Below are positions 1 to 64,000 of a stretch of 64,000 nucleotides of DNA, one piece after another. Source of the DNA: an uncultured Bacteroidia bacterium (GTDB lineage: Bacteria > Bacteroidota > Bacteroidia > NS11-12g > UBA9320). The stretch spans positions 890,713-954,712 of the forward strand of contig OX044357.1 in NCBI GenBank assembly GCA_943846675.1. The letters run 5' to 3'. The number at the start of each line of letters is the position of its first letter. Within the stretch, counting starts at the first letter, position 1. Both the position numbers and the translations under genes were made by a program. The notes beneath the pieces were generated by a model. It was not told the DNA's origin and searched no databases. It worked only from the letters and a program-made list of their open reading frames with translations.

Positions 1-1774
1 CACGGTGAATGCTGGCGGACTAGGTATGGTCGCTATCGGTGTTGGTGGGGCTGATGCTGTTGATGTGATGGCCGGTATGCCATGGGAATTGAAGTTTCCA
101 AAATTAATTGGTGTAAAGTTAACCGGTAGGTTGAACGGTTGGACTGCTCCAAAAGATGTTATCCTGAAGGTAGCAGGTATTTTAACCGTAAAAGGTGGAA
201 CAGGTGCTATTGTTGAATATTTTGGAGATGGTGCAGAGTCACTTTCATGCACAGGTAAAGGAACTATCTGTAATATGGGGGCAGAGATTGGTGCTACGAC
301 CTCAACATTCGGTTACGATGATAGCATGGAACGCTATTTACGAGCAACCGAAAGAGCAGATGTTGCTGATGCAGCAAATGAAGTAAAAGAACACTTAACT
401 GGAGATGCAGAGGTTTATGCGAATCCAGAACAATACTTTGATGAAGTCATAGAAATAAACTTATCTGAATTACGTCCACACTTAAACGGACCATTTACAC
501 CAGATTTGGCCACGCCAGTGGGTGAACTTGGTGCGAAAGCGCAAGAAAACGATTGGCCACTTGAGGTAGAATGGGGATTGATAGGTTCTTGTACAAACTC
601 ATCCTACGAAGATTTGTCTAGAGCAGCGTCTGTTGCCAAACAAGCGGTTGATTTAGGCATACCAATGAAGGCAGAATTGGGTATCAATCCCGGATCTGAA
701 CAAGTGAGGTTTACTGCTGAGCGAGATGGTTTGTTGAATATTTTTGAGGACTTAAACGCAAAAATATTTACCAATGCTTGCGGGCCTTGTATTGGGCAAT
801 GGGAACGCGCTGGTGCAATTGATAAGCCAAAGAATACCATTGTGCACTCATTTAACAGAAACTTCAGTAAACGTGCCGATGGAAACCCTAATACACATGC
901 GTTTGTAGGTTCTCCGGAGTTAGTTGCAGCCGTAACAATTTCGGGTCGCTTAGATTTTAACCCAATTACGGACAAACTAAAAACGGCTTCTGGTGAAGAA
1001 GTACTTTTGGCTGAGCCAACAGGATTTGAGCTACCACCTAACGGTTTTGATGTTGAAGACAATGGTTATTTAGCACCAATGGAAGATGGGTCAAGTGTTA
1101 ACGTTGTGGTTAGTCCTGATTCAAAACGATTACAACTATTGGAACCTTTTGCCCCTTGGGATGGTAAAAACATTACCGGAGCTAAGTTATTGATCAAAGC
1201 AAAAGGCAAGTGTACAACCGATCACATCTCAATGGCTGGTCCTTGGTTAGCCTATAGAGGACACCTAGACAATATTTCAAACAACTGTTTAATTGGCGCG
1301 ATAAACGCATTCAACGGTAAAGCCGACGAAGTATATAATTCAATTTCAGGGGAATACGGTAGTGTACCCAAAACAGCAAGAATGATTAAAGCCGCGGGCG
1401 AGTATTCTGTTGTTATTGGTGAAGAAAACTATGGTGAAGGTTCTTCACGAGAGCATGCGGCAATGGAGCCACGTCACCTAGCTGTTAGAGCGGTGATTGT
1501 GAAGTCATTTGCGCGTATCCACGAAACGAATTTGAAGAAACAAGGCATGTTGGGTTTAACATTTGCGAATCCTTCGGATTATGATCTAGTGCAAGAAAAA
1601 GATACGTTCGACATTGCGTTAGACGAGTTTAAGCCAGGGGCATCAATGACGGTTACGATTAATCACGAAGATGGCTCGTCTGACTCTATTCAAGTGAACC
1701 ATACCTACAACGAACAGCAAATTGAATGGTTCAGAGCAGGAAGCGCCTTGAATCTGATCAAACAACAGGCTTAA
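1..1774 (+). CDS. acnA: aconitate hydratase, C-terminal ~590 aa (5' end outside window)
   Basis: ORF runs in from the window edge. Aconitase signatures 'IGSCTNSS', '[10 protein letters not shown]', '[10 protein letters not shown]' and '[10 protein letters not shown]' are present. Confidence 0.93.
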
Positions 1775-1814
1775 AAAGCGGACTATAATTTCCTACCTTT
1801 ACTAAAAATTAGGT

Positions 1815-2234
1815 ATGAGGTTATTCATGTTAATTCTCCACTTTGTTGGACTAGCACTTTCTGTGGGGACGGGTTTTGCGTATCTATTTCTCGGTTTATC
1901 TACAAGGAAGATGGATAAAGACGAGGCCAGGGAGTTGTTTATTAAAACGCTTCCAATTCAAAAAATGAGTCATATCGGTTTGTTTTTGCTCATTGTAAGT
2001 GGTGGGTATTTGATGACGCCCTATTGGGATAGTTTAATGCAAAACCAGTATTTACTAGCGAAACTTGTTTGTGTCATTGGTATTGTAGGCTTGGTGTCGG
2101 CAATGGGTAGCTTTGCCAAAGAGGCGAAGAAAGAAGATGGCGTTGAGGCCATGCAAAAGATTGAAAGACTTGGAAAAATTACACTCCCATTAGGTTTAAT
2201 CATTGTAGTTTTGGCCGTGTTAACATTCCACTAA
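1815..2234 (+). CDS. hypothetical integral membrane protein
   Basis: 139-aa ORF with about four hydrophobic helices. No family recognised. Confidence 0.5.
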   Translation: MRLFMLILHFVGLALSVGTGFAYLFLGLSTRKMDKDEARELFIKTLPIQKMSHIGLFLLIVSGGYLMTPYWDSLMQNQYLLAKLVCVIGIVGLVSAMGSFAKEAKKEDGVEAMQKIERLGKITLPLGLIIVVLAVLTFH

Positions 2235-2237
2235 TTC

Positions 2238-3890
2238 ATGAATAAATGGACGTTCGTTTTTTTGCTTGGCCTATTCACCCTTTTTGGGTGCAGTAAACAG
2301 GCAAAAGTTGAATCGATCAACAGGTTTAGTGACCCTAAACTAGAAAGAATATATGAACTTCAGGATAGGCAAGAAACGCGTAAGTTAATTCCGTTACTGA
2401 AGTCTAAAAAGACCCACCATCGCGAAGCTGCGGTATTGGCATTCGCGTCAATACAAGATTCGTTTGCCGTTCGGTTTTTGCGCGAAAATTTGCTTACCGA
2501 TTCAAAGCCTGAAGTGCGTAAAGCAGCTGCTTATGCCATCGGTCAGATGAGGGATTCAGCGAATGTAGGGACGCTTTTTATGGCCTTGGAGAATGAGATA
2601 TCTTCGGACTCAAGAAAAGCAATTCTAGAGGCTCTTGGGAAATCTGCCAACCAAGATGTAATTGATTACTTTAATTCCTTTACCACCACTGTCACCCAGT
2701 TAAGGGAAGGCCATGCTAAAGGTATGTTTAGGTCGGTGTACAAGAAAAAATATGGCACCAGGTATGCGGAGCAATGTATTCGGTATTTTGATGCGGTTTC
2801 GTCTGATGAAACAAAGCTGTTTGCAGCTTGGACGCTTGCAAGACTGCCTCACGACTATAGATCAGCATATACAGATACGATTAAGTCAATCCATGATAGG
2901 TTGACTGACAAGGAACTCAAACGGGTGGTGGGGACTATTGTAGACGTGGATTATTTTGAACCCTATGTAGAGTTGCCATGGGCAGATGTTATTGCCAACT
3001 ATTCATCCTTTGCTGATAAGCCTTATGCATTGGTAAACGAATTGAAAACGACCGCATTGGATTCTAAACAAGCTTTAGATAGTTTGGAAACTTGGTCGTT
3101 TGATCACAGATATCAGATTGTAAGAACAACGGCTGCAGAATTGTTTTTGGAGCAGCAGCAAATTCTTGGACCGATGGAGGCCCATCCTGACCTCGCGGCA
3201 TTTGTTGAAACTTGTTTAACAAGTCGTGATATGGCACTACAAAGTTTGGCATGTTATAAAATTATCCAAAATCCTTCGACCTATTGGAGGCCAGTACTGC
3301 AGACCTATCAAGATTCTTTGTCCATTCCGCGCCAAATGGAAACATTTATTGATATGGGTAAGGCGTTAGCGGCTATCGATAGCGTGAAATACAAAAAACC
3401 AAACGTGAAGTACAACCACCCAATAGACTGGGCCTATGTTAAACAGATACCAAGTGACCAACAAGTAGAAATTGTCACTACACAGGGAAGTATTTTTATA
3501 GATCTCAATGTAGACGATGCGCCTGGATCGGTTTCTAATTTCTTAAAAAAGGTTGACGAAGGGTACTATACAGACAAGTTTTTTCATCGTGTTGTTCCAA
3601 ACTTTGTAATTCAAGCGGGGTGTTACAGAGGGGATGGTTGGGGCTCACCCGACTGGACGCAGCGTAGCGAGTTTAGTAACTATTTGTCTTACTCCACTGG
3701 AGCCGTTGGTCTTGCTTCTAGTGGCAAGGATACAGAAGGGGTGCAGATATTCATCACCCATAATCCGACACCTTTTTTAGATGGTCGATATTCAATTTTT
3801 GGCTATGTAGCCAAGGGAATGGACATTGTTAACGACATAGGCGTAGGAGACAAGATTGTTGAGGTAAAGAAAGTTAAGCAGCAACCATGA
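2238..3890 (+). CDS. lipoprotein with HEAT-like repeats fused to a cyclophilin-type peptidyl-prolyl isomerase
   Basis: Lipobox 'LFTLFGCSK'. HEAT-like 'EVRKAAAYAIGQMRD'. C-terminal cyclophilin core 'FHRVVPNFVIQAG', 'GVQIFITH', 'LDGRYSIFGYV'. Confidence 0.85.
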   Translation: MNKWTFVFLLGLFTLFGCSKQAKVESINRFSDPKLERIYELQDRQETRKLIPLLKSKKTHHREAAVLAFASIQDSFAVRFLRENLLTDSKPEVRKAAAYAIGQMRDSANVGTLFMALENEISSDSRKAILEALGKSANQDVIDYFNSFTTTVTQLREGHAKGMFRSVYKKKYGTRYAEQCIRYFDAVSSDETKLFAAWTLARLPHDYRSAYTDTIKSIHDRLTDKELKRVVGTIVDVDYFEPYVELPWADVIANYSSFADKPYALVNELKTTALDSKQALDSLETWSFDHRYQIVRTTAAELFLEQQQILGPMEAHPDLAAFVETCLTSRDMALQSLACYKIIQNPSTYWRPVLQTYQDSLSIPRQMETFIDMGKALAAIDSVKYKKPNVKYNHPIDWAYVKQIPSDQQVEIVTTQGSIFIDLNVDDAPGSVSNFLKKVDEGYYTDKFFHRVVPNFVIQAGCYRGDGWGSPDWTQRSEFSNYLSYSTGAVGLASSGKDTEGVQIFITHNPTPFLDGRYSIFGYVAKGMDIVNDIGVGDKIVEVKKVKQQP

Positions 3891-4717
3891 ATAAAATAGC
3901 AGGCTTATGCATACTCGCTTTGGTTTGTATACCTAAGTTGGTTCAAGCACAGAATGATGGATTTGATTTAGCCCATAAATGGTATGCCAATTGGGGCTGG
4001 AACAGAGGATGGTATACACAGTCGGATATTAGGATGACCGGGAACGATTACGATTTCACATTGCATAATGTCGCGGCAAAAGACAGGCAAAGCAAATTCG
4101 GTATTAAAGAGTACTTGTTTATTACACAGCTATCGGTTCCTCAAACCAACGTCAATGTTGGCTATTATTTAAATAAACATTTTAGCATTGCTGGTGGTTT
4201 CGACCACATGAAATATGTCATGGTGCGTGATCAAACAACTACGATTACAGGAGAAATTAATCGCCGAGGGTCGGTGTATAACGGTACTTACGCCAATGAC
4301 TCAATTCAATTGGGCTATAATTTTTTGCGATACGAACATACCGATGGATTAAATTACGTTTTTCTTGAGTTGAACCGACACGATGAATGGTTTAACCTCA
4401 AGCAATCGAAAATTAGAATCAGTACGGTAGTAGGGGCCGGTCCTGCTTTATTGCGCCCACGAACCGACGTAACTTTATTAAACAGACAAGGCAGGAATGT
4501 ATACCATAATGCAGGCTATGGTGTAAACGGTAAGCTAGGGCTTCAGGTATTGTTGTTTAATCATTTCAATATCGCGAGTGAGCTGAAGGGAGGATATATC
4601 AACATGCAACATATTCGGGCAACGGAGAATAAAGAAGACATCGCAAAACAACAATTTGGTTTTTTGCAGTTTAATTTTCAAATAGGAGCGACATTTGGAA
4701 TTAATAAACGAGATTAA
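3887..4717 (+). CDS. hypothetical secreted / outer-membrane beta-barrel-like protein
   Basis: ATGA start/stop overlap with the upstream gene. Signal peptide ends 'LVQAQ'. Gly/Tyr/Asn-rich alternating pattern. No family recognised. Confidence 0.5.
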   Translation: MNKIAGLCILALVCIPKLVQAQNDGFDLAHKWYANWGWNRGWYTQSDIRMTGNDYDFTLHNVAAKDRQSKFGIKEYLFITQLSVPQTNVNVGYYLNKHFSIAGGFDHMKYVMVRDQTTTITGEINRRGSVYNGTYANDSIQLGYNFLRYEHTDGLNYVFLELNRHDEWFNLKQSKIRISTVVGAGPALLRPRTDVTLLNRQGRNVYHNAGYGVNGKLGLQVLLFNHFNIASELKGGYINMQHIRATENKEDIAKQQFGFLQFNFQIGATFGINKRD

Positions 4718-4784
4718 TCTTTGAAATCGGTATGTTAGTCTGAGCATAAAATGAGTAGCAGTAGGGAAGTGTAATTTTGAATCT

Positions 4785-6023
4785 TTGGAACTTTTAAAAG
4801 AAATATATAATTCTTTAAGACGTAATCTTTTGCGGTCTTTTCTAACGGCGTTTGGTGTTAGTTGGGGTATATTCATGCTTATCATCATCATGGGGTTGAG
4901 TATGGGGCTGGAAAACGGAATTAAGTCGATGTTTAAAGGGTTTAGCTCAAACAGTTTGTTTGTTTGGGGGCAATCCACTTCGATGGCTTATGCCGGATTT
5001 ACAGAAGGACGAAGAATTCGATTGAAAATTGAAGACGCGGATTTTGTAAGAGAGCATATTGAAGGGGTGAAAATTGTTGCGCCAAGGGCTCAGTTGGGAG
5101 GGTATGGAGAAGGGAATAACGTAAAATACAAGAATGAAACGGGTGCGTTTTCTGTTCAAGGTGATATACCAGAAGTGCGTAATATCTATCAATGGCTTCA
5201 GGTTGATGGACGATTCATCAACGAAACAGACCAGGCAGAGGGCCGTAAGGTTTGTTCGATTGGGAGACGCGTAAAAGAAGTTTTATTCAAAGACAAAAAT
5301 CCTGTAGGGTCCTATATCTCTATCAATGGAATACAGTTTATGGTGGTGGGTTGTCACCGTTCACAAGCGGCGGCAGAACAAGCCGACAGAGACGATCAAC
5401 AGATTATCATCCCCATGGCGACCTACCAAAGGGCGTTTGATGGTTCTAATTATATCAACTGGTTGGCCGTAGAATGCAACGACGATTCGGATGCGGAAGT
5501 GGTTGAAAAATCTATAAAAAAGGCACTGGCTGTTAAGTATAAAGTACACCCAGATGACCCAAGAGGAATTGGCGGGTTTAACGCAAAAAAAATGTTCGGT
5601 CCAATGCAAATGACTTTTTGGACAGTAAGAGGTGTTGGTTGGTTTGTGGGTTTAATGACGCTAATGGCTGGAATTATCGGTGTGAGTAACATCATGCTGG
5701 TATCCGTGAAAGAACGCACCAAAGAAATTGGCATTCGGCGCGCATTAGGAGCCAAGCCAATCAATATTATTACCCAAATTGTAATGGAAGCCTTGGTTTT
5801 ATCGCTTATTGCAGGTTACGCTGGGCTTATGGCAGGCATATGGCTGGTTGAAGGAATTGCACAATCACCTATGGAGCAAGAGACATTTAAAAACCCAGAA
5901 GTGCAATTCAGTGTAGCAGTAGCTGCATTAGTTGTTTTGGTGTTTTTTGGTTGCTTGTCTGGCTTCCTTCCGGCAAACAGAGCTTTACGTATAAAGCCGG
6001 TTGAAGCATTACGTGCTGAATAA
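4785..6023 (+). CDS. ABC transporter permease, MacB/FtsX-like
   Basis: TTG start. N-terminal TM 'LRSFLTAFGVSWGIFMLIII', a large periplasmic domain, and a C-terminal FtsX module around 'ERTKEIGIRRALGAK'. No ATPase partner is adjacent. Confidence 0.85.
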   Translation: MELLKEIYNSLRRNLLRSFLTAFGVSWGIFMLIIIMGLSMGLENGIKSMFKGFSSNSLFVWGQSTSMAYAGFTEGRRIRLKIEDADFVREHIEGVKIVAPRAQLGGYGEGNNVKYKNETGAFSVQGDIPEVRNIYQWLQVDGRFINETDQAEGRKVCSIGRRVKEVLFKDKNPVGSYISINGIQFMVVGCHRSQAAAEQADRDDQQIIIPMATYQRAFDGSNYINWLAVECNDDSDAEVVEKSIKKALAVKYKVHPDDPRGIGGFNAKKMFGPMQMTFWTVRGVGWFVGLMTLMAGIIGVSNIMLVSVKERTKEIGIRRALGAKPINIITQIVMEALVLSLIAGYAGLMAGIWLVEGIAQSPMEQETFKNPEVQFSVAVAALVVLVFFGCLSGFLPANRALRIKPVEALRAE

Positions 6024-6087
6024 GTCGTGGATAATGATTCACAATTTGGAGCGTTATTTGTAATAGACAGTTACAATAGTTTATTGA

Positions 6088-7371
6088 ATGGGCGTTAAAT
6101 CATTTTTACTTTCAAGTTTTCTTATTCTGTGCATACCACGTGTTGCGTCAGCAACCGAATTAAGATACGACAACTATATATACGATACTTTGGTTGAGAC
6201 GGTTCTTCTTTCAACCAACGCTGGAGGCTATAATCCAATTGCCGTGATGGATTTGGGCAAGACCAATGGCTTGCGTTTAAAGTTTGATCGATTGGAAGCA
6301 TCCAATGAATTTTATCAGTTCACGTTTGTACACTGTGATGCCAATTGGAAGCCTAGTAACTTGCAAAAAACAGAGTACCTTGAAGGCAATACGATGGGCA
6401 GTATTGAGGATTTTACGTTCTCAACCAATACGTTTCAGCAATATGTGCAGTATTCGTTGGAATTTCCCAATCAGGATATGTCACTAACAAAGTCAGGAAA
6501 CTACCTGCTTATTGTTTACAAAAACTTTGATGAAGAAGACTTGGTGCTCACAAGGAGGTTTATGGTTTTTGAAAGTCAAACAACCGTAAATGGTACAGTC
6601 AAGCCAGCGACCAATCCCAGCGATCGATTTTATAAACAAGAAGTAGATTTTGAAGTAGAGTACAAAGATTATTTGATTCAGAATCCATTCTTGGACGTGA
6701 ATGCGGTCATTCTGCAAAACAACAGTTGGAACAATGCCATTTACAATTTGAAACCACAGTTTGTGAACAACAACATTCTGCAATTCAACTACGAAAATGA
6801 AAACCTGTTTAACGGGATTACTGAATTTCGGTTTTTTGATATAAGAACACTGCGAAACTTTAGCCAAAATGTGGCGAAGAAGTTTACCGATTCTCTCGTT
6901 AATGTCGTACTGAATGTAGGAGAGTTAAGAAGCAGCAAAACGTATGTTAATTGGATAGACTATAATGGTAAACGTGTTATTCAAAACACAGACGGTTCTG
7001 ATGTTACAGAAAACGGGGATTACACCTTGGTTCACTTTAGCCTAGAGTCACCGAATAAAATCGCTGCTGGCGATGTATACGTGTATGGTGAACTGACAGA
7101 CTGGCGTATTAACGAGAAGTATAAAATGACCTATCTCCCTGGTCGAAATGCCTATTATTTGGCTACAAAACTCAAACAGAGTTACTACAACTATCACTAT
7201 GTGACCCCTGGTAAAGACAACACCGTAGAATATGCGTATACGGAGGGTAATCATTCAGAGACGGAGAATGATTATTTGATTCTTTTGTACCACACTGATG
7301 CATTTTACGGCTATGACAGGCTTATTGGTAAAACGATGCTCAATTCGCTTACCTCTCGCGATAATGATTAG
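6088..7371 (+). CDS. secreted beta-rich protein, DUF5103-like (T9SS-associated family)
   Basis: Signal peptide present. Length (~427 aa) and N-terminal pattern resemble Bacteroidota DUF5103 proteins. Recognised from memory only. Confidence 0.5.
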   Translation: MGVKSFLLSSFLILCIPRVASATELRYDNYIYDTLVETVLLSTNAGGYNPIAVMDLGKTNGLRLKFDRLEASNEFYQFTFVHCDANWKPSNLQKTEYLEGNTMGSIEDFTFSTNTFQQYVQYSLEFPNQDMSLTKSGNYLLIVYKNFDEEDLVLTRRFMVFESQTTVNGTVKPATNPSDRFYKQEVDFEVEYKDYLIQNPFLDVNAVILQNNSWNNAIYNLKPQFVNNNILQFNYENENLFNGITEFRFFDIRTLRNFSQNVAKKFTDSLVNVVLNVGELRSSKTYVNWIDYNGKRVIQNTDGSDVTENGDYTLVHFSLESPNKIAAGDVYVYGELTDWRINEKYKMTYLPGRNAYYLATKLKQSYYNYHYVTPGKDNTVEYAYTEGNHSETENDYLILLYHTDAFYGYDRLIGKTMLNSLTSRDND

Positions 7372-7409
7372 GATGTAATCACATCATAATTTTGCAGGCA
7401 TAAACCACC

Positions 7410-8507
7410 ATGTCTGATTCACTTATTTATAAACTTGCTTTAAGTAAAATCCCTAATGTAGGAACTGTTTTAGCCAAAAACTTAGTCAATTTCTGCGGTG
7501 GGGTAGAGGCGGTATTTGCAGAGAAGTTGTCTATGTTAAAGAAGATTCCGGGTGTCGGAGAGAAAATCGCCCATTCGGTCTATTATTTCAGTGACTTCGA
7601 TCAACTTAATACGGAGGTAGAATACATCACAAAACACAATGTTTCTTGTTATTTTTTTACGGATCAGGCATACCCTTTTCGGTTAAAACACATTCATGCA
7701 GCACCAGTCATGCTGTTTCAACAAGGTCAGGCTGAATTAAATGCACGTCGCATGGTGGCCGTTGTCGGAACAAGGAAGTCAACTGCGCACGGTAAAGATG
7801 AAACGAAAAGAATTATTGAAGAAATAAGCCCGTATAATCCAACCGTTGTAAGTGGTTTGGCTTATGGAATTGACTCTTGCGCCCACAAGGCTGCGATGGC
7901 GTGTAAGCTGCCTACCTTTAGCGTATTTGGTCACGGACTTGATCGAATCTACCCGCAACAAAATACAAATTTAGCGCAGAGAATTCTGGAGTCGGAAGGT
8001 AGCTGGATAACTGAATTTCAGACGGGCACTATTCCTAGCCCTCAGAACTTCCCTCAACGCAATAGAATTGTAGCCGGACTTGTTGATGCCGTAATTGTGA
8101 TTGAGTCACCTCACAAAGGCGGGTCGATAATAACAGCCAACTTCGGATTTGAAAATAACCGCGAGGTCATGGCTTTACCGGGAAGGGTAAATGATTCGGC
8201 TTCAGCGGGATGCAATGCCCTTATTAAAACGAATCGAGCTAGTCTCATTGAAAGGGGAGAAGACGTGGCTAAATTGCTTAACTGGGACATGGATAAAAAG
8301 AAACAAAAACAATTTCAACTTCCTATTTCATTAGGTCCTCAGGAGCAATGTATCTTTGACACCTTGAAAGTGTATGGTGCGCTAAAGATTGACGCACTTT
8401 CCTTTAAAACACAACTGGACGTAAGCGTTTTGGCATACAAATTACTTGAAATGGAAATGGACCATTTGGTGCGCGTATTGCCAGGCAAACAATATGAATT
8501 GATATGA
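7410..8507 (+). CDS. dprA: DNA-processing protein DprA/Smf
   Basis: Rossmann core 'VAVVGTRKSTAHG', 'GLAYGIDSCAHKAA', 'FPQRNRIVAGL'. C-terminal wHTH-like tail. Confidence 0.9.
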   Translation: MSDSLIYKLALSKIPNVGTVLAKNLVNFCGGVEAVFAEKLSMLKKIPGVGEKIAHSVYYFSDFDQLNTEVEYITKHNVSCYFFTDQAYPFRLKHIHAAPVMLFQQGQAELNARRMVAVVGTRKSTAHGKDETKRIIEEISPYNPTVVSGLAYGIDSCAHKAAMACKLPTFSVFGHGLDRIYPQQNTNLAQRILESEGSWITEFQTGTIPSPQNFPQRNRIVAGLVDAVIVIESPHKGGSIITANFGFENNREVMALPGRVNDSASAGCNALIKTNRASLIERGEDVAKLLNWDMDKKKQKQFQLPISLGPQEQCIFDTLKVYGALKIDALSFKTQLDVSVLAYKLLEMEMDHLVRVLPGKQYELI

Positions 8508-9716
8508 AAACTGACCCAAGAGGTATTCGTATATCTGACTTTGATTATGACCTACCGTCTGAGTTTATCGCTCAGAAACCGGTGTTTGAGCGGGATGCGT
8601 CAAAGCTGTTGTTCTATAAAGATGGTGAGATTGGGCATAAACACTTTAGCGACATCAAATCGGTATTGCCGGATGGAGCCAAGTTAATTTTTAACAATAC
8701 AAAAGTTATTCCTGCGCGTTTATTTGTCACCAAGCCAACGGGCGCCTTGATTCAAGTTTTTTTGCTCAACCCTGTCTCACCTTATGCCAATGTTGATCAA
8801 GCACTCAAGGCGATTAACCAAGCTGTGACCTGGAAGTGCATGATCGGAAATCTTAAACGTTGGAAGGAAGGCGAAACGATTGAAATACAAATAGATGAAT
8901 GGTCTATGTCGTTTACACTTCAAGACAAAGAACAACGATTGGTAGAGATGCAATGGTCAGCACATGTTGCCTTTTGTGATGCTTTAGAAGTATTGGGTAA
9001 CATGCCTTTGCCACCTTACATTAAGCGTGAAGCTCAAGAAGCAGATGCGAGCAGGTATCAAACGGTGTATGCCAAAGAAGAGGGCGCAGTAGCAGCCCCA
9101 ACCGCGGGTCTTCATTTTACCACTGAAATCTTAAATGATTTGATAACAACTGGAATGACGGCAGAGGAAGTGACGCTTGCATGTTGGCGCTGGGACCTTT
9201 AAGCCCGTAGAAGACGATCTTGTTTGGGATCATCCAATGCACAAAGAGTACTATCAAGTCAGTAAATCAACTATCCACAGTTTAATAACAGACAAACCAC
9301 GCATTGCCACCGGAACAACTAGTTTAAGGACCTTAGAAACCTTGTTTTGGGTTGGCGTTCAGTTGAGGGACGAAGCTGAGAATCCTTTGAATGTATTGCA
9401 GCATAAACCCTATCTATATGACAATATTTTGCCAAATTATAATGAAGCCTTACAATATATTCTGTCCTATATGGAGTCAAACGATGTCGACGAAATCGTT
9501 GGATTATCTGGTATTATGATTATGCCTGGTTACGATGTTAAATCTGTTGATGGTTTGATTACAAATTTCCATTTACCGAAATCCACGTTGCTGTTACTAA
9601 TTGCAGCAATGGTAGGAGACAACTGGAAGGCCATATACAGTGAGGCAAAAAGCAATGCGTATCGTTTTCTGAGTTATGGCGACAGCAGCTTGTTAATGAA
9701 AGATGTAACGCTATAA
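8504..9716 (+). pseudogene. queA: S-adenosylmethionine:tRNA ribosyltransferase-isomerase (QueA) interrupted by a +1 frameshift
   Basis: ORFs 8504-9202 and 9177-9716 together give a full-length QueA. The conserved 'VTL|HVGAGTFKPV' motif is split by one extra base at ~9178-9181 ('gtg acg ctt G cat gtt ggc'). Confidence 0.85.
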
Positions 9717-9792
9717 TCAACTATTATAACCCTATAAGAACTTGGTATTAAAAAGGTTCGAACAACTGACTTAGTTTTGTGTTTCAATTCAT

Positions 9793-10110
9793 ATGAGTGT
9801 ACAAATATCAACCGACGGTGATTTTCAAAATCAATTAAGCAGCAACAACAAAGTCGTTGTAAAATATTTCGCTAACTGGTGTGGCAGCTGTAAGTTGTTT
9901 TCTCCGAAGTATCGAAGGCTATCTGACGATGAGCGTTTTGAAGGCATTGCGTTCTTAGATGTAAATGCAGAAGAAAATGAGACTGCTAGAAAAATGGCGG
10001 ATGTACATAGTCTTCCATATTTTGCTGTATTTAAGAATGGTGAGTTGGTCGGCGGGACTGCAACAAGTAAAGAAGATAAAGTTGTTGAATTACTTAATCA
10101 ATTGAACTAG
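9793..10110 (+). CDS. trxA: thioredoxin
   Basis: 105-aa thioredoxin fold. Active site is 'WCGSCK', with Ser replacing the usual Pro. Confidence 0.85.
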   Translation: MSVQISTDGDFQNQLSSNNKVVVKYFANWCGSCKLFSPKYRRLSDDERFEGIAFLDVNAEENETARKMADVHSLPYFAVFKNGELVGGTATSKEDKVVELLNQLN

Positions 10111-10352
10111 TGCACATACCTTCAATCAAAAAGCTAGTAGAACAGATTGCCTTGTCAGAGCTTAGGGCAGCGGAAGAGGCCATATTAGAAGAACAAACTC
10201 CTGGTATTGATGTGCCGGGTGAAGATGAAGGCGAACAGCTAACACATGTGATTGCCGCAATCTGGATTAAAGAAGACATGGAATCTACAGGTCGTGAGCT
10301 TAAAGAGTCCTTACGTGAGTATACCAAAAAGGTGCGAAAGAGTATTGACTAA
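10110..10352 (+). CDS. small acidic hypothetical protein
   Basis: GTG start overlaps the trx stop. 80 aa, no family recognised. Confidence 0.4.
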   Translation: MHIPSIKKLVEQIALSELRAAEEAILEEQTPGIDVPGEDEGEQLTHVIAAIWIKEDMESTGRELKESLREYTKKVRKSID

Positions 10353-10373
10353 TAACTGCCGAAAACAGTAAAT

Positions 10374-10408
10374 AAAAAAAGCCCAATGTCACAGACATTG
10401 GGCTTTTT
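10374..10408. terminator. bidirectional rho-independent terminator
   Basis: Hairpin GCCCAATGTC-aca-GACATTGGGC flanked by A7 upstream and T5 downstream. Sits between convergent genes. Confidence 0.7.
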
Positions 10409-10424
10409 GTTGGTTATACGGTTA

Positions 10425-11057
10425 CTAGTTTTTTGCTAAGTAATCTGCAACTTCTTCGTGAGTCTCATTAATTGCTGTTTTGCCTTCTTTCCAGTTTGCG
10501 GGACAAACTTCACCATGTATTTCGTGGTGAATTAAAGAATCTAACATACGCATTGCTTCGTTTACATTTCTACCTAATGGCAAGTCATTAACCAATTGGT
10601 GTCTTACGGTACCTTCTTTATCAATTAAGAATAAGCCTCTGTAAGCAATCATTGGACCAGTTGCTGCCAATTGCTCATTTTCATCGTATCCGTAGTCACC
10701 CCACAAAACACCATAATTAATGCTAATTGTTTTTGATGTATCTGCAACAATTGGGTAGGTAATGCCTTGGATTCCACCATGGTCTTTAGCCATTTGTAAC
10801 CATCCCCAATGTGAGTCTTCCGTGTCTGTTGAACAGGCTACTATTTCACATCCTTTAGCTCTGAATTCGTCTAATTTCTCTTGAAAAGCGTGTAACTCTG
10901 TTGGGCAAACAAAGGTGAAGTCTTTTGGGTAAAAGAAGAATATAACGTACTTCTCTTTTATGTATTGATCAAGAGAGAAATTCTCTACTATTTCCTCACC
11001 GTTTACAACTGCACGAGCTGTAAATGAAGGGGCTTTTTTTCCAACTAATACTGACAT
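10425..11057 (-). CDS. ahpC: typical 2-Cys peroxiredoxin (AhpC/Tsa family)
   Basis: Peroxidatic 'FTFVCPTE' and resolving 'EVCPANW' motifs. Confidence 0.92.
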   Translation of the reverse strand: MSVLVGKKAPSFTARAVVNGEEIVENFSLDQYIKEKYVIFFFYPKDFTFVCPTELHAFQEKLDEFRAKGCEIVACSTDTEDSHWGWLQMAKDHGGIQGITYPIVADTSKTISINYGVLWGDYGYDENEQLAATGPMIAYRGLFLIDKEGTVRHQLVNDLPLGRNVNEAMRMLDSLIHHEIHGEVCPANWKEGKTAINETHEEVADYLAKN

Positions 11058-11160
11058 ATTTATCTGTTTATTTTATTTACCGCAAAGGTAAATCTGGCAA
11101 CATAAAATGGCAAGGGATTGCTATAAGTAATCTTGATAGATGGATTACTTTAGTCAATAA

Positions 11161-11190
11161 AAAAACCGGAGTGACTAAGCTCCGGTTTTT
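11161..11190. terminator. hairpin terminator between the gamma-CA-like gene and the peroxiredoxin gene
   Basis: CCGGAG-N8-CTCCGG stem with an A-run on one side and T5 on the other. Confidence 0.55.
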
Positions 11191-11380
11191 AATAACTAAA
11201 CCAAAATAACTATAAATTATTAACGGATACCGAAGCATCGTAATAACTTGTCGTTGACGAACAATTATCTTTTTCGCACTATAGTAATATCGTCCGCGAC
11301 TTTGATAGGTCAATATTACGCCAAAGTATTCTGCAGTTATCCACTGTTTATGATAAGTGGATAACATAATACTTGTGTTC

Positions 11381-11914
11381 TTACTCTGACAGTTCAGATT
11401 CCAGGTATAACCGACTTAATTTTACATACGCTTCTGCATTCTTATGGATGTGTTCAATCTGCTGCTGCGACAGAGTTTTAACCACTTTGGCAGGGCTTCC
11501 TAAGACCAGAGAATTTGGCGGAATTACCGTGTTAGCCGTTACAAGTGCATTGGCTCCGACAATAGAATATGCCCCAACTTTTGCGCCATTCAATATTGTT
11601 GAATGCATGCCAACCAAAACGTGATCCTCGATTGTCGCTCCATGAATCAATGCCAAGTGACCTACGATAGAATCGTTACCGATAGATACTGGAAAGCCAG
11701 GGTCGACGTGTATAACGGCGTTGTCTTGTACATTGGTCCTGTCTCCAATTCGAATCGCATCAGAATCTCCTCGCAATACAGCGCCATACCAGATTGAAGC
11801 CATTTTGTTAATTTTTACGTCACCAATTACCACGGCATTCTCTGCGATAAAGGCGGATTCATCAATCTCTGGATGTGCGTTGTTAAAACTTTTAATAATG
11901 GCCATGGTGTGCAT
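11381..11914 (-). CDS. gamma-class carbonic anhydrase / hexapeptide-repeat family protein (YrdA/PaaY-like)
   Basis: Left-handed beta-helix hexapeptide repeats. His-containing 'AVIHVD' and 'VGHLALIHG'. Confidence 0.85.
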   Translation of the reverse strand: MHTMAIIKSFNNAHPEIDESAFIAENAVVIGDVKINKMASIWYGAVLRGDSDAIRIGDRTNVQDNAVIHVDPGFPVSIGNDSIVGHLALIHGATIEDHVLVGMHSTILNGAKVGAYSIVGANALVTANTVIPPNSLVLGSPAKVVKTLSQQQIEHIHKNAEAYVKLSRLYLESELSE

Positions 11915-11962
11915 TTTAAATCTGTATTTTCGCTCTTTACGAAGGAAATAAAATTTGTAGAC

Positions 11963-13201
11963 ATGGGTGTTACGCGTTTAATAAATATTGGCAAATTGTA
12001 TGGGGTTACGACAAGTAATGACCCAAAACGCGGATCAGATTTGGCAGAAGTCGGTGTTGTTGATAACGCTTATTTGGATATGTACCAAGGCTCAATATCT
12101 GATTTTGGCCCGATGGCTGATTTGCCCGATGTTTCTGTTCAGTCTGTTTATGATGTAGAGGGCGGAATTGTTTATCCAAGTTACGTTGATTGCCATACCC
12201 ATTTGGTATTTGCCAAAAATCGTGAAGATGAGTTTGTAGATCGGATTAATGGACTGTCTTATCAGGAAATCGCCAATCGCGGGGGAGGGATATTAAATTC
12301 TGTTGAAAAGCTCCGTGAAATGTCTGATAATGAGTTATTTGAAGACGCTTATAAAAGGTTAACTGACTTGATAAAACTGGGTACTGGCGCCATCGAGATA
12401 AAAAGTGGCTATGGGTTAAATAAGGAATCGGAGTTGAAAATGCTTCGGGTGATAAAAAGATTAAAACAGACAAGCCCAATTCCAGTAAAAGCAACTTTTT
12501 TAGGCGCGCATGCTTTTCCGAAGGAATTCTCTGATAACCATGAAGGTTATATAGAATCCATCATTAACGATATTTTGCCGGCTGTTTCAAATGAAGGCTT
12601 AGCAGATTACATAGATGCCTTTTGTGAGGACGGTTATTTTACCGTCGGTCAAACCGATCAAATTGCCAAAGCCGGAAACGATCATGGGTTAAAATCTAGG
12701 TTACACGTTAACCAGTTTAAGTCCTTTGGTGCGGTTCAAATGGCTGCTGAGAATAATGCGATTAGCGTCGAACATTTAGAAGTGATGACCGATGAAGATG
12801 TCGAGACATTGGCTCAGAGTGGCATGTTTGGTGTTGCCCTGCCTGCCTGTTCCTTCTTTTTAAAAATACCGTATACTCCTGTCAGAAAACTGATTGATCG
12901 GAATATTCCAGTAGTGCTTGCGAGTGATTTTAATCCAGGATCGTCACCAACAGGAAATCTCAACTTTGTCATGAGCCTCGCATGCATTTACATGAACATG
13001 TTGCCCAATGAGGCCTTGAATGCGTTAACGATCAATGCGGCCGCGGCCATTGAATTGGAAAACGAAGTAGGCAGTATCGCTAAAGGAAAGCGTGGTAATG
13101 TGGTGGTCTGTAAACACATCACATCGATAAACTCTGTGCCATACCAATTCGGAGAAAACTTAATCTCTGACGTTTTTGTAAACGGCAGGAAATATGGATA
13201 A
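11963..13201 (+). CDS. hutI: imidazolonepropionase
   Basis: Amidohydrolase motifs 'VDCHTHLVFA', 'FLGAHAFP', 'LASDFNPGSSP'. I place the start at ATG 11963 (MGVTRLINIG), because the longer ORF from 11873 overlaps the divergent gene. Confidence 0.9.
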   Translation: MGVTRLINIGKLYGVTTSNDPKRGSDLAEVGVVDNAYLDMYQGSISDFGPMADLPDVSVQSVYDVEGGIVYPSYVDCHTHLVFAKNREDEFVDRINGLSYQEIANRGGGILNSVEKLREMSDNELFEDAYKRLTDLIKLGTGAIEIKSGYGLNKESELKMLRVIKRLKQTSPIPVKATFLGAHAFPKEFSDNHEGYIESIINDILPAVSNEGLADYIDAFCEDGYFTVGQTDQIAKAGNDHGLKSRLHVNQFKSFGAVQMAAENNAISVEHLEVMTDEDVETLAQSGMFGVALPACSFFLKIPYTPVRKLIDRNIPVVLASDFNPGSSPTGNLNFVMSLACIYMNMLPNEALNALTINAAAAIELENEVGSIAKGKRGNVVVCKHITSINSVPYQFGENLISDVFVNGRKYG

Positions 13202-13939
13202 TTAAAGTCGGAAAGACACGAACAATCCACTTACCGGATTAAACGTGTTGGCTATTTCATTCCAATTTCGAGTGCCAGTAACGGTGGTTTCAAAAATTCT
13301 TGGGTCAAACGATGAGGTTTGAATTATTGCTCTATTTACGTCTTGACTAAAGTTGTTCGATATAACCGAAATGTGCATTTCGTATCCAACTTGTATGCGT
13401 CTATTCATATTGTACTGAAGCCCAAACATAGGTGCAACGCCAAAGCCAACCGTGGTAGTGGTTATTTTTTCTCTCGTCACAAAAAATTGAGTTTGCTGCT
13501 GTGAGAAAACCCTTTTGGTTTCCAAATTGAGTTCATGAAAATCTATTTCACGCCCCAAAATGAAATCCATACCATAATAAAAACTAAATCGGTCGTCAAT
13601 CTTTTTGGTTCTATAATAACCTAACCTGAGCCTTAAGTCATTGTTGCTATATGGGCTATTCTTGATGATGGTATCTCCAGCCAATGAATTGTTTTGTGAA
13701 TTTACGGCATCTAAATCCGTCTCTAGATTTCCAGACGAGTTGCTAAAACCAACCTGAAGCCTGGCGAAATTATTCGTTTTGAAGTTGTACTTAAGAACTA
13801 AAGTCGGTTGACTGTTCTCTTGAACCAAACTGGAAAGGTTGACGCCAATCGAAAAATCACTCAATTGAAGACTGTCTTGGGCCAAAGCATTGGATGCAAT
13901 GGTTAGGAGGATGATGGTGGTTTGGATGGGTTTTTTCAT
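13202..13939 (-). CDS. hypothetical outer-membrane beta-barrel protein
   Basis: Signal peptide 'LLTIASNALAQ', alternating beta-strand pattern, C-terminal 'GLFVSFRL'. Confidence 0.5.
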   Translation of the reverse strand: MKKPIQTTIILLTIASNALAQDSLQLSDFSIGVNLSSLVQENSQPTLVLKYNFKTNNFARLQVGFSNSSGNLETDLDAVNSQNNSLAGDTIIKNSPYSNNDLRLRLGYYRTKKIDDRFSFYYGMDFILGREIDFHELNLETKRVFSQQQTQFFVTREKITTTTVGFGVAPMFGLQYNMNRRIQVGYEMHISVISNNFSQDVNRAIIQTSSFDPRIFETTVTGTRNWNEIANTFNPVSGLFVSFRL

Positions 13940-13941
13940 GT

Positions 13942-16584
13942 TTAACTCATTTTGAATCCTATTTCATTGCGATCTAGTTTTTTAACTTCATCTGCTAATT
14001 TAATCGTTGCCAAATCGGCAGTGGTTAAGGTTGTGACCATTTTTTTGGTGCGTTTTGCGTTTGTAATGCCACTCATACGTAAATGTTGGTTACGCACGGC
14101 TTCTTCTACAATTTTTCGAACAGCCCGACCATTTCCAAAGTACTTGTCTCTGCTGTCAAACATGACCTGCATCATTTTGGCTAGCATCGTTTTGGCGCCC
14201 TTATCTGGTGTTAAGATATGTTCCGAAAACTGGTTAAGCGCAATTTCATACAAGTCGTTGGGTTCGAAATCTTCAAAAGTAAACGTTCGGTCAAATCGTG
14301 ATTTTAAGCCTGGGTTCGACTCAATAAAGCGACGCATATTGTCTGTGTATCCGGCTGCGATAACAATAAAGTTACCACGATAGTCTTCCATTCGTTTTAA
14401 GATAATTTCAATAGCCTCTTTACCATAATCCGAGTTGCCTCCTTCTGTTAGCGAGTATGCTTCATCTATAAAAAGTACTCCGCCCATGGCCCGGTCAATA
14501 ACCTCGCCCGTTTTTATTGCCGTTTGGCCGACATAACCGCCTACCAGCGACTGACGGTCACATTCTACTAAATTGCCGCGTTCAATAATGCCTAACGCTT
14601 TATAGATTTGGGTCAATATTCTGGCAACGGTCGTTTTACCTGTTCCAGGATTTCCTGTAAACACCGCGTGCAAAGAGAATGTGTTTCTAAAATCTTTGCC
14701 CGTTTCTTTATAAAAGCGAACCAGCTTGATAAGGTCTTTAATTTCGTTTTTAACAGACTCAAGCCCCATCATGAGTTCCAGCTTGGCAACAGACTCACGC
14801 AACAAGTCTTCGTCAATCGGTATGTCAGGAATAGCGTCTGGTTTAGAAATGGACAATTTGTCGACGTCTTCAACGGTAATGGTTGACAAGTCATCCATGC
14901 TTAGAGATTCTGGATTTTTTACTGCCATTACGCGAAGACCCAGGTTCATCTTGCACTCGTCCACGAGTGAATTGACCAAACGGGCATTCCCGAAAAACCT
15001 ATCACGCTCTCGGTATGCATCAACCAATTTCTTGTATAGTTCTTCTTGGGCTTTCTCTTCAAAAGAAATGCCTCTTTTATCTGCTGAGTATTCAGCAATT
15101 TGTAAAAGCTCTTGAGGGATGTAATCGGCAAAATCAAAAACGACGTTAAACCTAGATTTTAAACCAGGGTTGGAGTTTATGAAGTTGTCCATTTCGTCAG
15201 GATAACCCGCAGCAATCACGGCCATATCTTCTTCGTCGGTCATTTCTTTCAGCAGTATTTCAATGGCCTCTTTGCCAAAATCCTTGGCGTCGTCATCTTT
15301 ACGTGCTAACGCATAGGCTTCGTCAATAAAGAGGATGCCACCTTTGGCTTTTTTTATGGCAGCCTTGGTTTTTGGTGCTGTTTGACCAATAAACTCTGCT
15401 ACCAAGTCTGCACGATCTACTTCGTGCACATGACCTTTTGATAACAGGCCAAGGTTTTTATAAATTTTGCCAAGCTTTCGAGCTACGGTTGTTTTTCCCG
15501 TCCCTGGATTTCCACGGAAAACGGAATGAATATTTAGTGGTTCATTTTCTTCGATTCCTTTCTCTTTACGTAAAGAGATGAATTGAAGGTAATTGCTATA
15601 CTCTTTAATGCGATCTTTCACCTCTTGAAGACCAATAAGGTCATTCATTTCAGTCATCACATCTTTTTCAGTGACTTTGGCTTCTTGCGACGGTTTTTTT
15701 GTAACGACTGGTTTGTTTTTTGGGGTGTCAGAAATCTTAAGTTCATCAACTTGTCGTACAATGGTGAAATCGGATTCCGAGGCCTCTATGTAGTCGTCAC
15801 CAATATTGAAATTCTTACTGGCAAGCAGTTTGTCTTGGAACAGGATGTCCATGTAATAACTGCCCTTTCCCCAGGTCCCAATTATATCAGATCCCCAGCC
15901 AACGGTTAATACAAATGTGGGTTCTTGTGGGTATACAAAAAAGAGTTTGGTAACCGTGCCTTTTAACAAATTGCCACTTGTTCTAAAATTAAATGTCAAT
16001 TCACACGTCCAATACTTGACATCTTGGATAAGGTTGTCTGCTTTTAATTCGGCCCAAATGTATCTGGTGAATTGGTGGTGGAAGGTGCGATAGTACCGAC
16101 GACTGTCTATGAGTACGTTAGCGTCAGGGCCTTCATAAAACTTGATAGAATCAATCTTGAAATAAGGTTGGCCTAGACCAGATACAACCCCAAAGTCTTG
16201 CACGTAAAAGTTCTTTTCTGCAATAAGTTCTCCGTCAACCCAAGCTTCCCATTTATAGGTTCCTTTGTTCCAAAACCCTCCAGAATTTCGTGTTCCCCAA
16301 CCTTCTCGAATGAAAACATTTTGCGCATTGATAGAAACTGATCGGTCACAGTTGAGGTCACAGATCTCCTTTTTATTTTCATCAATACATTTTAGGTTCA
16401 ATTTTAAAGGCCAATCTTCCTTTTTGAATTGCAGGTTATTAAACTTGAATTCGCAGTATACATAACCAACTTCCGCCTTGTCGAACACAGAGCGGTACTT
16501 CTTTTTATTGTCGGCTAGCCATTCGGTAGAACCATACGTTTTGATTTCTACAAATTGATAATTTTTCGGTGTACGTAGTGTCAT
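13942..16584 (-). CDS. double AAA+ ATPase (CbxX/CfxQ/SpoVK-type) with a ~300-aa non-ATPase N-terminus
   Basis: Two modules, each with Walker A 'GNPGTGKTTVAR' and Walker B 'LFIDEAY'. The N-terminus carries an internal duplication. Confidence 0.85.
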   Translation of the reverse strand: MTLRTPKNYQFVEIKTYGSTEWLADNKKKYRSVFDKAEVGYVYCEFKFNNLQFKKEDWPLKLNLKCIDENKKEICDLNCDRSVSINAQNVFIREGWGTRNSGGFWNKGTYKWEAWVDGELIAEKNFYVQDFGVVSGLGQPYFKIDSIKFYEGPDANVLIDSRRYYRTFHHQFTRYIWAELKADNLIQDVKYWTCELTFNFRTSGNLLKGTVTKLFFVYPQEPTFVLTVGWGSDIIGTWGKGSYYMDILFQDKLLASKNFNIGDDYIEASESDFTIVRQVDELKISDTPKNKPVVTKKPSQEAKVTEKDVMTEMNDLIGLQEVKDRIKEYSNYLQFISLRKEKGIEENEPLNIHSVFRGNPGTGKTTVARKLGKIYKNLGLLSKGHVHEVDRADLVAEFIGQTAPKTKAAIKKAKGGILFIDEAYALARKDDDAKDFGKEAIEILLKEMTDEEDMAVIAAGYPDEMDNFINSNPGLKSRFNVVFDFADYIPQELLQIAEYSADKRGISFEEKAQEELYKKLVDAYRERDRFFGNARLVNSLVDECKMNLGLRVMAVKNPESLSMDDLSTITVEDVDKLSISKPDAIPDIPIDEDLLRESVAKLELMMGLESVKNEIKDLIKLVRFYKETGKDFRNTFSLHAVFTGNPGTGKTTVARILTQIYKALGIIERGNLVECDRQSLVGGYVGQTAIKTGEVIDRAMGGVLFIDEAYSLTEGGNSDYGKEAIEIILKRMEDYRGNFIVIAAGYTDNMRRFIESNPGLKSRFDRTFTFEDFEPNDLYEIALNQFSEHILTPDKGAKTMLAKMMQVMFDSRDKYFGNGRAVRKIVEEAVRNQHLRMSGITNAKRTKKMVTTLTTADLATIKLADEVKKLDRNEIGFKMS

Positions 16585-16713
16585 AGACTTGGCTCAAATT
16601 TTATAAAAAACCTTTACAATACAGTAACAAATTTTGATGCAAGTATTTTTTTTACGAAAAACTCAAAAAACAAATGATAATTTAAAAAAAAGGGTAATTT
16701 TGCCGACCCATTC

Positions 16714-16801
16714 GGTGAGGTGGGTGAGTGGCTTAAACCAGTAGTTTGCTAAACTGCCGTACCCCTAAAGGGTACCGCGGGTTCGAATCCCGCCCTCACC
16801 G
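16714..16801 (+). tRNA. tRNA-Ser (anticodon GCT)
   Basis: Folded by hand. Acceptor GGTGAGG/CCTCACC, anticodon stem GTAGT/ACTGC with loop TTGCTAA, long variable arm GTACCC-ctaaa-GGGTAC, T-arm GCGGG-TTCGAAT-CCCGC. No encoded CCA. Confidence 0.9.
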
Positions 16802-16863
16802 CAATAGTTTTTTAGCTATTGGAAACGTGAAAACGTTGAAGATTTGTTAAAGGATAACCACTT

Positions 16864-16938
16864 CGGGGTGTAGCGTAGCCCGGTTATCGCGCCTGCTTTG
16901 GGAGCAGGAGGTCGCAGGTTCGAATCCTGCCACCCCGA
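16864..16938 (+). tRNA. tRNA-Pro (anticodon TGG)
   Basis: Acceptor CGGGGTG/CACCCCG, anticodon arm CCTGC-TTTGGGA-GCAGG, T-arm GCAGG-TTCGAAT-CCTGC. Confidence 0.92.
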
Positions 16939-16956
16939 CATATTTTATGACCTATT

Positions 16957-17030
16957 GGTCCAATAGCTCAACTGGATAGAGCAGCTGCCTTCTAAGCAGC
17001 AGGTTTCAGGTTCGAGTCCTGATTGGATCA
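16957..17030 (+). tRNA. tRNA-Arg (anticodon TCT)
   Basis: Acceptor GGTCCAA/TTGGATC (one G-U pair), D-arm GCTC-AACTGGATA-GAGC, anticodon arm GCTGC-CTTCTAA-GCAGC, T-arm TCAGG-TTCGAGT-CCTGA. Confidence 0.92.
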
Positions 17031-17036
17031 CAAGCA

Positions 17037-17068
17037 AGACCTATCTATTAAGTAGTTAGGTCTTTTTT
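17037..17068 (+). terminator. rho-independent terminator after the tRNA cluster
   Basis: AGACCTA-N13-TAGGTCT hairpin followed by a T6 run. Confidence 0.7.
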
Positions 17069-17175
17069 ATGTCTATTGTATACGGTTATGTATACGGTTT
17101 TTTGAATTTATCGATTGTCTATTTTCAAGTTAACTTAACTTTCCATGACAGCTATTCTAAGTATTGTCGCTTTGG

Positions 17176-17520
17176 TTATCCTTTTCTACTTGGTTTAAAC
17201 TTAATTACATCACCTTTATCAGTTCCACCAGACTTAAATTGTATGATAATACCTTCTGCTTCTGGAAACTTCTTTTTAGCTTTTCTAATCATTTTATCTC
17301 TTGTTCCGACGTATTGGACGTCTACTGCAAACGTAGTTTTAACAGTTCCTAAGTATTCGTACTCCGACACTGGTTTACTATCAGTAAAAATGTATAATCC
17401 CTGCATTTGTTCGACTTCCCCTGTTGCCTTGGTAGGCTCATAACTTGTGATAGTAAATGCCATTAATGATGTTAGGACCACACCACATATGATTCCTAAT
17501 GTTACCTTTTTCATACTCAA
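17176..17520 (-). CDS. small secreted/lipoprotein-like hypothetical protein
   Basis: 114 aa with signal peptide 'LGIICGVVLTSLMAFT'. First gene inside the island. Confidence 0.5.
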   Translation of the reverse strand: MSMKKVTLGIICGVVLTSLMAFTITSYEPTKATGEVEQMQGLYIFTDSKPVSEYEYLGTVKTTFAVDVQYVGTRDKMIRKAKKKFPEAEGIIIQFKSGGTDKGDVIKFKPSRKG

Positions 17521-18208
17521 ATATAATTAGCTTATAGAGACTAAAAGTATTCATGAGGAGACTATCATACGCTACCCTGTTAAATAGCATTTAAACTTGG
17601 TCCTCATGATAATGGATTCTCATGTGGGGCGCCACTGTTGCACCCTCTGTCTCTTCCGGTGAATAACCCGTGTCGACCTATTAAACTCATTAAAGTGAAA
17701 GACCTTTTCACACTTTTAGAATTTGCACTTGTGTAAAGTTTGGATTGCTGCGTTTCTGATGATATCCCCCAAACGTCTGAGATAGCCCCCTACCGCTCTA
17801 TTTCAAAACTTGACAACAAAAGATAAAGTGTATCGCTTGGTTTCAATCGCTAAGGTATCAAACTTCTAGATGCCCCCTACCAATTGTATTTCAACTCTGG
17901 TATTGATTCTGTATTTCGTCGGATGAGTTATCTGGTCAAATGAAATAACAAGGAAAGTGGGTTCTATTAAATCGTGTTTGGTTTGGGCTTCGTTCATTAA
18001 TCGTCCTAATTGTTGTCCGTACGAGAATCCATTTGGTCAATTATCTTGTTCACTTCAGATTCTGTTGATCGTAGTTTACTCTGACAGTATGCAATTACAT
18101 TGGAAGCACGCTTTACTTTTTCGCCTAAGACATCTCCGCTTATTTGACTTTCAATTTAAGATAGAAATTCTCTATCTTTATAAACCATTAATAAGAAGAA
18201 ATAACTAA

Positions 18209-19240
18209 GTGAATTACAAACTCGAAGATGCAAAGAAAGCTTTGTATAAAATTAGTAACCCCTATCCGAGTAATTCATTAATTAACAACTATAAAGACTT
18301 CTTGCAGGTTAGAGATTACTTGCATTTCTATCAATTCAATATTGTTGTCTTTAGAAAGCTTTTAAAATTAACTAATGATTTATGGCTTTCTAGTCAGCGC
18401 ATCAGTCGTTACTCTCTAGTTGTAACATTAAAGAGGTATAGTAAAAACACGTCTGAATCATTTGACAATAAAACCAATCAAATGCTATTTACACTGTTTC
18501 TCAACTCAATTGAGAACACAGATTTTGTGACCAAACGTCAGAGCCCACAAATTCAGCAATTAACTAACTCCTTGCTTAAAGACAGGATATTACCAGAGAA
18601 GCTTGTGATTTGGCTTTGTCAAAATACATACAAGTCGACACATATAATAAACAGGCTGTTACGATTTCCTGCAAAAAGTAAGGCAGTATCAAAGTGGGCA
18701 CTGAGTAATTTTGAAGAAGACAACTTGCGAAGTAGACGAGCTGAACTAATCGGTTGGGTCTTAAACCATAACCCAAATTATGTTGTGCCAGAGCGGATAC
18801 TCGTTGCAGACTTTGAATACATGAATAAGGTGGATCGCCAAACGCTGAAGGATATCCAAGAATACAATACCTTTAGTCAAGAAGTAGACAAAGAATTTGG
18901 TGACTTAATTGAAGACGAGGACGATCGATTTCAAGAGTATCGTGAACCAAAGTTCACACAACGGTTTTATTCAGTTCCTTTAGATTCAAAATACAGCGAA
19001 TTGTGTCTTTCAGTACCAGATTTTGGTAGAATGGAACGTGACTTTTATTCAGGGTTAAACAACATCAGATTAATCACCATGCAATGGGGAATTTACTATT
19101 CCCATCTGCCTGATGATAAGAAAGTCGAGTTAATGAAACCCTATTTTAATGAAGAAACTTATTGGACAACTCTAAAAATTGCTAAGAAAATAAAGTCAGA
19201 AAATTTGTTGAAATGGCTTGTGCAAAAATTAGACAAATAG
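18209..19240 (+). CDS. hypothetical protein (343 aa)
   Basis: Long ORF with a GTG start. No recognisable motif. Preceded by ~690 nt of non-coding DNA. Confidence 0.45.
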   Translation: MNYKLEDAKKALYKISNPYPSNSLINNYKDFLQVRDYLHFYQFNIVVFRKLLKLTNDLWLSSQRISRYSLVVTLKRYSKNTSESFDNKTNQMLFTLFLNSIENTDFVTKRQSPQIQQLTNSLLKDRILPEKLVIWLCQNTYKSTHIINRLLRFPAKSKAVSKWALSNFEEDNLRSRRAELIGWVLNHNPNYVVPERILVADFEYMNKVDRQTLKDIQEYNTFSQEVDKEFGDLIEDEDDRFQEYREPKFTQRFYSVPLDSKYSELCLSVPDFGRMERDFYSGLNNIRLITMQWGIYYSHLPDDKKVELMKPYFNEETYWTTLKIAKKIKSENLLKWLVQKLDK

Positions 19241-19272
19241 ATTTTAAGAACCATTATTTATTCACTTTAAAC

Positions 19273-19698
19273 ATGAAATCAAAACAGCCTCCCAGTATTA
19301 CGGTACAATTTGAAAAAAAAAGCTGGATCCAGTATCACATTGATGGTAACAATAGGAATAACAGCCCTATTAATTTGGTATTGGTACCTCAAGAAGTTTA
19401 CATGACTGTCAAATACAGTGATACTGGAGCCACGCATAGGTACGAGATAATGAAAAAAAACAAGGGTCTCCTTTTACACACAAATATAGTCCCCGACAAG
19501 AGAGGAAGAATGGAATTTGATAAGAAGTTTCTCTTAACAGCCCTCTGGCTTCACAGAGAAAAACGAGACAAAATAATGCGCTCAAAGATAAAAAGGGATA
19601 GGGTTCGTGAAATAGTGGATGGAATGGGTCTTAGTAAATTACGAAATCGGCAAACAGAATCAGTCCCAATTGCAAAACAGCTTACGTTGGATTTGTAG
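19273..19698 (+). CDS. hypothetical basic protein
   Basis: ORF 19213-19698. I prefer the internal ATG ('MKSKQPPSITV'), which avoids overlap with the upstream gene. No family recognised. Confidence 0.4.
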   Translation: MKSKQPPSITVQFEKKSWIQYHIDGNNRNNSPINLVLVPQEVYMTVKYSDTGATHRYEIMKKNKGLLLHTNIVPDKRGRMEFDKKFLLTALWLHREKRDKIMRSKIKRDRVREIVDGMGLSKLRNRQTESVPIAKQLTLDL

Positions 19699-19784
19699 AT
19701 GGAATTGGTGTGTGATTGAGCTCGGTTTAAGAACGTCTCGATAAACCGTCTTTCAATCCGGTTTTGTTGTGGTGCACTCGTAAT

Positions 19785-20198
19785 TTACTCACTAATTTTC
19801 CAAACAAAATTTCCGTTCAATCTAACCTGACTGCCAAGCCAAGATAAATCCTCTGAGCCTGGAATCTTCTTACCCAAAAGTGGAGTAACTTCACCTCTAA
19901 CACCATGAATGAGTTGTTCCTGTAAAATGACCATATCGATATTATAAACCAAACCCATAGGTTCTAGAATTTCACTCACTAACGTAATAAGAAAATCAGC
20001 AGGATATCTCATCTCCGCAGCTACATAGAGTTTTCCATTTGTCAAACCAGATATCCCATTTTTTTTACAAAAATTTGCGATAAGCAAATCATTGCTATTC
20101 AATCTTTCAATATTTACAACTAAGGTCGTAAAGACCAATTCTAACTCTTCTACATCCTTATATTGAACTTCATTCATCGTTGTTACTATTTCAACCAT
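19785..20198 (-). CDS. hypothetical small cytoplasmic protein (137 aa)
   Basis: ORF only. Last gene of a minus-strand run of three small ORFs. Confidence 0.45.
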   Translation of the reverse strand: MVEIVTTMNEVQYKDVEELELVFTTLVVNIERLNSNDLLIANFCKKNGISGLTNGKLYVAAEMRYPADFLITLVSEILEPMGLVYNIDMVILQEQLIHGVRGEVTPLLGKKIPGSEDLSWLGSQVRLNGNFVWKISE

Positions 20199-20306
20199 TT
20201 TATCATCCGTTCTGACAAGGATTTGGCAGAGCGTAATAAAAAAGATTACAGAGTAAAATTATTAATAGCCAATTAAATTTGCGGTTTGGCTAGACTGGGT
20301 TTTAAT

Positions 20307-20753
20307 TCAGTTTGTGTTGGTTCCCGTTTTTATTGTTTCGAATACATTGACTCCCTTTTCACTTAAGTCTATAACTTCTTGCATTGTCATTACTTCGCCA
20401 ATATGTAATGCCCTATCCTTTTGTTCTTGAATACAATTTGAATGCCATGCAAAAATCCCATTGTTATCAAGCCAGTCAGTTTGCCAAAGCGCTCCATCAT
20501 ACCTTGTGATTATTACAAAATCATTAGAGTTTTCTGCATCTTCATTATACTCCAAACCTCCTTGAATTAGCTTTTCTATGTCAAATTCATCAGCATTCAT
20601 TCTGGCGACGCCAAATAGTTCATCATCCTCCTGATTATATATTCCAGCATCAATATCCCAATCAATTCGAAACTGATTACAACCACCATAATACTTTGTG
20701 TCGATAATCTTTTTGTCGACAATCATATTCGCTAAATGTATATATATCGGCAT
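20307..20753 (-). CDS. hypothetical acidic protein, immunity-protein-like; paralog of 28943-29449
   Basis: Shares 'FVIITRYDGALWQTDW' / 'FVIINRYGGKMWPCDW' and 'MNADEFD' / 'MNAEDVN' blocks with the 168-aa ORF at 28943-29449. Confidence 0.5.
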   Translation of the reverse strand: MPIYIHLANMIVDKKIIDTKYYGGCNQFRIDWDIDAGIYNQEDDELFGVARMNADEFDIEKLIQGGLEYNEDAENSNDFVIITRYDGALWQTDWLDNNGIFAWHSNCIQEQKDRALHIGEVMTMQEVIDLSEKGVNVFETIKTGTNTN

Positions 20754-20756
20754 TTT

Positions 20757-21107
20757 CTATTTGAATTTTTCTAGTTTATTGAGTAAATCAGCATTCAACT
20801 TCGTTTCAACTGGAATCAACATTACCCACTTTGCTGTGGTTTGAATCAAGTAATCGCCACCTCTGTTGATGACATAAGTGGCTCCATAAAATTCTTTGTC
20901 TTTGTTAAAATAGAGCACTTGATAATCTCTATATTTTGAGAAGTGAAAAAGGGTATTCAAATTGGTGTGTACAATTTGAAATAGATGGTTTCCATCACCT
21001 AATTTCAAATCGTGTACAATAACTCCAGTTCCCTTAAGTACTATGAGAGACGAGTCTATTTTTTTTGGTTCTAGTTCTTTGAAAGAAAGTTTGATAATAG
21101 ATTTCAT
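20757..21107 (-). CDS. hypothetical protein (116 aa); intact copy of a duplicated gene
   Basis: 3-nt gap to the downstream ORF. The N-terminal ~60 aa are near-identical to the degraded copy at 29608-29868. Confidence 0.5.
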   Translation of the reverse strand: MKSIIKLSFKELEPKKIDSSLIVLKGTGVIVHDLKLGDGNHLFQIVHTNLNTLFHFSKYRDYQVLYFNKDKEFYGATYVINRGGDYLIQTTAKWVMLIPVETKLNADLLNKLEKFK

Positions 21108-21370
21108 ACAAATAAGGTTTAATTAAAAAAGCATTACTCGTATTTCTTAAAACCAATAGGATTGCAACGTTTATTTTGACTAATTGTCCGTATCGTTTTA
21201 CCACCGTGGTGTCTTCACTCGGTTGGTACCTTTTAAGGTTCGAAATACAATACAAAAGTAAGAAAAAGTATAATTACAAAAGACTCCAGTAGAAAATAAA
21301 TTACCCTCAGTATCCATCACCTCAGACAATTTAGCTTTTAGGCAATACCTTTAAAGTAACATAGCACCAT
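20757..21370. repeat. copy A of a ~610-bp dispersed repeat (gene plus conserved upstream non-coding region)
   Basis: Aligned by eye to 29520-30130. The ~145-nt stretch upstream of the start codon (about 21108-21250) is almost identical to 29869-30010. The coding part and the distal upstream part are more diverged. Confidence 0.8.
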
Positions 21371-21735
21371 GGTGAATCGCCCGCTCACAGGAATTTCAAC
21401 TCGGTTTTTGTCCACTTTGATCTAAAAGTTTAGTCGTTCGCCAAGTCCTTTGCTCGTTAACAAAAATGCAAACGAATTCCAATTGGAATTACTAATGTCT
21501 AATTGTGGACTGAGTATAACCACTATACCGTAAAACGCTTACAAATCTCGTCTGAGTATAATACTATGTTGTGAATTATTTATATTTGCCCTGCATTAAG
21601 AATCCAAATGGATGCCAACCGACTTTTCCTTAAGCACGGTGGCCAAGATACAATGTGGGACTCCCAGTCCAAAAAGTAAAAGGGATCCAATGTAATTTGT
21701 TTAATGCATGTTTTAATAACTTAAAAAATTAGAAT

Positions 21736-22020
21736 ATGTCTTTTAAAGTAGGAGAAAAAGTAGTGTGTGTAAATGACACTTGGTCCAGAAATGACGGTTA
21801 TTGGAATTATCCGGAACTGAATCAAATTTATACCATTGAGTTTGTTATGTATGATGGTGCAGTAACCCTCGAGGAAATCGATAATTCTCACATAGACAAA
21901 GAGATACACGCTCGAGGGCAAAATGATCTAGCGGCATTCTTCCCACGGCATTTTAAGAAGGTAGATCAGATTCAACAGGAAAACCTTATTGAAAGAGCGT
22001 TAGAAGTTGTACACTTTTAG
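21736..22020 (+). CDS. hypothetical small protein (94 aa)
   Basis: ORF with an AG-rich stretch upstream, followed by a 49-nt imperfect palindrome (22073-22121). Confidence 0.4.
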   Translation: MSFKVGEKVVCVNDTWSRNDGYWNYPELNQIYTIEFVMYDGAVTLEEIDNSHIDKEIHARGQNDLAAFFPRHFKKVDQIQQENLIERALEVVHF

Positions 22021-22272
22021 AGCGGTTCAGACTGTTATTGAACTGTAGTTATGTGTGTTCGTTTCATTTTGGTAACGGTTTTGCTATGCGCTTTGTCCCT
22101 AAGCGCAGAGCATTGCGTTTAGGTTTTGTTAGGTGGTTTTTCCTTAAATAGTGAAATATTTTTGCTATTGATTATCTCACTTATACTCCTTAAAAAACTC
22201 ATCAAACCATTCTTCACGATTTCTATTTCATCATCTTATAAAAATGACTTTTTTGCTGACGATCTACACTTT

Positions 22273-22698
22273 TTACAAGTATGCTTTTTTAGTAAATACT
22301 AATTCTGCTTTTTGATTCGTACTACAATGAACGAAAGCAAGTTGCCCAAATTTCTTAGCATAAAACAGAGCTTTATCTTTAGACAGGTTTTCAATAAAGA
22401 ACGAATCCTCAAACCAATTGCCATCCTCTGAAATTCCACGCCCTAAATGAGACTCGAACCCATTTGCTCTTAATTCGGTTAAGAAAGTAGTATTCCTTTT
22501 TTTGTTTTCTTCTTTAGAAAGAATCTCTGGTAATGGATTCCAAGCTGTAATAAACGCCCATTCCCTTATGTTAGGAAGGCTTGAACTAAGATCAACCACT
22601 TCACCAATCTTTAAAACGATATCGTCTTTAAAAACATCATTTTTCAGAATTAAGTAATTAGTGTTTAAAAATGCTGATACTAATTCTGTTTTATCCAT
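22273..22698 (-). CDS. DUF3293-like hypothetical protein
   Basis: 141 aa. 'WAFITAWNP...ENKKRN...L..EL' pattern recalled from DUF3293 proteins. Confidence 0.45.
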   Translation of the reverse strand: MDKTELVSAFLNTNYLILKNDVFKDDIVLKIGEVVDLSSSLPNIREWAFITAWNPLPEILSKEENKKRNTTFLTELRANGFESHLGRGISEDGNWFEDSFFIENLSKDKALFYAKKFGQLAFVHCSTNQKAELVFTKKAYL

Positions 22699-23052
22699 GA
22701 TTTTTTTCTAATTAAGCTAAGTCATGATTCAAGTTCAATGATGGACGAAGGTAAAAAGTTAATCTCATCATCCTTTATGAGGTTGGCAAATCCTGCTTGT
22801 GAAGAAATATTAAAACCTCTATCTTAAATCTTAACCTATATTAGTGCACTTATTACTGACGGTGCACAGTAAATCCGTTTGACCAACTGTACGCAGAATG
22901 AGTATAATAAACCCTACCCAAACATTCGCTTATCCGCGCCTCTGGAAGTTCGTAAACGGAAGTTTATATTCGTATATAAACTAGTTAGTTGCAATTTATT
23001 GTATCCAAGCAAGCGAGAACAATTAAAAAAAAACTTATAATATAAATTAAAA

Positions 23053-23700
23053 ATGGAAAAAATGATTAAAAAATTTTTGAGACCTTTGAGACCTTTTATA
23101 CCTCAGTTGGTATTGAACACATTAAAAAAGAAACAGGGAAAAATACAGCTTAACAAATGGAATAAAAACGGTTGTCCAGTCCCTCCTCCTCATATTGTAA
23201 AACAGATGACAATACAAGAGTATCAAGATAAATACCAATACAAAATTCTTGTGGAAACTGGCACTTACTTGGGCGATATGGTGGAAGCACAGAAGAAAAG
23301 ATTTAGGAAAATATATTCTATTGAGTTAGGAATTGATTTGTTTGATAAAGCAACAAAAAGGTTCAAGAATGATAAAAATGTCACAATTGTGCAAGGGGAT
23401 AGTGGAAAAGTCCTTCCCGATATAATGCTAAAGTTAAATGAACCTGCAATATTTTGGTTAGATGGTCATTATTCAGCTGGAATAACAGCAAGAGGAGATA
23501 AAGATTGCCCAATATTTGAAGAATTGGATGCGATATTTAGTAAGAAGAATTTTGAACACATACTATTAATAGATGATGCTAGGTGTTTTATTGGTGAAGA
23601 TGATTATCCTACTATAGAAGAATTAACAAATTATGTTAGGAGTAAAAATGAAAAATACCAAGTTGATGTAAAACATGACACAATCCGATATGTAATTTAA
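23053..23700 (+). CDS. class I SAM-dependent methyltransferase-like protein
   Basis: 'ILVETGTYLGDM' (motif I-like), 'IYSIEL', 'VQGDS', 'IFWLDGHY', 'LLIDD'. Confidence 0.55.
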   Translation: MEKMIKKFLRPLRPFIPQLVLNTLKKKQGKIQLNKWNKNGCPVPPPHIVKQMTIQEYQDKYQYKILVETGTYLGDMVEAQKKRFRKIYSIELGIDLFDKATKRFKNDKNVTIVQGDSGKVLPDIMLKLNEPAIFWLDGHYSAGITARGDKDCPIFEELDAIFSKKNFEHILLIDDARCFIGEDDYPTIEELTNYVRSKNEKYQVDVKHDTIRYVI

Positions 23701-23704
23701 AACT

Positions 23705-23838
23705 GCAACTAACAGTTTGTATAAGTAATGGCAGGCGATGAAGTAAATATCAAGGTTTGTCGCCCGCTCAAACTGCGTAGCGGTTTGACAGGAAACTACC
23801 ACGCAATCTGCCACTACTCATACAATTTACCGTTGTGC
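23705..23838 (+). repeat. 134-nt imperfect palindromic element E1 (attC-like / REP-like)
   Basis: Starts 5 nt after the stop codon. The left arm 'gcaactaacagtttgtataagtaatggcag' pairs with the right arm 'ctgccactactcatacaatttaccgttgtgc'. A nested inner palindrome is present. Confidence 0.6.
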
Positions 23839-23858
23839 TTCATTAAACTAATAATACT

Positions 23859-24614
23859 ATGATAAAATTCTTTAGGAAAATTCGACAAAAACTAATATCA
23901 CAGAACCGTTTTAGTAAATATTTACTTTATGCTGTTGGTGAGATTGTGCTCGTAATGATTGGAATTTTATTGGCATTACAAGTAAATAATTGGAATGAAC
24001 AACAAAAGGTTAAACTCCACGAGCTTAATATTTTGAATAAACTAAATGAAGATCTAAAGGCAAATCTTCTTGAAGTAGAATCCATTAAAAGAGTGACAGT
24101 AAAAAGAATTAAATCTACAAAAATGATTCTTAATTATTTAGAAGAGCATAAAGATGTAGATGATAGCCTAAAATATTGTTTTGAACGCATAAATATTGAT
24201 GACATATTCAACAACTCTAATACTACATATGAATATATTCAAAATCAAGGTATCAATGTATTGACAAATGATATTATCCTTTCAAAAATCACTTCGATAT
24301 ATGAGCGAGACTTTGAAAATATTACTAGAAGAGAAGTCGCAAACGAGATTTTACTAGAGAATGATTTAAGACCTTTAATGGACATATATCTTGATGTATC
24401 GGAACCAATTTTATTACAAGTGTTTGGTAATGAATATTCACTTAACAAACCAATAAACATCGATGCTTTGAGTAAAAATATTCAGTTCAAGAATGTCTTA
24501 GTACGTATTCAAAATTACATGTTAATGCGGCTTTCTTGGCAAAATATTACCCTAGCAAAATTGGAAGAATTAATTGAAGAAGTTCAAATTGAGATAAGTA
24601 TAATGACCGAGTAA
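23859..24614 (+). CDS. hypothetical membrane-anchored protein (251 aa)
   Basis: N-terminal TM 'YLLYAVGEIVLVMIGILLAL' followed by a helical domain. No family recognised with certainty. Confidence 0.5.
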   Translation: MIKFFRKIRQKLISQNRFSKYLLYAVGEIVLVMIGILLALQVNNWNEQQKVKLHELNILNKLNEDLKANLLEVESIKRVTVKRIKSTKMILNYLEEHKDVDDSLKYCFERINIDDIFNNSNTTYEYIQNQGINVLTNDIILSKITSIYERDFENITRREVANEILLENDLRPLMDIYLDVSEPILLQVFGNEYSLNKPINIDALSKNIQFKNVLVRIQNYMLMRLSWQNITLAKLEELIEEVQIEISIMTE

Positions 24615-24623
24615 ATAACGAAA

Positions 24624-24757
24624 GCACAACATTTGGTATAAAATATATGGAGGCATTTAGTTAAGCAAAGTTTCTATCTCGCATTTATCTATGGCAACGG
24701 TGGAACGTGAATCGCTCCGTAATGCCATACATTTCATACCAAAAAACCGTTGTATGC
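24624..24757 (+). repeat. 134-nt imperfect palindromic element E2 (attC-like / REP-like)
   Basis: Same length and related termini to E1 ('gcacaac...ccgttgtatgc'). ~35-nt arms 'gcacaacatttggtataaaatatatggaggcatt' / 'aatgccatacatttcataccaaaaaaccgttgtatgc'. The centre is unrelated to E1. The IS is inserted 7 nt beyond it. Confidence 0.6.
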
Positions 24758-24809
24758 CATTGACTGTAAGTCTTCAAACTAATGTTTACCAGAGATAGTC
24801 AAAATTAAG

Positions 24810-25787
24810 TCATAAATTTAATCTTTGCAACAGGTGTTGCTTTCTTCTTTTTTTCATTGTTTTTAGTTTAATTAAATGTCTTTGATCTAATATCTCTTGG
24901 CTGCGTCCAAAGTACACGTCTGCTGGTGTTAGGTTTTGCAGTGATTCATGATACCGTTCATTGTTGTAATACTCAACAAACTCTTCAAGTCTGTTTGTCA
25001 AATCACCAGGTAAATAATAATTTTCAAGTTTCACCACATTTTTCATTGACCTGTGCCAACGTTCTATCTTCCCCTGAGTCTGCGGATGCATTGGTCTTCC
25101 GCGAACATGACTCATTCCTTTGTCTTGAATATATTTAGCAAGTTCTGAACTGATGTAGCAAGAACCGTTATCACTCAGCAGTCTCGGACTATTGTTCTTG
25201 TCTAGGCCAGCTTTTTCTAAAGCACTGTCAAGTGATCTGGTCACATCATCTGTCTTCATATTAGAACATAACTCCCAGTGTACAATATATCGGCTATAAT
25301 CGTCTAAAATGGTGGATAGGTAATACCAACCCCATCCAACTATTTTAAAGTATGTAAAATCAGTTTGCCACATTTGGTTTACATGAGTAGTTTTATCCTT
25401 GAACTCATCCGCAGCTCTCATTACAATATATGCTGGAGAAGTGATAAGCCCTCTTGATTTAAGGATCCGATACACACTGCTCTCAGAGATAAAGTATTGC
25501 TTTTGGTCAATCATTCTGTGGGCAAGTTCCCTTGGAGATAGTTCTGGAACCTCTAAAGCAAGCTCAACCACTTCATTTCGAACTTGGTCAGGTATTCGGT
25601 TCCACTGACTATTGGCGTTACGTTTTTTAGGAGCAAGACCATCATAGCCATGCTTGGTGTATTTTCCATACCAGTTATAAAACGTCCTCTTTGGTATGTC
25701 AAGCTCACCAAGTGTTCTGTTCACACCAAGTTCTGAGTCTTCAACCAATCGGATGATCTCGTATTTTTCGTTTTGAGTAAAGCGCAT
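24810..25787 (-). CDS. IS3-family transposase OrfB (DDE/rve integrase core)
   Basis: 'WQTDFTY', 'LLSDNGSCY', 'HPQTQGKIERWHRSMK'. Confidence 0.92.
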   Translation of the reverse strand: MRFTQNEKYEIIRLVEDSELGVNRTLGELDIPKRTFYNWYGKYTKHGYDGLAPKKRNANSQWNRIPDQVRNEVVELALEVPELSPRELAHRMIDQKQYFISESSVYRILKSRGLITSPAYIVMRAADEFKDKTTHVNQMWQTDFTYFKIVGWGWYYLSTILDDYSRYIVHWELCSNMKTDDVTRSLDSALEKAGLDKNNSPRLLSDNGSCYISSELAKYIQDKGMSHVRGRPMHPQTQGKIERWHRSMKNVVKLENYYLPGDLTNRLEEFVEYYNNERYHESLQNLTPADVYFGRSQEILDQRHLIKLKTMKKRRKQHLLQRLNL

Positions 25788-25801
25788 ATACTTTTTGAAC
25801 T

Positions 25802-26164
25802 TTATTCTAGACCACGCAAGCTTTTTTTGAGTACTCTGATTTCAAGAGCTTGCTCTGCTACAACGAGTTTAAGGTTCTGTGATTCATCCTTGAGGTCTTT
25901 AACTTCTCCGGTATTGGCATTACGCTCTGTGTCTCCATTTAAACGCTTTTTACCCGCTTCAATAAAGTCCTTGCTCCAACGATAATAAAGTGCTGGTGCT
26001 ATGCCTTCTTTACGACAGATTTCTGAAATAGATTCTTCTCCTTTTAATCCTTCAAGGACGATTCTGATTTTTTCTTCAGAGTTGAACTTTCTTCTGGTTT
26101 GTCTTCTGATGTCTTTTACAACTGATTCGGCTGTTCTTTTTCTTGGTCTTCCTACTTTTCCCAT
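25802..26164 (-). CDS. IS3-family transposase OrfA (HTH plus leucine zipper)
   Basis: 120 aa. 'SEEKIRIVLEGL...ISEICRKEGI...YYRWSKDF' HTH_Tnp_1 pattern. Confidence 0.9.
   Translation of the reverse strand: MGKVGRPRKRTAESVVKDIRRQTRRKFNSEEKIRIVLEGLKGEESISEICRKEGIAPALYYRWSKDFIEAGKKRLNGDTERNANTGEVKDLKDESQNLKLVVAEQALEIRVLKKSLRGLE
25822..25828 (-). promoter_or_regulatory. probable -1 programmed ribosomal frameshift site (A7-G) for the OrfAB fusion
   Basis: T7 on the plus strand gives A AAA AAG on the coding strand near the orfA 3' end. The orfB frame is -1 and open across the site. Confidence 0.6.
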
Positions 26165-26274
26165 TATTATTTACTTTTTAAGATTTGATAAAGCCTTGAA
26201 AGACGTCTTTCAAGATAATAAACTGTTACTTAACTTTATCTCTTAAGTGGTAAACATTAGGCTGACATTTTACA

Positions 26275-26896
26275 ACATATTTATATTTAACATAGATAAG
26301 TTTGGTACAAATGCAACTCAGACCAAGAAGCAATGGGAAGGTTCCGATTGGAAAGATAAAGATGGGAATACCATTAGTTTATTAGAATTTCTATCTCAGA
26401 ACGACTTAATAATAATAACAGATGAAGCCCACCACGCTCAAAGTAGAAAAGCCAAACAGGTTATAAATGCTTTTCAGCCCTTAGCAGTTATTGAATATAC
26501 AGCTACTGCAGTAGAAGCAGAAAGAAGCCAAGCTAAAAAGAATCAAACTATAGTATATAAATATGATATAAGGAGGTTTTTAGAAGATAAGTACGGAAAA
26601 AAAGTCCGTGTTTTAGCTTTACCTGGTCAAGTATCAAAAACAAAAGGCAAAAAGACTGAACTATCAGATTTAGAAAAATATAAACTAGTCACATTCTTTT
26701 TAGTGCATTTAGTTAAAAAGAAAGCATTAAACAGTGATGTTAAATGTAGAGACCTAAAACCTATTGGCTTTGTAAAGGTTAAAAATGAAATAGTATTTGC
26801 AGAAAAGGTAGAGTTATATCTTAAAACGGTTTTAGCAACAGATACAGAAATACTGGAAGTAATATTAGAAAAAGCTAAAGCAGAAGATACAGAAAC
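26275..26896 (+). pseudogene. internal fragment of an SF2 DEAH helicase, type III restriction Res-like, truncated at both ends by IS elements
   Basis: 'LIIITDEAHHAQS' (motif II) and 'VIEYTATAV' (motif III). The frame begins exactly at the IS copy 1 end and stops at the IS copy 2 end. Confidence 0.7.
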
Positions 26897-26953
26897 TGTA
26901 CGTCTTCAGCGAAAGTTGAACTTTTTGAGTGAAAAACTAAGAGAGAGTTCATG

Positions 26954-27928
26954 CTAATTTAGTTTAAATTTCTGATACTGTTTTTTACGAGCCTTAAGTG
27001 TCCTGATTTTGGTCTTTTTCCTTTGCTTCAATTTCACTTCGCCTTTTCCGTAGTAAACCTCAGCAGGAGTTAAGTTCTGCAAAGATTCGTGGTAGCGTTT
27101 GTAGTTGTAATACTCCACGAACTCGTTGAGTTTTCTTTCCAGTTGTTCAGGACTAAAATAATTGTCTAGTTTGACCACATTCTTCATGGATCGGTGATAG
27201 CGTTCTATCTTTCCTTGGGTCTGTGGATGTAACGGACGGCCTCTAATATGCTTCATATTTTGATTGCCAAGATATTCTGCAAGTTCATTGGATATGTAAC
27301 ACGACCCATTGTCAGATAGCAGTTTAGGCCTGTTCTCTTCAGAGACATCGGATGCCAATAAAGCCTCATCTATGGTGTCTTTAACGCCTTGAGCTTTCAT
27401 GTTAGAGCACAGTTTCCAGTTGATTATGAATCTCGAGTAATCATCCAAAATTGTTGAGAGGTAATACCACCCCCAACCATAGATTTTAAAGTACGTAAAG
27501 TCAGTTTGCCACATCTGGTTTACTTGTGTAGTCTTGTCATGAAAACTATCCGAAGCACTCATGATTCTAAAACTTGGTACTGAGATAAGACCATTGGCTT
27601 TCAAAATACGATAGACACTGGATTCGCTGATGTAATAGTTGAAGGTATCGGTGATATGCCAAGCCACCTCTCTAGGGGATAATTCTGGCTTCTCTAGAGC
27701 AATCTCTACCACCTTGTCTCGATCTAACTCATTAATCCTATTCCATGAACTTGGTCGAATACTGGGTTTACGTGCAAGACCATCATAGCCGCCTTCGGCA
27801 TATGCTTTGTACCAGTTATAAAAGGTGGTTTTGTTAAGTTTAAGCTCTCTGAGAGTACGTAAAACACCTAAGTCCGATTGCTCTACAAGCTGTATAAGCT
27901 CATATTTCTCCTGTTGACTGTAATGCAT
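26954..27928 (-). CDS. IS3-family transposase OrfB
   Basis: 'WQTDFTY', 'LLSDNGSCY', 'HPQTQGKIERYHRSMK'. Confidence 0.92.
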   Translation of the reverse strand: MHYSQQEKYELIQLVEQSDLGVLRTLRELKLNKTTFYNWYKAYAEGGYDGLARKPSIRPSSWNRINELDRDKVVEIALEKPELSPREVAWHITDTFNYYISESSVYRILKANGLISVPSFRIMSASDSFHDKTTQVNQMWQTDFTYFKIYGWGWYYLSTILDDYSRFIINWKLCSNMKAQGVKDTIDEALLASDVSEENRPKLLSDNGSCYISNELAEYLGNQNMKHIRGRPLHPQTQGKIERYHRSMKNVVKLDNYFSPEQLERKLNEFVEYYNYKRYHESLQNLTPAEVYYGKGEVKLKQRKKTKIRTLKARKKQYQKFKLN

Positions 27929-27939
27929 ATATCGCTTTC

Positions 27940-28290
27940 TTACAAGTCTTCTCCATTTGTATTTTTTTTCAAGGTTCTCACCTCTAAGGAAAGCTCTGCT
28001 ACCAACTCCTTCAAAGAACTATTTTCCCCTTTGAGCTCCTGCACCTCTGTAGTGTTAGCCTCACGCATTGTGTCGCCCGTTAGACGACGTTTGCCTGCTT
28101 CCATAAAGTCTTTAGCCCACTTGTAATAATTGCCTTGACTGATTCCTTCTTTTCTACATAATTCTGCGATGGTGATCTCGCCACGCATACCTTCAATGAT
28201 GATTCGAATCTTTTCTTCTGATGAATACGCTTTTCTTGTCTTTCTTTTTAAGTCACTGATTAGTGAACTTGTACTTTTCTTGTTTACCAT
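27940..28290 (-). CDS. IS3-family transposase OrfA
   Basis: 'SEEKIRIIIEGM...IAELCRKEGI...YYKWAKDF'. Confidence 0.9.
   Translation of the reverse strand: MVNKKSTSSLISDLKRKTRKAYSSEEKIRIIIEGMRGEITIAELCRKEGISQGNYYKWAKDFMEAGKRRLTGDTMREANTTEVQELKGENSSLKELVAELSLEVRTLKKNTNGEDL
27962..27969 (-). promoter_or_regulatory. probable -1 frameshift site (A8) for OrfAB of IS copy 2
   Basis: T8 on the plus strand lies within the last codons of orfA. orfB is in the -1 frame. Confidence 0.55.
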
Positions 28291-28608
28291 TAAGGTTGAT
28301 TTAAAAGGTTATAAATATATTAAATAACCCTCTCTTAAATCATAACCCCTATAAGTTCACTTTTTGCTGACGTCGAACAGCAATAGCTAAACTCTAGTGA
28401 ACTGAAAAACAGAAAGATGCATGGAATAAATTGTTATGAAATTCAGCTTCCCTATGATGGGAATTATGCAAAAACATATTTAATAGCATTTTTGCCACTT
28501 AGTCATTGGTTCTATCACATCTTACTTTATGCTCTATTCGCATATTTAGCATTTGCTTAACACAACGTATTTATGCTCTGATTCTATAATCCTCGATCTT
28601 CAAAACAA

Positions 28609-28649
28609 AGCACTAATCAACCGCAGCCCTGCTGCGGTTGATTAGTGCT
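28609..28649. repeat. perfect 19-bp-stem / 3-nt-loop palindrome
   Basis: AGCACTAATCAACCGCAGC-cct-GCTGCGGTTGATTAGTGCT, in a 560-nt ORF-free stretch. The following T-tract is weak. Confidence 0.8.
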
Positions 28650-28942
28650 TATTTGTTGGCTATAGTTATTTATTCAGTTCAAAACAATTTTTGACTTACC
28701 GGACAAATGTTAATCATTTCCAATTTCTGAATAATCCAAGTTCCTGATATTATACTCGTTTTTATGGCGGCTAGAAACTAAGCTCTAGCTATACCTCCAA
28801 CCTTTATCCATTAGGTCTCCAAATTCAATATTGACAGTCCATATGACTTCACCATTTGATTTGTTTTCCGAATCTGATGAAAATATCTATTTTGCAGATA
28901 GACTATCTATAACCTAATTACGAGGTAGGAGTATTAATCAAC

Positions 28943-29449
28943 TTAAACAATTGGCGCACTCCATGCAGCCCAGCTACCGTAAGTTGATTCAATCTCGCTC
29001 ATGAGGCAATTACTCCTGGTTATTGCTTCTTGTTTTGCATTTTCATTAGCTGAAATATCCCAGAAAAATACAGGATAGTCATCATCACTAGTTTCGATCC
29101 AATCACATGGCCACATTTTACCACCATACCTATTGATTATAACAAATTCGTTGGAGCTTATTCTAAGATCCCCAACATCCCCGACTAATTCCATCACCTT
29201 GAAGAAAAACATAGATGGATCTGCAAGAAAGCCTTCATCATCTTTTTGCCAATCAAAAGAGGCTGCAGCGGCAAAATTCACATCTTCCGCATTCATTGAA
29301 ACAAAACTGATTAATTCATTGTCCTCAGCGTTGCGTGGTGTTATGCTAAATTTAAAGGCTGTCTTAAATTCCTCGACTCCACCAGGGAATCTCTCTTCTA
29401 TTATCGACTTTCGAAATACAATTTGGGATAAATCTACACATAATGGCAT
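28943..29449 (-). CDS. hypothetical acidic protein, immunity-protein-like; paralog of 20307-20753
   Basis: 168 aa. See the shared blocks listed for 20307-20753. Confidence 0.5.
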   Translation of the reverse strand: MPLCVDLSQIVFRKSIIEERFPGGVEEFKTAFKFSITPRNAEDNELISFVSMNAEDVNFAAAASFDWQKDDEGFLADPSMFFFKVMELVGDVGDLRISSNEFVIINRYGGKMWPCDWIETSDDDYPVFFWDISANENAKQEAITRSNCLMSEIESTYGSWAAWSAPIV

Positions 29450-29519
29450 GTTGCTTTCTGATTGAGAGTGAAGTAAATTGATTAAATACTAACCTAACAT
29501 TGTGTTTGTTGGTATCATC

Positions 29520-29868
29520 AACTTGATTCTTTCTAGTTTATTGAGTGAATTAGTATTCAATTTCGTTTCAATTGGTATCAATAATACACACTTGCATCTC
29601 GTTTGAATTATGTAACTCCCTCCTCTGTCGATGACATAAGTGGCACCAACAAATTTTTATCTTTATTAAAAAAGAGAATTTGATAATCTCTTGATCCTGT
29701 GAAGATAAACATGGTATTCAAATTGGTGTGTACAATTTGAAATAGATGGTTTCCATCAACTAATTTCAAATCGTTTACAATTACTCCAGTTCCCTCAAGT
29801 ACTATGAGAGACGAGTCTATTTTTTTAGGCTCCAGTCCTTTAAAAGAGAGTTTGATAACAGATTTCAT
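29520..29868 (-). pseudogene. degraded copy of the 116-aa gene at 20757-21107
   Basis: The first ~60 codons are near-identical to copy A. The frame is then lost (ORF 29608-29868 is only 86 aa), although nucleotide homology continues to ~29520. Confidence 0.6.
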
Positions 29869-30130
29869 ACAAATAAGATTTAATTAAAAAAGCATTACTC
29901 GTATTTCTTAAAACCAATAGGATTGCAACGTTTATTTTGACTAATTGTCCGTATCGTTTTACCACCGTGGTGTCTTCACTCGGTTGGTACCTCTTAAGGT
30001 TCGAAATACACTTCAAAATTAAGAAAAAGAATAATAACAAAATACTCTTGTAGAGAACAAATTACACTTAGCACCCAGTCACCTCAGACAATTTGGCCTT
30101 TTAGACCAACACCTTTAAATCAAATAGCTA
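29520..30130. repeat. copy B of the ~610-bp dispersed repeat
   Basis: See copy A (20757-21370). Confidence 0.8.
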
Positions 30131-30207
30131 CAATGTCCGTTCATTCTTTATAACAGAATACCTTTCACCAATGTCATGTTAAACTAGAATGTGAGCAACT
30201 ATGTTGA

Positions 30208-30260
30208 TTGTTAACAAGTTAAAGAGCAATAGAATAAAGACTGTTTATAACTTGTTATAA
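30208..30260 (+). promoter_or_regulatory. two related palindromes upstream of the sspB-like gene (possible operator)
   Basis: TTGTTAACAA (30208-30217) and TTATAAC-tt-GTTATAA (30245-30260). Both contain a TTGTTA half-site. They lie 55-105 nt upstream of the ATG at 30314. Confidence 0.3.
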
Positions 30261-30313
30261 CACGCTCAACAACCAATTGAATCGAAGAGAGCTTATATCT
30301 ATCTTCGAACATT

Positions 30314-31189
30314 ATGAGTCAATACAAATTTTCTGGCCACGAGACGTTTCATTGTCGTCACTTTTGGTTGAAGAAAGGGTATGATTTTAATCAACTTGGA
30401 GGGGATCAAAGGTCTAATGACGCTGTGGTTCGTTTGGGAGTTGGAAAAAACATGGTTACATCCATCCATTACTGGATGAAAGCATTTAAAGTTACTAACT
30501 CCGAATCCTCAGAAATTACTGATTTTGGGCATTTCATATTTAGCTCGAATGGCAAAGATCCTTATTTGGAAGATATTGGCACTCTTTACATGCTACATTA
30601 CAACTTAATGACCAACCTGAACCAGGCTTCAATATATTCCATAACATTTGAAGAGTTTAGAAAAACAAGAATTGACTCAGAATTCACTGCTGAGTTATTG
30701 TTCGAGTTTGTGGCAAGGAAATTAAGAGTAGAGCGTCTTGACTATAGTGAGAAATCGTTAAGAAACGACATTAAGGTCTTTCTTCGAACATATCAGACTG
30801 CAACAAAACGGGGATCAAAAAGCATTGAAGATGATTTCGCTTCTGTCCTTCTAGAGCTGAATTTTGTAAACCCAATTCAAGATACATTCATAAATGCAGA
30901 ACAGGTGTTTCGCATCAGATACGATGAACAGCCACGTCTAAGCAAGTTAATTTTTTTGCATGCCTTACTTGATAGATATGAGGGGCAAGAATCAATTTCA
31001 GTTAAAGATATCCAAAGAGATGTGTCAGATAAGTTTTTATGTAACCGAGATGGGACTGAAAAAAAACTGAATGATTTATCTGACTCGGGCTATTTGGTTT
31101 ATAAACAAGATGCTGGAAGGAAAGAAATTCAGTTTAAGTCAAATTTGAACAAATGGGATGTTTTGAAAAAGTATTATGACGAGGTTTAA
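30314..31189 (+). CDS. sspB: DUF4007-family protein, SspB-like (phosphorothioation nickase component)
   Basis: The N-terminal 'FSGHETFHCRHFWLKKGYDF' is the hallmark I associate with DUF4007/SspB. First of three overlapping co-directional genes. Confidence 0.72.
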   Translation: MSQYKFSGHETFHCRHFWLKKGYDFNQLGGDQRSNDAVVRLGVGKNMVTSIHYWMKAFKVTNSESSEITDFGHFIFSSNGKDPYLEDIGTLYMLHYNLMTNLNQASIYSITFEEFRKTRIDSEFTAELLFEFVARKLRVERLDYSEKSLRNDIKVFLRTYQTATKRGSKSIEDDFASVLLELNFVNPIQDTFINAEQVFRIRYDEQPRLSKLIFLHALLDRYEGQESISVKDIQRDVSDKFLCNRDGTEKKLNDLSDSGYLVYKQDAGRKEIQFKSNLNKWDVLKKYYDEV

Positions 31190-32240
31190 GATTTCGACAA
31201 ATATCAATCGTGATGCCAATGCTGAACTAGATTTCATTGTCACTAAGAATGCAAATGAAGTATACAACCGTATAATCCATAATCATTCAAGAGGTCAGAA
31301 TTCATTTAGTATTATTGGTTCTTATGGAACTGGAAAATCGACATTCCTGTGGGCTTTTGAACATCATTTAAACGGAGATGTCAAATTTGATAGCCCTGTA
31401 AATGGTGAGTTTAAAGGTGTTAGAAAGTTTGACTTCAAACGAATTGTTGGTGAAGGCACCTCTTTTAAGAAACGATTTTGCATTGAGTTTGGTCTAGAAT
31501 CCCTTGTCAATCAATCAAATAAAGAAGTACTGTCTGAATTTGACCTTTTATGCAAGGATATAAACTCTCGAAACAGGGCCTTAGTGATCTTGGTCGATGA
31601 ATTTGGTAAACATTTAGAATTCATAGCCAAACACAATCCAGAAGAAATGTTCTTTATCCAAGAACTTGCAGAGTTCTGTAATGATTCAAGCAAACAAGTG
31701 CTATTCATAACTACACTGCATCAGAATTTTTCAGTTTATGCTAAGGGGTTGTCAGTAGCTGAAAAAAGTGAATGGGATAAGGTCAGAGGTCGACTAATTG
31801 ATATTGCTTTTGATGAACCTGTAGAACAATTGTTATTCTTTGCCTCTCAGAGGTTGAAACATATTCAAGTACCAGAGCTTTTAAAAGTACCGTATTGGAA
31901 ATTTGTTAAGACAATAGTAAGTTCACAATTACTAGGTAAGAGCTTGTCAAAACAAAATGACACGCTTGACAAACTGTTCCCGCTTGACCCTCTTGCTGCT
32001 GATATATTGACCAAATCACTCCAGAGATATGGCCAAAATGAGCGCTCCTTATTTACATTCTTGGAGTCACAAGAGTTGTCTGAAAAAATTGAACATCAAA
32101 TAGTATTCACTGTTCCAGATTGTTTTGACTATTTGATTCAGAATTTGTCATCGGAAGTAGAAAATGGTGAAAAAAAACCCTTTCAAGCCACAATGGAAAG
32201 CAGCTGTCTTAGCTTTAGAGAAAGCAGAGATTTTATTTGA
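31176..32240 (+). CDS. sspC: P-loop NTPase, N-terminal part of an SspC-like ATPase (frame ends just after an A8 tract)
   Basis: Walker A 'GSYGTGKST' and Walker B 'LVILVDEFGKH'. 14-nt overlap with the upstream gene. Confidence 0.62.
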   Translation: MTRFKISTNINRDANAELDFIVTKNANEVYNRIIHNHSRGQNSFSIIGSYGTGKSTFLWAFEHHLNGDVKFDSPVNGEFKGVRKFDFKRIVGEGTSFKKRFCIEFGLESLVNQSNKEVLSEFDLLCKDINSRNRALVILVDEFGKHLEFIAKHNPEEMFFIQELAEFCNDSSKQVLFITTLHQNFSVYAKGLSVAEKSEWDKVRGRLIDIAFDEPVEQLLFFASQRLKHIQVPELLKVPYWKFVKTIVSSQLLGKSLSKQNDTLDKLFPLDPLAADILTKSLQRYGQNERSLFTFLESQELSEKIEHQIVFTVPDCFDYLIQNLSSEVENGEKKPFQATMESSCLSFRESRDFI

Positions 32241-34428
32241 AAACGAATATAATGATGTTGCTAAGTTACTTAAAACAATTTGCCTAGTAAATATCTTTTC
32301 TAATGCCAATGGAACCTTAGATCTAGATGTATTGAGTGGGTATGCAAAATCCATTTTGGGTGTACCGAATCCAGAAGTAATTATTGACAAACTCATCACA
32401 AAACGCCTGATAAAATTTTCAAATTACCGTTCAAAATTTAATTTTATCGACGGAACGGATGTTGACATAGAACAGGAATTAATCGATGCATCTCAGCATA
32501 TTGAAAGTGAACTTAACTTAATTAGTAGGTTAGAGTCTTACTTTGATTTTGGCATTATCCCAGCCAAAAGAATTCAGTTTGAATTTGGCACTCCTAGATT
32601 TTTTCAATTCAAATTCTACGACGATTGGTCATATGAGGAACCCACGAATGAAATTGACGGACATATTAACCTGATTTTCACCAAGAAGCGCATTCTAAAA
32701 TCCATACAAGAAAAGGTAGAAGTTATTTCACCCGCACAAGTTTTTGTTTTATTTAAAGAGATAGACCAAATTGAGGACACCATTTTCGAAATTGATAAGA
32801 TTAACTACGTAATTCACAAATACAGTGAAGATAAAGTGGCTCTAAGAATTTTGAATGAAGAAAAGCTTTTCCGAACGAATCAATTGAAGTATTTCGTCGA
32901 AGGTGCTTTATTTGGGAAGGAATCAAAAGTTTCATGGATTTGGAATTCTACAATAGATGAACTTAATAAAGGTAAAAAGCGATCGATATACTCCTACAAA
33001 GCGTTGAACAAGCTTTTGTCAGATGCAGCTCAACAAGCTTATCCCAATACGCCGCAGTACAGGAATGAAATGGTTAATAAGGAGTTTTTATCTTCTCCTA
33101 TATTAACGGCTCGAAAAGCATTAATTCGTCAAGTTATCGCCAATGGAGATAAACCGAATCTAGGCTTTGATGAAAAGAGATTTCCACCGGAAAAGACCAT
33201 TTATTTATCCTTACTTAAGGAGACAGGGATTCACAAGTCCGAAGATGGAAGGTATTTCTTTGGGAAACCTCAAGATGTCACTTTACTACCTCTTTGGAAT
33301 GTTTGTGAAGCCATTTTAAAGTCTTCAAGCGAGTCAATTACTTCAGTAACCGAATTCTACAAGAAATTGCGTAAGGCTCCCTTTAAACTGAAACAGGGGT
33401 TTTTAGACTTTTGGATTCATTTATTCTTAGTAATGAAAAAAGAAGATTACGCACTTTATTACAATAGTGAAGAATACGTGCCACATCTATCTAGTGACAT
33501 GATGGATCTTATTTACAAACACCCTTCAAAGTACTTTGTAAAGGCACTATCTGCAGATGGTGTGCGCTCCGATTATCTTGGTTTCTACAAAGAACTGACA
33601 GGTTTCAATGAATCAGACATAAGTGGTTTGGAATCTAGTTATATTACAATTTACGGGAACTTTTTAAGATTTTATAGAGGGCTAGAGGATTACACGAAAA
33701 AAACCAAAACTGCACTGTCTAAAGAGGCTCTCGGTGTCAGGAATGCAATTGCAAATGCTAAAGACCCTGAGTCAGCATTATTTACAGGAATTCCAGAAGC
33801 TCTAGGTTATTTCAAAATAGAAAAATCTGATGAACAATTACATAGTTTTTTATTGGATCTACAAGGTGCTATAAAAGAAATTAGAGGAGCATATGATCAA
33901 TTAGTTGAGCAGCTAGAATTACAAATTAAGGAACATTTAAAAATTAAGGTTAATAGTTTCACTGAAATGAAAGAACAACTCACTATGTTGTTCTCTGGAA
34001 TCAATAAAAACTTAATTGCTAATGACAAGTTGCGTATTTTTTATACGCGCGTCGTTTCCCCCTTAGATGTAAAAAAAGCATACTGGGAATCTTTATGCGA
34101 CTCGGCTATTGGCAAAAAGCTTGACCAGATTAATGACGAGGAAGTACATTTGTTGCTAGATCGAATAAAAGGGAACTTTAGTACTCTACTAGATCTTGTC
34201 GACATTCATACAGTCGAATTAAAGGATCAGGAAGAAATCGTTCAGTTTGCAATTACCAAACCCTCAGGAGAAAACAGCATCAGACGAAATCTTATTGTTT
34301 CACCAAAGATTACGAAGAAGTCAAAAGAAGTGCAGAAGCGGATTGAACAGTTACTAGGAAACGAAACGATTGTGAACAAATTAGCACTCATAAGGTTATT
34401 AGAGAATGAATTAAAGAAGAATGACTAA
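32164..34428 (+). CDS. sspC: C-terminal part of the SspC-like protein (754 aa, helical)
   Basis: Opens in the +1 frame at the A8 tract (32170-32177). Removing one A fuses it to 31176-32240, giving ~1080 aa. Overlaps the sspD-like start by 8 nt. Confidence 0.58.
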   Translation: MVKKNPFKPQWKAAVLALEKAEILFENEYNDVAKLLKTICLVNIFSNANGTLDLDVLSGYAKSILGVPNPEVIIDKLITKRLIKFSNYRSKFNFIDGTDVDIEQELIDASQHIESELNLISRLESYFDFGIIPAKRIQFEFGTPRFFQFKFYDDWSYEEPTNEIDGHINLIFTKKRILKSIQEKVEVISPAQVFVLFKEIDQIEDTIFEIDKINYVIHKYSEDKVALRILNEEKLFRTNQLKYFVEGALFGKESKVSWIWNSTIDELNKGKKRSIYSYKALNKLLSDAAQQAYPNTPQYRNEMVNKEFLSSPILTARKALIRQVIANGDKPNLGFDEKRFPPEKTIYLSLLKETGIHKSEDGRYFFGKPQDVTLLPLWNVCEAILKSSSESITSVTEFYKKLRKAPFKLKQGFLDFWIHLFLVMKKEDYALYYNSEEYVPHLSSDMMDLIYKHPSKYFVKALSADGVRSDYLGFYKELTGFNESDISGLESSYITIYGNFLRFYRGLEDYTKKTKTALSKEALGVRNAIANAKDPESALFTGIPEALGYFKIEKSDEQLHSFLLDLQGAIKEIRGAYDQLVEQLELQIKEHLKIKVNSFTEMKEQLTMLFSGINKNLIANDKLRIFYTRVVSPLDVKKAYWESLCDSAIGKKLDQINDEEVHLLLDRIKGNFSTLLDLVDIHTVELKDQEEIVQFAITKPSGENSIRRNLIVSPKITKKSKEVQKRIEQLLGNETIVNKLALIRLLENELKKND

Positions 34429-35539
34429 AGTCAAACACATATTAGGTATTTCGGGTGGAAAAGACAGTGCGGCGCTAGCTTTGTACTTAAATCAGACTTC
34501 ACCTGAAATGGACATAGAGTATTACACTTGCGACACAGGGAGAGAATTAACTGAGACATATAAGTTGATTGACAGGCTTGAGAGTCGAATGGGTAAGTCA
34601 ATCAAAAAGCTAGATGCCGTTGATGTAAACAGTGTCGTGGACCAAAGTCCTTTTGACCATTTTCTTTCTTTGTATGGGGGGTACCTGCCATCATCTACCT
34701 CACGTTGGTGCACAAAAAAACTAAAACTAGAACCCTTTGAAAAATACATAGGGGATGAACCGACAATCTCATATGTTGGGATTCGAGGGGACGAAGACAG
34801 GGACGGATATATTTCAAAGAAACAAAGTGTACAATCAATTTTCCCATTTAGGAAGAATATCTGGAGCGAAGATGTTAATAGATTAGTCCTTGCCAATCAA
34901 AACCAAAAGAACTTTGAGACAATAGCCCGTAAAGTAATAAACCCTTATTATCTGGATAAAGTTCTCCAATTTGCTCAATGTCCCATTGATGTAAATTTTA
35001 ATCTAAAACAAAAATTGAATGCACTACTTGATGTAAGCATTAAGTCCTACAATCAAATTGTATTTGAATTTCTGAAAGAGACAGATTACCCTGTTGGTCA
35101 ACTAGATTCTTTTCCACTGGTTGAGAATGAAGATAATTTAGTCCTGGAAGATATATTCAAAATATTGAATGAATCTGGAGTTGGAATACCAGCGTATTAC
35201 AAGCCTTTGAATTATGAGGTGGAGATAGATGGAGAAAAGAAACAGGGAACATATAGCAGAAGTAGATCGGGATGTTTCTTTTGCTTTTATCAACAGAAAA
35301 TAGAATGGGTATGGCTGCTAGAGCATCACAAGGAACTTTTTGAAAAGGCGATGCAATACGAAAAGGATGGATATTCCTGGATGGATAGTGAAACACTTGA
35401 AGATTTAAAACAACCAGAACGCATTGAATCTATTAAAAAAGAACACTACCTGAGGATGAATCGAAATAGTCAACAGAAGTCCTGGAAAGACCAAATTCTT
35501 GAGGCCGATGGCGAAGGATGTGCTAGTTGTTTTATATAA
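34421..35539 (+). CDS. sspD: PP-loop ATP pyrophosphatase / PAPS-reductase-family protein, SspD-like
   Basis: 'GISGGKDSAA' PP-loop. C-terminal Cys clusters 'SGCFFCFY' and 'GCASCF'. Confidence 0.8.
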   Translation: MTKVKHILGISGGKDSAALALYLNQTSPEMDIEYYTCDTGRELTETYKLIDRLESRMGKSIKKLDAVDVNSVVDQSPFDHFLSLYGGYLPSSTSRWCTKKLKLEPFEKYIGDEPTISYVGIRGDEDRDGYISKKQSVQSIFPFRKNIWSEDVNRLVLANQNQKNFETIARKVINPYYLDKVLQFAQCPIDVNFNLKQKLNALLDVSIKSYNQIVFEFLKETDYPVGQLDSFPLVENEDNLVLEDIFKILNESGVGIPAYYKPLNYEVEIDGEKKQGTYSRSRSGCFFCFYQQKIEWVWLLEHHKELFEKAMQYEKDGYSWMDSETLEDLKQPERIESIKKEHYLRMNRNSQQKSWKDQILEADGEGCASCFI

Positions 35540-35540
35540 A

Positions 35541-36506
35541 TTAACTTTTATTCTTAAAATAAATAACCTCACTTCTTGCACCTGGCACATTCCACGAATA
35601 GTTATCGTCGAAGTAACAAATCCATACGTATAGAATCTTTATATAGTTGTTTAATTCAAAACTTCTAGGAGTGGGCACCGTCGTGGTATTATCAGAAAAC
35701 CACCTTCTTACTGCTCCAAATTGCATACTACCGCTTCTATCAGGATTCCTATCATTTGTACATAATTTAATAGCTTCCTTAAATTTCTCTATAAAGGGAT
35801 GTTGGTTAAAAACGTTTTTCAAATGATCAAAAAATTCAATTTCACTCAAGTCAATAATTATTCGATAGAGCTCTAGATCATGAGCGGCACAATCCATTTC
35901 CAACTCATTTTGTATTTCCCCAGAATATATTTTATATAACAATTCTGGGGAAGAAGTCATAGGCAATTGGTTGATGAGAAAGTAATCGTCAGTAGGCGGT
36001 GGTGTAGGAAGAGAAGGATAATCTACAACGGGCATTTCCACAGCGTTAACTAGATTTCTTATTTTTTTATAAAGTTCTTTATCTACATATTCACTTTCCA
36101 GAATAATCTTGTTAAGATAAGTTCTATCCGCAAAACTAAGTTTCTCGTTTAAGCCATTGAGTTCAAAATTGTATTCTCCTTTTTCCCCAACCCCTCTGCC
36201 AGTTACATTTGCCGAACCAAAAAACAAAGAGGTATGATTATCCCAAAAAGCTTTTAAATGAATTCTAGTGTTTCTATAAAGTGCTATGTTATTTTGCAAA
36301 CAATAATCATACAAATGAATATCGCTTACCCCTAAACACAAGTCACCTATTTCCCATCTTACGACAATTTGATTTATTTTTTTTGATTTATTTAATGTTT
36401 CAAGTTGAGCCATCTTTACATACGCAGAAAACAGGGTAACGTGATTAGAACTATTTATATAATTTAGTGCACCATGTTCCAAATTATCTCCGCTTCTATA
36501 CAACAT
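35541..36506 (-). CDS. phospholipase-D-family (single HKD) nuclease with an unrecognised C-terminal domain
   Basis: 'HLKAFWDNHTSLFFGSAN' has H-x-K and G-S-x-N spanning the canonical 18 residues. The ~170-aa C-terminus is unassigned. Its stop codon is 1 nt from the sspD stop. Confidence 0.75.
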   Translation of the reverse strand: MLYRSGDNLEHGALNYINSSNHVTLFSAYVKMAQLETLNKSKKINQIVVRWEIGDLCLGVSDIHLYDYCLQNNIALYRNTRIHLKAFWDNHTSLFFGSANVTGRGVGEKGEYNFELNGLNEKLSFADRTYLNKIILESEYVDKELYKKIRNLVNAVEMPVVDYPSLPTPPPTDDYFLINQLPMTSSPELLYKIYSGEIQNELEMDCAAHDLELYRIIIDLSEIEFFDHLKNVFNQHPFIEKFKEAIKLCTNDRNPDRSGSMQFGAVRRWFSDNTTTVPTPRSFELNNYIKILYVWICYFDDNYSWNVPGARSEVIYFKNKS

Positions 36507-36549
36507 GATCTAGTTTAAGTTTGTAGCTTTATATTTCAATCTACCAATA

Positions 36550-38203
36550 TATGATTTATCCTGAGTTTTTCCCTGAAGACAGAGACGAATGAAATTGCTG
36601 AAAAAAAAGTATTTGAGCAATTAAAACGTATTTCAGACTACTTATGATATTTTCTATTCGAGAAAATTTATTACTGACGGTATAGGGAAAAAACCAGAGT
36701 ATGAAGTAGACTTTATCATTGCAATACCGGAGAAAGCCATTATTTGCCTAGAAGTTAAGGGTGGTATTATTAATTACTCTGGCAGCTAAAGATCAGTGGA
36801 CTCAAAACAGTAGACTTATGAGTAAACGACCAGATAGCCAAGCCTCATCTGCTTCACGCACGCTTTAATTAAAGGCTTTTCTGGTTTAATTGGTGATATG
36901 GCAATTGGGTGGGGTTTGTGTTTCCCAGATGGAGACCTTGGCTCTAAGGCGTTACCCGCCTCTATAGATTCTAACCAGATTATAGACCAATTAGGGGTAC
37001 TACATATAGACAAAGCCTTAGAGTTTCTTTTTGATTTTGTGAAAAAGCAAAATTCACACAGGCTGGGTGCTAGACGTTGGATGTACAATAAATTTAAAAC
37101 CGAACTACTCAGAGATATTGGTTTTGTTCAAGTATTAAGTACAAGAGTTAAGTATAACGAGCGTAATTTTATTGAGTTAACAAATACTCAGATATCTGTA
37201 TTTAATCGCTTAAAGGGTAATAAAAATATTATTACTACAGGCCCCGCAGGGTCTGGCAAAACCATTATCGCCAAAACACTTGGCACAAGATTTGCTATAA
37301 AAGAGGCAAAAGCGTGCTTTATTCTTATGCTTTAATAGAACCTTGGCAAATAAAATACGCTATGATTTTGATAGAGATGAGATCCGGTCATTGAAGTGGC
37401 TACCTTTCATTCCTTTCGCTAGGAAAATCATTGACCTTTACGATGCACACGCTGGTGGAAGGATAACAGCTCTTCTGAAGATTTTTGGGAGTTAGATGTG
37501 CCTGTAAAATTGGAGGAATGTCTCGCCTTTTTATCAAGATACACATTTGATGCTATCATCATCGATGAAGGACAGGACTTTAAAGAACTTTGGTTCGAGT
37601 TAATTTTTAGTTTAGGACATCCAAGACTGCCGGCAAGTACATGTATTTATGGATCGAAATGCAGGACATTTTTGGGCATTTCACCAAAATACCTAATGAA
37701 GACACTTTTATTCAAGTATAACCTACCTGAGAACTGCCGTAATACAAAAACGATTGTCAACTATTTGTCGCAGGCCATTGCTCAAAGACATTAAAATCGT
37801 TTGCCAAATAGTCCTGAAGGGTGAGGAGCCGTGGTGATTAAAAGTCCTTTACGAACCAATTAGAGCAACAAAAGTATGTCCTATTGGATGAGATTAAAGC
37901 GTTAGTACAAGAGAGCAGGGCATAAATGCCCAGAGCAAATACTAGTATTACTGAATTCTAGTAAAGCAGACAGTTGTTTGGGAACCACCACAAAGGCAGG
38001 CAAACTTAGAAATTAAAGCCTTAGATAACAAAGGTCGTTTTCAAAGAGATGCTGTAAATTATACGACTATTAACACTTTTAAAGGCTTAGAGGCAGATAT
38101 CGTTTTTATTGTAGATGCAGACAAAATACCTTTAGAACAAAAACACGAGAAGCTCTATACAGAAGCTTCTCGTGCTAGACATAAGTTGTATGTTTTGAAT
38201 TAG
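36550..38203 (+). pseudogene. NERD-domain / UvrD-like SF1 helicase, multiply frameshifted
   Basis: Fragments occur in three frames: NERD 'EYEVDFIIAIPEKAIICLEVKGG', Walker A 'TTGPAGSGKT', 'IIIDEGQDF', 'NCRNTK', 'INTFKGLEADIVFIV...EASRARHKLYV'. At least five frame breaks or stops. Confidence 0.75.
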
Positions 38204-40153
38204 TTATTTTATATTATCGCTTTCATTGGTTATATGCTCTTCCCAATATTGTGTGTCAACTTGTATAGATCCATTTTTTATGAATGACTCTAGTCTATCA
38301 CTTATTTTTCTCAAATAAGAATTTAAAATATGCTCAAGTTCATTATCATCTTGAATCATTTGTTCCATTTCATAAGCGTATGAGCAAATTAGCATTTCAA
38401 TGGCTATTGTAAACACACTGAGACTTTTATTTTGTTTTAATGGGTCAATAATATTCTTATAATAAATATGTTCCGTGTTTATAAAAGTGATTTTTTTACC
38501 TCTAACAGTTGTTAGTTCAAATAAGTTCCCGGTTGGATTATTATGATAAAGAACAATGGTCTTATTCATTCCAGCAGCAAAATTTTCAACTTGAAAAGTA
38601 ATAGACTCTTTTGAAAGGTGCATAAATCTTGTTTTCAGGAAACCTATTAATTCAACTTTCTGCTCTTTTGTCCATTCTTTCCCTTGCGGCATAGCCCTAA
38701 TAACAGCAGGTTCAGCTACCGGTAATGGGGTAGCTTCTTCATCTTCACTTGCAAGTGCGATTGCTTCTTTTTCCTCCCCTTTATATTGCCTCCAATAGTC
38801 TCTTCGAAAGCCTCTCATTTTTTCTATACAATCTTTAATTTCATTTGATATTTTATTGAACAATAATTGCTGTTGCTCGTTTACCCCAATGTTATCAATC
38901 TCTGATATATCCGCAGTCTCCTCATTTGAAACATACCGAAAGTCAACATGTTGCTTTTGATAATCTACACCCATCAAGTTATCTAGTTCACTGTCAAATT
39001 CAACTTCTATGGTCCAAAATCTATTAGTTTCATCAGTAACGGTATACATACCATAACTCCCACAATCTATTTCCCTTTTGGTACGTATAAAAAATATGTT
39101 TGCGCTAGTAAAATCTGATCCGCCACTCATTTTTTCACCGATTTTCCTACCCAAAGATGTTGCACCACCTTTTGAGTTTCCAGGATAAACTAGACTTTTT
39201 GTACCAAAAGCGGCTCTTATTGTGAAATAATATGCTTTGCCACCGAGTTCAATGTCGTACCGAACGTTCCAATAATCATCAAACTTTTGAAAGAGAGGTA
39301 GCGTTGTTTCATTTTCTTTACACCCGTCTATATACTTTTTGTAATGATAACTTGATGTGAACTTTTCGTTGTTTGGCACTTTAAGATTAAACATATTTCT
39401 TTTAGGATTTGTTGCTGCATCCCAAACAAAATCAGTGATGTAAGTTTTTTTCGTAGACAAAAATAATGGGTCATAGGGCAACACATTTTCTAAAATATCG
39501 TATTCGTTATTGCCTTTCAATATTGAGCCAAATGTAATTTCAAGATTTTCTTGTAGAGCATATCTATACAATCTTCCTGTTAACTTTTTAGTTTTATCAA
39601 TAACCGTTTTAGGTCTTCTTGAACCTAGGTTTTTAATTTTCGACCACCTAATTATGGTACTTGCATTAACTAAATCTATACTCACCTTAATACCTTTAAA
39701 TTTTGGTGTTTTTGCAACAGCATCATCATAACCCGGCTCTGGCCTAGTAGCTTGGTCATCTAAATCTAGGACAACAAAATTCCATTCACCTGATTTTTTA
39801 TCTTTGGAATAAACCTCTACTCTTCTTCCTACATAGATGGACGAATTGGGTAAGCCTACACCAAAAGTTCCAATTCTTTCGTTTGACGTTCCTGCCCCAT
39901 CAGCAAATCTTAAGCATCCATTAATTTCGTCAAAAGTCATTCCAGATCCATTGTCTATAAAAAAGACATCTGAAATAAATCTAGATCCCCTGCCACCTTC
40001 AACCCTCTGTTCCTCGACAAAAGTAATATCAATATTTGTCGCTTTTGAATCCACAGAATTATCAATGATTTCTGCCATTGCATATATTGGGCTTTTGTAC
40101 CCTGAATTAACAAGTTTTTCTACAAAGTGGTTTCCGTATAAATTATTTGCCAT
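38204..40153 (-). CDS. GHKL-superfamily ATPase (HATPase_c_3 / MORC-like), 649 aa
   Basis: Bergerat-fold motifs 'EIIDNSVDS' (N box), 'IDNGSGM' (G1), 'GTFGVGL' (G2). Last gene of the minus-strand operon. Confidence 0.8.
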   Translation of the reverse strand: MANNLYGNHFVEKLVNSGYKSPIYAMAEIIDNSVDSKATNIDITFVEEQRVEGGRGSRFISDVFFIDNGSGMTFDEINGCLRFADGAGTSNERIGTFGVGLPNSSIYVGRRVEVYSKDKKSGEWNFVVLDLDDQATRPEPGYDDAVAKTPKFKGIKVSIDLVNASTIIRWSKIKNLGSRRPKTVIDKTKKLTGRLYRYALQENLEITFGSILKGNNEYDILENVLPYDPLFLSTKKTYITDFVWDAATNPKRNMFNLKVPNNEKFTSSYHYKKYIDGCKENETTLPLFQKFDDYWNVRYDIELGGKAYYFTIRAAFGTKSLVYPGNSKGGATSLGRKIGEKMSGGSDFTSANIFFIRTKREIDCGSYGMYTVTDETNRFWTIEVEFDSELDNLMGVDYQKQHVDFRYVSNEETADISEIDNIGVNEQQQLLFNKISNEIKDCIEKMRGFRRDYWRQYKGEEKEAIALASEDEEATPLPVAEPAVIRAMPQGKEWTKEQKVELIGFLKTRFMHLSKESITFQVENFAAGMNKTIVLYHNNPTGNLFELTTVRGKKITFINTEHIYYKNIIDPLKQNKSLSVFTIAIEMLICSYAYEMEQMIQDDNELEHILNSYLRKISDRLESFIKNGSIQVDTQYWEEHITNESDNIK

Positions 40154-40158
40154 AGTTA

Positions 40159-40770
40159 TTAATTATTTAAAGCTATTGTTTCTAGTAAGTTGTAATTTTC
40201 TAGTTTTGTTCTGTTGTCTCTTGTTAAATAAATTGTGTTGTTTTTATTACCTCCATTTTCAGGCCCTCTCATAGCTCTCCCTAGAATTTGTAACGCTGTT
40301 GTAACAGAATCAATATTTGCTAGTATCATTATGGAATTTAAGCCTGGTACGTCAATGCCTGTTGCGAGTATCCTCTCATTTACAATAATTGAAAGAGAGT
40401 CTTTGGTGCTACCTAAACGTTTTAAATAGTCTCTCCGATTTGCAGTGGGTGTTTCACCGACGATCAATTCATTTTCAATATCTTGCGATCTTAGATAAAG
40501 ACTTAAAGCAATGGCATGGGCCTTAGATTCTGCAAAAATTATCGTGTTTTCCCCTTTTTCAATTAAATTTTTACAGGTCTGATTTACACTTTCATGCAAT
40601 CCTTTATAATATGCTGATTTGTCAATTAACTTGTTACTCTTTTTTTCTGATGCCTCATTTATAACTTGATATTCAATATTAGATAAATAGTTCCTTTCTA
40701 TTAAATAATCGATCGGGCTAGGAACACTATTGTTGTCCTTATCTACTAATTGCAAATAATTATTAAACAA
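40159..40770 (-). CDS. SF2 helicase C-terminal (RecA2) domain; probably the 3' part of one frameshifted gene
   Basis: 'ILATGIDVPG' (motif V) and 'QILGRAMRG' (motif VI). TTG start in the ORF track. The frame stays open upstream into the preceding ORF. Confidence 0.7.
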   Translation of the reverse strand: MFNNYLQLVDKDNNSVPSPIDYLIERNYLSNIEYQVINEASEKKSNKLIDKSAYYKGLHESVNQTCKNLIEKGENTIIFAESKAHAIALSLYLRSQDIENELIVGETPTANRRDYLKRLGSTKDSLSIIVNERILATGIDVPGLNSIMILANIDSVTTALQILGRAMRGPENGGNKNNTIYLTRDNRTKLENYNLLETIALNN

Positions 40771-40775
40771 GGCCT

Positions 40776-41753
40776 TTAAAGTGCCAAATTCATCATCATC
40801 GGCTCTGAGCGGGTGGTAGCAGTTAATCCTACAATTTTAGGGTTGTTATTAAGTTTGATGTATGTATTAAAAATTTCTTGATACTGTTCTGCACCTGTGA
40901 AGTGTGCTTCATCGATAAATAAATAATCTAAATTCTTAATGAAATTTAAATCTTCATCAGCATTGCTATTAACTCTAGGTGTTAAGAGCTGAAAAGAAGC
41001 AAAGGTTATTTTGTCAATTTTATCATTATTAAAACTATTAAATCTATCCCAATATCTTTGGGCCATAACTAATCGATCTCCTTTTTGTTTCCAGATTTTT
41101 TGAAATGATTGTAAACTTTGTTCACAAAGTTCTTTTGAGTTTACAACCCACGCAATATTTAAGGGCAAGTCATTATTATGATTCCTAAACAAATCCACAA
41201 TAGTTTCCATTGCCAAAACCGTTTTTCCAGCACCTGTTGGCATTGTAACTAAGGTTTTGTTTGTATTATAGTTATACATGGCATTAAGATGTTTGGATAA
41301 GTTCTTTTTTACTCTTAATTGGTATGGATGCGGAAAGGCGTTTGTACCATTTGATTCTCCATATATAGGTATGGCATATTCAAAACTAGTCCTATTATCA
41401 TCAACCTCAATCGGTCTATATGACTCTTCAATTTTAAAATCTTGGAAAAACCGATTTATATCATTATTGTATACGTTAATAGCGTTGTCGTAGATATCGT
41501 CTTGATTCCCATCAAAACCTAAATCCATTAATGTGCTTGGAGCTAAAGCTTCTAAGAGTTGAGATCTCAACTTAGTATTATTAACTAAGTTAATTCCGTT
41601 ATGCAGAGCAACGGCTGTATTCAAAATTTCTCTAGGTAAGGCTTCGTTATCATTATTAACGAAAGTATATCTTATAATTTTAGTGGTATTATCACCTAAT
41701 ATTTTAGACTTGTCCTTATCGCTTAATTTCTTAATTAAATCATTTAGTCCCAT
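40776..41753 (-). CDS. SF2 DEAH helicase N-terminal (RecA1, ResIII-like) domain
   Basis: 'MPTGAGKTVLA' (I), 'LFIDEAHF' (II), 'GLTAT' (III). Ends 'TRSEPMMMNLAL*', whereas the +1 frame reads 'DDDEFGTLKALFNNY...' into the next ORF. Confidence 0.75.
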   Translation of the reverse strand: MGLNDLIKKLSDKDKSKILGDNTTKIIRYTFVNNDNEALPREILNTAVALHNGINLVNNTKLRSQLLEALAPSTLMDLGFDGNQDDIYDNAINVYNNDINRFFQDFKIEESYRPIEVDDNRTSFEYAIPIYGESNGTNAFPHPYQLRVKKNLSKHLNAMYNYNTNKTLVTMPTGAGKTVLAMETIVDLFRNHNNDLPLNIAWVVNSKELCEQSLQSFQKIWKQKGDRLVMAQRYWDRFNSFNNDKIDKITFASFQLLTPRVNSNADEDLNFIKNLDYLFIDEAHFTGAEQYQEIFNTYIKLNNNPKIVGLTATTRSEPMMMNLAL

Positions 41754-43015
41754 AATTCATTTTCAATTCTAAATATTACATTCTCAACTAATAAATGCGC
41801 TTCAGGGGATCCAAGTCTTCGTTTTTCCTCATTCATTATTCTGGTCACTGCCAGCAACACGTTTTTACTGTCCTTAACGTTAGTTCCTTTCTCATCACTT
41901 ACAGTTCCAGTTATCCTGAATGATGATAAAAATGTCTCAAGGGTCTCTCTCTCAACCTCATTTGTATCACAAAAAGAATCAATTAGTTTGGCCTTCCCTT
42001 TGCTAATTATTACTTCAAAGTTCGTAGAGGGTGAAATAGTAATGCAGTTGAATAAAAATGTTTCATTCAATATTTCGTTTTCCAACTTTAGTGTTCGACA
42101 TAGACCCCATAGTTTAACTATTGTTCTAAAATCTTCTATTTTTAGTAACGCGTGTAAGTAATGACAGATCGCTATTTGCCAAAAACGGACATTAAAATAT
42201 TCAATTGCAAAGTCATTCTCACTAATCTTTTCATGCAAAAATTCTAATTCCTCAGAAGTTACGATCTCATCTTCAAACACCAAATGGATAATATTGTCTA
42301 AGTAGGGATTATTATGATGAAGTGACGCTTTAGCCTTTTCTAGTAACTCGGGAGAGAACCCTAACTCTTTAATTTTACCTTTTAAAAAACTCTCTTCAGT
42401 TTCGGTTATGGTATTGTCACGTACAATACTATTGACCAAATTATCAAACTGGTAATTACCTGTTTTTACGTTTATATAATTCTTGTGCACTTCTTCTTTA
42501 AGCTGACTTGCTAAATCCATTGACCCTATTCGGCCACTAAGCTCCTTACTATATATTGATTCGCTCTCAGTCCAACTATTAGGTGTTACAGAACTGATAG
42601 GCTTCTGATCTTTCAAAGTATATGTCCAGGTATCTCTGTTATGGTCAACTTTGCTCTTTAAAGAGCCATACAAAAGCTTGCTTATTTCAGGTCGCGAATA
42701 CCTCAGATTATATTTTTGAAAGAGAATATTTCTTATTTCCTTAGCCTGTTTGGGTCTACCATTTTCTGATTTGAGAATTTCTAAGACTAATGCCCTTAGC
42801 TCATTATTTTGAACCTTTATCTCATGATGGACTTTATTCAGTTCCTCTTTCCGCCTTTTGCGTTCTATTTGGTCAGCTGTAAAGTGAATTTTATATTCCT
42901 TATGAATTATTTTCTGTATTTCCGAATTATTAGTCCCCGAATCTATTAATTCCACAATCCTATGGTTGTATGTTTTAAAGTTTGATTGCTTAGTCTTAAA
43001 CCTAATTTCTTTCAT
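41744..43015 (-). CDS. hypothetical protein (423 aa) with an internal TerB-like repeat
   Basis: Two ~25-aa motifs sit ~50 aa apart: 'DNTITETEESFLKGKIKELGFS' and 'EDEIVTSEELEFLHEKISENDF'. Overlaps both neighbours (14 nt and 10 nt), so it is translationally coupled. Confidence 0.5.
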   Translation of the reverse strand: MKEIRFKTKQSNFKTYNHRIVELIDSGTNNSEIQKIIHKEYKIHFTADQIERKRRKEELNKVHHEIKVQNNELRALVLEILKSENGRPKQAKEIRNILFQKYNLRYSRPEISKLLYGSLKSKVDHNRDTWTYTLKDQKPISSVTPNSWTESESIYSKELSGRIGSMDLASQLKEEVHKNYINVKTGNYQFDNLVNSIVRDNTITETEESFLKGKIKELGFSPELLEKAKASLHHNNPYLDNIIHLVFEDEIVTSEELEFLHEKISENDFAIEYFNVRFWQIAICHYLHALLKIEDFRTIVKLWGLCRTLKLENEILNETFLFNCITISPSTNFEVIISKGKAKLIDSFCDTNEVERETLETFLSSFRITGTVSDEKGTNVKDSKNVLLAVTRIMNEEKRRLGSPEAHLLVENVIFRIENELWD

Positions 43016-44069
43016 GACTTATAGATATCCTAATTGCGTTAAAGATAGAATTAATAGCTTTCAAAACATGTGAATCCTCTATAACACTTGAATTGCAAGC
43101 GCTTCCAGTGGATGCAATAAATTCTTTACTTTTCATCATTAAGAATTCATCAGCCTCAATGTTATTTAAAGAAATACTTAAAATGTGTGGTGCAGTAGGT
43201 ACAGTGGTGAAGTTCACTTTTCCAAGGTTTTGTTCAGTGAAGTACTTTTCCCATTTCTCCCTTTCTTCGTATAGGCGGGCCTCTCTTTGATCAAAATCTA
43301 TATGGGCAATTTTACAAGCCTCTCCGAAACCAACTATTAATGGGGTATTGTATGTTCCTCCTCTCATTCCTTGCTCCTGCCCTCCTCCATGAATTAGTGA
43401 TTCTAATTTTGTACCAGATTTTACAAATAGAGCACCCACGCCTTTAGGCCCATTCATCTTATGTGCAGATAAGCAAAGCATATCAATTTTATCTCTAAAA
43501 ACATTAACACTAACCTTACCTATAGCTTGAGTTGCGTCACAAAAGAAACAAATCGAATTATCTCTAGCAATCTTTCCAATACCTTGAATATCCTGGACAA
43601 CACCAATCTCATTATTCACATACATAATGGCGATAAGCGCGGTGTTTTCAGAAATAGCATTCTTTAAGTTGGTTAAAGAAATCAACCCATTTGAATCAAC
43701 ATCTAAATATGTTACCTCGTAACCTTTTGTTTCCAAATACTCGCAAGTGTTTAAAACTGCTTTATGCTCAGTTTTAACCGTTATAATGTGTTTGCCTTTA
43801 CTAGGATTTGCTTCTAAATATCCTTTCAAAGCCCAATTGATCGCTTCAGTAGCACCTGAGGTGAAGAAAATCTCGTTACTCTCTGCGTTTATGATTTCAG
43901 CAACATAGCCTCGCGCTTTTTCAATAACTATTTTAGCTTCTTTACCATAAACATGATTGCTACTAGCATTTCCAAATCTTTCATCGAAAAAAGGAAGCAT
44001 AACCTCTTTCACTCGTGAGTCAACTGGAGTGGTTGCGGCGTTATCCAAATATATTGGTCTTTTTGTCAA
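43002..44069 (-). CDS. cysteine desulfurase (class V aminotransferase; NifS/IscS/DndA/SspA-like)
   Basis: 'LDNAATTP', PLP-lysine 'SAHKMNGPKG', catalytic loop 'STGSACNS'. Confidence 0.9.
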   Translation of the reverse strand: MTKRPIYLDNAATTPVDSRVKEVMLPFFDERFGNASSNHVYGKEAKIVIEKARGYVAEIINAESNEIFFTSGATEAINWALKGYLEANPSKGKHIITVKTEHKAVLNTCEYLETKGYEVTYLDVDSNGLISLTNLKNAISENTALIAIMYVNNEIGVVQDIQGIGKIARDNSICFFCDATQAIGKVSVNVFRDKIDMLCLSAHKMNGPKGVGALFVKSGTKLESLIHGGGQEQGMRGGTYNTPLIVGFGEACKIAHIDFDQREARLYEEREKWEKYFTEQNLGKVNFTTVPTAPHILSISLNNIEADEFLMMKSKEFIASTGSACNSSVIEDSHVLKAINSIFNAIRISISHERN

Positions 44070-44137
44070 TGGTTTATAGCTGCTAAGGTAAACATCTCAT
44101 TTAATTTACGTGGACATTGATCTCACATTATTTAGAC

Positions 44138-45208
44138 TTATTTAACCCCAGTGTTAGTCGGATACGCCCTCCAACCGAATACATTTAAGGCTGTTGAGTC
44201 AAGCCCCCTTTTTACATATTGCATATAAAGTTCGGGGTTTTCCTGTTTGAATAGTGTTTTGTCAAATTCTATTTTACTTTTGGGTTCACGTTTCCAACCA
44301 CACAAACCATCGATGCCCTCAGAGTTCCCTACAAGAATCTTTAATCGGGCTTCTAATCTTAAATAATCCCAACTATAGTTATGCTTATTTTTTTGAAGTT
44401 CGATATACTCTTTATGTAACTCCTCCAGTTCTCCTGTGCGCGGCACCAAAGCATCTTCATCTATTAGGTCAACCTTAATCTCTAATTTCGGTAGACCGTT
44501 CTTTTTTAAGTATAATTCAGGTTCTGTATCTTTTAAGCTTTTTTTACCCTTTAATGTAAAACTGCCAGATACTGGAGAAATCTTGATTGTCGCGTATTGC
44601 TCGTAAATACCTGGATTTTCAGCAGCAAAGGTATTCTTGTCAAAAGAATCTGTACCCCTTCTGATGACGTGTTTAGCAATGCCATCAATTGAACCAGACA
44701 TTCCAAGGATAAGTCCAATTTGAGATCGAATAATGTCAATTAGAGTTGCATTTCGATCCATTTCCACTTTCAACGAAATTAGATCTCCCCATAACTCTTC
44801 AGCTAACCTTGATGCAGAAATCATTTCCCCATTGGATGCCACATTTGCGAGCTCATAACTTTTTTCAAGGTCATCTTTGATTTCATTTTGCTCAGTGATC
44901 AATTGTTTTGCGATATGGATTGCTTCATCCATTTCAGTTATTGTCATATCAAACCATTCACCAGTAATCCATTTGCTCCCAAATTTATAGTGTAAATGGG
45001 TTTCGAGGTGCTCGACAAAAGGAGAAATGAGTGAACAATAGTCGTATATATTCCTAGGATTTCCTGTTTGGTGTTCCTTTATCCGCTGCTCTGTTTCTTT
45101 TGAATCCCTGACCAGCCCTATTTTAACATATCGAGTTGTTTCTTGGGATAAGAAGTCTTTTTCTCTAAGGAAATAAAGACGCCCACTTGTTAGTTTAACT
45201 TTTGCCAT
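44138..45208 (-). CDS. T5orf172 (GIY-YIG-like, MUG113-type) domain protein with a duplicated C-terminal module
   Basis: N-terminal 'GRLYFLRE...YVKIGLV...RIKEHQTGNP...GEWFD' pattern. C-terminal repeats 'FDKNTFAAENPGIYEQY' and 'FDKTLFKQENPELYMQY'. Confidence 0.6.
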   Translation of the reverse strand: MAKVKLTSGRLYFLREKDFLSQETTRYVKIGLVRDSKETEQRIKEHQTGNPRNIYDYCSLISPFVEHLETHLHYKFGSKWITGEWFDMTITEMDEAIHIAKQLITEQNEIKDDLEKSYELANVASNGEMISASRLAEELWGDLISLKVEMDRNATLIDIIRSQIGLILGMSGSIDGIAKHVIRRGTDSFDKNTFAAENPGIYEQYATIKISPVSGSFTLKGKKSLKDTEPELYLKKNGLPKLEIKVDLIDEDALVPRTGELEELHKEYIELQKNKHNYSWDYLRLEARLKILVGNSEGIDGLCGWKREPKSKIEFDKTLFKQENPELYMQYVKRGLDSTALNVFGWRAYPTNTGVK

Positions 45209-45269
45209 CCTTTGATTCTAATTAATCTTCATGGTTTTAATTACATTTCAAACTGATTGGAAAACTTAT

Positions 45270-46055
45270 TCATTCATTTCTGTGAGACAAATATTCGATT
45301 TTAGGATGAAGCCTTTTGTCTTTAGGTAAAAAAATATTCTTTCCATTTAAATCAATTGTAAGTCTTCTATCAACTAAATGATATTCACCTTCTTCTTCTA
45401 ACATATCTCTATATTCAATTTTATATTTAGAATTTATGGTTATCCAATAATTATCAAATAGTTTATGATGATTGGAGCAAAGAAGAATACCATTTCTAAT
45501 GTCTAGCCTTTGCTGGCTGGTTGCAGCTGACCAAGGTATTATGTGAGACGCGTCTAAAACGAATTCAAATTCAAGTCCGCAGAATGCACACCTAGAATCA
45601 TATGCAACTAATAGCGCTTTTCTGAAAATTGATTGCGCAGCACCTCTCGATTTTACAATCCCATAAATTTCTTCGGATTTTCCTGGATCATTGATTAATC
45701 CCATAATGAGCTCATCCTCAGAAACCCCTGAGAGGGCAAATTCAAACGGATTCTGATGCTCACCCCAGTTGAATTCATAGACTTGTTTTAAACCACTTTC
45801 AATATCATCTGCATCCCAGGCTACAAAACCGTCTCCTGGCTTCCCTTCAAGTTTATTAACAACAAGTATACTAAGTGGTGGCAATTCGTTAACAAGGCAA
45901 TAGTCCTGAATTAATCCTAGTAAATGTCTGACTGGCCTGTGGTGTATTCCGATTCTTACTCCTAATTCACCATATGTAATTAATTTATTTTGACTTGCAA
46001 TTTCAGTAAGAACATCCCATCCTTTTGCAGCTCTTTCATGATGATTTATTTTCAT
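45270..46055 (-). CDS. HNH endonuclease with an N-terminal wHTH-like domain
   Basis: 'CAFCGLEFEFVLDASHIIPW...NGILLCSNHHKLFD'. Confidence 0.8.
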   Translation of the reverse strand: MKINHHERAAKGWDVLTEIASQNKLITYGELGVRIGIHHRPVRHLLGLIQDYCLVNELPPLSILVVNKLEGKPGDGFVAWDADDIESGLKQVYEFNWGEHQNPFEFALSGVSEDELIMGLINDPGKSEEIYGIVKSRGAAQSIFRKALLVAYDSRCAFCGLEFEFVLDASHIIPWSAATSQQRLDIRNGILLCSNHHKLFDNYWITINSKYKIEYRDMLEEEGEYHLVDRRLTIDLNGKNIFLPKDKRLHPKIEYLSHRNE

Positions 46056-46384
46056 TATTTGCTCCTAATTAATCCGTTGGTCTAAATCACGTACAGCTTA
46101 TTTATATCTCAACACCTTCGATAGAGTTTATGTAAAAAAATAATTTAAATAAAAGATGTTTGCCATTTCCAAATATATGTGTTTTAGCAACTTACAATTG
46201 TATCTAAAACAATACAACAGTCTATAATACATATGAATTTCATCAGGCAACAAGATTATTAGAGGTTCTAACACTGTAAAATGTCAGCCTAATGTTTACC
46301 ACTTAAGAGATAAAGTTAAGTAACAGTTTATTATCTTGAAAGACGTCTTTCAAGGCTTTATCAAATCTTAAAAAGTAAATAATA

Positions 46385-46747
46385 ATGGGAAAAGTAGGAA
46401 GACCAAGAAAAAGAACAGCCGAATCAGTTGTAAAAGACATCAGAAGACAAACCAGAAGAAAGTTCAACTCTGAAGAAAAAATCAGAATCGTCCTTGAAGG
46501 ATTAAAAGGAGAAGAATCTATTTCAGAAATCTGTCGTAAAGAAGGCATAGCACCAGCACTTTATTATCGTTGGAGCAAGGACTTTATTGAAGCGGGTAAA
46601 AAGCGTTTAAATGGAGACACAGAGCGTAATGCCAATACCGGAGAAGTTAAAGACCTCAAGGATGAATCGCAGAACCTTAAACTCGTTGTAGCAGAGCAAG
46701 CTCTTGAAATCAGAGTACTCAAAAAAAGCTTGCGTGGTCTAGAATAA
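46385..46747 (+). CDS. IS3-family transposase OrfA
   Basis: Identical 120-aa product to 25802-26164. Confidence 0.9.
   Translation: MGKVGRPRKRTAESVVKDIRRQTRRKFNSEEKIRIVLEGLKGEESISEICRKEGIAPALYYRWSKDFIEAGKKRLNGDTERNANTGEVKDLKDESQNLKLVVAEQALEIRVLKKSLRGLE
46721..46728 (+). promoter_or_regulatory. probable -1 programmed frameshift site A AAA AAG
   Basis: I translated the -1 frame across the site. It is open ('KKLAWSRIKFKKYMRFTQ...') and runs into orfB. Confidence 0.6.
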
Positions 46748-46761
46748 AGTTCAAAAAGTAT

Positions 46762-47739
46762 ATGCGCTTTACTCAAAACGAAAAATACGAGATCATCCGA
46801 TTGGTTGAAGACTCAGAACTTGGTGTGAACAGAACACTTGGTGAGCTTGACATACCAAAGAGGACGTTTTATAACTGGTATGGAAAATACACCAAGCATG
46901 GCTATGATGGTCTTGCTCCTAAAAAACGTAACGCCAATAGTCAGTGGAACCGAATACCTGACCAAGTTCGAAATGAAGTGGTTGAGCTTGCTTTAGAGGT
47001 TCCAGAACTATCTCCAAGGGAACTTGCCCACAGAATGATTGACCAAAAGCAATACTTTATCTCTGAGAGCAGTGTGTATCGGATCCTTAAATCAAGAGGG
47101 CTTATCACTTCTCCAGCATATATTGTAATGAGAGCTGCGGATGAGTTCAAGGATAAAACTACTCATGTAAACCAAATGTGGCAAACTGATTTTACATACT
47201 TTAAAATAGTTGGATGGGGTTGGTATTACCTATCCACCATTTTAGACGATTATAGCCGATATATTGTACACTGGGAGTTATGTTCTAATATGAAGACAGA
47301 TGATGTGACCAGATCACTTGACAGTGCTTTAGAAAAAGCTGGCCTAGACAAGAACAATAGTCCGAGACTGCTGAGTGATAACGGTTCTTGCTACATCAGT
47401 TCAGAACTTGCTAAATATATTCAAGACAAAGGAATGAGTCATGTTCGCGGAAGACCAATGCATCCGCAGACTCAGGGGAAGATAGAACGTTGGCACAGGT
47501 CAATGAAAAATGTGGTGAAACTTGAAAATTATTATTTACCTGGTGATTTGACAAACAGACTTGAAGAGTTTGTTGAGTATTACAACAACGAACGATATCA
47601 CGAATCTTTACAAAATCTAACGCCATCAGACGTGTATTTTGGACGCGGCCAAGAAATACTCGAACAACGACATTTAATTAAACTAAGAACAATGAAAAAA
47701 AGAAGAAAGCAACACCTGTTGCAAAGATTAAATTTATGA
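46762..47739 (+). CDS. IS3-family transposase OrfB
   Basis: DDE core as in copy 1. Confidence 0.92.
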   Translation: MRFTQNEKYEIIRLVEDSELGVNRTLGELDIPKRTFYNWYGKYTKHGYDGLAPKKRNANSQWNRIPDQVRNEVVELALEVPELSPRELAHRMIDQKQYFISESSVYRILKSRGLITSPAYIVMRAADEFKDKTTHVNQMWQTDFTYFKIVGWGWYYLSTILDDYSRYIVHWELCSNMKTDDVTRSLDSALEKAGLDKNNSPRLLSDNGSCYISSELAKYIQDKGMSHVRGRPMHPQTQGKIERWHRSMKNVVKLENYYLPGDLTNRLEEFVEYYNNERYHESLQNLTPSDVYFGRGQEILEQRHLIKLRTMKKRRKQHLLQRLNL

Positions 47740-47784
47740 CTTAATTTTCACTATCTCTGGTGAACATTAGTTTGAAGACTTACA

Positions 47785-47883
47785 AGCCTAACAGATAAGA
47801 TTCGGGAAGCTGGAAAGCTAATTGATATTCAGTTGTTGGATCACCTCATTCTTTGTTCTGATGACTATATGAGTATAGTTTAA
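47785..47883 (+). pseudogene. radC: 3' remnant of a radC-like (JAB-domain) gene truncated by IS copy 3
   Basis: 32 in-frame codons 'SLTDKIREAGKLIDIQLLDHLILCSDDYMSIV*' match the RadC C-terminal pattern (..LLDH.I.....Y.S). The remnant starts exactly at the IS end. Confidence 0.6.
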
Positions 47884-48347
47884 AATTCGTATTCATCGTC
47901 GTCCAGATTTTCACGCTCTTTCATGTATGCATCTTTGAGTTTTGCTTTGTATTGTTCAGCATCCCAATTTTCGACTTTATTGTATCTACAATGCTCACAA
48001 AACAAAGGATAATGACGACTTAAGTGCCCTCGACAATCACATTTTATGTCTGTTTCAATTGTGTAGTGAAGGTCGTTGTAGTTGCTGGTTATCTTGGTTG
48101 CACCACAGTCTTGACATTGAAAACCATAATGTATGTTAGGTCCAAAGTATTCCTTGTTGTCTAAAATTGCTTTTTCAGCATCGTTTAACCCAACAGACTT
48201 CTCGGCGTAATCGAGATAACTACCGCCAGAATAACGAACTTTGTTGTCTACGCTTGTTTTGTTTTGGCAGTTTTTACAAGTAAACTCACAATGCCAATGA
48301 AAATCAGTAAAAAACGCAGTTTTGACCATCGTACTCAATTTAAACAA
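47880..48347 (-). CDS. Cys-rich zinc-ribbon hypothetical protein
   Basis: 155 aa with 'CKNCQ', 'CQDCG', 'CDCRGH', 'CEHCR' pairs. Confidence 0.5.
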   Translation of the reverse strand: MFKLSTMVKTAFFTDFHWHCEFTCKNCQNKTSVDNKVRYSGGSYLDYAEKSVGLNDAEKAILDNKEYFGPNIHYGFQCQDCGATKITSNYNDLHYTIETDIKCDCRGHLSRHYPLFCEHCRYNKVENWDAEQYKAKLKDAYMKERENLDDDEYEF

Positions 48348-48681
48348 AAATAAATAGTTGACAGTAAAACTACTGAGGTAGCAACTAATATTTTAGTAGT
48401 GAATTAGCGTCATGTGCCGCCGTCAAAAGCACAGTTAATAAAGTTAGGAAGGCTATGAAAATTAGGCTATCCTAGATAAGTTAATTTAGTTATTGACTCA
48501 AGCAAAATATTACCGGTTTTATTTCATTTTCAATACAATTGTTGTATCGACACATTACCTACAATAGGCGACTAAACGCGTTTTTTAGACGCTTCAACCT
48601 AGTTACGATAACATCCATCTTTATTGAATAGACTATTATGCTTAAGCGCCTCGGTGTTTTACCTATGTTTTACCTTAAAAC

Positions 48682-48714
48682 AAAAAACCCTTGCAAGTGC
48701 TTGACTTACAAGGG
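48682..48714 (-). terminator. rho-independent terminator of tRNA-Lys
   Basis: On the minus strand, a CCCTTGTAAG-N7-CTTGCAAGGG hairpin (one mismatch) followed by T6. Confidence 0.65.
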
Positions 48715-48731
48715 TTTGATGATTGTCTATG

Positions 48732-48804
48732 TGATCCAGCTGGGACTCGAACCCAGGACCACCTCCTTAAAAGGGAGATGCTCTACCAACTGAGCTACTG
48801 AATC
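48732..48804 (-). tRNA. tRNA-Lys (anticodon TTT)
   Basis: Reverse complement folds as acceptor GATTCAG/CTGGATC, D-arm GCTC-AGTTGGTA-GAGC, anticodon arm TCTCC-CTTTTAA-GGAGG, T-arm CTGGG-TTCGAGT-CCCAG. Confidence 0.92.
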
Positions 48805-48897
48805 ATCCAATCAACAGTTATGGGCGAAACCAATTCCGTTTTTTGAGGGTGCAAAAATAGATTTTTTAACAATCAAAACAACATACCTTAAGATTTT

Positions 48898-49983
48898 TTA
48901 AATCTTTTTTTGATATGTGATGTGCGCTTTGATTTCTGCTGCCCCGATAGAGGCCAATAGTTGTAACATTCTTGGGTTAAAATCTCCAATCCAAGCCAAT
49001 TCACTTGTTTGTAAATGTGGGTCTGTTTTTATCAACTTAAAGACCTTCATCATCATTCCAGATGTTATGCCTAAGCCTTGATGGCTGGGGATTACACCGA
49101 ATACTAAGCCTCTTATTTTTGTGACCGGTACGCGTGACTTGAAATACAAGAATTTTAATTTACCAAACCAATTCAGATTGCCATTGAGGTATTTAAAGAT
49201 CTCGTTTACTTCGATTATACTGACGTAAAATGCTACCGGTTTGTCTTTGTCATAGGTGAACCAGATTAAATCTTCTCGCATCACCGGTTTCATCGACTTC
49301 ATTAGTTTTAAAACCTTTTCTTTTGACAATGGCACAAAGTGTTCGTGCTGTTTCCAAGCTGCATTATAAATAGCAGCAAAGTCAGCAGCGTATTTGCGTA
49401 AGTTTTGTTTATCAATATGCTTGATGATTAAGTCGGGATTATTGTCAACCTTTTTAGCCAGCGCGGATATTTTCTTTTCATTAAACCGGTCTGGTGAAAT
49501 CTCTTGAGTCGACTGACGTATCATGATTTCGAAACCGAATGACTTAAAAAATTCTTCGTAATACGCCGGATTGTAGTTCTCTTGATAGCTCGGTTTTTGG
49601 AAACCTTTGACCATCAACCCCCAAAACTTGTCGCGTTCACCATAATTGACCGGTGCCTCAACAATCGATAAGCGGTTAGATTGTAACCAAGTTATACCCG
49701 TTTTGAATAGTAAGTGGGCGGCAGTTTGGTCATTAATGCATTCAAAAAAGCCAAGTCCACCTTTGTCCCCTTTGTTAACAAACGCGGCAATCCTACCAAT
49801 AGCTTCATTGTTGTTCAACAACAACCATATCCCAACTTCATTTGGTGCTTTGTTGTCCCACAATATCTTTTTAATTTCCTGTCGAATATGTGGAATGTAT
49901 TCTGGGTCATTCTTATAGATGCGCTTAGGGACATCTAAGAATGCGCGAAACAGTTTGCTGCTATCTACTTTTACAATTTGCAT
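48898..49983 (-). CDS. hypothetical protein, possibly GNAT-like acyltransferase fold
   Basis: Long ORF (361 aa). Only a weak resemblance to N-acyltransferase proteins. Confidence 0.4.
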   Translation of the reverse strand: MQIVKVDSSKLFRAFLDVPKRIYKNDPEYIPHIRQEIKKILWDNKAPNEVGIWLLLNNNEAIGRIAAFVNKGDKGGLGFFECINDQTAAHLLFKTGITWLQSNRLSIVEAPVNYGERDKFWGLMVKGFQKPSYQENYNPAYYEEFFKSFGFEIMIRQSTQEISPDRFNEKKISALAKKVDNNPDLIIKHIDKQNLRKYAADFAAIYNAAWKQHEHFVPLSKEKVLKLMKSMKPVMREDLIWFTYDKDKPVAFYVSIIEVNEIFKYLNGNLNWFGKLKFLYFKSRVPVTKIRGLVFGVIPSHQGLGITSGMMMKVFKLIKTDPHLQTSELAWIGDFNPRMLQLLASIGAAEIKAHITYQKKI

Positions 49984-50825
49984 AAAATGTCTAACGTTTT
50001 TTGAATCGTTGACGACATGATTTGCTCTGGATTAGATGCAAATTCTCCCGAAAGACGATTTGCCATAATAGCATTAATAGATATGGACTTGTGTCCTAAA
50101 AGTTTACACAGTCCGTAAATACCTGCCGTCTCCATTTCGATGTTGGTAATACACCGACCGTTTATATGCAGGTCGCCTAATTCTGCGATAACATCAGTTG
50201 AAGGAGAGAGTCTAAGCTTCCTGTTTTGTGGAGAGTAGAACCCCCCAGTGGTTAATGTTACTCCCGAAGTAAATGTATTTGAAAATCTATCAACTAATGA
50301 GGCATCTGCTTCAAATACGTAAGGCTTGATCGGTAATTCTGTAAAAGCCAATTTATTTAACCAAGCGGCTTCTTTTGGTGTTGAGTCTGGGAGCTTATAC
50401 CAAGCAAATAGGGATTCTAGCCCAATGGCAACTTCTGTGGCAATTACAGTGCCTATTGGTACGTCATTATTCATACTGCCAGAGGTGCCAATCCGGACTA
50501 TGGTCAACGATGTATGTTCTGTCTTTACTGTTCTTGACTTTAAATCGATATTGAAAAGTGCATCAAGTTCGTTGAGTACAATGTCAATATTGTCTGTCCC
50601 CATTCCGGTGCTCAAACAGGTTATTGCCTTTCCTTTGTATGTGCCCGAATGAATTACGAATTCTCGATTTGATTTGATGATCTCGACATCATCAAAATAT
50701 TGACTGACTATCTTAACACGGTTTGGATCGCCAACGGTAATGATGGTTTTAGCGATGTCCTCTGGCAACACTGCCAAATGGTACACCGAACCGTCAGGGT
50801 TAAGTATTAATTCAGATTCTTGCAA
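49971..50825 (-). CDS. nucleoside phosphorylase (PNP/UDP family)
   Basis: 'ITVGDPNRV', 'STGMGTDNI', 'VRIGTSGS', 'IEMETAG'. Confidence 0.8.
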   Translation of the reverse strand: MQESELILNPDGSVYHLAVLPEDIAKTIITVGDPNRVKIVSQYFDDVEIIKSNREFVIHSGTYKGKAITCLSTGMGTDNIDIVLNELDALFNIDLKSRTVKTEHTSLTIVRIGTSGSMNNDVPIGTVIATEVAIGLESLFAWYKLPDSTPKEAAWLNKLAFTELPIKPYVFEADASLVDRFSNTFTSGVTLTTGGFYSPQNRKLRLSPSTDVIAELGDLHINGRCITNIEMETAGIYGLCKLLGHKSISINAIMANRLSGEFASNPEQIMSSTIQKTLDILCKL

Positions 50826-50873
50826 TTCTTAAAATGTAATAGTACTACTTTTGCGGCAAATAAACACGATTCG

Positions 50874-51773
50874 ATGAACTCAATAAAAACGCCAAAGGAG
50901 AACATTATTTTAGTCCCAACCGATTTATCTACTGCGTCAGCACATGCAATGGACCATGCAGTAGGGATTGCTGAACTGTTCGACAACCAAATAACACTGT
51001 TGTATGTTGTTGAAGAAAGCTTTTTTAAATCTATTTTTAGTGGAGGGATGGAAAAGGCTGTGTTGATAGATACAATCAATGCAAAATTGTTGGAAAAAGC
51101 TGAAGCGATTAAAGCGAGTCACCCAAACCTGACTATCAATACGTTGGTGCGTGAAGGAAAAGTATACAAACAAATTATAGACGTATCTCAAACCTTTGCA
51201 TGTGATAGCATTGTAATGGGATTTAGCGGTGCAAGTGGAATGGAAAGGTTTATGGGAAGTACAACGACCCGTGTACTGAAAAGTTCTGAAGTGCCAGTTG
51301 TTATTGTAAAAGACGTTCGTTCGAACATCAAATATGAAAAAATTGTACTCCCCATTGACTTGACAAAAGAATCACGTCAAAAAGTAGATTGGGCGATACA
51401 TGTGGCTAAGCAATACAACTCTGAAATCCATGTAATTATGGAAATTGAGAAAGATGAATTTTTAGCGAAAAGGTTGAAGGCAAGCTTAAAGCAGGTTGAA
51501 AAGATTTTAGCGAAAAACGGAGTTAACTATACATCTAAAATACTTGATGATACAGACTATCCGGACCATTTCGGCAAAGATGTTGTGCAGTATTCAGACG
51601 AAATATCGGCGGATTTGATCATGATTATGACTCAAAAAGAGGCAGGTGTCCAAGATTATTTAAGAATTGGTTCGTTTGCACGTCATATCATACATGAATC
51701 GAAAAACACACCAGTAATGGCCATCAAGCCTAAACAAACAGTTACCTATTGGGCAACTGAGTCATTCGCTTAA
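50874..51773 (+). CDS. tandem universal stress protein
   Basis: Two USP domains ('ILVPTDLS...', 'IVLPIDLT...'). Start moved from 50820 to ATG 50874 to avoid overlapping the divergent gene. Confidence 0.8.
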   Translation: MNSIKTPKENIILVPTDLSTASAHAMDHAVGIAELFDNQITLLYVVEESFFKSIFSGGMEKAVLIDTINAKLLEKAEAIKASHPNLTINTLVREGKVYKQIIDVSQTFACDSIVMGFSGASGMERFMGSTTTRVLKSSEVPVVIVKDVRSNIKYEKIVLPIDLTKESRQKVDWAIHVAKQYNSEIHVIMEIEKDEFLAKRLKASLKQVEKILAKNGVNYTSKILDDTDYPDHFGKDVVQYSDEISADLIMIMTQKEAGVQDYLRIGSFARHIIHESKNTPVMAIKPKQTVTYWATESFA

Positions 51774-51857
51774 TAGATTATAGATTCTGATTGGTCGACA
51801 TTCGAGGGTAAATACTTGAAAGTAAAATAAATGCCAACAGATTTGCAGGATTGAAAC

Positions 51858-53000
51858 ATGAAGAGATTCTTTAAAATTTTTCTGATTATCGTTTTCGCTG
51901 GGTTGTTCCTGCTAACCTTCTATTATTTGTTTAATAAAGGGAAATCAGTCCCTGTTGAGTATACTACAGAACAAGCATTTGTTTCGTCTATCGTCAAAAA
52001 GACGGTGGCAACGGGCTCTGTTGTTCCACGCAACGAGATTGAGATAAAGCCGCAGCTAAGTGGTATTATCTCAGAACTGTATGTCGAAGCAGGCAAAGAG
52101 ATTAATTACGGAGACTTAATTGCCAAGATTAAGGTAATTCCGAACATGTCTAATCTTAACAATGCGGAAAATCGAGTGAATCGGGCAAAAATATCTTTGG
52201 ATAACGCAGTTAAGGATTACAATCGAAATAAACCATTATTCGACGAAGGGGTAATCTCTCAGCAAGAATTTCAACGGTTCAATTTAGCTTTAAACAACGC
52301 CAAAGAAGAGGTTTCTGCGGCTACAGACAATCTGCGCATTGTCAGAGATGGAGTGTCTTCAAAATCTGGTAAAGCGTCGAACACCTTAGTGCGTTCGACC
52401 ATTGCGGGAACCATACTTGATGTACCGGTTGAAGTAGGTAACTCAGTAATTGAGGCCAACAACTTTAATGCAGGTACGACCATCGCTTTCGTAGCGGATA
52501 TGGATAAAATGGTTTTCGAAGGAAAAGTAGATGAATCTGAGGTAGGTAAGCTTAAACTAGGGATGGACTTGATTTTAACCCTTGGTGCTATCGAAGATCA
52601 AAAGATACCGGCAAAACTGGAGTACATCTCACCAAAAGGGGTTGACGAACAAGGCGCAATTCAGTTTGAGATTAAGGCGGCTATCATCAATAACGACAAT
52701 GTGTTCATAAGAGCGGGTTACAGTGCGAATGCCGACATAGTGCTAGAAAGTAAAGACAGCATATTGGTTATTTCGGAATCCCTCCTGCAATTTGATAAAG
52801 CAAAAAAGCCTTTTATTGAGGTTGAAACTGGAAAGCAGCAATTCGAGAAACAAGATGTTACCTTGGGCATATCTGACGGACTTTTTGTTGAAGTCTTGGG
52901 CGGCGTAACAGCAGAGGATAAAATCAAGTCCAAGCCAAAAGAAACAGCAAAATCAGCTGATCAAGCACCAAGCAAAAAAGGCAGACGCGGGAAACGCTAG
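51858..53000 (+). CDS. efflux transporter periplasmic adaptor subunit (HlyD/MacA-like)
   Basis: N-terminal TM anchor, coiled-coil hairpin region, barrel-sandwich 'IAGTILDVPVEVG'. Confidence 0.85.
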   Translation: MKRFFKIFLIIVFAGLFLLTFYYLFNKGKSVPVEYTTEQAFVSSIVKKTVATGSVVPRNEIEIKPQLSGIISELYVEAGKEINYGDLIAKIKVIPNMSNLNNAENRVNRAKISLDNAVKDYNRNKPLFDEGVISQQEFQRFNLALNNAKEEVSAATDNLRIVRDGVSSKSGKASNTLVRSTIAGTILDVPVEVGNSVIEANNFNAGTTIAFVADMDKMVFEGKVDESEVGKLKLGMDLILTLGAIEDQKIPAKLEYISPKGVDEQGAIQFEIKAAIINNDNVFIRAGYSANADIVLESKDSILVISESLLQFDKAKKPFIEVETGKQQFEKQDVTLGISDGLFVEVLGGVTAEDKIKSKPKETAKSADQAPSKKGRRGKR

Positions 53001-53947
53001 TTTGGTTCCTCTCTACCTAAAAACTTCCCATTAATAGGAAAACTATCTTTTATCGGTTCAAGCGTGTTTGAGGTGAGCAGGTCTAAGTCTGGCTGCCCAG
53101 CATCTACCCAAGCGGTGTACCATAAAGAACCTACGCATAGAACACTTGAACGCATGCGTCGCTCTACCATATTATTTAACCCATTGTGGTATGCACTGCT
53201 GTACTTTTTCGATTGCGTGCGCACTGTTTGCCGGCCGCGTTGCTCAAAAGTATATAAGTGATCATCGCGTATAGCGTCTTGTGATAACTTGTCCAGATAC
53301 AATACTGAATCTACGGCAGAATAGGATTCTTCAAACTTCGACCAGATGGTATTTTCGATATTAAATATATACACCGCTTTGCCCGTAAAGAGGTCATAGG
53401 TGTCACAAAACAACTCAGGTAACCGGGATTCCCAGAACCCATGAATGCCACGCTGGCCTGTGTATTGCCCATTGTAGTTATGCGAGGTATGCAGCGGTAC
53501 ATGCAAATCCCCAACATAATGACCAAGGTCTGCACTTAGCTTTATAATACTTGTAAAATCTCTTTCGATAAATGCTTTTGTTAACCACCATTTGACACGC
53601 ATGACGTGCCATGGAACGATGCCATGTGCCATTAGTGTATCTGTGCCGTACCATGCTATTGCGCTATCGTAATTTCGCGGAATAGTGTCTAAGGGTATAA
53701 CGGATTCGTAATAGTCAGCATCAAGATAATGCCTAGGAGCTTCGTCCTTCAGTAAATATCTGCGTTTGTCGGCCTGAACCGCCAACTCAGTAATGCTTGC
53801 AATGTTTGCCTTATAAAACCCAAACATCTCTGTAGGAAGCGTGTAAACGGCTGCATGATTAATGGTTTTATGGGCAAAGAAACCCCAGCTATTGGCAGAT
53901 ATTGGATACGTGAATAGTCCAACTAAAAGAATGATAAACCGCGACAT
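52997..53947 (-). CDS. zinc-dependent phospholipase C / S1-P1-like family protein
   Basis: Signal peptide. 'WGFFAHKTINHAA' and 'DLHVPLHTSHNYNG' His-rich metal sites. Confidence 0.65.
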   Translation of the reverse strand: MSRFIILLVGLFTYPISANSWGFFAHKTINHAAVYTLPTEMFGFYKANIASITELAVQADKRRYLLKDEAPRHYLDADYYESVIPLDTIPRNYDSAIAWYGTDTLMAHGIVPWHVMRVKWWLTKAFIERDFTSIIKLSADLGHYVGDLHVPLHTSHNYNGQYTGQRGIHGFWESRLPELFCDTYDLFTGKAVYIFNIENTIWSKFEESYSAVDSVLYLDKLSQDAIRDDHLYTFEQRGRQTVRTQSKKYSSAYHNGLNNMVERRMRSSVLCVGSLWYTAWVDAGQPDLDLLTSNTLEPIKDSFPINGKFLGREEPN

Positions 53948-54025
53948 GGTATAAACCTAGCCATATTGTTGTTTTACCTGCGTGATGATTCATTGTGTGA
54001 TGAAGATAGGCAACCGAACGTTGCT

Positions 54026-54754
54026 TTATTTGTCTTCTTGGTCTTTTGGTTTGAACGTAAATGTAACCGTAGGATGTTGCTGACGTTGCATCTCTTCAAG
54101 CGCCCTTTTTTCATTTTCCATGTCAATCCACCATTGAGGCATTTCGTCTTCTTCTTCAAAAGGATCAGGGTCATCCTGCGGGCCAATTTTTCGATACATA
54201 AAGGCTATGCCAATTCCAGATAAGGCCCCAAATAAATGCCCTTCCCATGAAATATTCATGTCTTTTACCCAGCTGTATTGCGGAAATAAACCCCAGATCA
54301 TGCTGCCGTACATAAACACCAAGATAAATGCGACTGCCGTTAAATGTTTGTTTTTGCGGACAAAGCCTGACGTCATTAAAAATGCCACCATACCATAAAC
54401 CAACCCACTAGCGCCGATATGAACGGTGCGCTCCTGTCCGAGCAACCAAATTCCTAAACCGCTGATTAACCATATTCCAATAAAAATGCGCCAGCTCTTG
54501 CTTTTGAAGAAGTGGAAAATGAATGAAGCAGAAACGAGAAAAGGAATGGTATTGGAAAATAAGTGGGTGAAGTCACCATGTAAGAATGGCATGGCTACAA
54601 TTCCTATTAGTCCTGATATTTCGCCGGGGCGAACACCTAAATTGTTCAGGTTTAATAAATATGCTTCGTTGGTAAAGAAAACCAACCAAAAGAAAACCAC
54701 AAATACAGATGGCCACAAGATGTCGTCAACGATTTGGGTAATGAATTTAAGCAT
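54026..54754 (-). CDS. rhomboid-family intramembrane serine protease
   Basis: Multi-TM protein. Catalytic 'GASGLVYG' Ser and 'HLFGALSG' His. Confidence 0.85.
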   Translation of the reverse strand: MLKFITQIVDDILWPSVFVVFFWLVFFTNEAYLLNLNNLGVRPGEISGLIGIVAMPFLHGDFTHLFSNTIPFLVSASFIFHFFKSKSWRIFIGIWLISGLGIWLLGQERTVHIGASGLVYGMVAFLMTSGFVRKNKHLTAVAFILVFMYGSMIWGLFPQYSWVKDMNISWEGHLFGALSGIGIAFMYRKIGPQDDPDPFEEEDEMPQWWIDMENEKRALEEMQRQQHPTVTFTFKPKDQEDK

Positions 54755-54758
54755 TTAG

Positions 54759-55217
54759 TTATTTTGAATTCGAGCTAGTCCAGCCATCACTTTCAGCAAT
54801 GTTGGATAGCATATTGTTAATAACGTCTAGCGTTGAAGGATGTTCACCACGCACGGATACTTTCTTTTTGACGTCTTTGTAATTGAATTGAAAAATGACA
54901 CTTGGAAGGTCGGTAACCTGAGTAGGGTAGGTGTCTTCAAAACTGTTCCAGTCGTAAGTGGCCAGTTGCTTGAAAAGCACTTTGGTTTCTTCCGCTGTCA
55001 ATTGTTTTGTGAAGCTTCCAATTTTGTCTGTGAAACGCTCTCCGTCAAATGTGGCCAAACCATTTCCGGTGATAGTCATTTGGTAAATGGGGCAAGTGCC
55101 AAAGCACGCCGTTTTAGTCAATTGGATGCTGGCAGATTCGGGTACTTGGTTGCGTTTTTTGCAGGCGGAACCTGTGAGCAATACAAGCCCCAACAATAAT
55201 GTGCTGAGGCGTATCAT
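54759..55217 (-). CDS. lipoprotein, DUF6438-like
   Basis: Lipobox 'LLTGSACKK' and 'CFGTCPIY' motif. Confidence 0.5.
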   Translation of the reverse strand: MIRLSTLLLGLVLLTGSACKKRNQVPESASIQLTKTACFGTCPIYQMTITGNGLATFDGERFTDKIGSFTKQLTAEETKVLFKQLATYDWNSFEDTYPTQVTDLPSVIFQFNYKDVKKKVSVRGEHPSTLDVINNMLSNIAESDGWTSSNSK

Positions 55218-55219
55218 AT

Positions 55220-55879
55220 CTAGCTTTTGGTTAAGTCAATGACAACAACACCTGGTTTGCTTTTTGTGTCAAACTTAAAGAAGGTGTCGTTCATGGTTAA
55301 ATTCGCTTGAAAGCTTTTGATACTGTAAGTTGCGTTAACGCCGTTTTTGTTCAAAACAGACATATTGACAACCTTATGAGACGCTTTATCGATGTCTAAT
55401 TTGACCTTAAAGTAAGGTTTTGATTTATTCGTTGGGGTTAATTCGATTTTCTGAATCTTTTTACCTCCAACCAAGGTTTCTCCAACATATTTTGAGTTAA
55501 ATCCTTTCTTGTAGATGGTGAAGATTTCTGACGGGTTAATGTCTTGCGCATTGGCGTCAAATTTGGTAATCTGTACTTCGTTTTCTTCTTTGAAGTACGT
55601 CCACATCGTTTTGCCATCACAGTAAATCTCCTGATCTGATAAAGTAATCTTGAATTTCTTTCCTTTCAAATACAGGGTGCCATTCTGCTTAATTTTTGAC
55701 TTCGTTTGGGTATTGTTAATTGTAATAGAAAAACCAGCTTTAATGGTTTTGTAAGTTTGGTAGGTCGTACTTACTTTTCCAAGAATCCGATTAGCGGTAG
55801 CGTCTTGAGCTGTCAAGTGCTGGGACCCAACAATAAAAAGTGCAATCAACGAAAGTGTTATGGTGATGTTTTTTCTCAT
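55220..55879 (-). CDS. lolA: outer-membrane lipoprotein carrier protein LolA-like
   Basis: Signal peptide from the internal ATG ('MRKNITITLSLIALFIVGS'). LolA-like size and pattern. Immediately downstream of ftsK, a widely conserved linkage. Confidence 0.7.
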   Translation of the reverse strand: MRKNITITLSLIALFIVGSQHLTAQDATANRILGKVSTTYQTYKTIKAGFSITINNTQTKSKIKQNGTLYLKGKKFKITLSDQEIYCDGKTMWTYFKEENEVQITKFDANAQDINPSEIFTIYKKGFNSKYVGETLVGGKKIQKIELTPTNKSKPYFKVKLDIDKASHKVVNMSVLNKNGVNATYSIKSFQANLTMNDTFFKFDTKSKPGVVVIDLTKS

Positions 55880-55942
55880 TTCAATTCTTTTGTGCCAATT
55901 TGTAAAGGTGGTTGTTACCATTCCAAATTTACAGGTGCAAAG

Positions 55943-58369
55943 TTAAGCTTCGTTGTTCAAATACTGTTCCAAAGCGTACTCATCTGGCAAAAGAACTTGT
56001 CGGGCTTTACTTCCTTCGAATGGTCCAACGATATTGGCACGTTCCAATTGGTCGATAATTCTCCCTGCTCTGTTGTATCCGATCTTAAGCCTGCGCTGCA
56101 GTAGCGACGTGCTTCCTTGCTGATGCTGTACTACAATACGCGCCGCATCCTCAAACAAAGCATCTTTGTCATCATCCTCTAACGCCTCTGCATTACCTGA
56201 CGAATCTTCCTGAACTTCTGGCAGCATATACGCAGAAGCATATCCGCGTTGTTCGCCAATAAACGATGTAATAATCTCTACTTCAGGTGTATCTACAAAT
56301 GGACATTGTAGTCTAATAATGTCGCTACCATTGGAGTAAAGCATATCTCCTTTACCAATGAGTTGATCAGCACCATTGCCATCCAAAATCGTTCTTGAAT
56401 CGATTTTGGAGGTCACCCTAAAAGCAATACGGGCTGGGAAATTGGCTTTGATTGTTCCTGTAATAATATTAACCGATGGCCGCTGTGTGGCCAACACCAA
56501 GTGAATGCCTATCGCTCGTGCCAGTTGTGCTAAGCGCGCAATCGGGTGTTCAACCTCTTTGCCCGATGTCATGATTAAATCTGCCACTTCGTCAACAACT
56601 ACGACGATGTAAGGTAAAAATCGATGACCTTCATTCGGGTTAAGTTTACGCTTCTGAAACTTGGTGTTATACTCTTTAATGTTACGCACCATGGCATCTT
56701 GCAAAAGCGCATACCTATTGTCCATCTCAATACAAAGGCTATTGAGTGTTTGAACAACCAACTTGTTGTCGGTAATAATGGCGTCTCCTTCGCCAGGTAT
56801 CTTAGCTAGATAGTGTCTTTCTATTCTTTGGTATAAGGTAAGCTCCACTTTTTTCGGATCAACCAAAACAAATTTTAATTCGGCTGGATGCTTTTTGTAC
56901 ATCAGTGAAACCAGAAGTGCATTTAAACCAACAGACTTTCCTTGACCTGTTGCACCCGCCATTAACAAGTGAGGCATTTTAGCTAAATCCGCAATGTATA
57001 CTTCGTTGCTAATGGTTTTACCCAGGCAGACGGGAAGATCATGTTTTGATTCCTGAAAGCGCTTACTGGCAATACCCGAGCGCATTGATACGATTTCTGG
57101 AGATTGGTTTGGTACCTCAATTCCAATGGTGCCTTTACCTGGGATTGGAGCTATTATTCGAATGCCGAGTGCTGCTAAGCTTAAGGCAATATCGTCTTCT
57201 AGATTTTTGATTTTAGAAATTTTAACACCAGGGGCAGGTACAATTTCAAAAAGTGTAACCGTAGGTCCGATTGTCGCTTTGATTTGTGAGATTTCAATTT
57301 TGTAGTTCCTTAAAGTTTCTACAATCAGATCTTTACTTCTTTTAAGATCACTCTCACTAACTTCTACCTTGCGGTCGGCATATTCGTTTAAGAATGTAAT
57401 GTTAGGGAATTTGTAGCCCGACAAATCTAACGTTGGGTCGTATTCCGTATCGATGCCTTGACGGCCAATCTCTTTGGCACTTAATTCTTCCTCTTCTTTG
57501 GTCTCTTCGATTGTTAAATCAAGATCTGGGTCTTCCTTTTTTACAGTTTCCTTTGGAGGTTTTACTATTTCAAAATCATCTTTTATTTGATCATCAGGTC
57601 TGGACGTTTCCTCCTCTGGGCCAGGTTCAATGTCCAAATCGATGTTGTCTTTGGTGAAAAGCGTTTCGGTAGGAGCGCTGTATTCGATATCTGTGTCGTC
57701 ATTGGCGCCAATTGTTTTTGATGCCATGCGTTTGTCTTTAACGGTTTTAATCTTATCTCCAAACCAGCCGTACAAGTCGATATCGAAATTCCAAATCAAA
57801 ACACTAGCTAAATACGCCAGGAGGATTAATATCACGCCAAATGCACCAACCATAGAAGATAACCACTGGTATAAACCATAGCCAAACCCACCCGCTAAAC
57901 TTGGATAGAGTTGATGGAATATTAAGCCGATAAACAAACTGAAGAAGGTGATTATTAAAACGGTATACTTCAGGGCAAGGTAAATGTTGAAAGACCTGGA
58001 GTTTGTGTAAATCCTGAGCCCTACGATGGCAACCAAGTAAGGTAAAGTGAAAGCAGTTAAACCAAAACCTGAATGCATTAGGTGGTATGCCAGTTTTGCC
58101 CCTACAAAACGCATCCAATTTTTCGTTGCGCCATGATTGTTTCTAAAATATTCTGCGCTTCCTGATACCGCACTATCATCTACTTTCCATGTGAATAGAA
58201 AGGATAAGAAGGATAGAAACATGAAAATCGCAAATAGGCAAATTACGCCACCAACTATTTTTCTAGTTCGTGGATCACGCAAAAGCAAGTGGTCTGAAAG
58301 CGATACGCCAGACTTCGTCTTTTTGCTTTTACGTTTTTTTGTAACTTGTTTTTTAGCCATTCGCCTCAA
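55943..58369 (-). CDS. ftsK: DNA translocase FtsK/SpoIIIE
   Basis: N-terminal TM helices, acidic linker, motor Walker A 'GATGQGKSV', Walker B 'VVVVDEVADL', gamma wHTH 'LLQRRLKIGYNRAGRIIDQLE'. Confidence 0.93.
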   Translation of the reverse strand: MRRMAKKQVTKKRKSKKTKSGVSLSDHLLLRDPRTRKIVGGVICLFAIFMFLSFLSFLFTWKVDDSAVSGSAEYFRNNHGATKNWMRFVGAKLAYHLMHSGFGLTAFTLPYLVAIVGLRIYTNSRSFNIYLALKYTVLIITFFSLFIGLIFHQLYPSLAGGFGYGLYQWLSSMVGAFGVILILLAYLASVLIWNFDIDLYGWFGDKIKTVKDKRMASKTIGANDDTDIEYSAPTETLFTKDNIDLDIEPGPEEETSRPDDQIKDDFEIVKPPKETVKKEDPDLDLTIEETKEEEELSAKEIGRQGIDTEYDPTLDLSGYKFPNITFLNEYADRKVEVSESDLKRSKDLIVETLRNYKIEISQIKATIGPTVTLFEIVPAPGVKISKIKNLEDDIALSLAALGIRIIAPIPGKGTIGIEVPNQSPEIVSMRSGIASKRFQESKHDLPVCLGKTISNEVYIADLAKMPHLLMAGATGQGKSVGLNALLVSLMYKKHPAELKFVLVDPKKVELTLYQRIERHYLAKIPGEGDAIITDNKLVVQTLNSLCIEMDNRYALLQDAMVRNIKEYNTKFQKRKLNPNEGHRFLPYIVVVVDEVADLIMTSGKEVEHPIARLAQLARAIGIHLVLATQRPSVNIITGTIKANFPARIAFRVTSKIDSRTILDGNGADQLIGKGDMLYSNGSDIIRLQCPFVDTPEVEIITSFIGEQRGYASAYMLPEVQEDSSGNAEALEDDDKDALFEDAARIVVQHQQGSTSLLQRRLKIGYNRAGRIIDQLERANIVGPFEGSKARQVLLPDEYALEQYLNNEA

Positions 58370-58443
58370 TTATCCGTAACACACAAAAATAAACGGCGAT
58401 TGTGCCAATCAATTGTGGTGTACCTGCATTAAGGTGTGGAAAA

Positions 58444-59355
58444 TCAATATATACGGTAGGTTTCGCCCTCTTCGGCGATCAGTGTTTCAGGAAATTGAGC
58501 CTGTGATTCTTTAAGATGATCGTCTGTGTTGTGGTAGCGAGACGAAAAATGCCCAATAAGTAGCTGATTTACAGATGCTTTTTGTGCGAACAGGCCTGCC
58601 TGTTCGGCGGTGCTATGTTTCGTTTTAATCGCTCTGTCTATTAAATTATGCAAGTAGGTTGCTTCGTGGTAAACTGTGTGACAATGGGCAAATGCTTCAG
58701 CAAGGTCTGGTCGGTAAATCGTATCCGTTATGTAACCATAGGTAATGGGCTTAGAGGCAGGATCGGTCAACACCTCATTATTAATTCGATTGCCTGATTT
58801 GTCTATGTAGTCATGGCCGTCTTGTAATGCTGCAAATGCATGATTAGGAACGTTGTGTTCGTTGCAAGACTCAACATTGATATGTCTTTTGGTAACAACT
58901 TGTTGGACGATATATGCAAAACAGCTGACTCGGTGTGACACTGGTATATGGGTTATGTGTAAACGTGGTGTTTCAACTGTTCCTGTTGATTCGTCTTCCA
59001 ATTCAATAATGTCAATATCGAATGTTTGATGCGCGGCGCTTGTTTCTAAGTACACGTCATAAAACCGTTTTAAGCCTTTAGGCGCAACGATAGTGAGCTT
59101 TGACCTGCGCCCGTTAAGTGCCATGGTATTTAACAAACCCATTAACCCCAAAAAATGATCGCCGTGCAAATGAGAAATGAGTATGTAGCTGATCTTTTGG
59201 TAGTTTATCCGATTGGTAATTAGGCGCTTTTGCGTTCCTTCTCCGCAATCAAATAGTAATTGATCTTGGTCCAATTTAAAATGCTGCCCACTTTGATTTC
59301 TTGTTTTAGTTGGAGCAGCAGAATTATTACCCAGAATTGTAAGTTCGGCGAACAT
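58444..59355 (-). CDS. rnz: ribonuclease Z
   Basis: Metallo-beta-lactamase 'ISHLHGDH'. Short-form length of ~300 aa. Confidence 0.85.
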   Translation of the reverse strand: MFAELTILGNNSAAPTKTRNQSGQHFKLDQDQLLFDCGEGTQKRLITNRINYQKISYILISHLHGDHFLGLMGLLNTMALNGRRSKLTIVAPKGLKRFYDVYLETSAAHQTFDIDIIELEDESTGTVETPRLHITHIPVSHRVSCFAYIVQQVVTKRHINVESCNEHNVPNHAFAALQDGHDYIDKSGNRINNEVLTDPASKPITYGYITDTIYRPDLAEAFAHCHTVYHEATYLHNLIDRAIKTKHSTAEQAGLFAQKASVNQLLIGHFSSRYHNTDDHLKESQAQFPETLIAEEGETYRIY

Positions 59356-59439
59356 GGCACAAGGTTACAAGAATTGATGAGTTTAGGCAATTTCAAAAAA
59401 ATATTTCTAAATAAAGGAATTATTCAATATTTGTAGTCT

Positions 59440-60207
59440 ATGGGTAAAACAGCATTAATTACAGGAGCTACATCAGGAATTGGAAAAGCTACTGCACGAT
59501 TGTTCGCAGAACATAAATTTGATTTAATCATTACGGGTCGCAGAGAAGACCGGTTAAACGCTCTAGCGTCAGAAATAGAGTCTCAATATGCAGTCAAGGT
59601 TCAATCGTTGTGTTTCGACGTCAGAGAATATGAAGCCGTGACTCAAAGCATTGATGCACTTAAGTCTCAAAATCAACCAATCGATGTTTTGGTAAATAAT
59701 GCAGGTTTAGCAAGTGGTTTAGATAAGCTACAAGATGGAGATGTTGAAGATTGGAATAAAATGATTGACACCAATGTGAAAGGTCTTTTGTATATGAGTA
59801 GGCAAGTAATTCCTATAATGATTGAGCAGGGACATGGTCACATTGTGAACATTGGATCTATAGCTGGGAAAGAAGTTTATCCAAATGGCAATGTGTACTG
59901 TGGTACGAAACATATGGTTGACGCGCTGAACAAGAGTATGCGTAGAGAGTTAGCAGAGCATGGCATAAAAGTGTCTGCAGTTAACCCAGGTGCAGTGGAA
60001 ACAGAATTCAGTTTAGTCCGTTTGCACGGCAATGAAGACAAGGCTAAAAAAGTGTATGACGGGTTTAAAAACTTAGTTGCCTATGATATAGCAGACGCAG
60101 TGCTGTACATTGTTACACGACCAGAACACGTCAATATCAACGATTTGATTATTATGCCTAAGGCGCAGCCCGCAGCGGGCACGATCATAAGAAATAAAGG
60201 GTATTAG
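59440..60207 (+). CDS. SDR-family oxidoreductase (YdfG-like)
   Basis: 'TGATSGIGKA', 'NNAG', 'YCGTK'. Confidence 0.85.
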   Translation: MGKTALITGATSGIGKATARLFAEHKFDLIITGRREDRLNALASEIESQYAVKVQSLCFDVREYEAVTQSIDALKSQNQPIDVLVNNAGLASGLDKLQDGDVEDWNKMIDTNVKGLLYMSRQVIPIMIEQGHGHIVNIGSIAGKEVYPNGNVYCGTKHMVDALNKSMRRELAEHGIKVSAVNPGAVETEFSLVRLHGNEDKAKKVYDGFKNLVAYDIADAVLYIVTRPEHVNINDLIIMPKAQPAAGTIIRNKGY

Positions 60208-61022
60208 TAACCAACGGCACCGGTAAGCGCAAGGTCACGACTGTGCATTACCATTACAGGAGCCTTGCTGTTGTTTACAATGTCTTGGGAATAAGATCCC
60301 ATGATGAAACTTTTGCTTTCTGTATCGGCCATGATCATCACCAACCCTGCACGCACCTTTTTAGAATATTCTAAAATGTTTTTCGTGACGTCTCCGCCAA
60401 ACTGCGTTTCGTAGGTTGTTCGGATACCACGTTCATGCAAGTATTTTTCAGTTTGCCTTCCGTATGCATTTAGTTTAGACTGTACCGATTTATCCGTTCC
60501 TTTAGTTACGGAATATATGTGCACCGTTGCATCGAATGCTTGAGCCATCATTGCGGCGTAAGGCACTTTTTGGCGTGTTGTTTCGTCGTTATCTAAGGGA
60601 AGTAAAATGTCTGTTAAAGGATCTTCTTTAGTTGTTTCTAGTATGGTAATTACCGGACAGTTCGCAGCACTCGCCACTCTAAAGGCATTACTCCCAATCC
60701 AAAATGGTTGCCACCCACTGCTACCATGCGTTCCTATAATGACCATGTCGGCTCCAAGCTCCCGCTCACTAATAGAAATTTCGTTGTAAACCTTTCCGGT
60801 TCTCATCACGAATTCAATATCAATGTCCAATCTATTTCCTACTTCTAAAACAGCTTGTTGAATTTCGGTAGGGTCAGCTTTACCTTCCTGAAATACATAC
60901 AACGCATGTAATTTTGCGTCAAACCGTTTGGCTGTATCTGCTGCTTTTTCTAAGGCGATTTTTGCCGATTTTGAGTTGTCGAACCCGACTAGAATGTTGT
61001 TAATCTGAAAATCCATATGCAC
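60204..61022 (-). CDS. tandem universal stress protein
   Basis: Two USP domains, 'VIIGTHGSSG' and 'VMIMADTESK...APVMVMH'. Confidence 0.8.
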   Translation of the reverse strand: MHMDFQINNILVGFDNSKSAKIALEKAADTAKRFDAKLHALYVFQEGKADPTEIQQAVLEVGNRLDIDIEFVMRTGKVYNEISISERELGADMVIIGTHGSSGWQPFWIGSNAFRVASAANCPVITILETTKEDPLTDILLPLDNDETTRQKVPYAAMMAQAFDATVHIYSVTKGTDKSVQSKLNAYGRQTEKYLHERGIRTTYETQFGGDVTKNILEYSKKVRAGLVMIMADTESKSFIMGSYSQDIVNNSKAPVMVMHSRDLALTGAVGY

Positions 61023-61148
61023 TATAACTACTTGGTAACGAATATACTAAACAGCGTCTAATAAAACAATCCAATTTTTAAAGTAACCGTACTTTTTTAC
61101 AAGCAAGTTTGCACTTGCTCTTTATTGATAGACAGTTAGTTAGCGCGA

Positions 61149-62363
61149 TTAAGTTTCTGTGTAAGAACCATATACGCTGCTTACAAACGGTCCATTTAAA
61201 AAGGCTTCTTTGTCGATATCTGTTTGATATATCACCCCAGATTTTTGTTGAGATAAAAGGTAATATGCCATTTCGCATAGCGCCGAAGCGGTTGTGGATT
61301 GGATTGCCCGCAATGTCTGGTTACCAATTTTCATTGGAAGAATTTTTAACGACTTTTCGTAACTACGCAAAAATCCTTGGTTGTCTTTTCCCATAACCGA
61401 AGCGTAAATTATTACCACGTCTTCATCAACAATAGGAATTTTGTCAAGCATGATTTGCGTGAGTTTGTCAATCCTGTTTTCTGATATCGGAAGCTTGCTT
61501 AGTGTTTTTTCAACCCACTTGTAATGCCCTGGGTATCGCAACGTTTTGTAATGAATGTTTGTGATTTTGTCTTCCAAAGCAGAAGGCAAGTTCGCGGCAC
61601 CTCCAGACGTGAAATTATCTTCATACACAATCCCATCGATGGTAATCAAGTTTCTACCAGAAAGTGCTGGTACCAGTATGCGTTTATTGTTGCGCACGAT
61701 GATTGCGTCTTTAACGTATTCCGTAGCTACACCAATCGGGCTCCATGTAAATGCGTAGTGATGCGGGGCAAGTGCATTTTTTGATAATGCGCCTACCTTC
61801 ATTTGCATTTTTTTAACCTGATTGCCACCAAAGTCTCTTACAAAGTTGTCATACAGTTTTAAGGCTAGAATGTTGATGTATCCAGGTGCTAAACCAGTTT
61901 GTAATACAAACCCTGTACGTGCATCTTTTGCCAGCGCTGCGATCTCTTCTGTTTCTTTAACGTATTCCGTTAAGTTGGCGTAATGCGCATTTCGTTCAAG
62001 GGCTAAACGCGCCATTTTAGGAGCGAAACTACCAGGTAAGCAGTCTAGCAGTACGTCGCACTGTGTTAAAACTTCTTTGAGTTTGTCGTCGGAAGACGTA
62101 GACATTTCAAAGGTTTCCACTTGTGTTGTCGGATTTCCTTTCTTAATCCAATCCAGACTGTCTACAAGCTGCTCATTGTGTATATCCCCGATAATTATTC
62201 GGGCATTTAAAGATTTATTGGTCTCCAATAATAAAGCTGCTGCTCGACCAATTCCCCCCGCTCCCGCAATAAATATTGTACCGTCAATCATGTTATGTGT
62301 TATGTGCTTTTGTAACGACCAAGGTATTGGTTTTCTCCTATATACTATAGGGATTTTTTGCAA
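61149..62363 (-). CDS. saccharopine dehydrogenase-family protein
   Basis: Rossmann 'IAGAGGIGRAAA'. The true start may be the internal ATG at 62291 ('MIDGTIF'). Confidence 0.8.
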   Translation of the reverse strand: MQKIPIVYRRKPIPWSLQKHITHNMIDGTIFIAGAGGIGRAAALLLETNKSLNARIIIGDIHNEQLVDSLDWIKKGNPTTQVETFEMSTSSDDKLKEVLTQCDVLLDCLPGSFAPKMARLALERNAHYANLTEYVKETEEIAALAKDARTGFVLQTGLAPGYINILALKLYDNFVRDFGGNQVKKMQMKVGALSKNALAPHHYAFTWSPIGVATEYVKDAIIVRNNKRILVPALSGRNLITIDGIVYEDNFTSGGAANLPSALEDKITNIHYKTLRYPGHYKWVEKTLSKLPISENRIDKLTQIMLDKIPIVDEDVVIIYASVMGKDNQGFLRSYEKSLKILPMKIGNQTLRAIQSTTASALCEMAYYLLSQQKSGVIYQTDIDKEAFLNGPFVSSVYGSYTET

Positions 62364-62487
62364 CTTTTAAAGGATTTATGCACAACAGGCGGCACGTGAG
62401 TCTGCCTATTCATTTTTATTACTGAGCCTCCGTATCATTTTCACATGCAACAAGTATCTTCGCCCCGCCAAAAAAGAAAGAAGAAAT

Positions 62488-63471
62488 ATGAAAATATTTG
62501 TTACAGGAGCAGACGGTTTGTTGGGAAACAATATGGTCAGGCTGCTTCTAGATAAAGGATATTCCGTTAAGGTGTTTATCCAATCAGGAAAAGATTTAGG
62601 ATACCTCAAAGGGCTAAATATAGAAGTAAGTCATGGTGATTTGCTAAATTATGAAGAACTAGTTGAGGCCATGACGGGTGCCGACGTTGTAATCAATGCT
62701 GCAGCTGTTACAGATACTTGGCCCAATAAAGGGCCTCTTTACTGGAAGGTAAATGTCGATGGTGTTCGTAATGTGGTAAACGCTGTCAAATCTTTACAAA
62801 TTAAAAGACTGGTACACGTAGGTACGGCTAATTCATTTGGCCCTGGCGATGCGAGCACTCCAGGAACTGAGCTAAATCCATTTGACGGAGAAAAATATGG
62901 GTTGGATTATATCACATCCAAATACAAAGCCCAAGAAATGATTTTGAAGGAATGTCGCGAAAACGATTTGCCTGCTTTAATCGTAAACCCAACGTTTATG
63001 ATTGGGCCTTACGACGTAAAGCCAAGTTCCGGAAAAATGATCATTTCTGTCATTCAAGGTAAAGTGCCGGGTTATTCGCCTGGAGGTAGAAACTTCGTTT
63101 ATGTCAAAGACGTTGCCCAAGCCATTGTTAATTCAGTAGAAAAAGGCAGAATTGGGGAGTGTTATTTGGCAGCCGGTGTAAACTTGACCTACAAAGAGAT
63201 GTTTGCCAAAATTGCAAACATCTTTGAAGTGAAGCCGCCAACCTTGGGCATACCTGGTTTTGCGGTTTTGGTGTATGGTGGTGTTCTGTCGTTGATTGGG
63301 AAAATCACTAAGAAAGAGCAAGTCATCAGTTACCCGCTTGCATTAATATCAAACGAATTTCATTACTACAGCAATGCGAAAGCCGTTGAAGAGTTAGAAA
63401 TGCCAAAAACGGATATCGAATTTGCGATTAAGGAAGCCGTTGCATGGTTCAAAGAAGAAAAATATCTATAG
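62488..63471 (+). CDS. NAD-dependent epimerase/dehydratase (extended SDR)
   Basis: 'VTGADGLLG' and 'YITSK'. Confidence 0.85.
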   Translation: MKIFVTGADGLLGNNMVRLLLDKGYSVKVFIQSGKDLGYLKGLNIEVSHGDLLNYEELVEAMTGADVVINAAAVTDTWPNKGPLYWKVNVDGVRNVVNAVKSLQIKRLVHVGTANSFGPGDASTPGTELNPFDGEKYGLDYITSKYKAQEMILKECRENDLPALIVNPTFMIGPYDVKPSSGKMIISVIQGKVPGYSPGGRNFVYVKDVAQAIVNSVEKGRIGECYLAAGVNLTYKEMFAKIANIFEVKPPTLGIPGFAVLVYGGVLSLIGKITKKEQVISYPLALISNEFHYYSNAKAVEELEMPKTDIEFAIKEAVAWFKEEKYL

Positions 63472-63478
63472 TAACAGT

Positions 63479-64000
63479 ATGAAAGACTTCTTTAAAGACA
63501 AGGTTGTATGCATAACAGGGTCTAGTCAAGGGATTGGAAAGGCTACGGCATTACTTTTAGGGAACCTCGGGGCCAAAGTGGTTATTAATGGAAGAAATCC
63601 ACAAAAACTTCAGGCCGCTTACGATGAGTTGAAAGGTAGCGGGGTTGATTGCTTTCAAGTGGTGGCAGATGTTTCGTTGCCAGAAGATTGTGAAGCACTG
63701 GTAAACAAGATAAATGAACAGTTTGGTCGATTGGATGCGTTGATTAATAACGCAGGAATTGCCAGTCATGGGAAGATTGAAGAATCCACCCCTGAAAACT
63801 GGGCTCGTGTTGTTGACATTAACACCATGGGAACGATTAACACCACTTATTACGCACTACCGTTACTAAAGCAATCAAAAGGAAGTGTCATCATCATAAG
63901 CAGTATGGCTGCCAAAGTGGGTGTTCCTGGTCACGCAGGCTATTCTGTTTCTAAGATGGCACTAACGGCTTACGCGAAAGCACTGCAAGTAGAGCTAGAA
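63479..64000 (+). CDS. SDR-family oxidoreductase, N-terminal 174 aa (3' end outside window)
   Basis: Not in the ORF track because it has no stop in the window. My translation from ATG 63479 is 'MKDFFKDKVVCITGSSQGIGKA...NNAG...YSVSK'. Confidence 0.8.
   Translation, partial: MKDFFKDKVVCITGSSQGIGKATALLLGNLGAKVVINGRNPQKLQAAYDELKGSGVDCFQVVADVSLPEDCEALVNKINEQFGRLDALINNAGIASHGKIEESTPENWARVVDINTMGTINTTYYALPLLKQSKGSVIIISSMAAKVGVPGHAGYSVSKMALTAYAKALQVELE

Follow-up and report, generated by a model that had tools for sequence, protein, structure and literature searches.

We analysed a window of 64,000 nucleotides from the genome of an uncultured Bacteroidia bacterium (assembly GCA_943846675.1, contig OX044357.1, positions 890,713 to 954,712), and we were interested in a gene for a phospholipase D (PLD)-family protein that lies next to the sspBCD genes of a DNA phosphorothioation (PT) system. 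The main features of the locus, numbered from the first letter of the window, are:

30314..31189, plus strand: sspB (DUF4007; Pfam 1.4e-67, PADLOC SspB 6e-80)
31176..34428, plus strand: sspC (BrxC-like ATPase, 1083 aa when intact; PADLOC SspC in two frames, 3.6e-109 and 3.3e-210)
34421..35539, plus strand: sspD (PAPS-reductase-like; PADLOC SspD 5.5e-85, also Pfam)
35541..36506, minus strand: gene for the predicted PLD nuclease, 321 aa, the short form without a sulfur-binding domain (from the ORF, its translation, AF2, and Foldseek)
35544..35966, minus strand: C-terminal domain of the PLD protein, about 140 aa (aa ~181-321), family-specific (AF2 pLDDT 86.9)
36207..36260, minus strand: HKD catalytic motif, aa 83-100, H83-L-K85-AFWD-N90-HTSLFF-G97-S98-A99-N100 (read from the sequence)
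36551..38200, plus strand: antisense gene for a NERD + UvrD-like helicase, located between those for GHKL and PLD (intact length 537 aa)
38204..40153, minus strand: MORC-type GHKL ATPase, 649 aa (Pfam HATPase_c_3 1.8e-15)
40159..41753, minus strand: SF2 helicase (ResIII/DEAD + Helicase_C), about 530 aa (Pfam; weak PADLOC matches)
41744..43015, minus strand: X423, a 423-aa protein of no recognisable family, overlapping sspA and the helicase gene
43002..44069, minus strand: sspA (cysteine desulfurase; PADLOC SspA 2e-139, Pfam Aminotran_5 1.2e-72)

The PLD gene is an intact ORF of 321 aa that starts with ATG. An operon on the minus strand (in order: sspA, X423, the SF2 helicase, the GHKL ATPase, and PLD) ends with it and converges on sspBCD. 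The stop codon of sspD (TAA) is at 35537-35539 and that of the PLD gene is at 35541-35543, so a single base (35540) separates the two genes, and the coordinates bear out the initial annotation, which had placed the convergent stop codons 1 nt apart. Within the operon, the sspA, X423, helicase, and GHKL genes overlap or abut. (The initial annotation did not mention sspA, the helicase, or the GHKL ATPase, which lie upstream of the PLD gene on the same strand.) The motifs of the GHKL ATPase (E28..D31N32, D67xG69xG71, and G95xFG98xG100) are invariant in the alignment and are intact in the window. Its sole PADLOC match is MzaB, while the helicase has weak matches to PbeA (3e-8 and 1.5e-8), BrxH, and ZacC (6.5e-5).

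As sequenced, sspC is split by one extra A within a run of A's at about 32177, the helicase gene is split by a 2-nt insertion (40814-40815), and the NERD gene differs from sister contigs by 61 mismatches and 39 insertions within 1.5 kb. If the frameshifts in sspC and the helicase gene are real, then this genome's copy of the system is inactive. However, all three genes are intact in five independent metagenome contigs from the same population, and the intact allele of the helicase (530 aa) is found on contigs that are otherwise nearly identical. Furthermore, the indels in the window relative to the sister contigs are all insertions. This pattern suggests sequencing error, and it looks like uncorrected long-read error; the corruption of the NERD gene is probably a problem with the quality of the assembly. 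We had considered that the island might be decaying, with the joint loss of modification and restriction as evidence for a relationship like that of a restriction-modification system. We dropped this argument because the five contigs keep all three genes and because the indels in the window are insertions only.

The PLD-fold protein and its C-terminal domain

The initial annotation described a single HKD motif that looked intact, and this holds except at one position. Residues 83-100 (HLKAFWDNHTSLFFGSAN) read H83-x-K85-x4-N90-x6-G97-S98-A99-N100, which has the canonical spacing of HxK(x)4D(x)6GSxN. H83, K85, G97, S98, and N100 are invariant across 58 homologues, as are N113 and E115 outside the motif. 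Even in relatives at about 25% identity, the H, the K, N100, N113, and E115 are invariant, and S98 is conserved as S/T. The exception is the canonical Asp, which is replaced in this family by N, S, G, or Q, so the protein matches the HKD motif at every position but that one. In Nuc, the Asp of the motif is structural and not catalytic.

Judged by its sequence, the family is a divergent outlier. The protein matches Pfam's PLDc_2 with an E value of 0.006 and 16.8 bits, which is below the gathering cut-off of 27, and the best score among its relatives (24.4 bits) is likewise below this cut-off. Its sole PADLOC match is ZacB (1.2e-3). Comparing a profile of the family to the sequences in PDB gave only spurious matches, so a fold search was required. 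The AF2 model (pLDDT 88.6) comprises a PLD domain (aa 1-~155), a Pro-rich linker (aa ~156-180), and a helical C-terminal domain (aa ~181-321). Foldseek's top match to the model is the PLD nuclease domain of SauUSI (7clg_A, E = 5e-6), followed by NucT (6ehi_D, E = 8e-4, TM on target 0.65), Zucchini, and PLD3. The assignment to PLD is weak by sequence and, given the model, clear by fold, and we predict that the protein is a single-HKD nuclease.

Foldseek also found phosphatidylserine synthases (E ~1e-4). Together with the sub-threshold score from Pfam and the absence of the canonical Asp, this might point to an enzyme of lipid metabolism, to some other member of the superfamily that is not a nuclease, or to an inactive relic. 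We consider this very improbable. The protein has just one HKD motif, and its best fold match is to a restriction nuclease; the catalytic H, K, S/T, N, and E are kept across deep divergence; the gene is found in DNA-modification operons that include a helicase; and some relatives are fused to readers of DNA modification (see below).

The remaining ~170 aa had been reported to match nothing recognisable, and they still do not: the C-terminal ~140-170 aa have no family match in Pfam, NCBIfam, or PADLOC, and the best match of the isolated domain in a Foldseek search of PDB has E = 0.32. This domain occurs only downstream of a PLD domain (358 representative clusters). Its invariant features are H209-D210, FNxHPFI, W269, and a loop that reads N-T-T-T-V-P-T-P-R. 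The proposal that it senses PT did not survive comparison with known sulfur-binding domains (SBDs). We rejected the idea that it is an SBD, as hhalign gave a probability of 0.5% and there was no SBD among the Foldseek matches to the model. Winged-helix domains were among the Foldseek matches, and although these matches are weak, the domain may be winged-helix-like and may bind DNA or a partner protein.

PT sensing does have a place in the family, in other members. SBDs are recognised by their fold or sequence together with the sulfur-pocket motifs PH(K/R/Q) and (Y/M/L)P. An additional, C-terminal SBD is carried by 13 of 100 full-length representative relatives (about 13%); a protein of Salinimicrobium sediminis is one example of such a long form. 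The extension in these long forms matches the SBD from Hahella ganghwensis (SBD_Hga, 8h0l, E = 4.4e-18) and that of ScoMcrA (5zmo, E = 0.012), and the Pro of the sulfur pocket is invariant. Other members have an EVE domain (E = 6.9e-5), and further members have a weaker McrB-N-like match (E = 0.005) or an SRA-like match that is not significant (E = 0.16). The protein in the window has no SBD according to the SBD profile. We also wondered if an SBD might be hidden in X423, in the helicase's N terminus, in the C terminus of the GHKL ATPase, or in an HNH_2 protein; searching all six-frame ORFs of the window with an SBD HMM found nothing significant (the best hit, E = 0.017, was to a fragment of the helicase).

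Linkage to phosphorothioation genes

We gathered 509 proteins of the PLD family and compared 99 loci; the members surveyed were retrieved by pattern. Among loci of at least 15 kb, 36 of 36 contain sspC, sspD, the helicase, and the GHKL ATPase. Lowering the limit to at least 12 kb (n = 51), the helicase and the GHKL ATPase are present in all 51, adjacent to each other and to the PLD gene, and sspBCD in 50. In the genome loci, sspD adjoins the PLD gene in 19 of 19 cases, and the full set is present in all 18 that have flanking DNA. The order and orientation of the genes differ among loci while the gene content is constant. In most loci, the gaps between the helicase, GHKL, and PLD genes are 1-20 nt, or the genes overlap, and sspA usually heads the operon that the PLD gene ends. 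X423 is a variable component (12 of 58 loci), and the NERD + UvrD-like gene is a frequent accessory (24 of 58). The same gene content is found in relatives at 24-30% identity on plasmids of Alphaproteobacteria, Cyanobacteria, and Cytophagales; in relatives that share about 28% identity and have 50-58% GC; and on plasmids of Hymenobacter (Hymenobacter sp. GOD-10R, NZ_CP141190.1), Roseobacter litoralis (pROLI83, NZ_CP143425.1, 67.4-80 kb), and Trichormus variabilis (ATCC 29413 plasmid A, NC_007410.1, ~323-337 kb). So the association between the family and PT genes is tight and non-random, and the linkage is near-obligate. The homologues are not scattered at random with respect to PT genes, and the PLD protein is not a lone effector: its gene is accompanied by those for an SF2 helicase and a MORC-type GHKL ATPase, and the operon usually contains sspA too. 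No homologue was found among 50,697 phage records.

We think it likely that the product of the ORF is the nuclease subunit in a three-gene, ATP-dependent module (SF2 helicase, MORC-type GHKL ATPase, and single-HKD PLD nuclease) that is built into SspABCD systems as a restriction or effector arm, alongside SspE-like proteins and sometimes together with them. Alternatively, the three genes could be an autonomous defence system, of the kind of Azaca, DISARM, or type IV enzymes, that shares islands with Ssp and makes no use of PT. The island in the window is indeed mosaic, and it includes IS elements and genes for other nucleases. The proteins also have weak similarity in PADLOC to ZacB and ZacC of Azaca and to DrmC of DISARM. 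And there are exceptions to the linkage: one orphan member neighbours a LysR gene and has no PT gene within 10 kb, and a locus from the EVE-fused clade has GHKL, helicase, and PLD genes with no sspBCD in the 10 kb upstream. Nevertheless, at the end of the contig in this same EVE-clade case, a gene for an SspA-like protein (45% identity) converges on the PLD gene. (Another member of the family is flanked by dndBCDE.) Co-occurrence that is near-obligate (36/36 and 50/51), and that persists through rearrangement and across phyla, is not what we would expect of genes that are neighbours in an island by chance. Given also that sspA is usually within the same operon and that 13% of representatives have the nuclease itself joined to an SBD, we think that an autonomous system is unlikely.

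Another explanation for the linkage is that the PLD, helicase, and GHKL proteins serve the modification side, by processing nicks, by turnover or repair of PT, or by setting the density of PT as DndB does for Dnd, and do not restrict invaders. HKD enzymes work by way of a covalent phospho-histidine intermediate and are capable of transfer reactions. The operon shared with sspA fits this idea, and a fused SBD would also suit an enzyme that acts at PT sites. However, no helicase, GHKL, or PLD protein of this kind is needed for SspABCD from Vibrio and from E. coli to modify DNA (PMC8092258 and references therein). In structure and architecture, the nearest relatives are restriction nucleases, namely SauUSI, PbeA, DrmC, and Azaca (PMC10853773), the combination of MORC, SFII helicase, and nuclease is a theme of restriction (PMC2292703), and the sister members described above carry readers of the type IV kind. 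It seems improbable to us that the module works only in modification.

Relation to SspE and to other restriction systems

The initial annotation placed the PLD gene in the slot where SspE normally sits. It was right that the window contains no protein with DUF262 or DUF1524: when the SspE-like proteins of related loci were used as tblastn queries, the best E value was 0.5, and a six-frame scan for DGQ[QH]R found no match. But in some related loci, a GmrSD/SspE-like gene is present, with sspD on one side of it and the PLD gene on the other. As the PLD gene is retained there, it coexists with SspE-like proteins and is not a replacement for them, and the idea of a slot is not supported. Nor is the module SspE or SspFGH in disguise, which scans of PADLOC, Pfam, and NCBIfam led us to reject. 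The PLD protein has no match to DUF262 or DUF1524 in Pfam or PADLOC, and PADLOC's models for SspF, SspG, and SspH do not match the PLD, GHKL, helicase, or X423 proteins. What the module shares with SspE and SspFGH is its site beside sspBCD and, presumably, that it serves an Ssp system as the effector arm; SspFGH may also coexist with an SspE-like gene. In contrast, SspE joins a DUF262 domain (the DGQQR NTPase, for PT sensing) to a DUF1524 His-Me nuclease and has no relation to the PLD module in sequence or domains (PMC9646914, PMC8092258), and SspFGH consists of SspF with a Walker A motif, SspG, and the FtsK-like SspH, which is a different domain content from helicase, GHKL, and PLD (PMC8092258).

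A further PT-linked system for comparison is PbeABCD. PbeA is an HKD endoDNase fused to an SF2 helicase and is encoded next to Dnd genes (PMC10853773, PMC6459918). So both systems have an HKD nuclease and an SF2 helicase beside DNA-phosphorothioation genes; the helicase in the window matches PbeA weakly, and one member of our family adjoins dndBCDE. However, the nuclease and the helicase are separate genes here, and the CxC ABC ATPase PbeC, the DndE-like PbeD, and the small PbeB are absent from the operon in the window. The ATPase that is always present here is the GHKL, where the other system has PbeC. The partner in modification is DndCDE there and Ssp (SspB and the BrxC-like SspC) here, and our HKD protein has its own C-terminal domain, with an SBD in some members.

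Operons that combine prokaryotic MORC or paraMORC proteins with an SFII helicase and a nuclease were predicted to be ATP-dependent restriction modules by Iyer, Abhiman, and Aravind in 2008 (PMC2292703). As in our loci, a HATPase_c_3 GHKL ATPase adjoins an SFII helicase and a nuclease, which is occasionally an HKD nuclease. The partner in those modules is a DNA methylase, while here it is a phosphorothioation system, and the nuclease sometimes has an SBD. We found no methylase among the operon genes that we scanned; SspABCD has that role.

SauUSI, whose PLD domain is the best structural match of our N-terminal domain, is an ATP-dependent type IV enzyme with a PLD nuclease, an SF2 helicase, and an SRA-like TRD. 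The long-form relatives share this combination of nuclease, helicase motor, and modification reader, with an SBD or EVE domain as the reader. But SauUSI is a single polypeptide without a GHKL ATPase that reads 5mC/5hmC and attacks modified DNA, while the module has several subunits and is encoded with enzymes that modify the host's own DNA. Type IV enzymes of the SBD-HNH kind, such as ScoMcrA (the structure from Hahella ganghwensis, 8h0l, is of an isolated SBD), fuse an SBD to a nuclease, as our long forms do, but theirs is an HNH nuclease where ours is predicted to be HKD; also, the PLD genes are encoded with, and not against, a system that writes PT, and the protein in the window has no SBD.

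Azaca (ZacABC) and DISARM also pair a PLD nuclease with an SF2 helicase. Profiles of their components match our proteins weakly (ZacB at 1e-3 to 4e-6, ZacC at 6.5e-5, and, in relatives of the PLD protein, DrmC at 6e-7). In the PLD and helicase complex of Azaca, cleavage of DNA in vitro requires all of the subunits and the Walker A motif of the helicase (bioRxiv 10.1101/2025.07.10.664194). On the other hand, the partners ZacA (DUF6361) and DrmB (DUF1998) are absent here (a scan of the operon in the window found no DUF6361 protein), and neither Azaca nor DISARM has a GHKL ATPase or a link to PT.

A candidate mechanism and its significance

If the module is a restriction arm, then it might work as follows. 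One active site would be shared by a pair of HKD subunits, which is the arrangement in Nuc, BfiI, and SauUSI, and the helicase would power translocation along DNA with ATP. The GHKL ATPase would license cleavage by acting as a clamp or switch that dimerises. Reading the PT marks made by SspABCD would allow the host's DNA to be told apart from that of an invader, and the HKD nuclease would then nick or cut the invading DNA. The reader would be the fused SBD in the long-form relatives and some other surface in the short forms. We infer that the proteins form a complex and cleave DNA. As for polarity, PT might protect self DNA, as for DndFGH and SspFGH, or might activate the nuclease, as for SspE.

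Reviews list DndFGH/SspFGH, SspE, and PbeABCD as the only restriction partners of PT systems. We searched the literature for sspBCD with PLD, PT with GHKL or MORC, DUF4007 with PLD and helicase, and SspE with PLD, and the module is not described there; the 2008 paper on MORC (PMC2292703) and the 2024 reappraisal of Dnd give general themes only. So the view that a PLD nuclease has not been described as a partner of Ssp stands for the literature that could be searched. A broader reading, which seems plausible to us but which we hold only tentatively, is that the helicase, MORC-type GHKL ATPase, and HKD nuclease are a fourth and widespread branch of PT restriction, after DndFGH/SspFGH, SspE, and PbeABCD. 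It might be the main partner of Ssp in marine Bacteroidota and be present in Alphaproteobacteria and Cyanobacteria as well, with a MORC-like clamp that gates the PLD nuclease according to PT marks. The C-terminal domain of the short forms, with its invariant TTTVPTP loop, could then be a new discriminator of DNA or PT, or the docking site for one. If this is true, it would be the first MORC-type GHKL ATPase (a prokaryotic relative of the MORC chromatin ATPases of eukaryotes) to be coupled to modification of the DNA backbone and not of the bases.

Most sspBCD clusters do not have a known restriction partner: in a survey of 2,678 sspBCD loci, only about 15% had SspE or SspFGH and about 85% had neither (PMC8092258). 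The module is a candidate effector for many of these “orphan” Ssp systems. How PT systems with partially modified sites distinguish self from non-self is an open question in the field, and the SBD in a subset of the nucleases makes the reading of PT by the effector directly testable. The complete system is present on plasmids of bacteria that can be cultivated and are genetically workable, namely Trichormus variabilis ATCC 29413, Roseobacter litoralis, and Hymenobacter.

The nuclease gene and its operon

The PLD gene ends one base from the end of sspD (its stop codon is 35541-35543), and the convergence of the two genes noted in the initial annotation is correct. The PLD ORF is identical to a metagenome allele (P0001).

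Genes of the window around the PLD nuclease, with strand
30314-31189, plus: sspB (PADLOC 6e-80)
31176-34428, plus: sspC, in two frames (PADLOC 3.6e-109 and 3.3e-210)
34421-35539, plus: sspD (PADLOC 5.5e-85)
35541-36506, minus: PLD nuclease, intact, ATG start, 321 amino acids
36551-38200, plus: NERD + UvrD-like helicase gene
38204-40153, minus: MORC-type GHKL ATPase (Pfam HATPase_c_3 1.8e-15; ATP-binding motifs invariant)
40159-41753, minus: SF2 helicase (ResIII 4.9e-24, Helicase_C 1.4e-12)
41744-43015, minus: X423, 423 amino acids, no recognised family
43002-44069, minus: sspA (PADLOC SspA 2e-139)

By sequence, the assignment to the PLD family is weak: the protein matches Pfam's PLDc_2 with E 0.006 (16.8 bits versus a cut-off of 27), a scan of NCBIfam gave no match, and PADLOC reported ZacB alone (1e-3). 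At the structure level the assignment is clear, judging from an AlphaFold2 model built with 58 homologues as input (pLDDT 88.6, pTM 0.78). Its best match in the PDB is the PLD nuclease domain of SauUSI, an ATP-dependent restriction enzyme (7clg_A, E 5e-6); phosphatidylserine synthases, NucT, Zucchini, and PLD3 follow. The motif reported initially spans amino acids 83-100 (H83-x-K85-x4-N90-x6-G97-S98-A99-N100). H83, K85, G97, S98, N100, N113, and E115 are invariant across the 58 homologues, and the H, the K, N100, N113, and E115 are still invariant in relatives at about 25% identity. Both the fold and these residues agree with a single-HKD nuclease whose motif is intact, except that the family has N, S, G, or Q in place of the canonical Asp.

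Upstream of the PLD gene and on the same strand, the genes from sspA to the GHKL ATPase overlap or abut; this operon was missing from the initial annotation. The NERD gene lies between the GHKL and PLD genes on the opposite strand. This gives the arrangement sspA-X-helicase-GHKL-[NERD helicase]-PLD, convergent with sspB-C-D, where Pfam finds DUF4007 and PAPS_reduct. PADLOC gives weak matches of the SF2 helicase to PbeA, BrxH, and ZacC. In most loci, convergent sspD and PLD genes are 1-60 nt apart (here at 35537-35543), which leaves no room for a terminator. Where they meet, the mRNAs of the two operons, modification and effector, probably overlap, and this could link their expression.

Several genes are broken in the window. 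A run of A has one extra A (around 32177) that splits sspC, an inserted TG at 40814-15 splits the helicase, and the NERD gene is full of stops. We considered whether these are genuine pseudogenes, but all three genes are intact in five metagenome contigs (L108-L112) that encode an identical GHKL protein. The window is essentially identical to one such contig across 18 kb outside 36.55-38.05 kb. That interval, which holds the NERD/UvrD-like gene, has 61 mismatches and 39 insertions but no deletions in the window, and nearly all of the remaining indels, too, are extra bases in the window. From these alignments, uncorrected long-read error seems a better explanation of the pattern than decay, so we draw no functional conclusion from the split genes.

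Linkage to phosphorothioation genes

If homologs of the nuclease were scattered at random with respect to phosphorothioation (PT) genes, then a role in PT-based defence would be doubtful; the neighbourhood counts are decisively otherwise. With one genome scanned per species, close relatives (37% identity or more) were detected at 19 loci, from Flavobacteriales, Cytophagales, Sphingobacteriales, and Maribellus. The PLD gene adjoins sspD in 19 of 19, and sspB-C-D, the GHKL ATPase, and the helicase are present in all 18 that have sufficient flanking sequence. A further 80 loci came from a scan of metagenomes, for 99 in all. All 36 loci of at least 15 kb contain sspC, sspD, the helicase, and the GHKL gene. 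Among the 51 loci of at least 12 kb, the helicase and GHKL genes are present in all, sspBCD in 50 (the exception has just 2.2 kb downstream), sspA in 42, and the NERD helicase in 20. Gene order varies while content is constant: the trio may run helicase-GHKL-PLD or GHKL-helicase-PLD, and it may be convergent with sspBCD, co-directional after sspBCD, or arranged as PLD then sspBCD.

Distant relatives (about 28% identity, 50-58% GC) have the same gene content. The set sspB-sspC-sspD-helicase-GHKL-PLD occurs in loci L102, L103/L104, and L107 and in the contig of the family member P0410, and locus L105 has the convergent layout with sspABCD. Annotated plasmids from cultured members of three phyla share this content as well (Hymenobacter sp. 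GOD-10R; pROLI83 of Roseobacter litoralis B14; plasmid A of Trichormus variabilis ATCC 29413). In another locus (L106, 4319-16120), a member of 291 amino acids (P0406) lies immediately upstream of dndB-dndC-dndD-dndE, and the locus also encodes a ParB_N protein and a different helicase. The family of the nuclease is thus specific to PT but not strictly to Ssp. One orphan member adjoins a LysR gene.

The initial annotation placed the nuclease in the slot of SspE. As it stated, no DUF262/DUF1524 gene is present anywhere in the 64-kb window. In 10 of the 99 loci, a GmrSD_N (DUF262) protein of 677-719 amino acids with SspE-like architecture is encoded near sspBCD and the PLD gene, and the PLD gene is retained in every one. 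In the loci that we inspected in detail (L002, L010, and L018), the SspE-like gene separates sspD from the PLD gene, and on the Hymenobacter plasmid a DUF262 gene adjoins the PLD gene. Other loci have DndB/DGQHR-like genes at this place instead. So the trio coexists with SspE-like proteins rather than replacing them, much as SspFGH does (PMC8092258), and the window, with its 1-nt convergence, simply shows the compact version of the locus.

Two other genes recur. First, a protein of about 540 amino acids that joins a NERD nuclease to a UvrD-like helicase is encoded in 24 of 58 loci of at least 8 kb, deeply divergent ones included (for example L103 9284-10903, L107 11944-13593, and L115 2754-4289). 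Its position and orientation vary, and it may be an optional fourth component. Second, several loci encode a small PC4-like protein (the fold of the ssDNA-binding transcriptional coactivator p15) between the GHKL and helicase genes (L009 7869-8363, L107 7535-8164, and the P0410 contig), which is of note because Ssp modification is single-stranded.

The C-terminal domain and fused modification readers

Residues 181-321 or so are modelled confidently as a mainly helical domain with a small sheet. H209-D210, FNxHPFI, W269, and the loop N-T-T-T-V-P-T-P-R are invariant, and in distant relatives the loop becomes C-x-D-V-P-x-P. This part had been described as matching nothing recognisable, and Foldseek with the isolated domain likewise found nothing significant (best E 0.32); the recurrent weak matches are winged-helix domains. 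We also considered a sulfur-binding domain (SBD), as had been suggested, but the domain is unrelated to these (hhalign probability 0.5%). A profile of the domain matched 358 clusters among 1.84 billion representative proteins, and in the full-length members of the best 150 of these it lies at residues 170-320 or so, straight after the PLD domain. On the basis of this search, the domain is private to the family. Binding to DNA is one possible role, and docking on the helicase or the GHKL ATPase is another.

About a quarter of full-length representatives exceed 400 amino acids. In forms of 435-500 amino acids, an extension of about 130 amino acids matches SBD_Hga (PDB 8h0l; E 3e-7 for a single sequence, and E 4.4e-18 across the whole domain for a profile) and the SBD of ScoMcrA (5zmo, E 0.012). 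The extension keeps the "PH(Q/K)" motif, its invariant Pro aligns with the Tyr-Pro sulfur pocket of ScoMcrA, and one long form has a precomputed Pfam match to DNA-SBD_ScoMcrA. SBDs are found in 13 of 100 full-length representatives, including those of Salinimicrobium sediminis (L014) and a Nonlabens MAG (L019). Other long forms carry an EVE domain (6.9e-5) or a McrB-N-like domain (6p0f, E 0.005), and weak matches hint that some possibly have SRA-like or Mrr_N-like domains. In the distant locus L107, an SBD-HNH protein (HNH_2; 10937-11941) directly follows the PLD gene. Thus, the HKD and C-terminal core is a nuclease chassis that has repeatedly gained readers of DNA modification, foremost among them PT readers. 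The protein in the window has the short form, which is the common one (77 of 100 representatives), and we found no SBD encoded anywhere in the 64 kb.

The EVE fusions include a low-GC (31%) marine clade on 24 contigs with the order Lactamase_B_2-GHKL-helicase-PLD-Cdom-EVE (L113/L114, 4809-11800), whose last protein has 599 amino acids. At a contig end, an SspA-like gene (45% identity) converges on the PLD gene. This clade may be a variant that reads base modification besides or in place of PT.

A proposed mechanism and comparison with known systems

Guided by the closest working precedents, we propose a scheme in which two HKD subunits, as a dimer, would supply the active site, the SF2 helicase would translocate, the GHKL ATPase would act as a nucleotide-gated clamp, and PT marks made by SspABCD would determine whether cleavage is licensed. 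SauUSI combines a PLD nuclease, an SF2 motor, and a modification reader in a single chain; PbeA is an HKD-SF2 fusion that adjoins Dnd modification genes (PMC10853773); and a 2008 paper predicted that operons of MORC, SFII helicase, and nuclease are restriction modules that depend on ATP (PMC2292703). The PLD subunit of Azaca cuts DNA only when complexed with its helicase and a third subunit, and cutting requires the helicase's Walker A motif (bioRxiv 10.1101/2025.07.10.664194). The SBD fusions are compatible both with PT protecting self DNA, as for DndFGH/SspFGH, and with PT activating the enzyme, as for SspE.

By membership tests, the module is not SspE, SspFGH, PbeABCD, Azaca, or DISARM. Its makeup matches the broader MORC-SFII-nuclease theme, with phosphorothioation rather than methylation as the modification. 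According to the original SspFGH paper, SspE or SspFGH is present in only about 15% of 2,678 sspBCD loci (PMC8092258). In a 2025 review, the proposed branches of PT restriction are dndFGH/sspFGH, sspE, and pbeABCD (PMC12707154), and a 2024 reappraisal of Dnd (PMC10853773) and a 2026 survey of BREX (PMC12839542) mention Ssp only in passing. The initial annotation knew of no PLD nuclease described as a partner of Ssp, and our full-text literature search likewise brought up no account of Ssp partnered by a PLD, GHKL, or helicase protein, though there may be papers beyond the collection searched. We conclude that this is probably a new effector module, built from known parts, in a PT-based restriction-modification-like system. 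Of specific interest are the SBD-nuclease fusions, the MORC-type ATPase, and the occurrence in tractable hosts.

Directly upstream of sspA and on the same strand are genes for a T5orf172/MUG113 (GIY-YIG-like) protein (44138-45208) and a 261-amino-acid HNH_2 protein (45270-46055) in which no SBD is detectable. Two IS copies (24765-26150 and 46400-47785; rve transposase of 325 amino acids), inverted to each other and 98.6% identical over 1,385 bp, flank the entire Ssp/defence island, which may be a mobile island resembling a composite transposon. A third, related copy (26954-28290; orfA 27940-28290) adjoins a truncated SNF2/ResIII fragment (26247-26957).

Follow-up and report, generated by a model that had tools for sequence, protein, structure and literature searches.

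Described relatives of the locus

SspA mobilises sulfur from cysteine, and SspB, SspC, and SspD put single-strand phosphorothioate (PT) marks on host DNA. In published systems, PT modification needs no more than SspABCD (PMC8092258). The closest described systems, SspABCD-SspE and SspABCD-SspFGH, combine this PT-writing module with an exchangeable effector module in one locus: SspE contains DUF262 and an HNH-type nuclease, and SspFGH consists of a Walker A protein (SspF, with the Walker A motif only), an unknown protein, and an FtsK-like protein (SspH, FtsK-like at its C-terminus) (PMC8092258). The Dnd partners PbeABCD, which are centred on a CxC-ABC ATPase, combine HKD nuclease and SF2 helicase functions with a large DNA-manipulating ATPase, beside PT modification genes. 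Prokaryotic MORC (paraMORC) systems are mobile restriction-modification-like operons that combine a GHKL-plus-transducer ATPase, proposed to loop or clamp DNA between mark and cleavage site, with an SF2 helicase and a nuclease, including HKD nucleases (Iyer, Abhiman and Aravind, 2008; PMC2292703). DISARM joins a helicase (DrmA), DrmB, a PLD-family nuclease (DrmC), and a methyltransferase, and Shango (SngABC) is a three-gene system with a helicase and an ATPase.

The 64,000-nt stretch of Bacteroidia DNA analyzed here (the window) carries, at 30314-44069, the same SspABCD module together with an effector module; here sspBCD is convergent with sspA-X-helicase-GHKL-(NERD/UvrD remnant)-PLD, X being a 423-aa ORF. 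The effector proteins are unrelated to SspE and to SspFGH: one is an SF2 DExH helicase, one a MORC-like GHKL ATPase, and the third an HKD nuclease. The closest PADLOC model to the helicase was the helicase part of PbeA (1.4e-19); however, HKD is fused to the helicase in Pbe but is a separate protein here, the Pbe ATPase is of the ABC rather than the GHKL/MORC type, and the DndE-like PbeD is absent from the window. The sequence-only reading had taken GHKL/MORC and SF2 helicase pairing as established in restriction contexts, as indeed described for paraMORC systems (Iyer et al., 2008; PMC2292703), although those systems were linked to DNA methyltransferases and not to SspABCD backbone phosphorothioation. 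Unlike DISARM, the locus has a GHKL ATPase, modifies by PT rather than methylation, and has no protein that scored meaningfully as DrmA, DrmB, or DrmMI/MII. No named system in PADLOC, NCBIfam, or the searched literature matched the helicase/MORC-like ATPase/PLD arm, and all evidence gathered agrees with the fallback offered by the sequence-only reading, an effector linked to PT and not yet described.

Equivalence to Shango or SspFGH had also been raised, and we regard it as highly improbable. The likeness is superficial (three genes including a helicase and an ATPase), and the SngC match of the helicase (3.7e-4 to 6.6e-7) reflected generic helicase motifs, with PbeA, type IV, and type I restriction-enzyme models all scoring better. 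The PADLOC search returned neither SngA nor SngB, and no TerB-domain protein was found; we therefore rejected Shango. SspFGH was rejected by description, as SspF, SspG, and SspH are reported without helicase or GHKL domains (PMC8092258).

Locus layout and gene integrity

Features of the locus are listed in the table. All four Ssp modification proteins strongly matched their own PADLOC models.

Table. Features of the Ssp-type locus in the window, in order of position
Feature	Position	Strand	Remarks
sspB, DUF4007, DNA-binding/nicking subunit of PT modification complex	30314..31189	+	PADLOC SspB 6e-80; Pfam DUF4007 1.4e-67
sspC, Orc/Cdc6-BrxC-like ATPase, split here	31176..34428	+	ORFs 31176-32240 and 32164-34428; PADLOC SspC PDLC02776
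sspD, PAPS-reductase-like ATP pyrophosphatase	34421..35539	+	PADLOC SspD 5.5e-85; Pfam PAPS_reduct 7.9e-8
HKD/PLD-superfamily nuclease, 321 aa	35541..36506	-	single HxK(x4)N(x6)GSxN motif; outside 38204-44069
Remnant of accessory NERD + UvrD-like helicase gene	36551..38203	+	ORF fragments 36898-37335 and 37498-37794
Terminator-like hairpin, 14-bp stem then T run	38142..38176	-	28 nt past GHKL stop codon; consensus scan only
MORC/MutL-like GHKL ATPase, 649 aa	38204..40153	-	HATPase_c_3 1.8e-15
SF2 DExH helicase/translocase, type I/III restriction (ResIII) kind, split here	40159..41753	-	ORFs 40776-41753 and 40159-40770
Accessory protein, 423 aa	41744..43015	-	lineage-specific; predicted Z-alpha-like winged helix (about 87-135)
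sspA, PLP-dependent cysteine desulfurase, first gene of effector-side operon	43002..44069	-	PADLOC SspA 2e-139, DndA 1.3e-137; Pfam Aminotran_5 1.2e-72

The gene coordinates given by the sequence-only reading were correct on rechecking, as were the 14-nt overlap between sspA and the 423-aa ORF, the 10-nt overlap of that ORF with the helicase start, and the 5-nt gap from the helicase stop to the GHKL gene. The tight coupling of a cysteine desulfurase to an SF2 helicase and a MORC-like GHKL ATPase was likewise borne out by PADLOC SspA, ResIII/Helicase_C, and HATPase_c_3 matches. The description as four packed genes held for their positions but not for their integrity, as a frameshift in the helicase had been overlooked. 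This sspA-led span (38204-44069) is about half of the DNA sulfur-marking Ssp defence locus: sspBCD, which had been taken for a separate unit about 8 kb away, ends 2 nt from the PLD gene, a member of the effector module, and thus belongs to the same locus as the effector genes. We consider it reasonably probable that 30314-44069 forms a single PT restriction-modification locus of Ssp type with an ATP-dependent restriction arm.

Two genes of this locus are frameshifted in the window. In sspC, A8 in place of A7 at 32170-32177 causes a +1 shift, and the two halves matched positions 2-323 (3.6e-109) and 322-1038 (3.3e-210) of the PADLOC SspC profile. The helicase ORFs lie in different frames owing to a +2 shift, a CA insertion at about 40814-40815 within motif III (between GLTAT and PLRA); in 53 loci, the helicase homolog is one uninterrupted ORF (median 546 aa). 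An identical GHKL protein is encoded on nine other contigs, of which six were retrieved, and in these near-identical siblings every gene spanned by a retrieved contig is intact, including a 530-aa helicase (three contigs), a 1083-aa SspC (three, with PADLOC SspC E=0 for the single ORF of contig L136), and a 537-aa NERD/UvrD gene (four). The frameshifts in sspC and the helicase therefore mean that the window copy is either inactive or mis-assembled.

Core effector proteins and their association with ssp genes

The helicase matched Pfam ResIII (4.9e-24) and Helicase_C (1.4e-12), and its Q motif, PTGxGKT, DExH, LTATP, and QxxGRxxR motifs were kept across 49 sequences. The GHKL protein combines a Bergerat ATP-binding fold with a transducer domain; it also has a coiled coil (about 424-468) and ends in an alpha/beta domain. 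Its family profile matched MORC2/3/4 and SMCHD1, and its AF2 model (pLDDT 82) matched Hsp90, Topo VI-B, SMCHD1, MutL, MLH1, and MORC2 in Foldseek at about 1e-10 to 1e-12. E28 was kept in 55 of the 56 sequences, and D31, N32, D67, G69, G71, G95, G98, G100, T166, and K400 in all 56; the family contains 611 clusters at 50% identity (E<=1e-30). The PLD family profile matched PLD, NucT, Nuc, and R.NgoVII in PDB (best 3.8e-5), with H83, K85, N100, N113, and E115 invariant in 47/47 homologs and S98 kept in 45/47. The Anabaena homolog, annotated in RefSeq as 'phospholipase D family protein', matched the DISARM DrmC (1.2e-6) and ZacB models. The catalytic motifs of all three proteins were kept across phyla.

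For the distribution of the module, we collected 55 loci solely by GHKL peptide patterns in one-genome-per-species contigs (n=56 when the window is counted), ranging over Bacteroidota, Clostridia, Nitrosopumilaceae archaea, and about ten other phyla; an SspD-anchored search and a plasmid search added examples from Cyanobacteria and Actinomycetota. The helicase gene was directly upstream of the GHKL gene in 51 (tblastn) to 53 loci (clustering, window included), and a PLD homolog adjoined the GHKL gene in 46/55 (47/56 with the window). The sequence-only reading had named the 423-aa protein as the third effector besides the helicase and the GHKL ATPase; its gene was present in only 5/56 loci, and the conserved third component is the HKD/PLD nuclease outside the four-gene span. 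Spacing is operon-like, with a median of -7 nt from helicase to GHKL (48/49 at or below 50 nt) and of -1 nt from GHKL to PLD (36/36 at or below 50 nt).

The proposed PT link of the module holds far beyond this genome. Both sspC and sspD were found in 45/55 loci (46/56 with the window), sspB in 42/55 (43/56), and sspA in 36/55 (37/56), and loci without ssp genes were mostly on truncated contigs. As a background, sspBCD occurs in about 3% of genomes (PMC12914056). The gene set was kept while gene order varied: all genes run in the same direction as sspD-B-C-A-HEL-GHKL-PLD in Clostridia, the order is sspA-B-C-D-HEL-GHKL-PLD in several other phyla, sspB-C-D ... HEL-GHKL-PLD-sspA occurs on plasmid A of Anabaena variabilis ATCC 29413 (AVA_RS27530-27570), and other Bacteroidota loci are convergent like the window. 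The seven genes form a single operon in many loci.

These data bear on whether the trio might work autonomously, as a restriction system of paraMORC type that neighbours ssp genes merely through defence-island clustering. Such systems exist with other partners (PMC2292703), and two loci with full flanks (L023 and L027) carry the trio with no sspBCD within 10 kb, so that the module may act alone or with ssp genes sited elsewhere. However, ssp co-occurrence in about 80% of loci from more than a dozen phyla, the shuffled order, and the overlapping or very short ssp junctions together indicate far more than island clustering, and no methyltransferase was conserved in the GHKL-anchored loci; we consider full autonomy very improbable.

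It is also improbable, if somewhat less so, that the three proteins serve PT modification or maintenance (scanning, unwinding, repair, or mark turnover) instead of defence. Their genes do lie amid modification genes inside the ssp operon (Clostridia sspC-sspA-HEL; Anabaena HEL-GHKL-PLD-sspA), and MutL-like GHKL ATPases and helicases cooperate in repair (PMC2292703). Nevertheless, the module was present in about 6-10 of 80 SspD-anchored loci and absent from most sspBCD loci, and SspABCD alone suffices for modification, as noted above; HEL-GHKL-PLD is one of several partners of the Ssp modification genes. Other Ssp loci fill the slot with PbeA/PbeC-like genes or an SspE-like DUF262 gene, both described defence effectors; in sister Bacteroidota loci, a PbeA-like HKD-helicase fusion and a PbeC-like ABC ATPase take the same position after sspA. 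The loci sit in mobile, defence-type islands.

Possible mode of action and accessory proteins

In the favored reading, a restriction-modification locus, SspA would free sulfur from cysteine for SspB, SspC, and SspD to write single-strand PT on host DNA, and the position of sspA as first gene of that operon with the effector genes may couple the sulfur supply for self-marking to effector expression. The restriction arm would be a three-protein machine encoded beside or within the ssp operon, in which the GHKL ATPase probably forms an ATP-dependent dimer that clamps or loops DNA and the single-HKD nuclease probably acts as a dimer. After loading of the complex, ATP-driven translocation by the SF2 DExH protein and clamping would license PLD cleavage of DNA without the host PT pattern, and self DNA bearing PT marks would be spared, analogous to DndFGH, SspFGH, Pbe, and DISARM. 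We infer restriction of unmarked DNA by analogy because the PbeA-like and PbeC-like genes of sister Ssp loci share the logic of a nuclease, an SF2 protein, and a DNA-manipulating ATPase. Against this reading, no PT-reading domain was identified in the module.

Alternatively, the module may be a PT-sensing, PT-activated effector like SspE rather than a restriction enzyme of the classical kind, which PT would block; in that case PT-marked host DNA would switch it on to nick or degrade phage DNA or to cause abortive infection. SspE acts so within the same modification system (PMC8092258), a DUF262-type protein stands alongside the module in some loci (L006, L038) as SspE does with SspFGH, and a response to epigenetic marks has been discussed for GHKL/MORC ATPases (PMC2292703). 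We nevertheless find this unlikely, although it is the most plausible of the alternatives: neither a DUF262/ParB-like nor a sulfur-binding domain was identified in the helicase, GHKL, or PLD proteins, an SF2 translocase with an HKD nuclease is the enzyme set of type I/III-like, DISARM, and Pbe modules, and cleavage of DNA not marked as self has been proposed for Dnd/Pbe (PMC10853773).

The 423-aa protein and the NERD/UvrD gene are lineage-specific and may be regulatory or sensor subunits. The former, a lineage-specific accessory outside the conserved effector, had only nine homologs among 5.8e9 proteins. An HTH-like region forms its N-terminus; it also has a Z-alpha-like winged helix, a helical domain in which D(N/G)xIT..E..FL..K occurs twice, and a C-terminal tail that is conserved. 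Its N- and C-terminal motifs are shared by divergent proteins in the same slot of other Bacteroidota loci. The sequence-only reading had called it TerB-like, an identity that was not supported: no member of the 10-sequence family matched Pfam TerB at E<=10, PADLOC SngA gave no match, and Foldseek with the AF2 model (pLDDT 77) returned only Z-alpha-type winged helices (ZBP1 Z-beta and ASFV I73R, probability 0.99). The family profile also matched I73R (E=0.003), and the predicted Z-alpha-like winged helix is the sole recognisable domain. Alignment to L136 showed the NERD/UvrD remnant to be disrupted by 24 small insertions as well as about 70 substitutions, and its fragments clustered with intact 537-547-aa genes of L001, L005, L006, and L008, among which the L001 copy matched PADLOC RTasNERD-Hel (2.4e-56).

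Gene content and integrity of the Ssp locus

The SspABCD modification set was complete in the window, with an SspA/IscS-type cysteine desulfurase, SspB (DUF4007), the large ATPase SspC, and the PAPS-reductase-like SspD encoded together. Profile searches supported three of the four assignments that the sequence-only reading had made for the packed minus-strand genes, namely the cysteine desulfurase, which is SspA, the SF2 helicase, and the GHKL ATPase; the fourth, a TerB-like protein of 423 aa, found no support. The open reading frames and their junctions were as that reading had given them. It had also proposed a phosphorothioate (PT)-coupled module spanning 38204-44069; the PT-linked helicase and GHKL ATPase stood, and the boundaries differ, the unit being larger than that span. 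Its observation was thus confirmed and its interpretation supported in part. Judged from sequence comparisons, the locus appears to encode a phosphorothioate system of the Ssp type, whose putative effector is conserved and composed of the helicase, the MORC-like GHKL ATPase, and a PLD-like protein. This effector is named in none of the libraries or open-access papers examined.

Features of the Ssp locus and its surroundings in the window
Feature	Position	Strand	Assignment and junctions
IS3-family (rve) transposase copy	24765-26274		
Truncated ResIII helicase fragment	26247-26957		between two IS3 copies
IS3-family (rve) transposase copy	26954-27928		
sspB	30314-31189	+	PADLOC SspB 6e-80
sspC		+	between sspB and sspD; PADLOC 3.6e-109 and 3.3e-210 for the two halves; +1 frameshift
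sspD	34421-35539	+	PADLOC SspD 5.5e-85
PLD-like protein, 321 aa	35541-36506	-	single HKD motif; 2 nt past sspD
GHKL ATPase	38204-40153	-	HATPase_c_3 1.8e-15; starts 5 nt past the helicase stop
SF2 helicase	40159-41753	-	ResIII 4.9e-24, Helicase_C 1.4e-12
423-aa protein	41744-43015	-	overlaps the helicase start by 10 nt
sspA	43002-44069	-	PADLOC SspA 2e-139, Aminotran_5 1.2e-72; overlaps the 423-aa frame by 14 nt
356-aa protein	44138-45208	-	N-terminal T5orf172/MUG113 (GIY-YIG-like) domain; between the HNH gene and sspA
261-aa HNH_2 protein	45270-46055	-	nuclease domain like that of modification-dependent type IV enzymes
IS3-family (rve) transposase copy	~46274-47783		

In the window copy, the helicase was divided into two open reading frames in different frames by a 2-nt insertion within motif III, which converted GLTATPLRADDDEF into GLTATTRSEP and a run ending in a stop. 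The sspC gene was divided where an A7 run had gained one A (32170-32177), and its halves covered SspC profile positions 2-323 and 322-1038 (PADLOC). An identical GHKL protein is encoded by nine other contigs, six of which were retrieved; every fully spanned gene in these siblings was intact: the helicase was 530 aa in three contigs, SspC was 1083 aa in three, and the NERD/UvrD protein, encoded between the GHKL and PLD genes, was 537 aa in four. The intact form of the locus occurs in nature.

One of the siblings, contig L136, was aligned to positions 29010-50155 of the window. Relative to this contig, the window carried 24 insertions of 1-3 nt and approximately 70 substitutions, all in 36584-38005 (NERD/UvrD gene), together with 2 additional nt in the helicase (40814-40815), 1 in sspC (32177), and 1 at the intergenic position 30078, and just three substitutions elsewhere. 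Bacterial pseudogenes usually show a deletional bias; against this bias, 27 insertions and zero deletions between 30 and 41 kb have the look of local consensus error, and noise in the local assembly or consensus seems a better description of the differences in the window than natural decay. A further 74 substitutions and two deletions of 1 nt, again relative to L136, were concentrated in 29010-29999 at the edge of the shared region, a segment that may be a recombination boundary.

The Ssp locus lies in a low-GC island (GC 0.33-0.36 from approximately 18 to 51 kb; flanks 0.40-0.42), within which it is bracketed by the three IS3 copies, two of them approximately 98.7% identical over 1.5 kb. The 261-aa HNH_2 protein matched PDB entry 6yex at 5e-11 and the NCBIfam model for a phosphorothioated DNA-binding restriction endonuclease at 1.3e-17, the latter only in the HNH part and below the model cutoff. 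A homolog follows the PLD gene in locus L005, and the gene is not kept with the system elsewhere. The 356-aa gene was present in the sibling contigs and absent from the homologous loci of other species. A sigma-70 promoter scan, the consensus of which does not cover Bacteroidota promoters, returned 50 sites versus 44 expected.

Conservation of the putative effector genes and linkage to ssp genes

Conservation was evaluated in 55 loci fetched from one-genome-per-species contigs by two peptide patterns of the GHKL protein alone and scored with the window proteins by tblastn and clustering of all open reading frames; totals of 56 include the window. By clustering, the GHKL family was present in 54/56 loci and the helicase family in 53/56, and the PLD-like family was found in 47/56 (46 of the 55 GHKL-anchored loci). 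Of the ssp genes, sspD and sspC were present in 46 loci each, sspB in 43, and sspA in 37, and the loci without ssp genes were mostly contigs ending within a few kb. As sspBCD occurs in only approximately 3% of genomes (PMC12914056), co-occurrence of approximately 80% within 10 kb is explained neither by chance nor by clustering in defence islands.

The helicase gene adjoined the GHKL gene in 51-53 loci; together with the accompanying PLD gene, this gives the helicase-plus-nuclease operon expected of MORC/paraMORC ATPases of restriction-modification systems. Spacing among the three genes was operon-like, with a median of -7 nt from helicase to GHKL (50 nt or less in 48/49) and -1 nt from GHKL to PLD (50 nt or less in 36/36). 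The gene set was constant and its order shuffled among loci: Clostridia showed sspD-B-C-A followed by helicase, GHKL, and PLD in one direction, several phyla showed sspA-B-C-D followed by the same three genes, and Bacteroidota showed the convergent arrangement of the window.

The GHKL-anchored loci came from Flavobacteriia, Chitinophagia, Sphingobacteriia, Clostridia, and Bacilli; from Nitrosopumilaceae archaea and Alpha-, Beta-, and Gammaproteobacteria; and from Leptospirales, Dehalococcoidia, Nitrospinota, Thermodesulfobacteriota, Verrucomicrobiota, Myxococcota, Bdellovibrionota, and Chlorobiota. Cyanobacteria and Actinomycetota were added by SspD-anchored and plasmid searches. The module ranges across gut Clostridia, marine Flavobacteriia, ammonia-oxidising archaea, cyanobacteria, and Streptomyces. 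A HMMER search of 1.84e9 representative proteins placed 611 clusters in the GHKL family at E<=1e-30.

The full cassette was also found on conjugative plasmid A of Anabaena (Trichormus) variabilis ATCC 29413 (NC_007410.1, 324041-338165; locus L142), where RefSeq labels its products only as 'DEAD/DEAH box helicase', 'ATP-binding protein', and 'phospholipase D family protein'. The interval from sspD to the helicase on this plasmid contains two small open reading frames and a gene for a 768-aa protein with a DndB annotation, and upstream lies a gene labeled 'DNA phosphorothioation-associated putative methyltransferase'. DndB-like genes (DGQHR motif) and small GIY-YIG-like accessory genes recurred in five other loci (L009, L010, L026, L028, and L053).

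The core proteins and their comparison with known systems

The GHKL family profile matched MORC2/3/4 and SMCHD1. The AF2 model of the window protein (pLDDT 82) retrieved Hsp90, Topo VI-B, SMCHD1, MutL, MLH1, and MORC2 in Foldseek at approximately 1e-10 to 1e-12, with matches spanning both the Bergerat and the transducer domains. The protein carries the Bergerat motifs (N box E..N, G1 DxGxG, G2 GxxGxG) and an S5-like transducer domain with a conserved lysine, followed by a coiled coil and a C-terminal alpha/beta domain. Across 56 sequences, the N, G1, and G2 boxes, T166, and K400/Q401 were invariant or nearly so: E28 was found in 55/56, and N32, D67, G69, G71, G95, G98, G100, and K400 in 56/56. 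The helicase retained the Q motif, PTGxGKT, DExH, LTATP, and QxxGRxxR across 49 sequences, and in PADLOC it scored best against the helicase portion of PbeA and against restriction enzymes of types IV and I. The PLD family profile matched PLD, NucT, Nuc, and R.NgoVII through the HKD motif (H83-x-K85-x4-N-x6-G97-S98-x-N100), which corresponds to the superfamily pattern HxK(x4)D(x6)GSxN with N at the D position in the window protein; H83, K85, N100, N113, and E115 were invariant in 47/47 sequences. The Anabaena homolog matched the DISARM DrmC model.

The 423-aa protein lies outside the conserved core, as its family was found in 5/56 loci and had 9 homologs among 5.8e9 proteins. Other Bacteroidota loci encode very divergent proteins in the same slot with common motifs at both ends, a short one at the N-terminus and the tail EEKRRxGxP..LL.EN..FRI at the C-terminus, and this combination of divergence and common termini suggests a fast-evolving adaptor. 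In a fold search with the whole AF2 model (pLDDT 77), only winged helices of the Z-alpha/Z-beta type were matched (ZBP1 and ASFV I73R, Foldseek probability 0.99), and the family profile matched I73R in PDB at E=0.003. The likeness to TerB was unsupported because both Pfam TerB (E<=10, ten family members) and PADLOC SngA were silent; a profile search of PDB was likewise silent for TerB, and no TerB structure was among the top 50 Foldseek PDB matches of the whole model. The idea probably arose from D(N/G)xIT..E..FL repeats in the protein.

The sequence-only reading had named Shango and SspFGH as candidate identities. Shango failed on SngA/TerB and SngB in PADLOC and Pfam searches: SngA and SngB had no PADLOC match, and SngC gave 26 bits (6.6e-7) with the intact helicase of a sibling contig, less than PbeA (68 bits) or a type IV restriction-enzyme model (53 bits). 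SspFGH was set apart by its published description, which recognises only a Walker A motif in SspF and an FtsK/SpoIIIE-like C-terminus in SspH, leaving SspG as an unknown protein (V. anguillarum FF-93, A1QU_04845-04855; PMC8092258), versus ResIII/Helicase_C, HATPase_c_3, and HKD here. SspE (DUF262 ParB-like NTPase and DUF1524/HNH) was not detected by PADLOC among the ten proteins scanned in 30314-46055, and the same models did detect an SspE-like protein in locus L057.

PbeABCD comprises an HKD-SF2 fusion (PbeA), a CxC ABC ATPase (PbeC), and a DndE-like protein (PbeD). In contrast, the HKD nuclease is a separate protein here, matches to the PbeA models were confined to the helicase part (1e-8 to 1e-19), and PbeC was unmatched by window proteins, whereas genuine PbeA- and PbeC-like genes in sister loci scored E=0 and 3.6e-23. 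Other candidates were rejected: only the N-terminal GHKL motifs aligned with MzaB of the MZA system (36 bits vs. a cutoff of 850), Azaca (ZacB/ZacC) gave marginal matches, and TIGR04095 dnd_restrict_1 gave 28.7 bits (cutoff 600). The nearest analogues in logic are Pbe, DISARM, and the paraMORC restriction-modification systems, in which GHKL ATPases were linked to methylases with PT unmentioned (Iyer et al., 2008; PMC2292703). The window proteins matched no specific model of PADLOC v2 or NCBIfam (June 2026), and full-text searches of open-access papers found no link between Ssp and a GHKL/helicase/PLD module; in papers dated 2025-2026, SspE and SspFGH are still the only Ssp effectors named.

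Proposed function and effector exchange among Ssp loci

We propose that SspABCD would mark self DNA, and that the helicase as translocase, the GHKL protein as clamp ATPase, and the HKD nuclease could form an ATP-dependent restriction complex cutting DNA that lacks the PT pattern. With sspA as its first gene, the effector operon might link its expression to sulfur supply. The main alternative to restriction of unmarked DNA is an SspE-like mode, in which PT would activate the three proteins. That they represent a widespread, previously undescribed SspABCD-coupled effector class, with a MORC-type ATPase acting on an epigenetic mark in the DNA backbone, is a tentative proposal that we consider a serious possibility falling slightly short of probable. 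If true, eukaryotic MORCs that act on epigenetically marked chromatin would have a counterpart in prokaryotes, and some of the approximately 85% of sspBCD loci without a known restriction partner would be explained. A published census found a known effector, SspE or SspFGH, in only approximately 15% of sspBCD clusters (PMC8092258). The conserved trio of translocase, clamp ATPase, and nuclease is a testable candidate for a further share of these clusters, and it occurs in cultured, partly genetically tractable organisms (A. variabilis ATCC 29413 plasmid A, Streptomyces, and Flavobacterium). The module could offer a simple system for studying the cooperation of a MORC-like ATPase with a helicase and a nuclease, as well as the reading of PT marks.

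In a second sample of 80 further loci anchored on SspD, the helicase-GHKL(-PLD) module was clearly present in 6 and partially in approximately 4 more. A long helicase occurred in 27/80, and a GHKL gene without an adjacent helicase in 9/80, 5 of which had a different GHKL protein straight after sspD; one locus had a helicase fragment only, and 37/80 had none of these effector types. The long helicase of L057, the sole one tested, was PbeA-like (E=0), located directly after sspA, and followed by a PbeC-like ABC ATPase. This variety points to the exchange of analogous effector cassettes among Ssp loci. In the window cassette, a MORC-like GHKL ATPase takes the place of the ABC ATPase, and the HKD nuclease is unfused. 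Ssp, like Dnd, swaps between analogous putative effector modules, an HKD-helicase with an ABC ATPase in some loci and a helicase with a GHKL ATPase and an HKD protein in others.

The long-helicase loci (L056-L062, L066-L068, L071, L073, L077, L081, L083-L085, and others) were from many Bacteroidota and some other taxa and encode a helicase of 715-765 aa after sspA or sspD, usually followed, in loci with listed open reading frames, by proteins of approximately 710 and 150-190 aa. In L057, the PbeA-like HKD-helicase and the PbeC-like ATPase (3.6e-23) were accompanied by a small protein. Pbe is a partner of Dnd, not of Ssp, in the literature examined.

The different GHKL ATPase encoded directly after sspD without a helicase (L063-L065, L074, and L088) may be another GHKL-based Ssp partner. 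Its copies were 589-600 aa and followed by a protein of approximately 160 aa in the first four loci, with MzaB-type motifs in L063 (4e-16), and 762 aa in L088. In L006 (13118-15220) and L038 (12832-14865), a protein of approximately 700 aa with a DUF262-like DGQQR motif was encoded between PLD and sspD, which would give, together with the module, two candidate effectors beside one sspABCD; SspE and SspFGH have been reported side by side next to one Ssp module. The best PADLOC match of the L006 copy was PDC-M55C, and the SspE models were silent for it.
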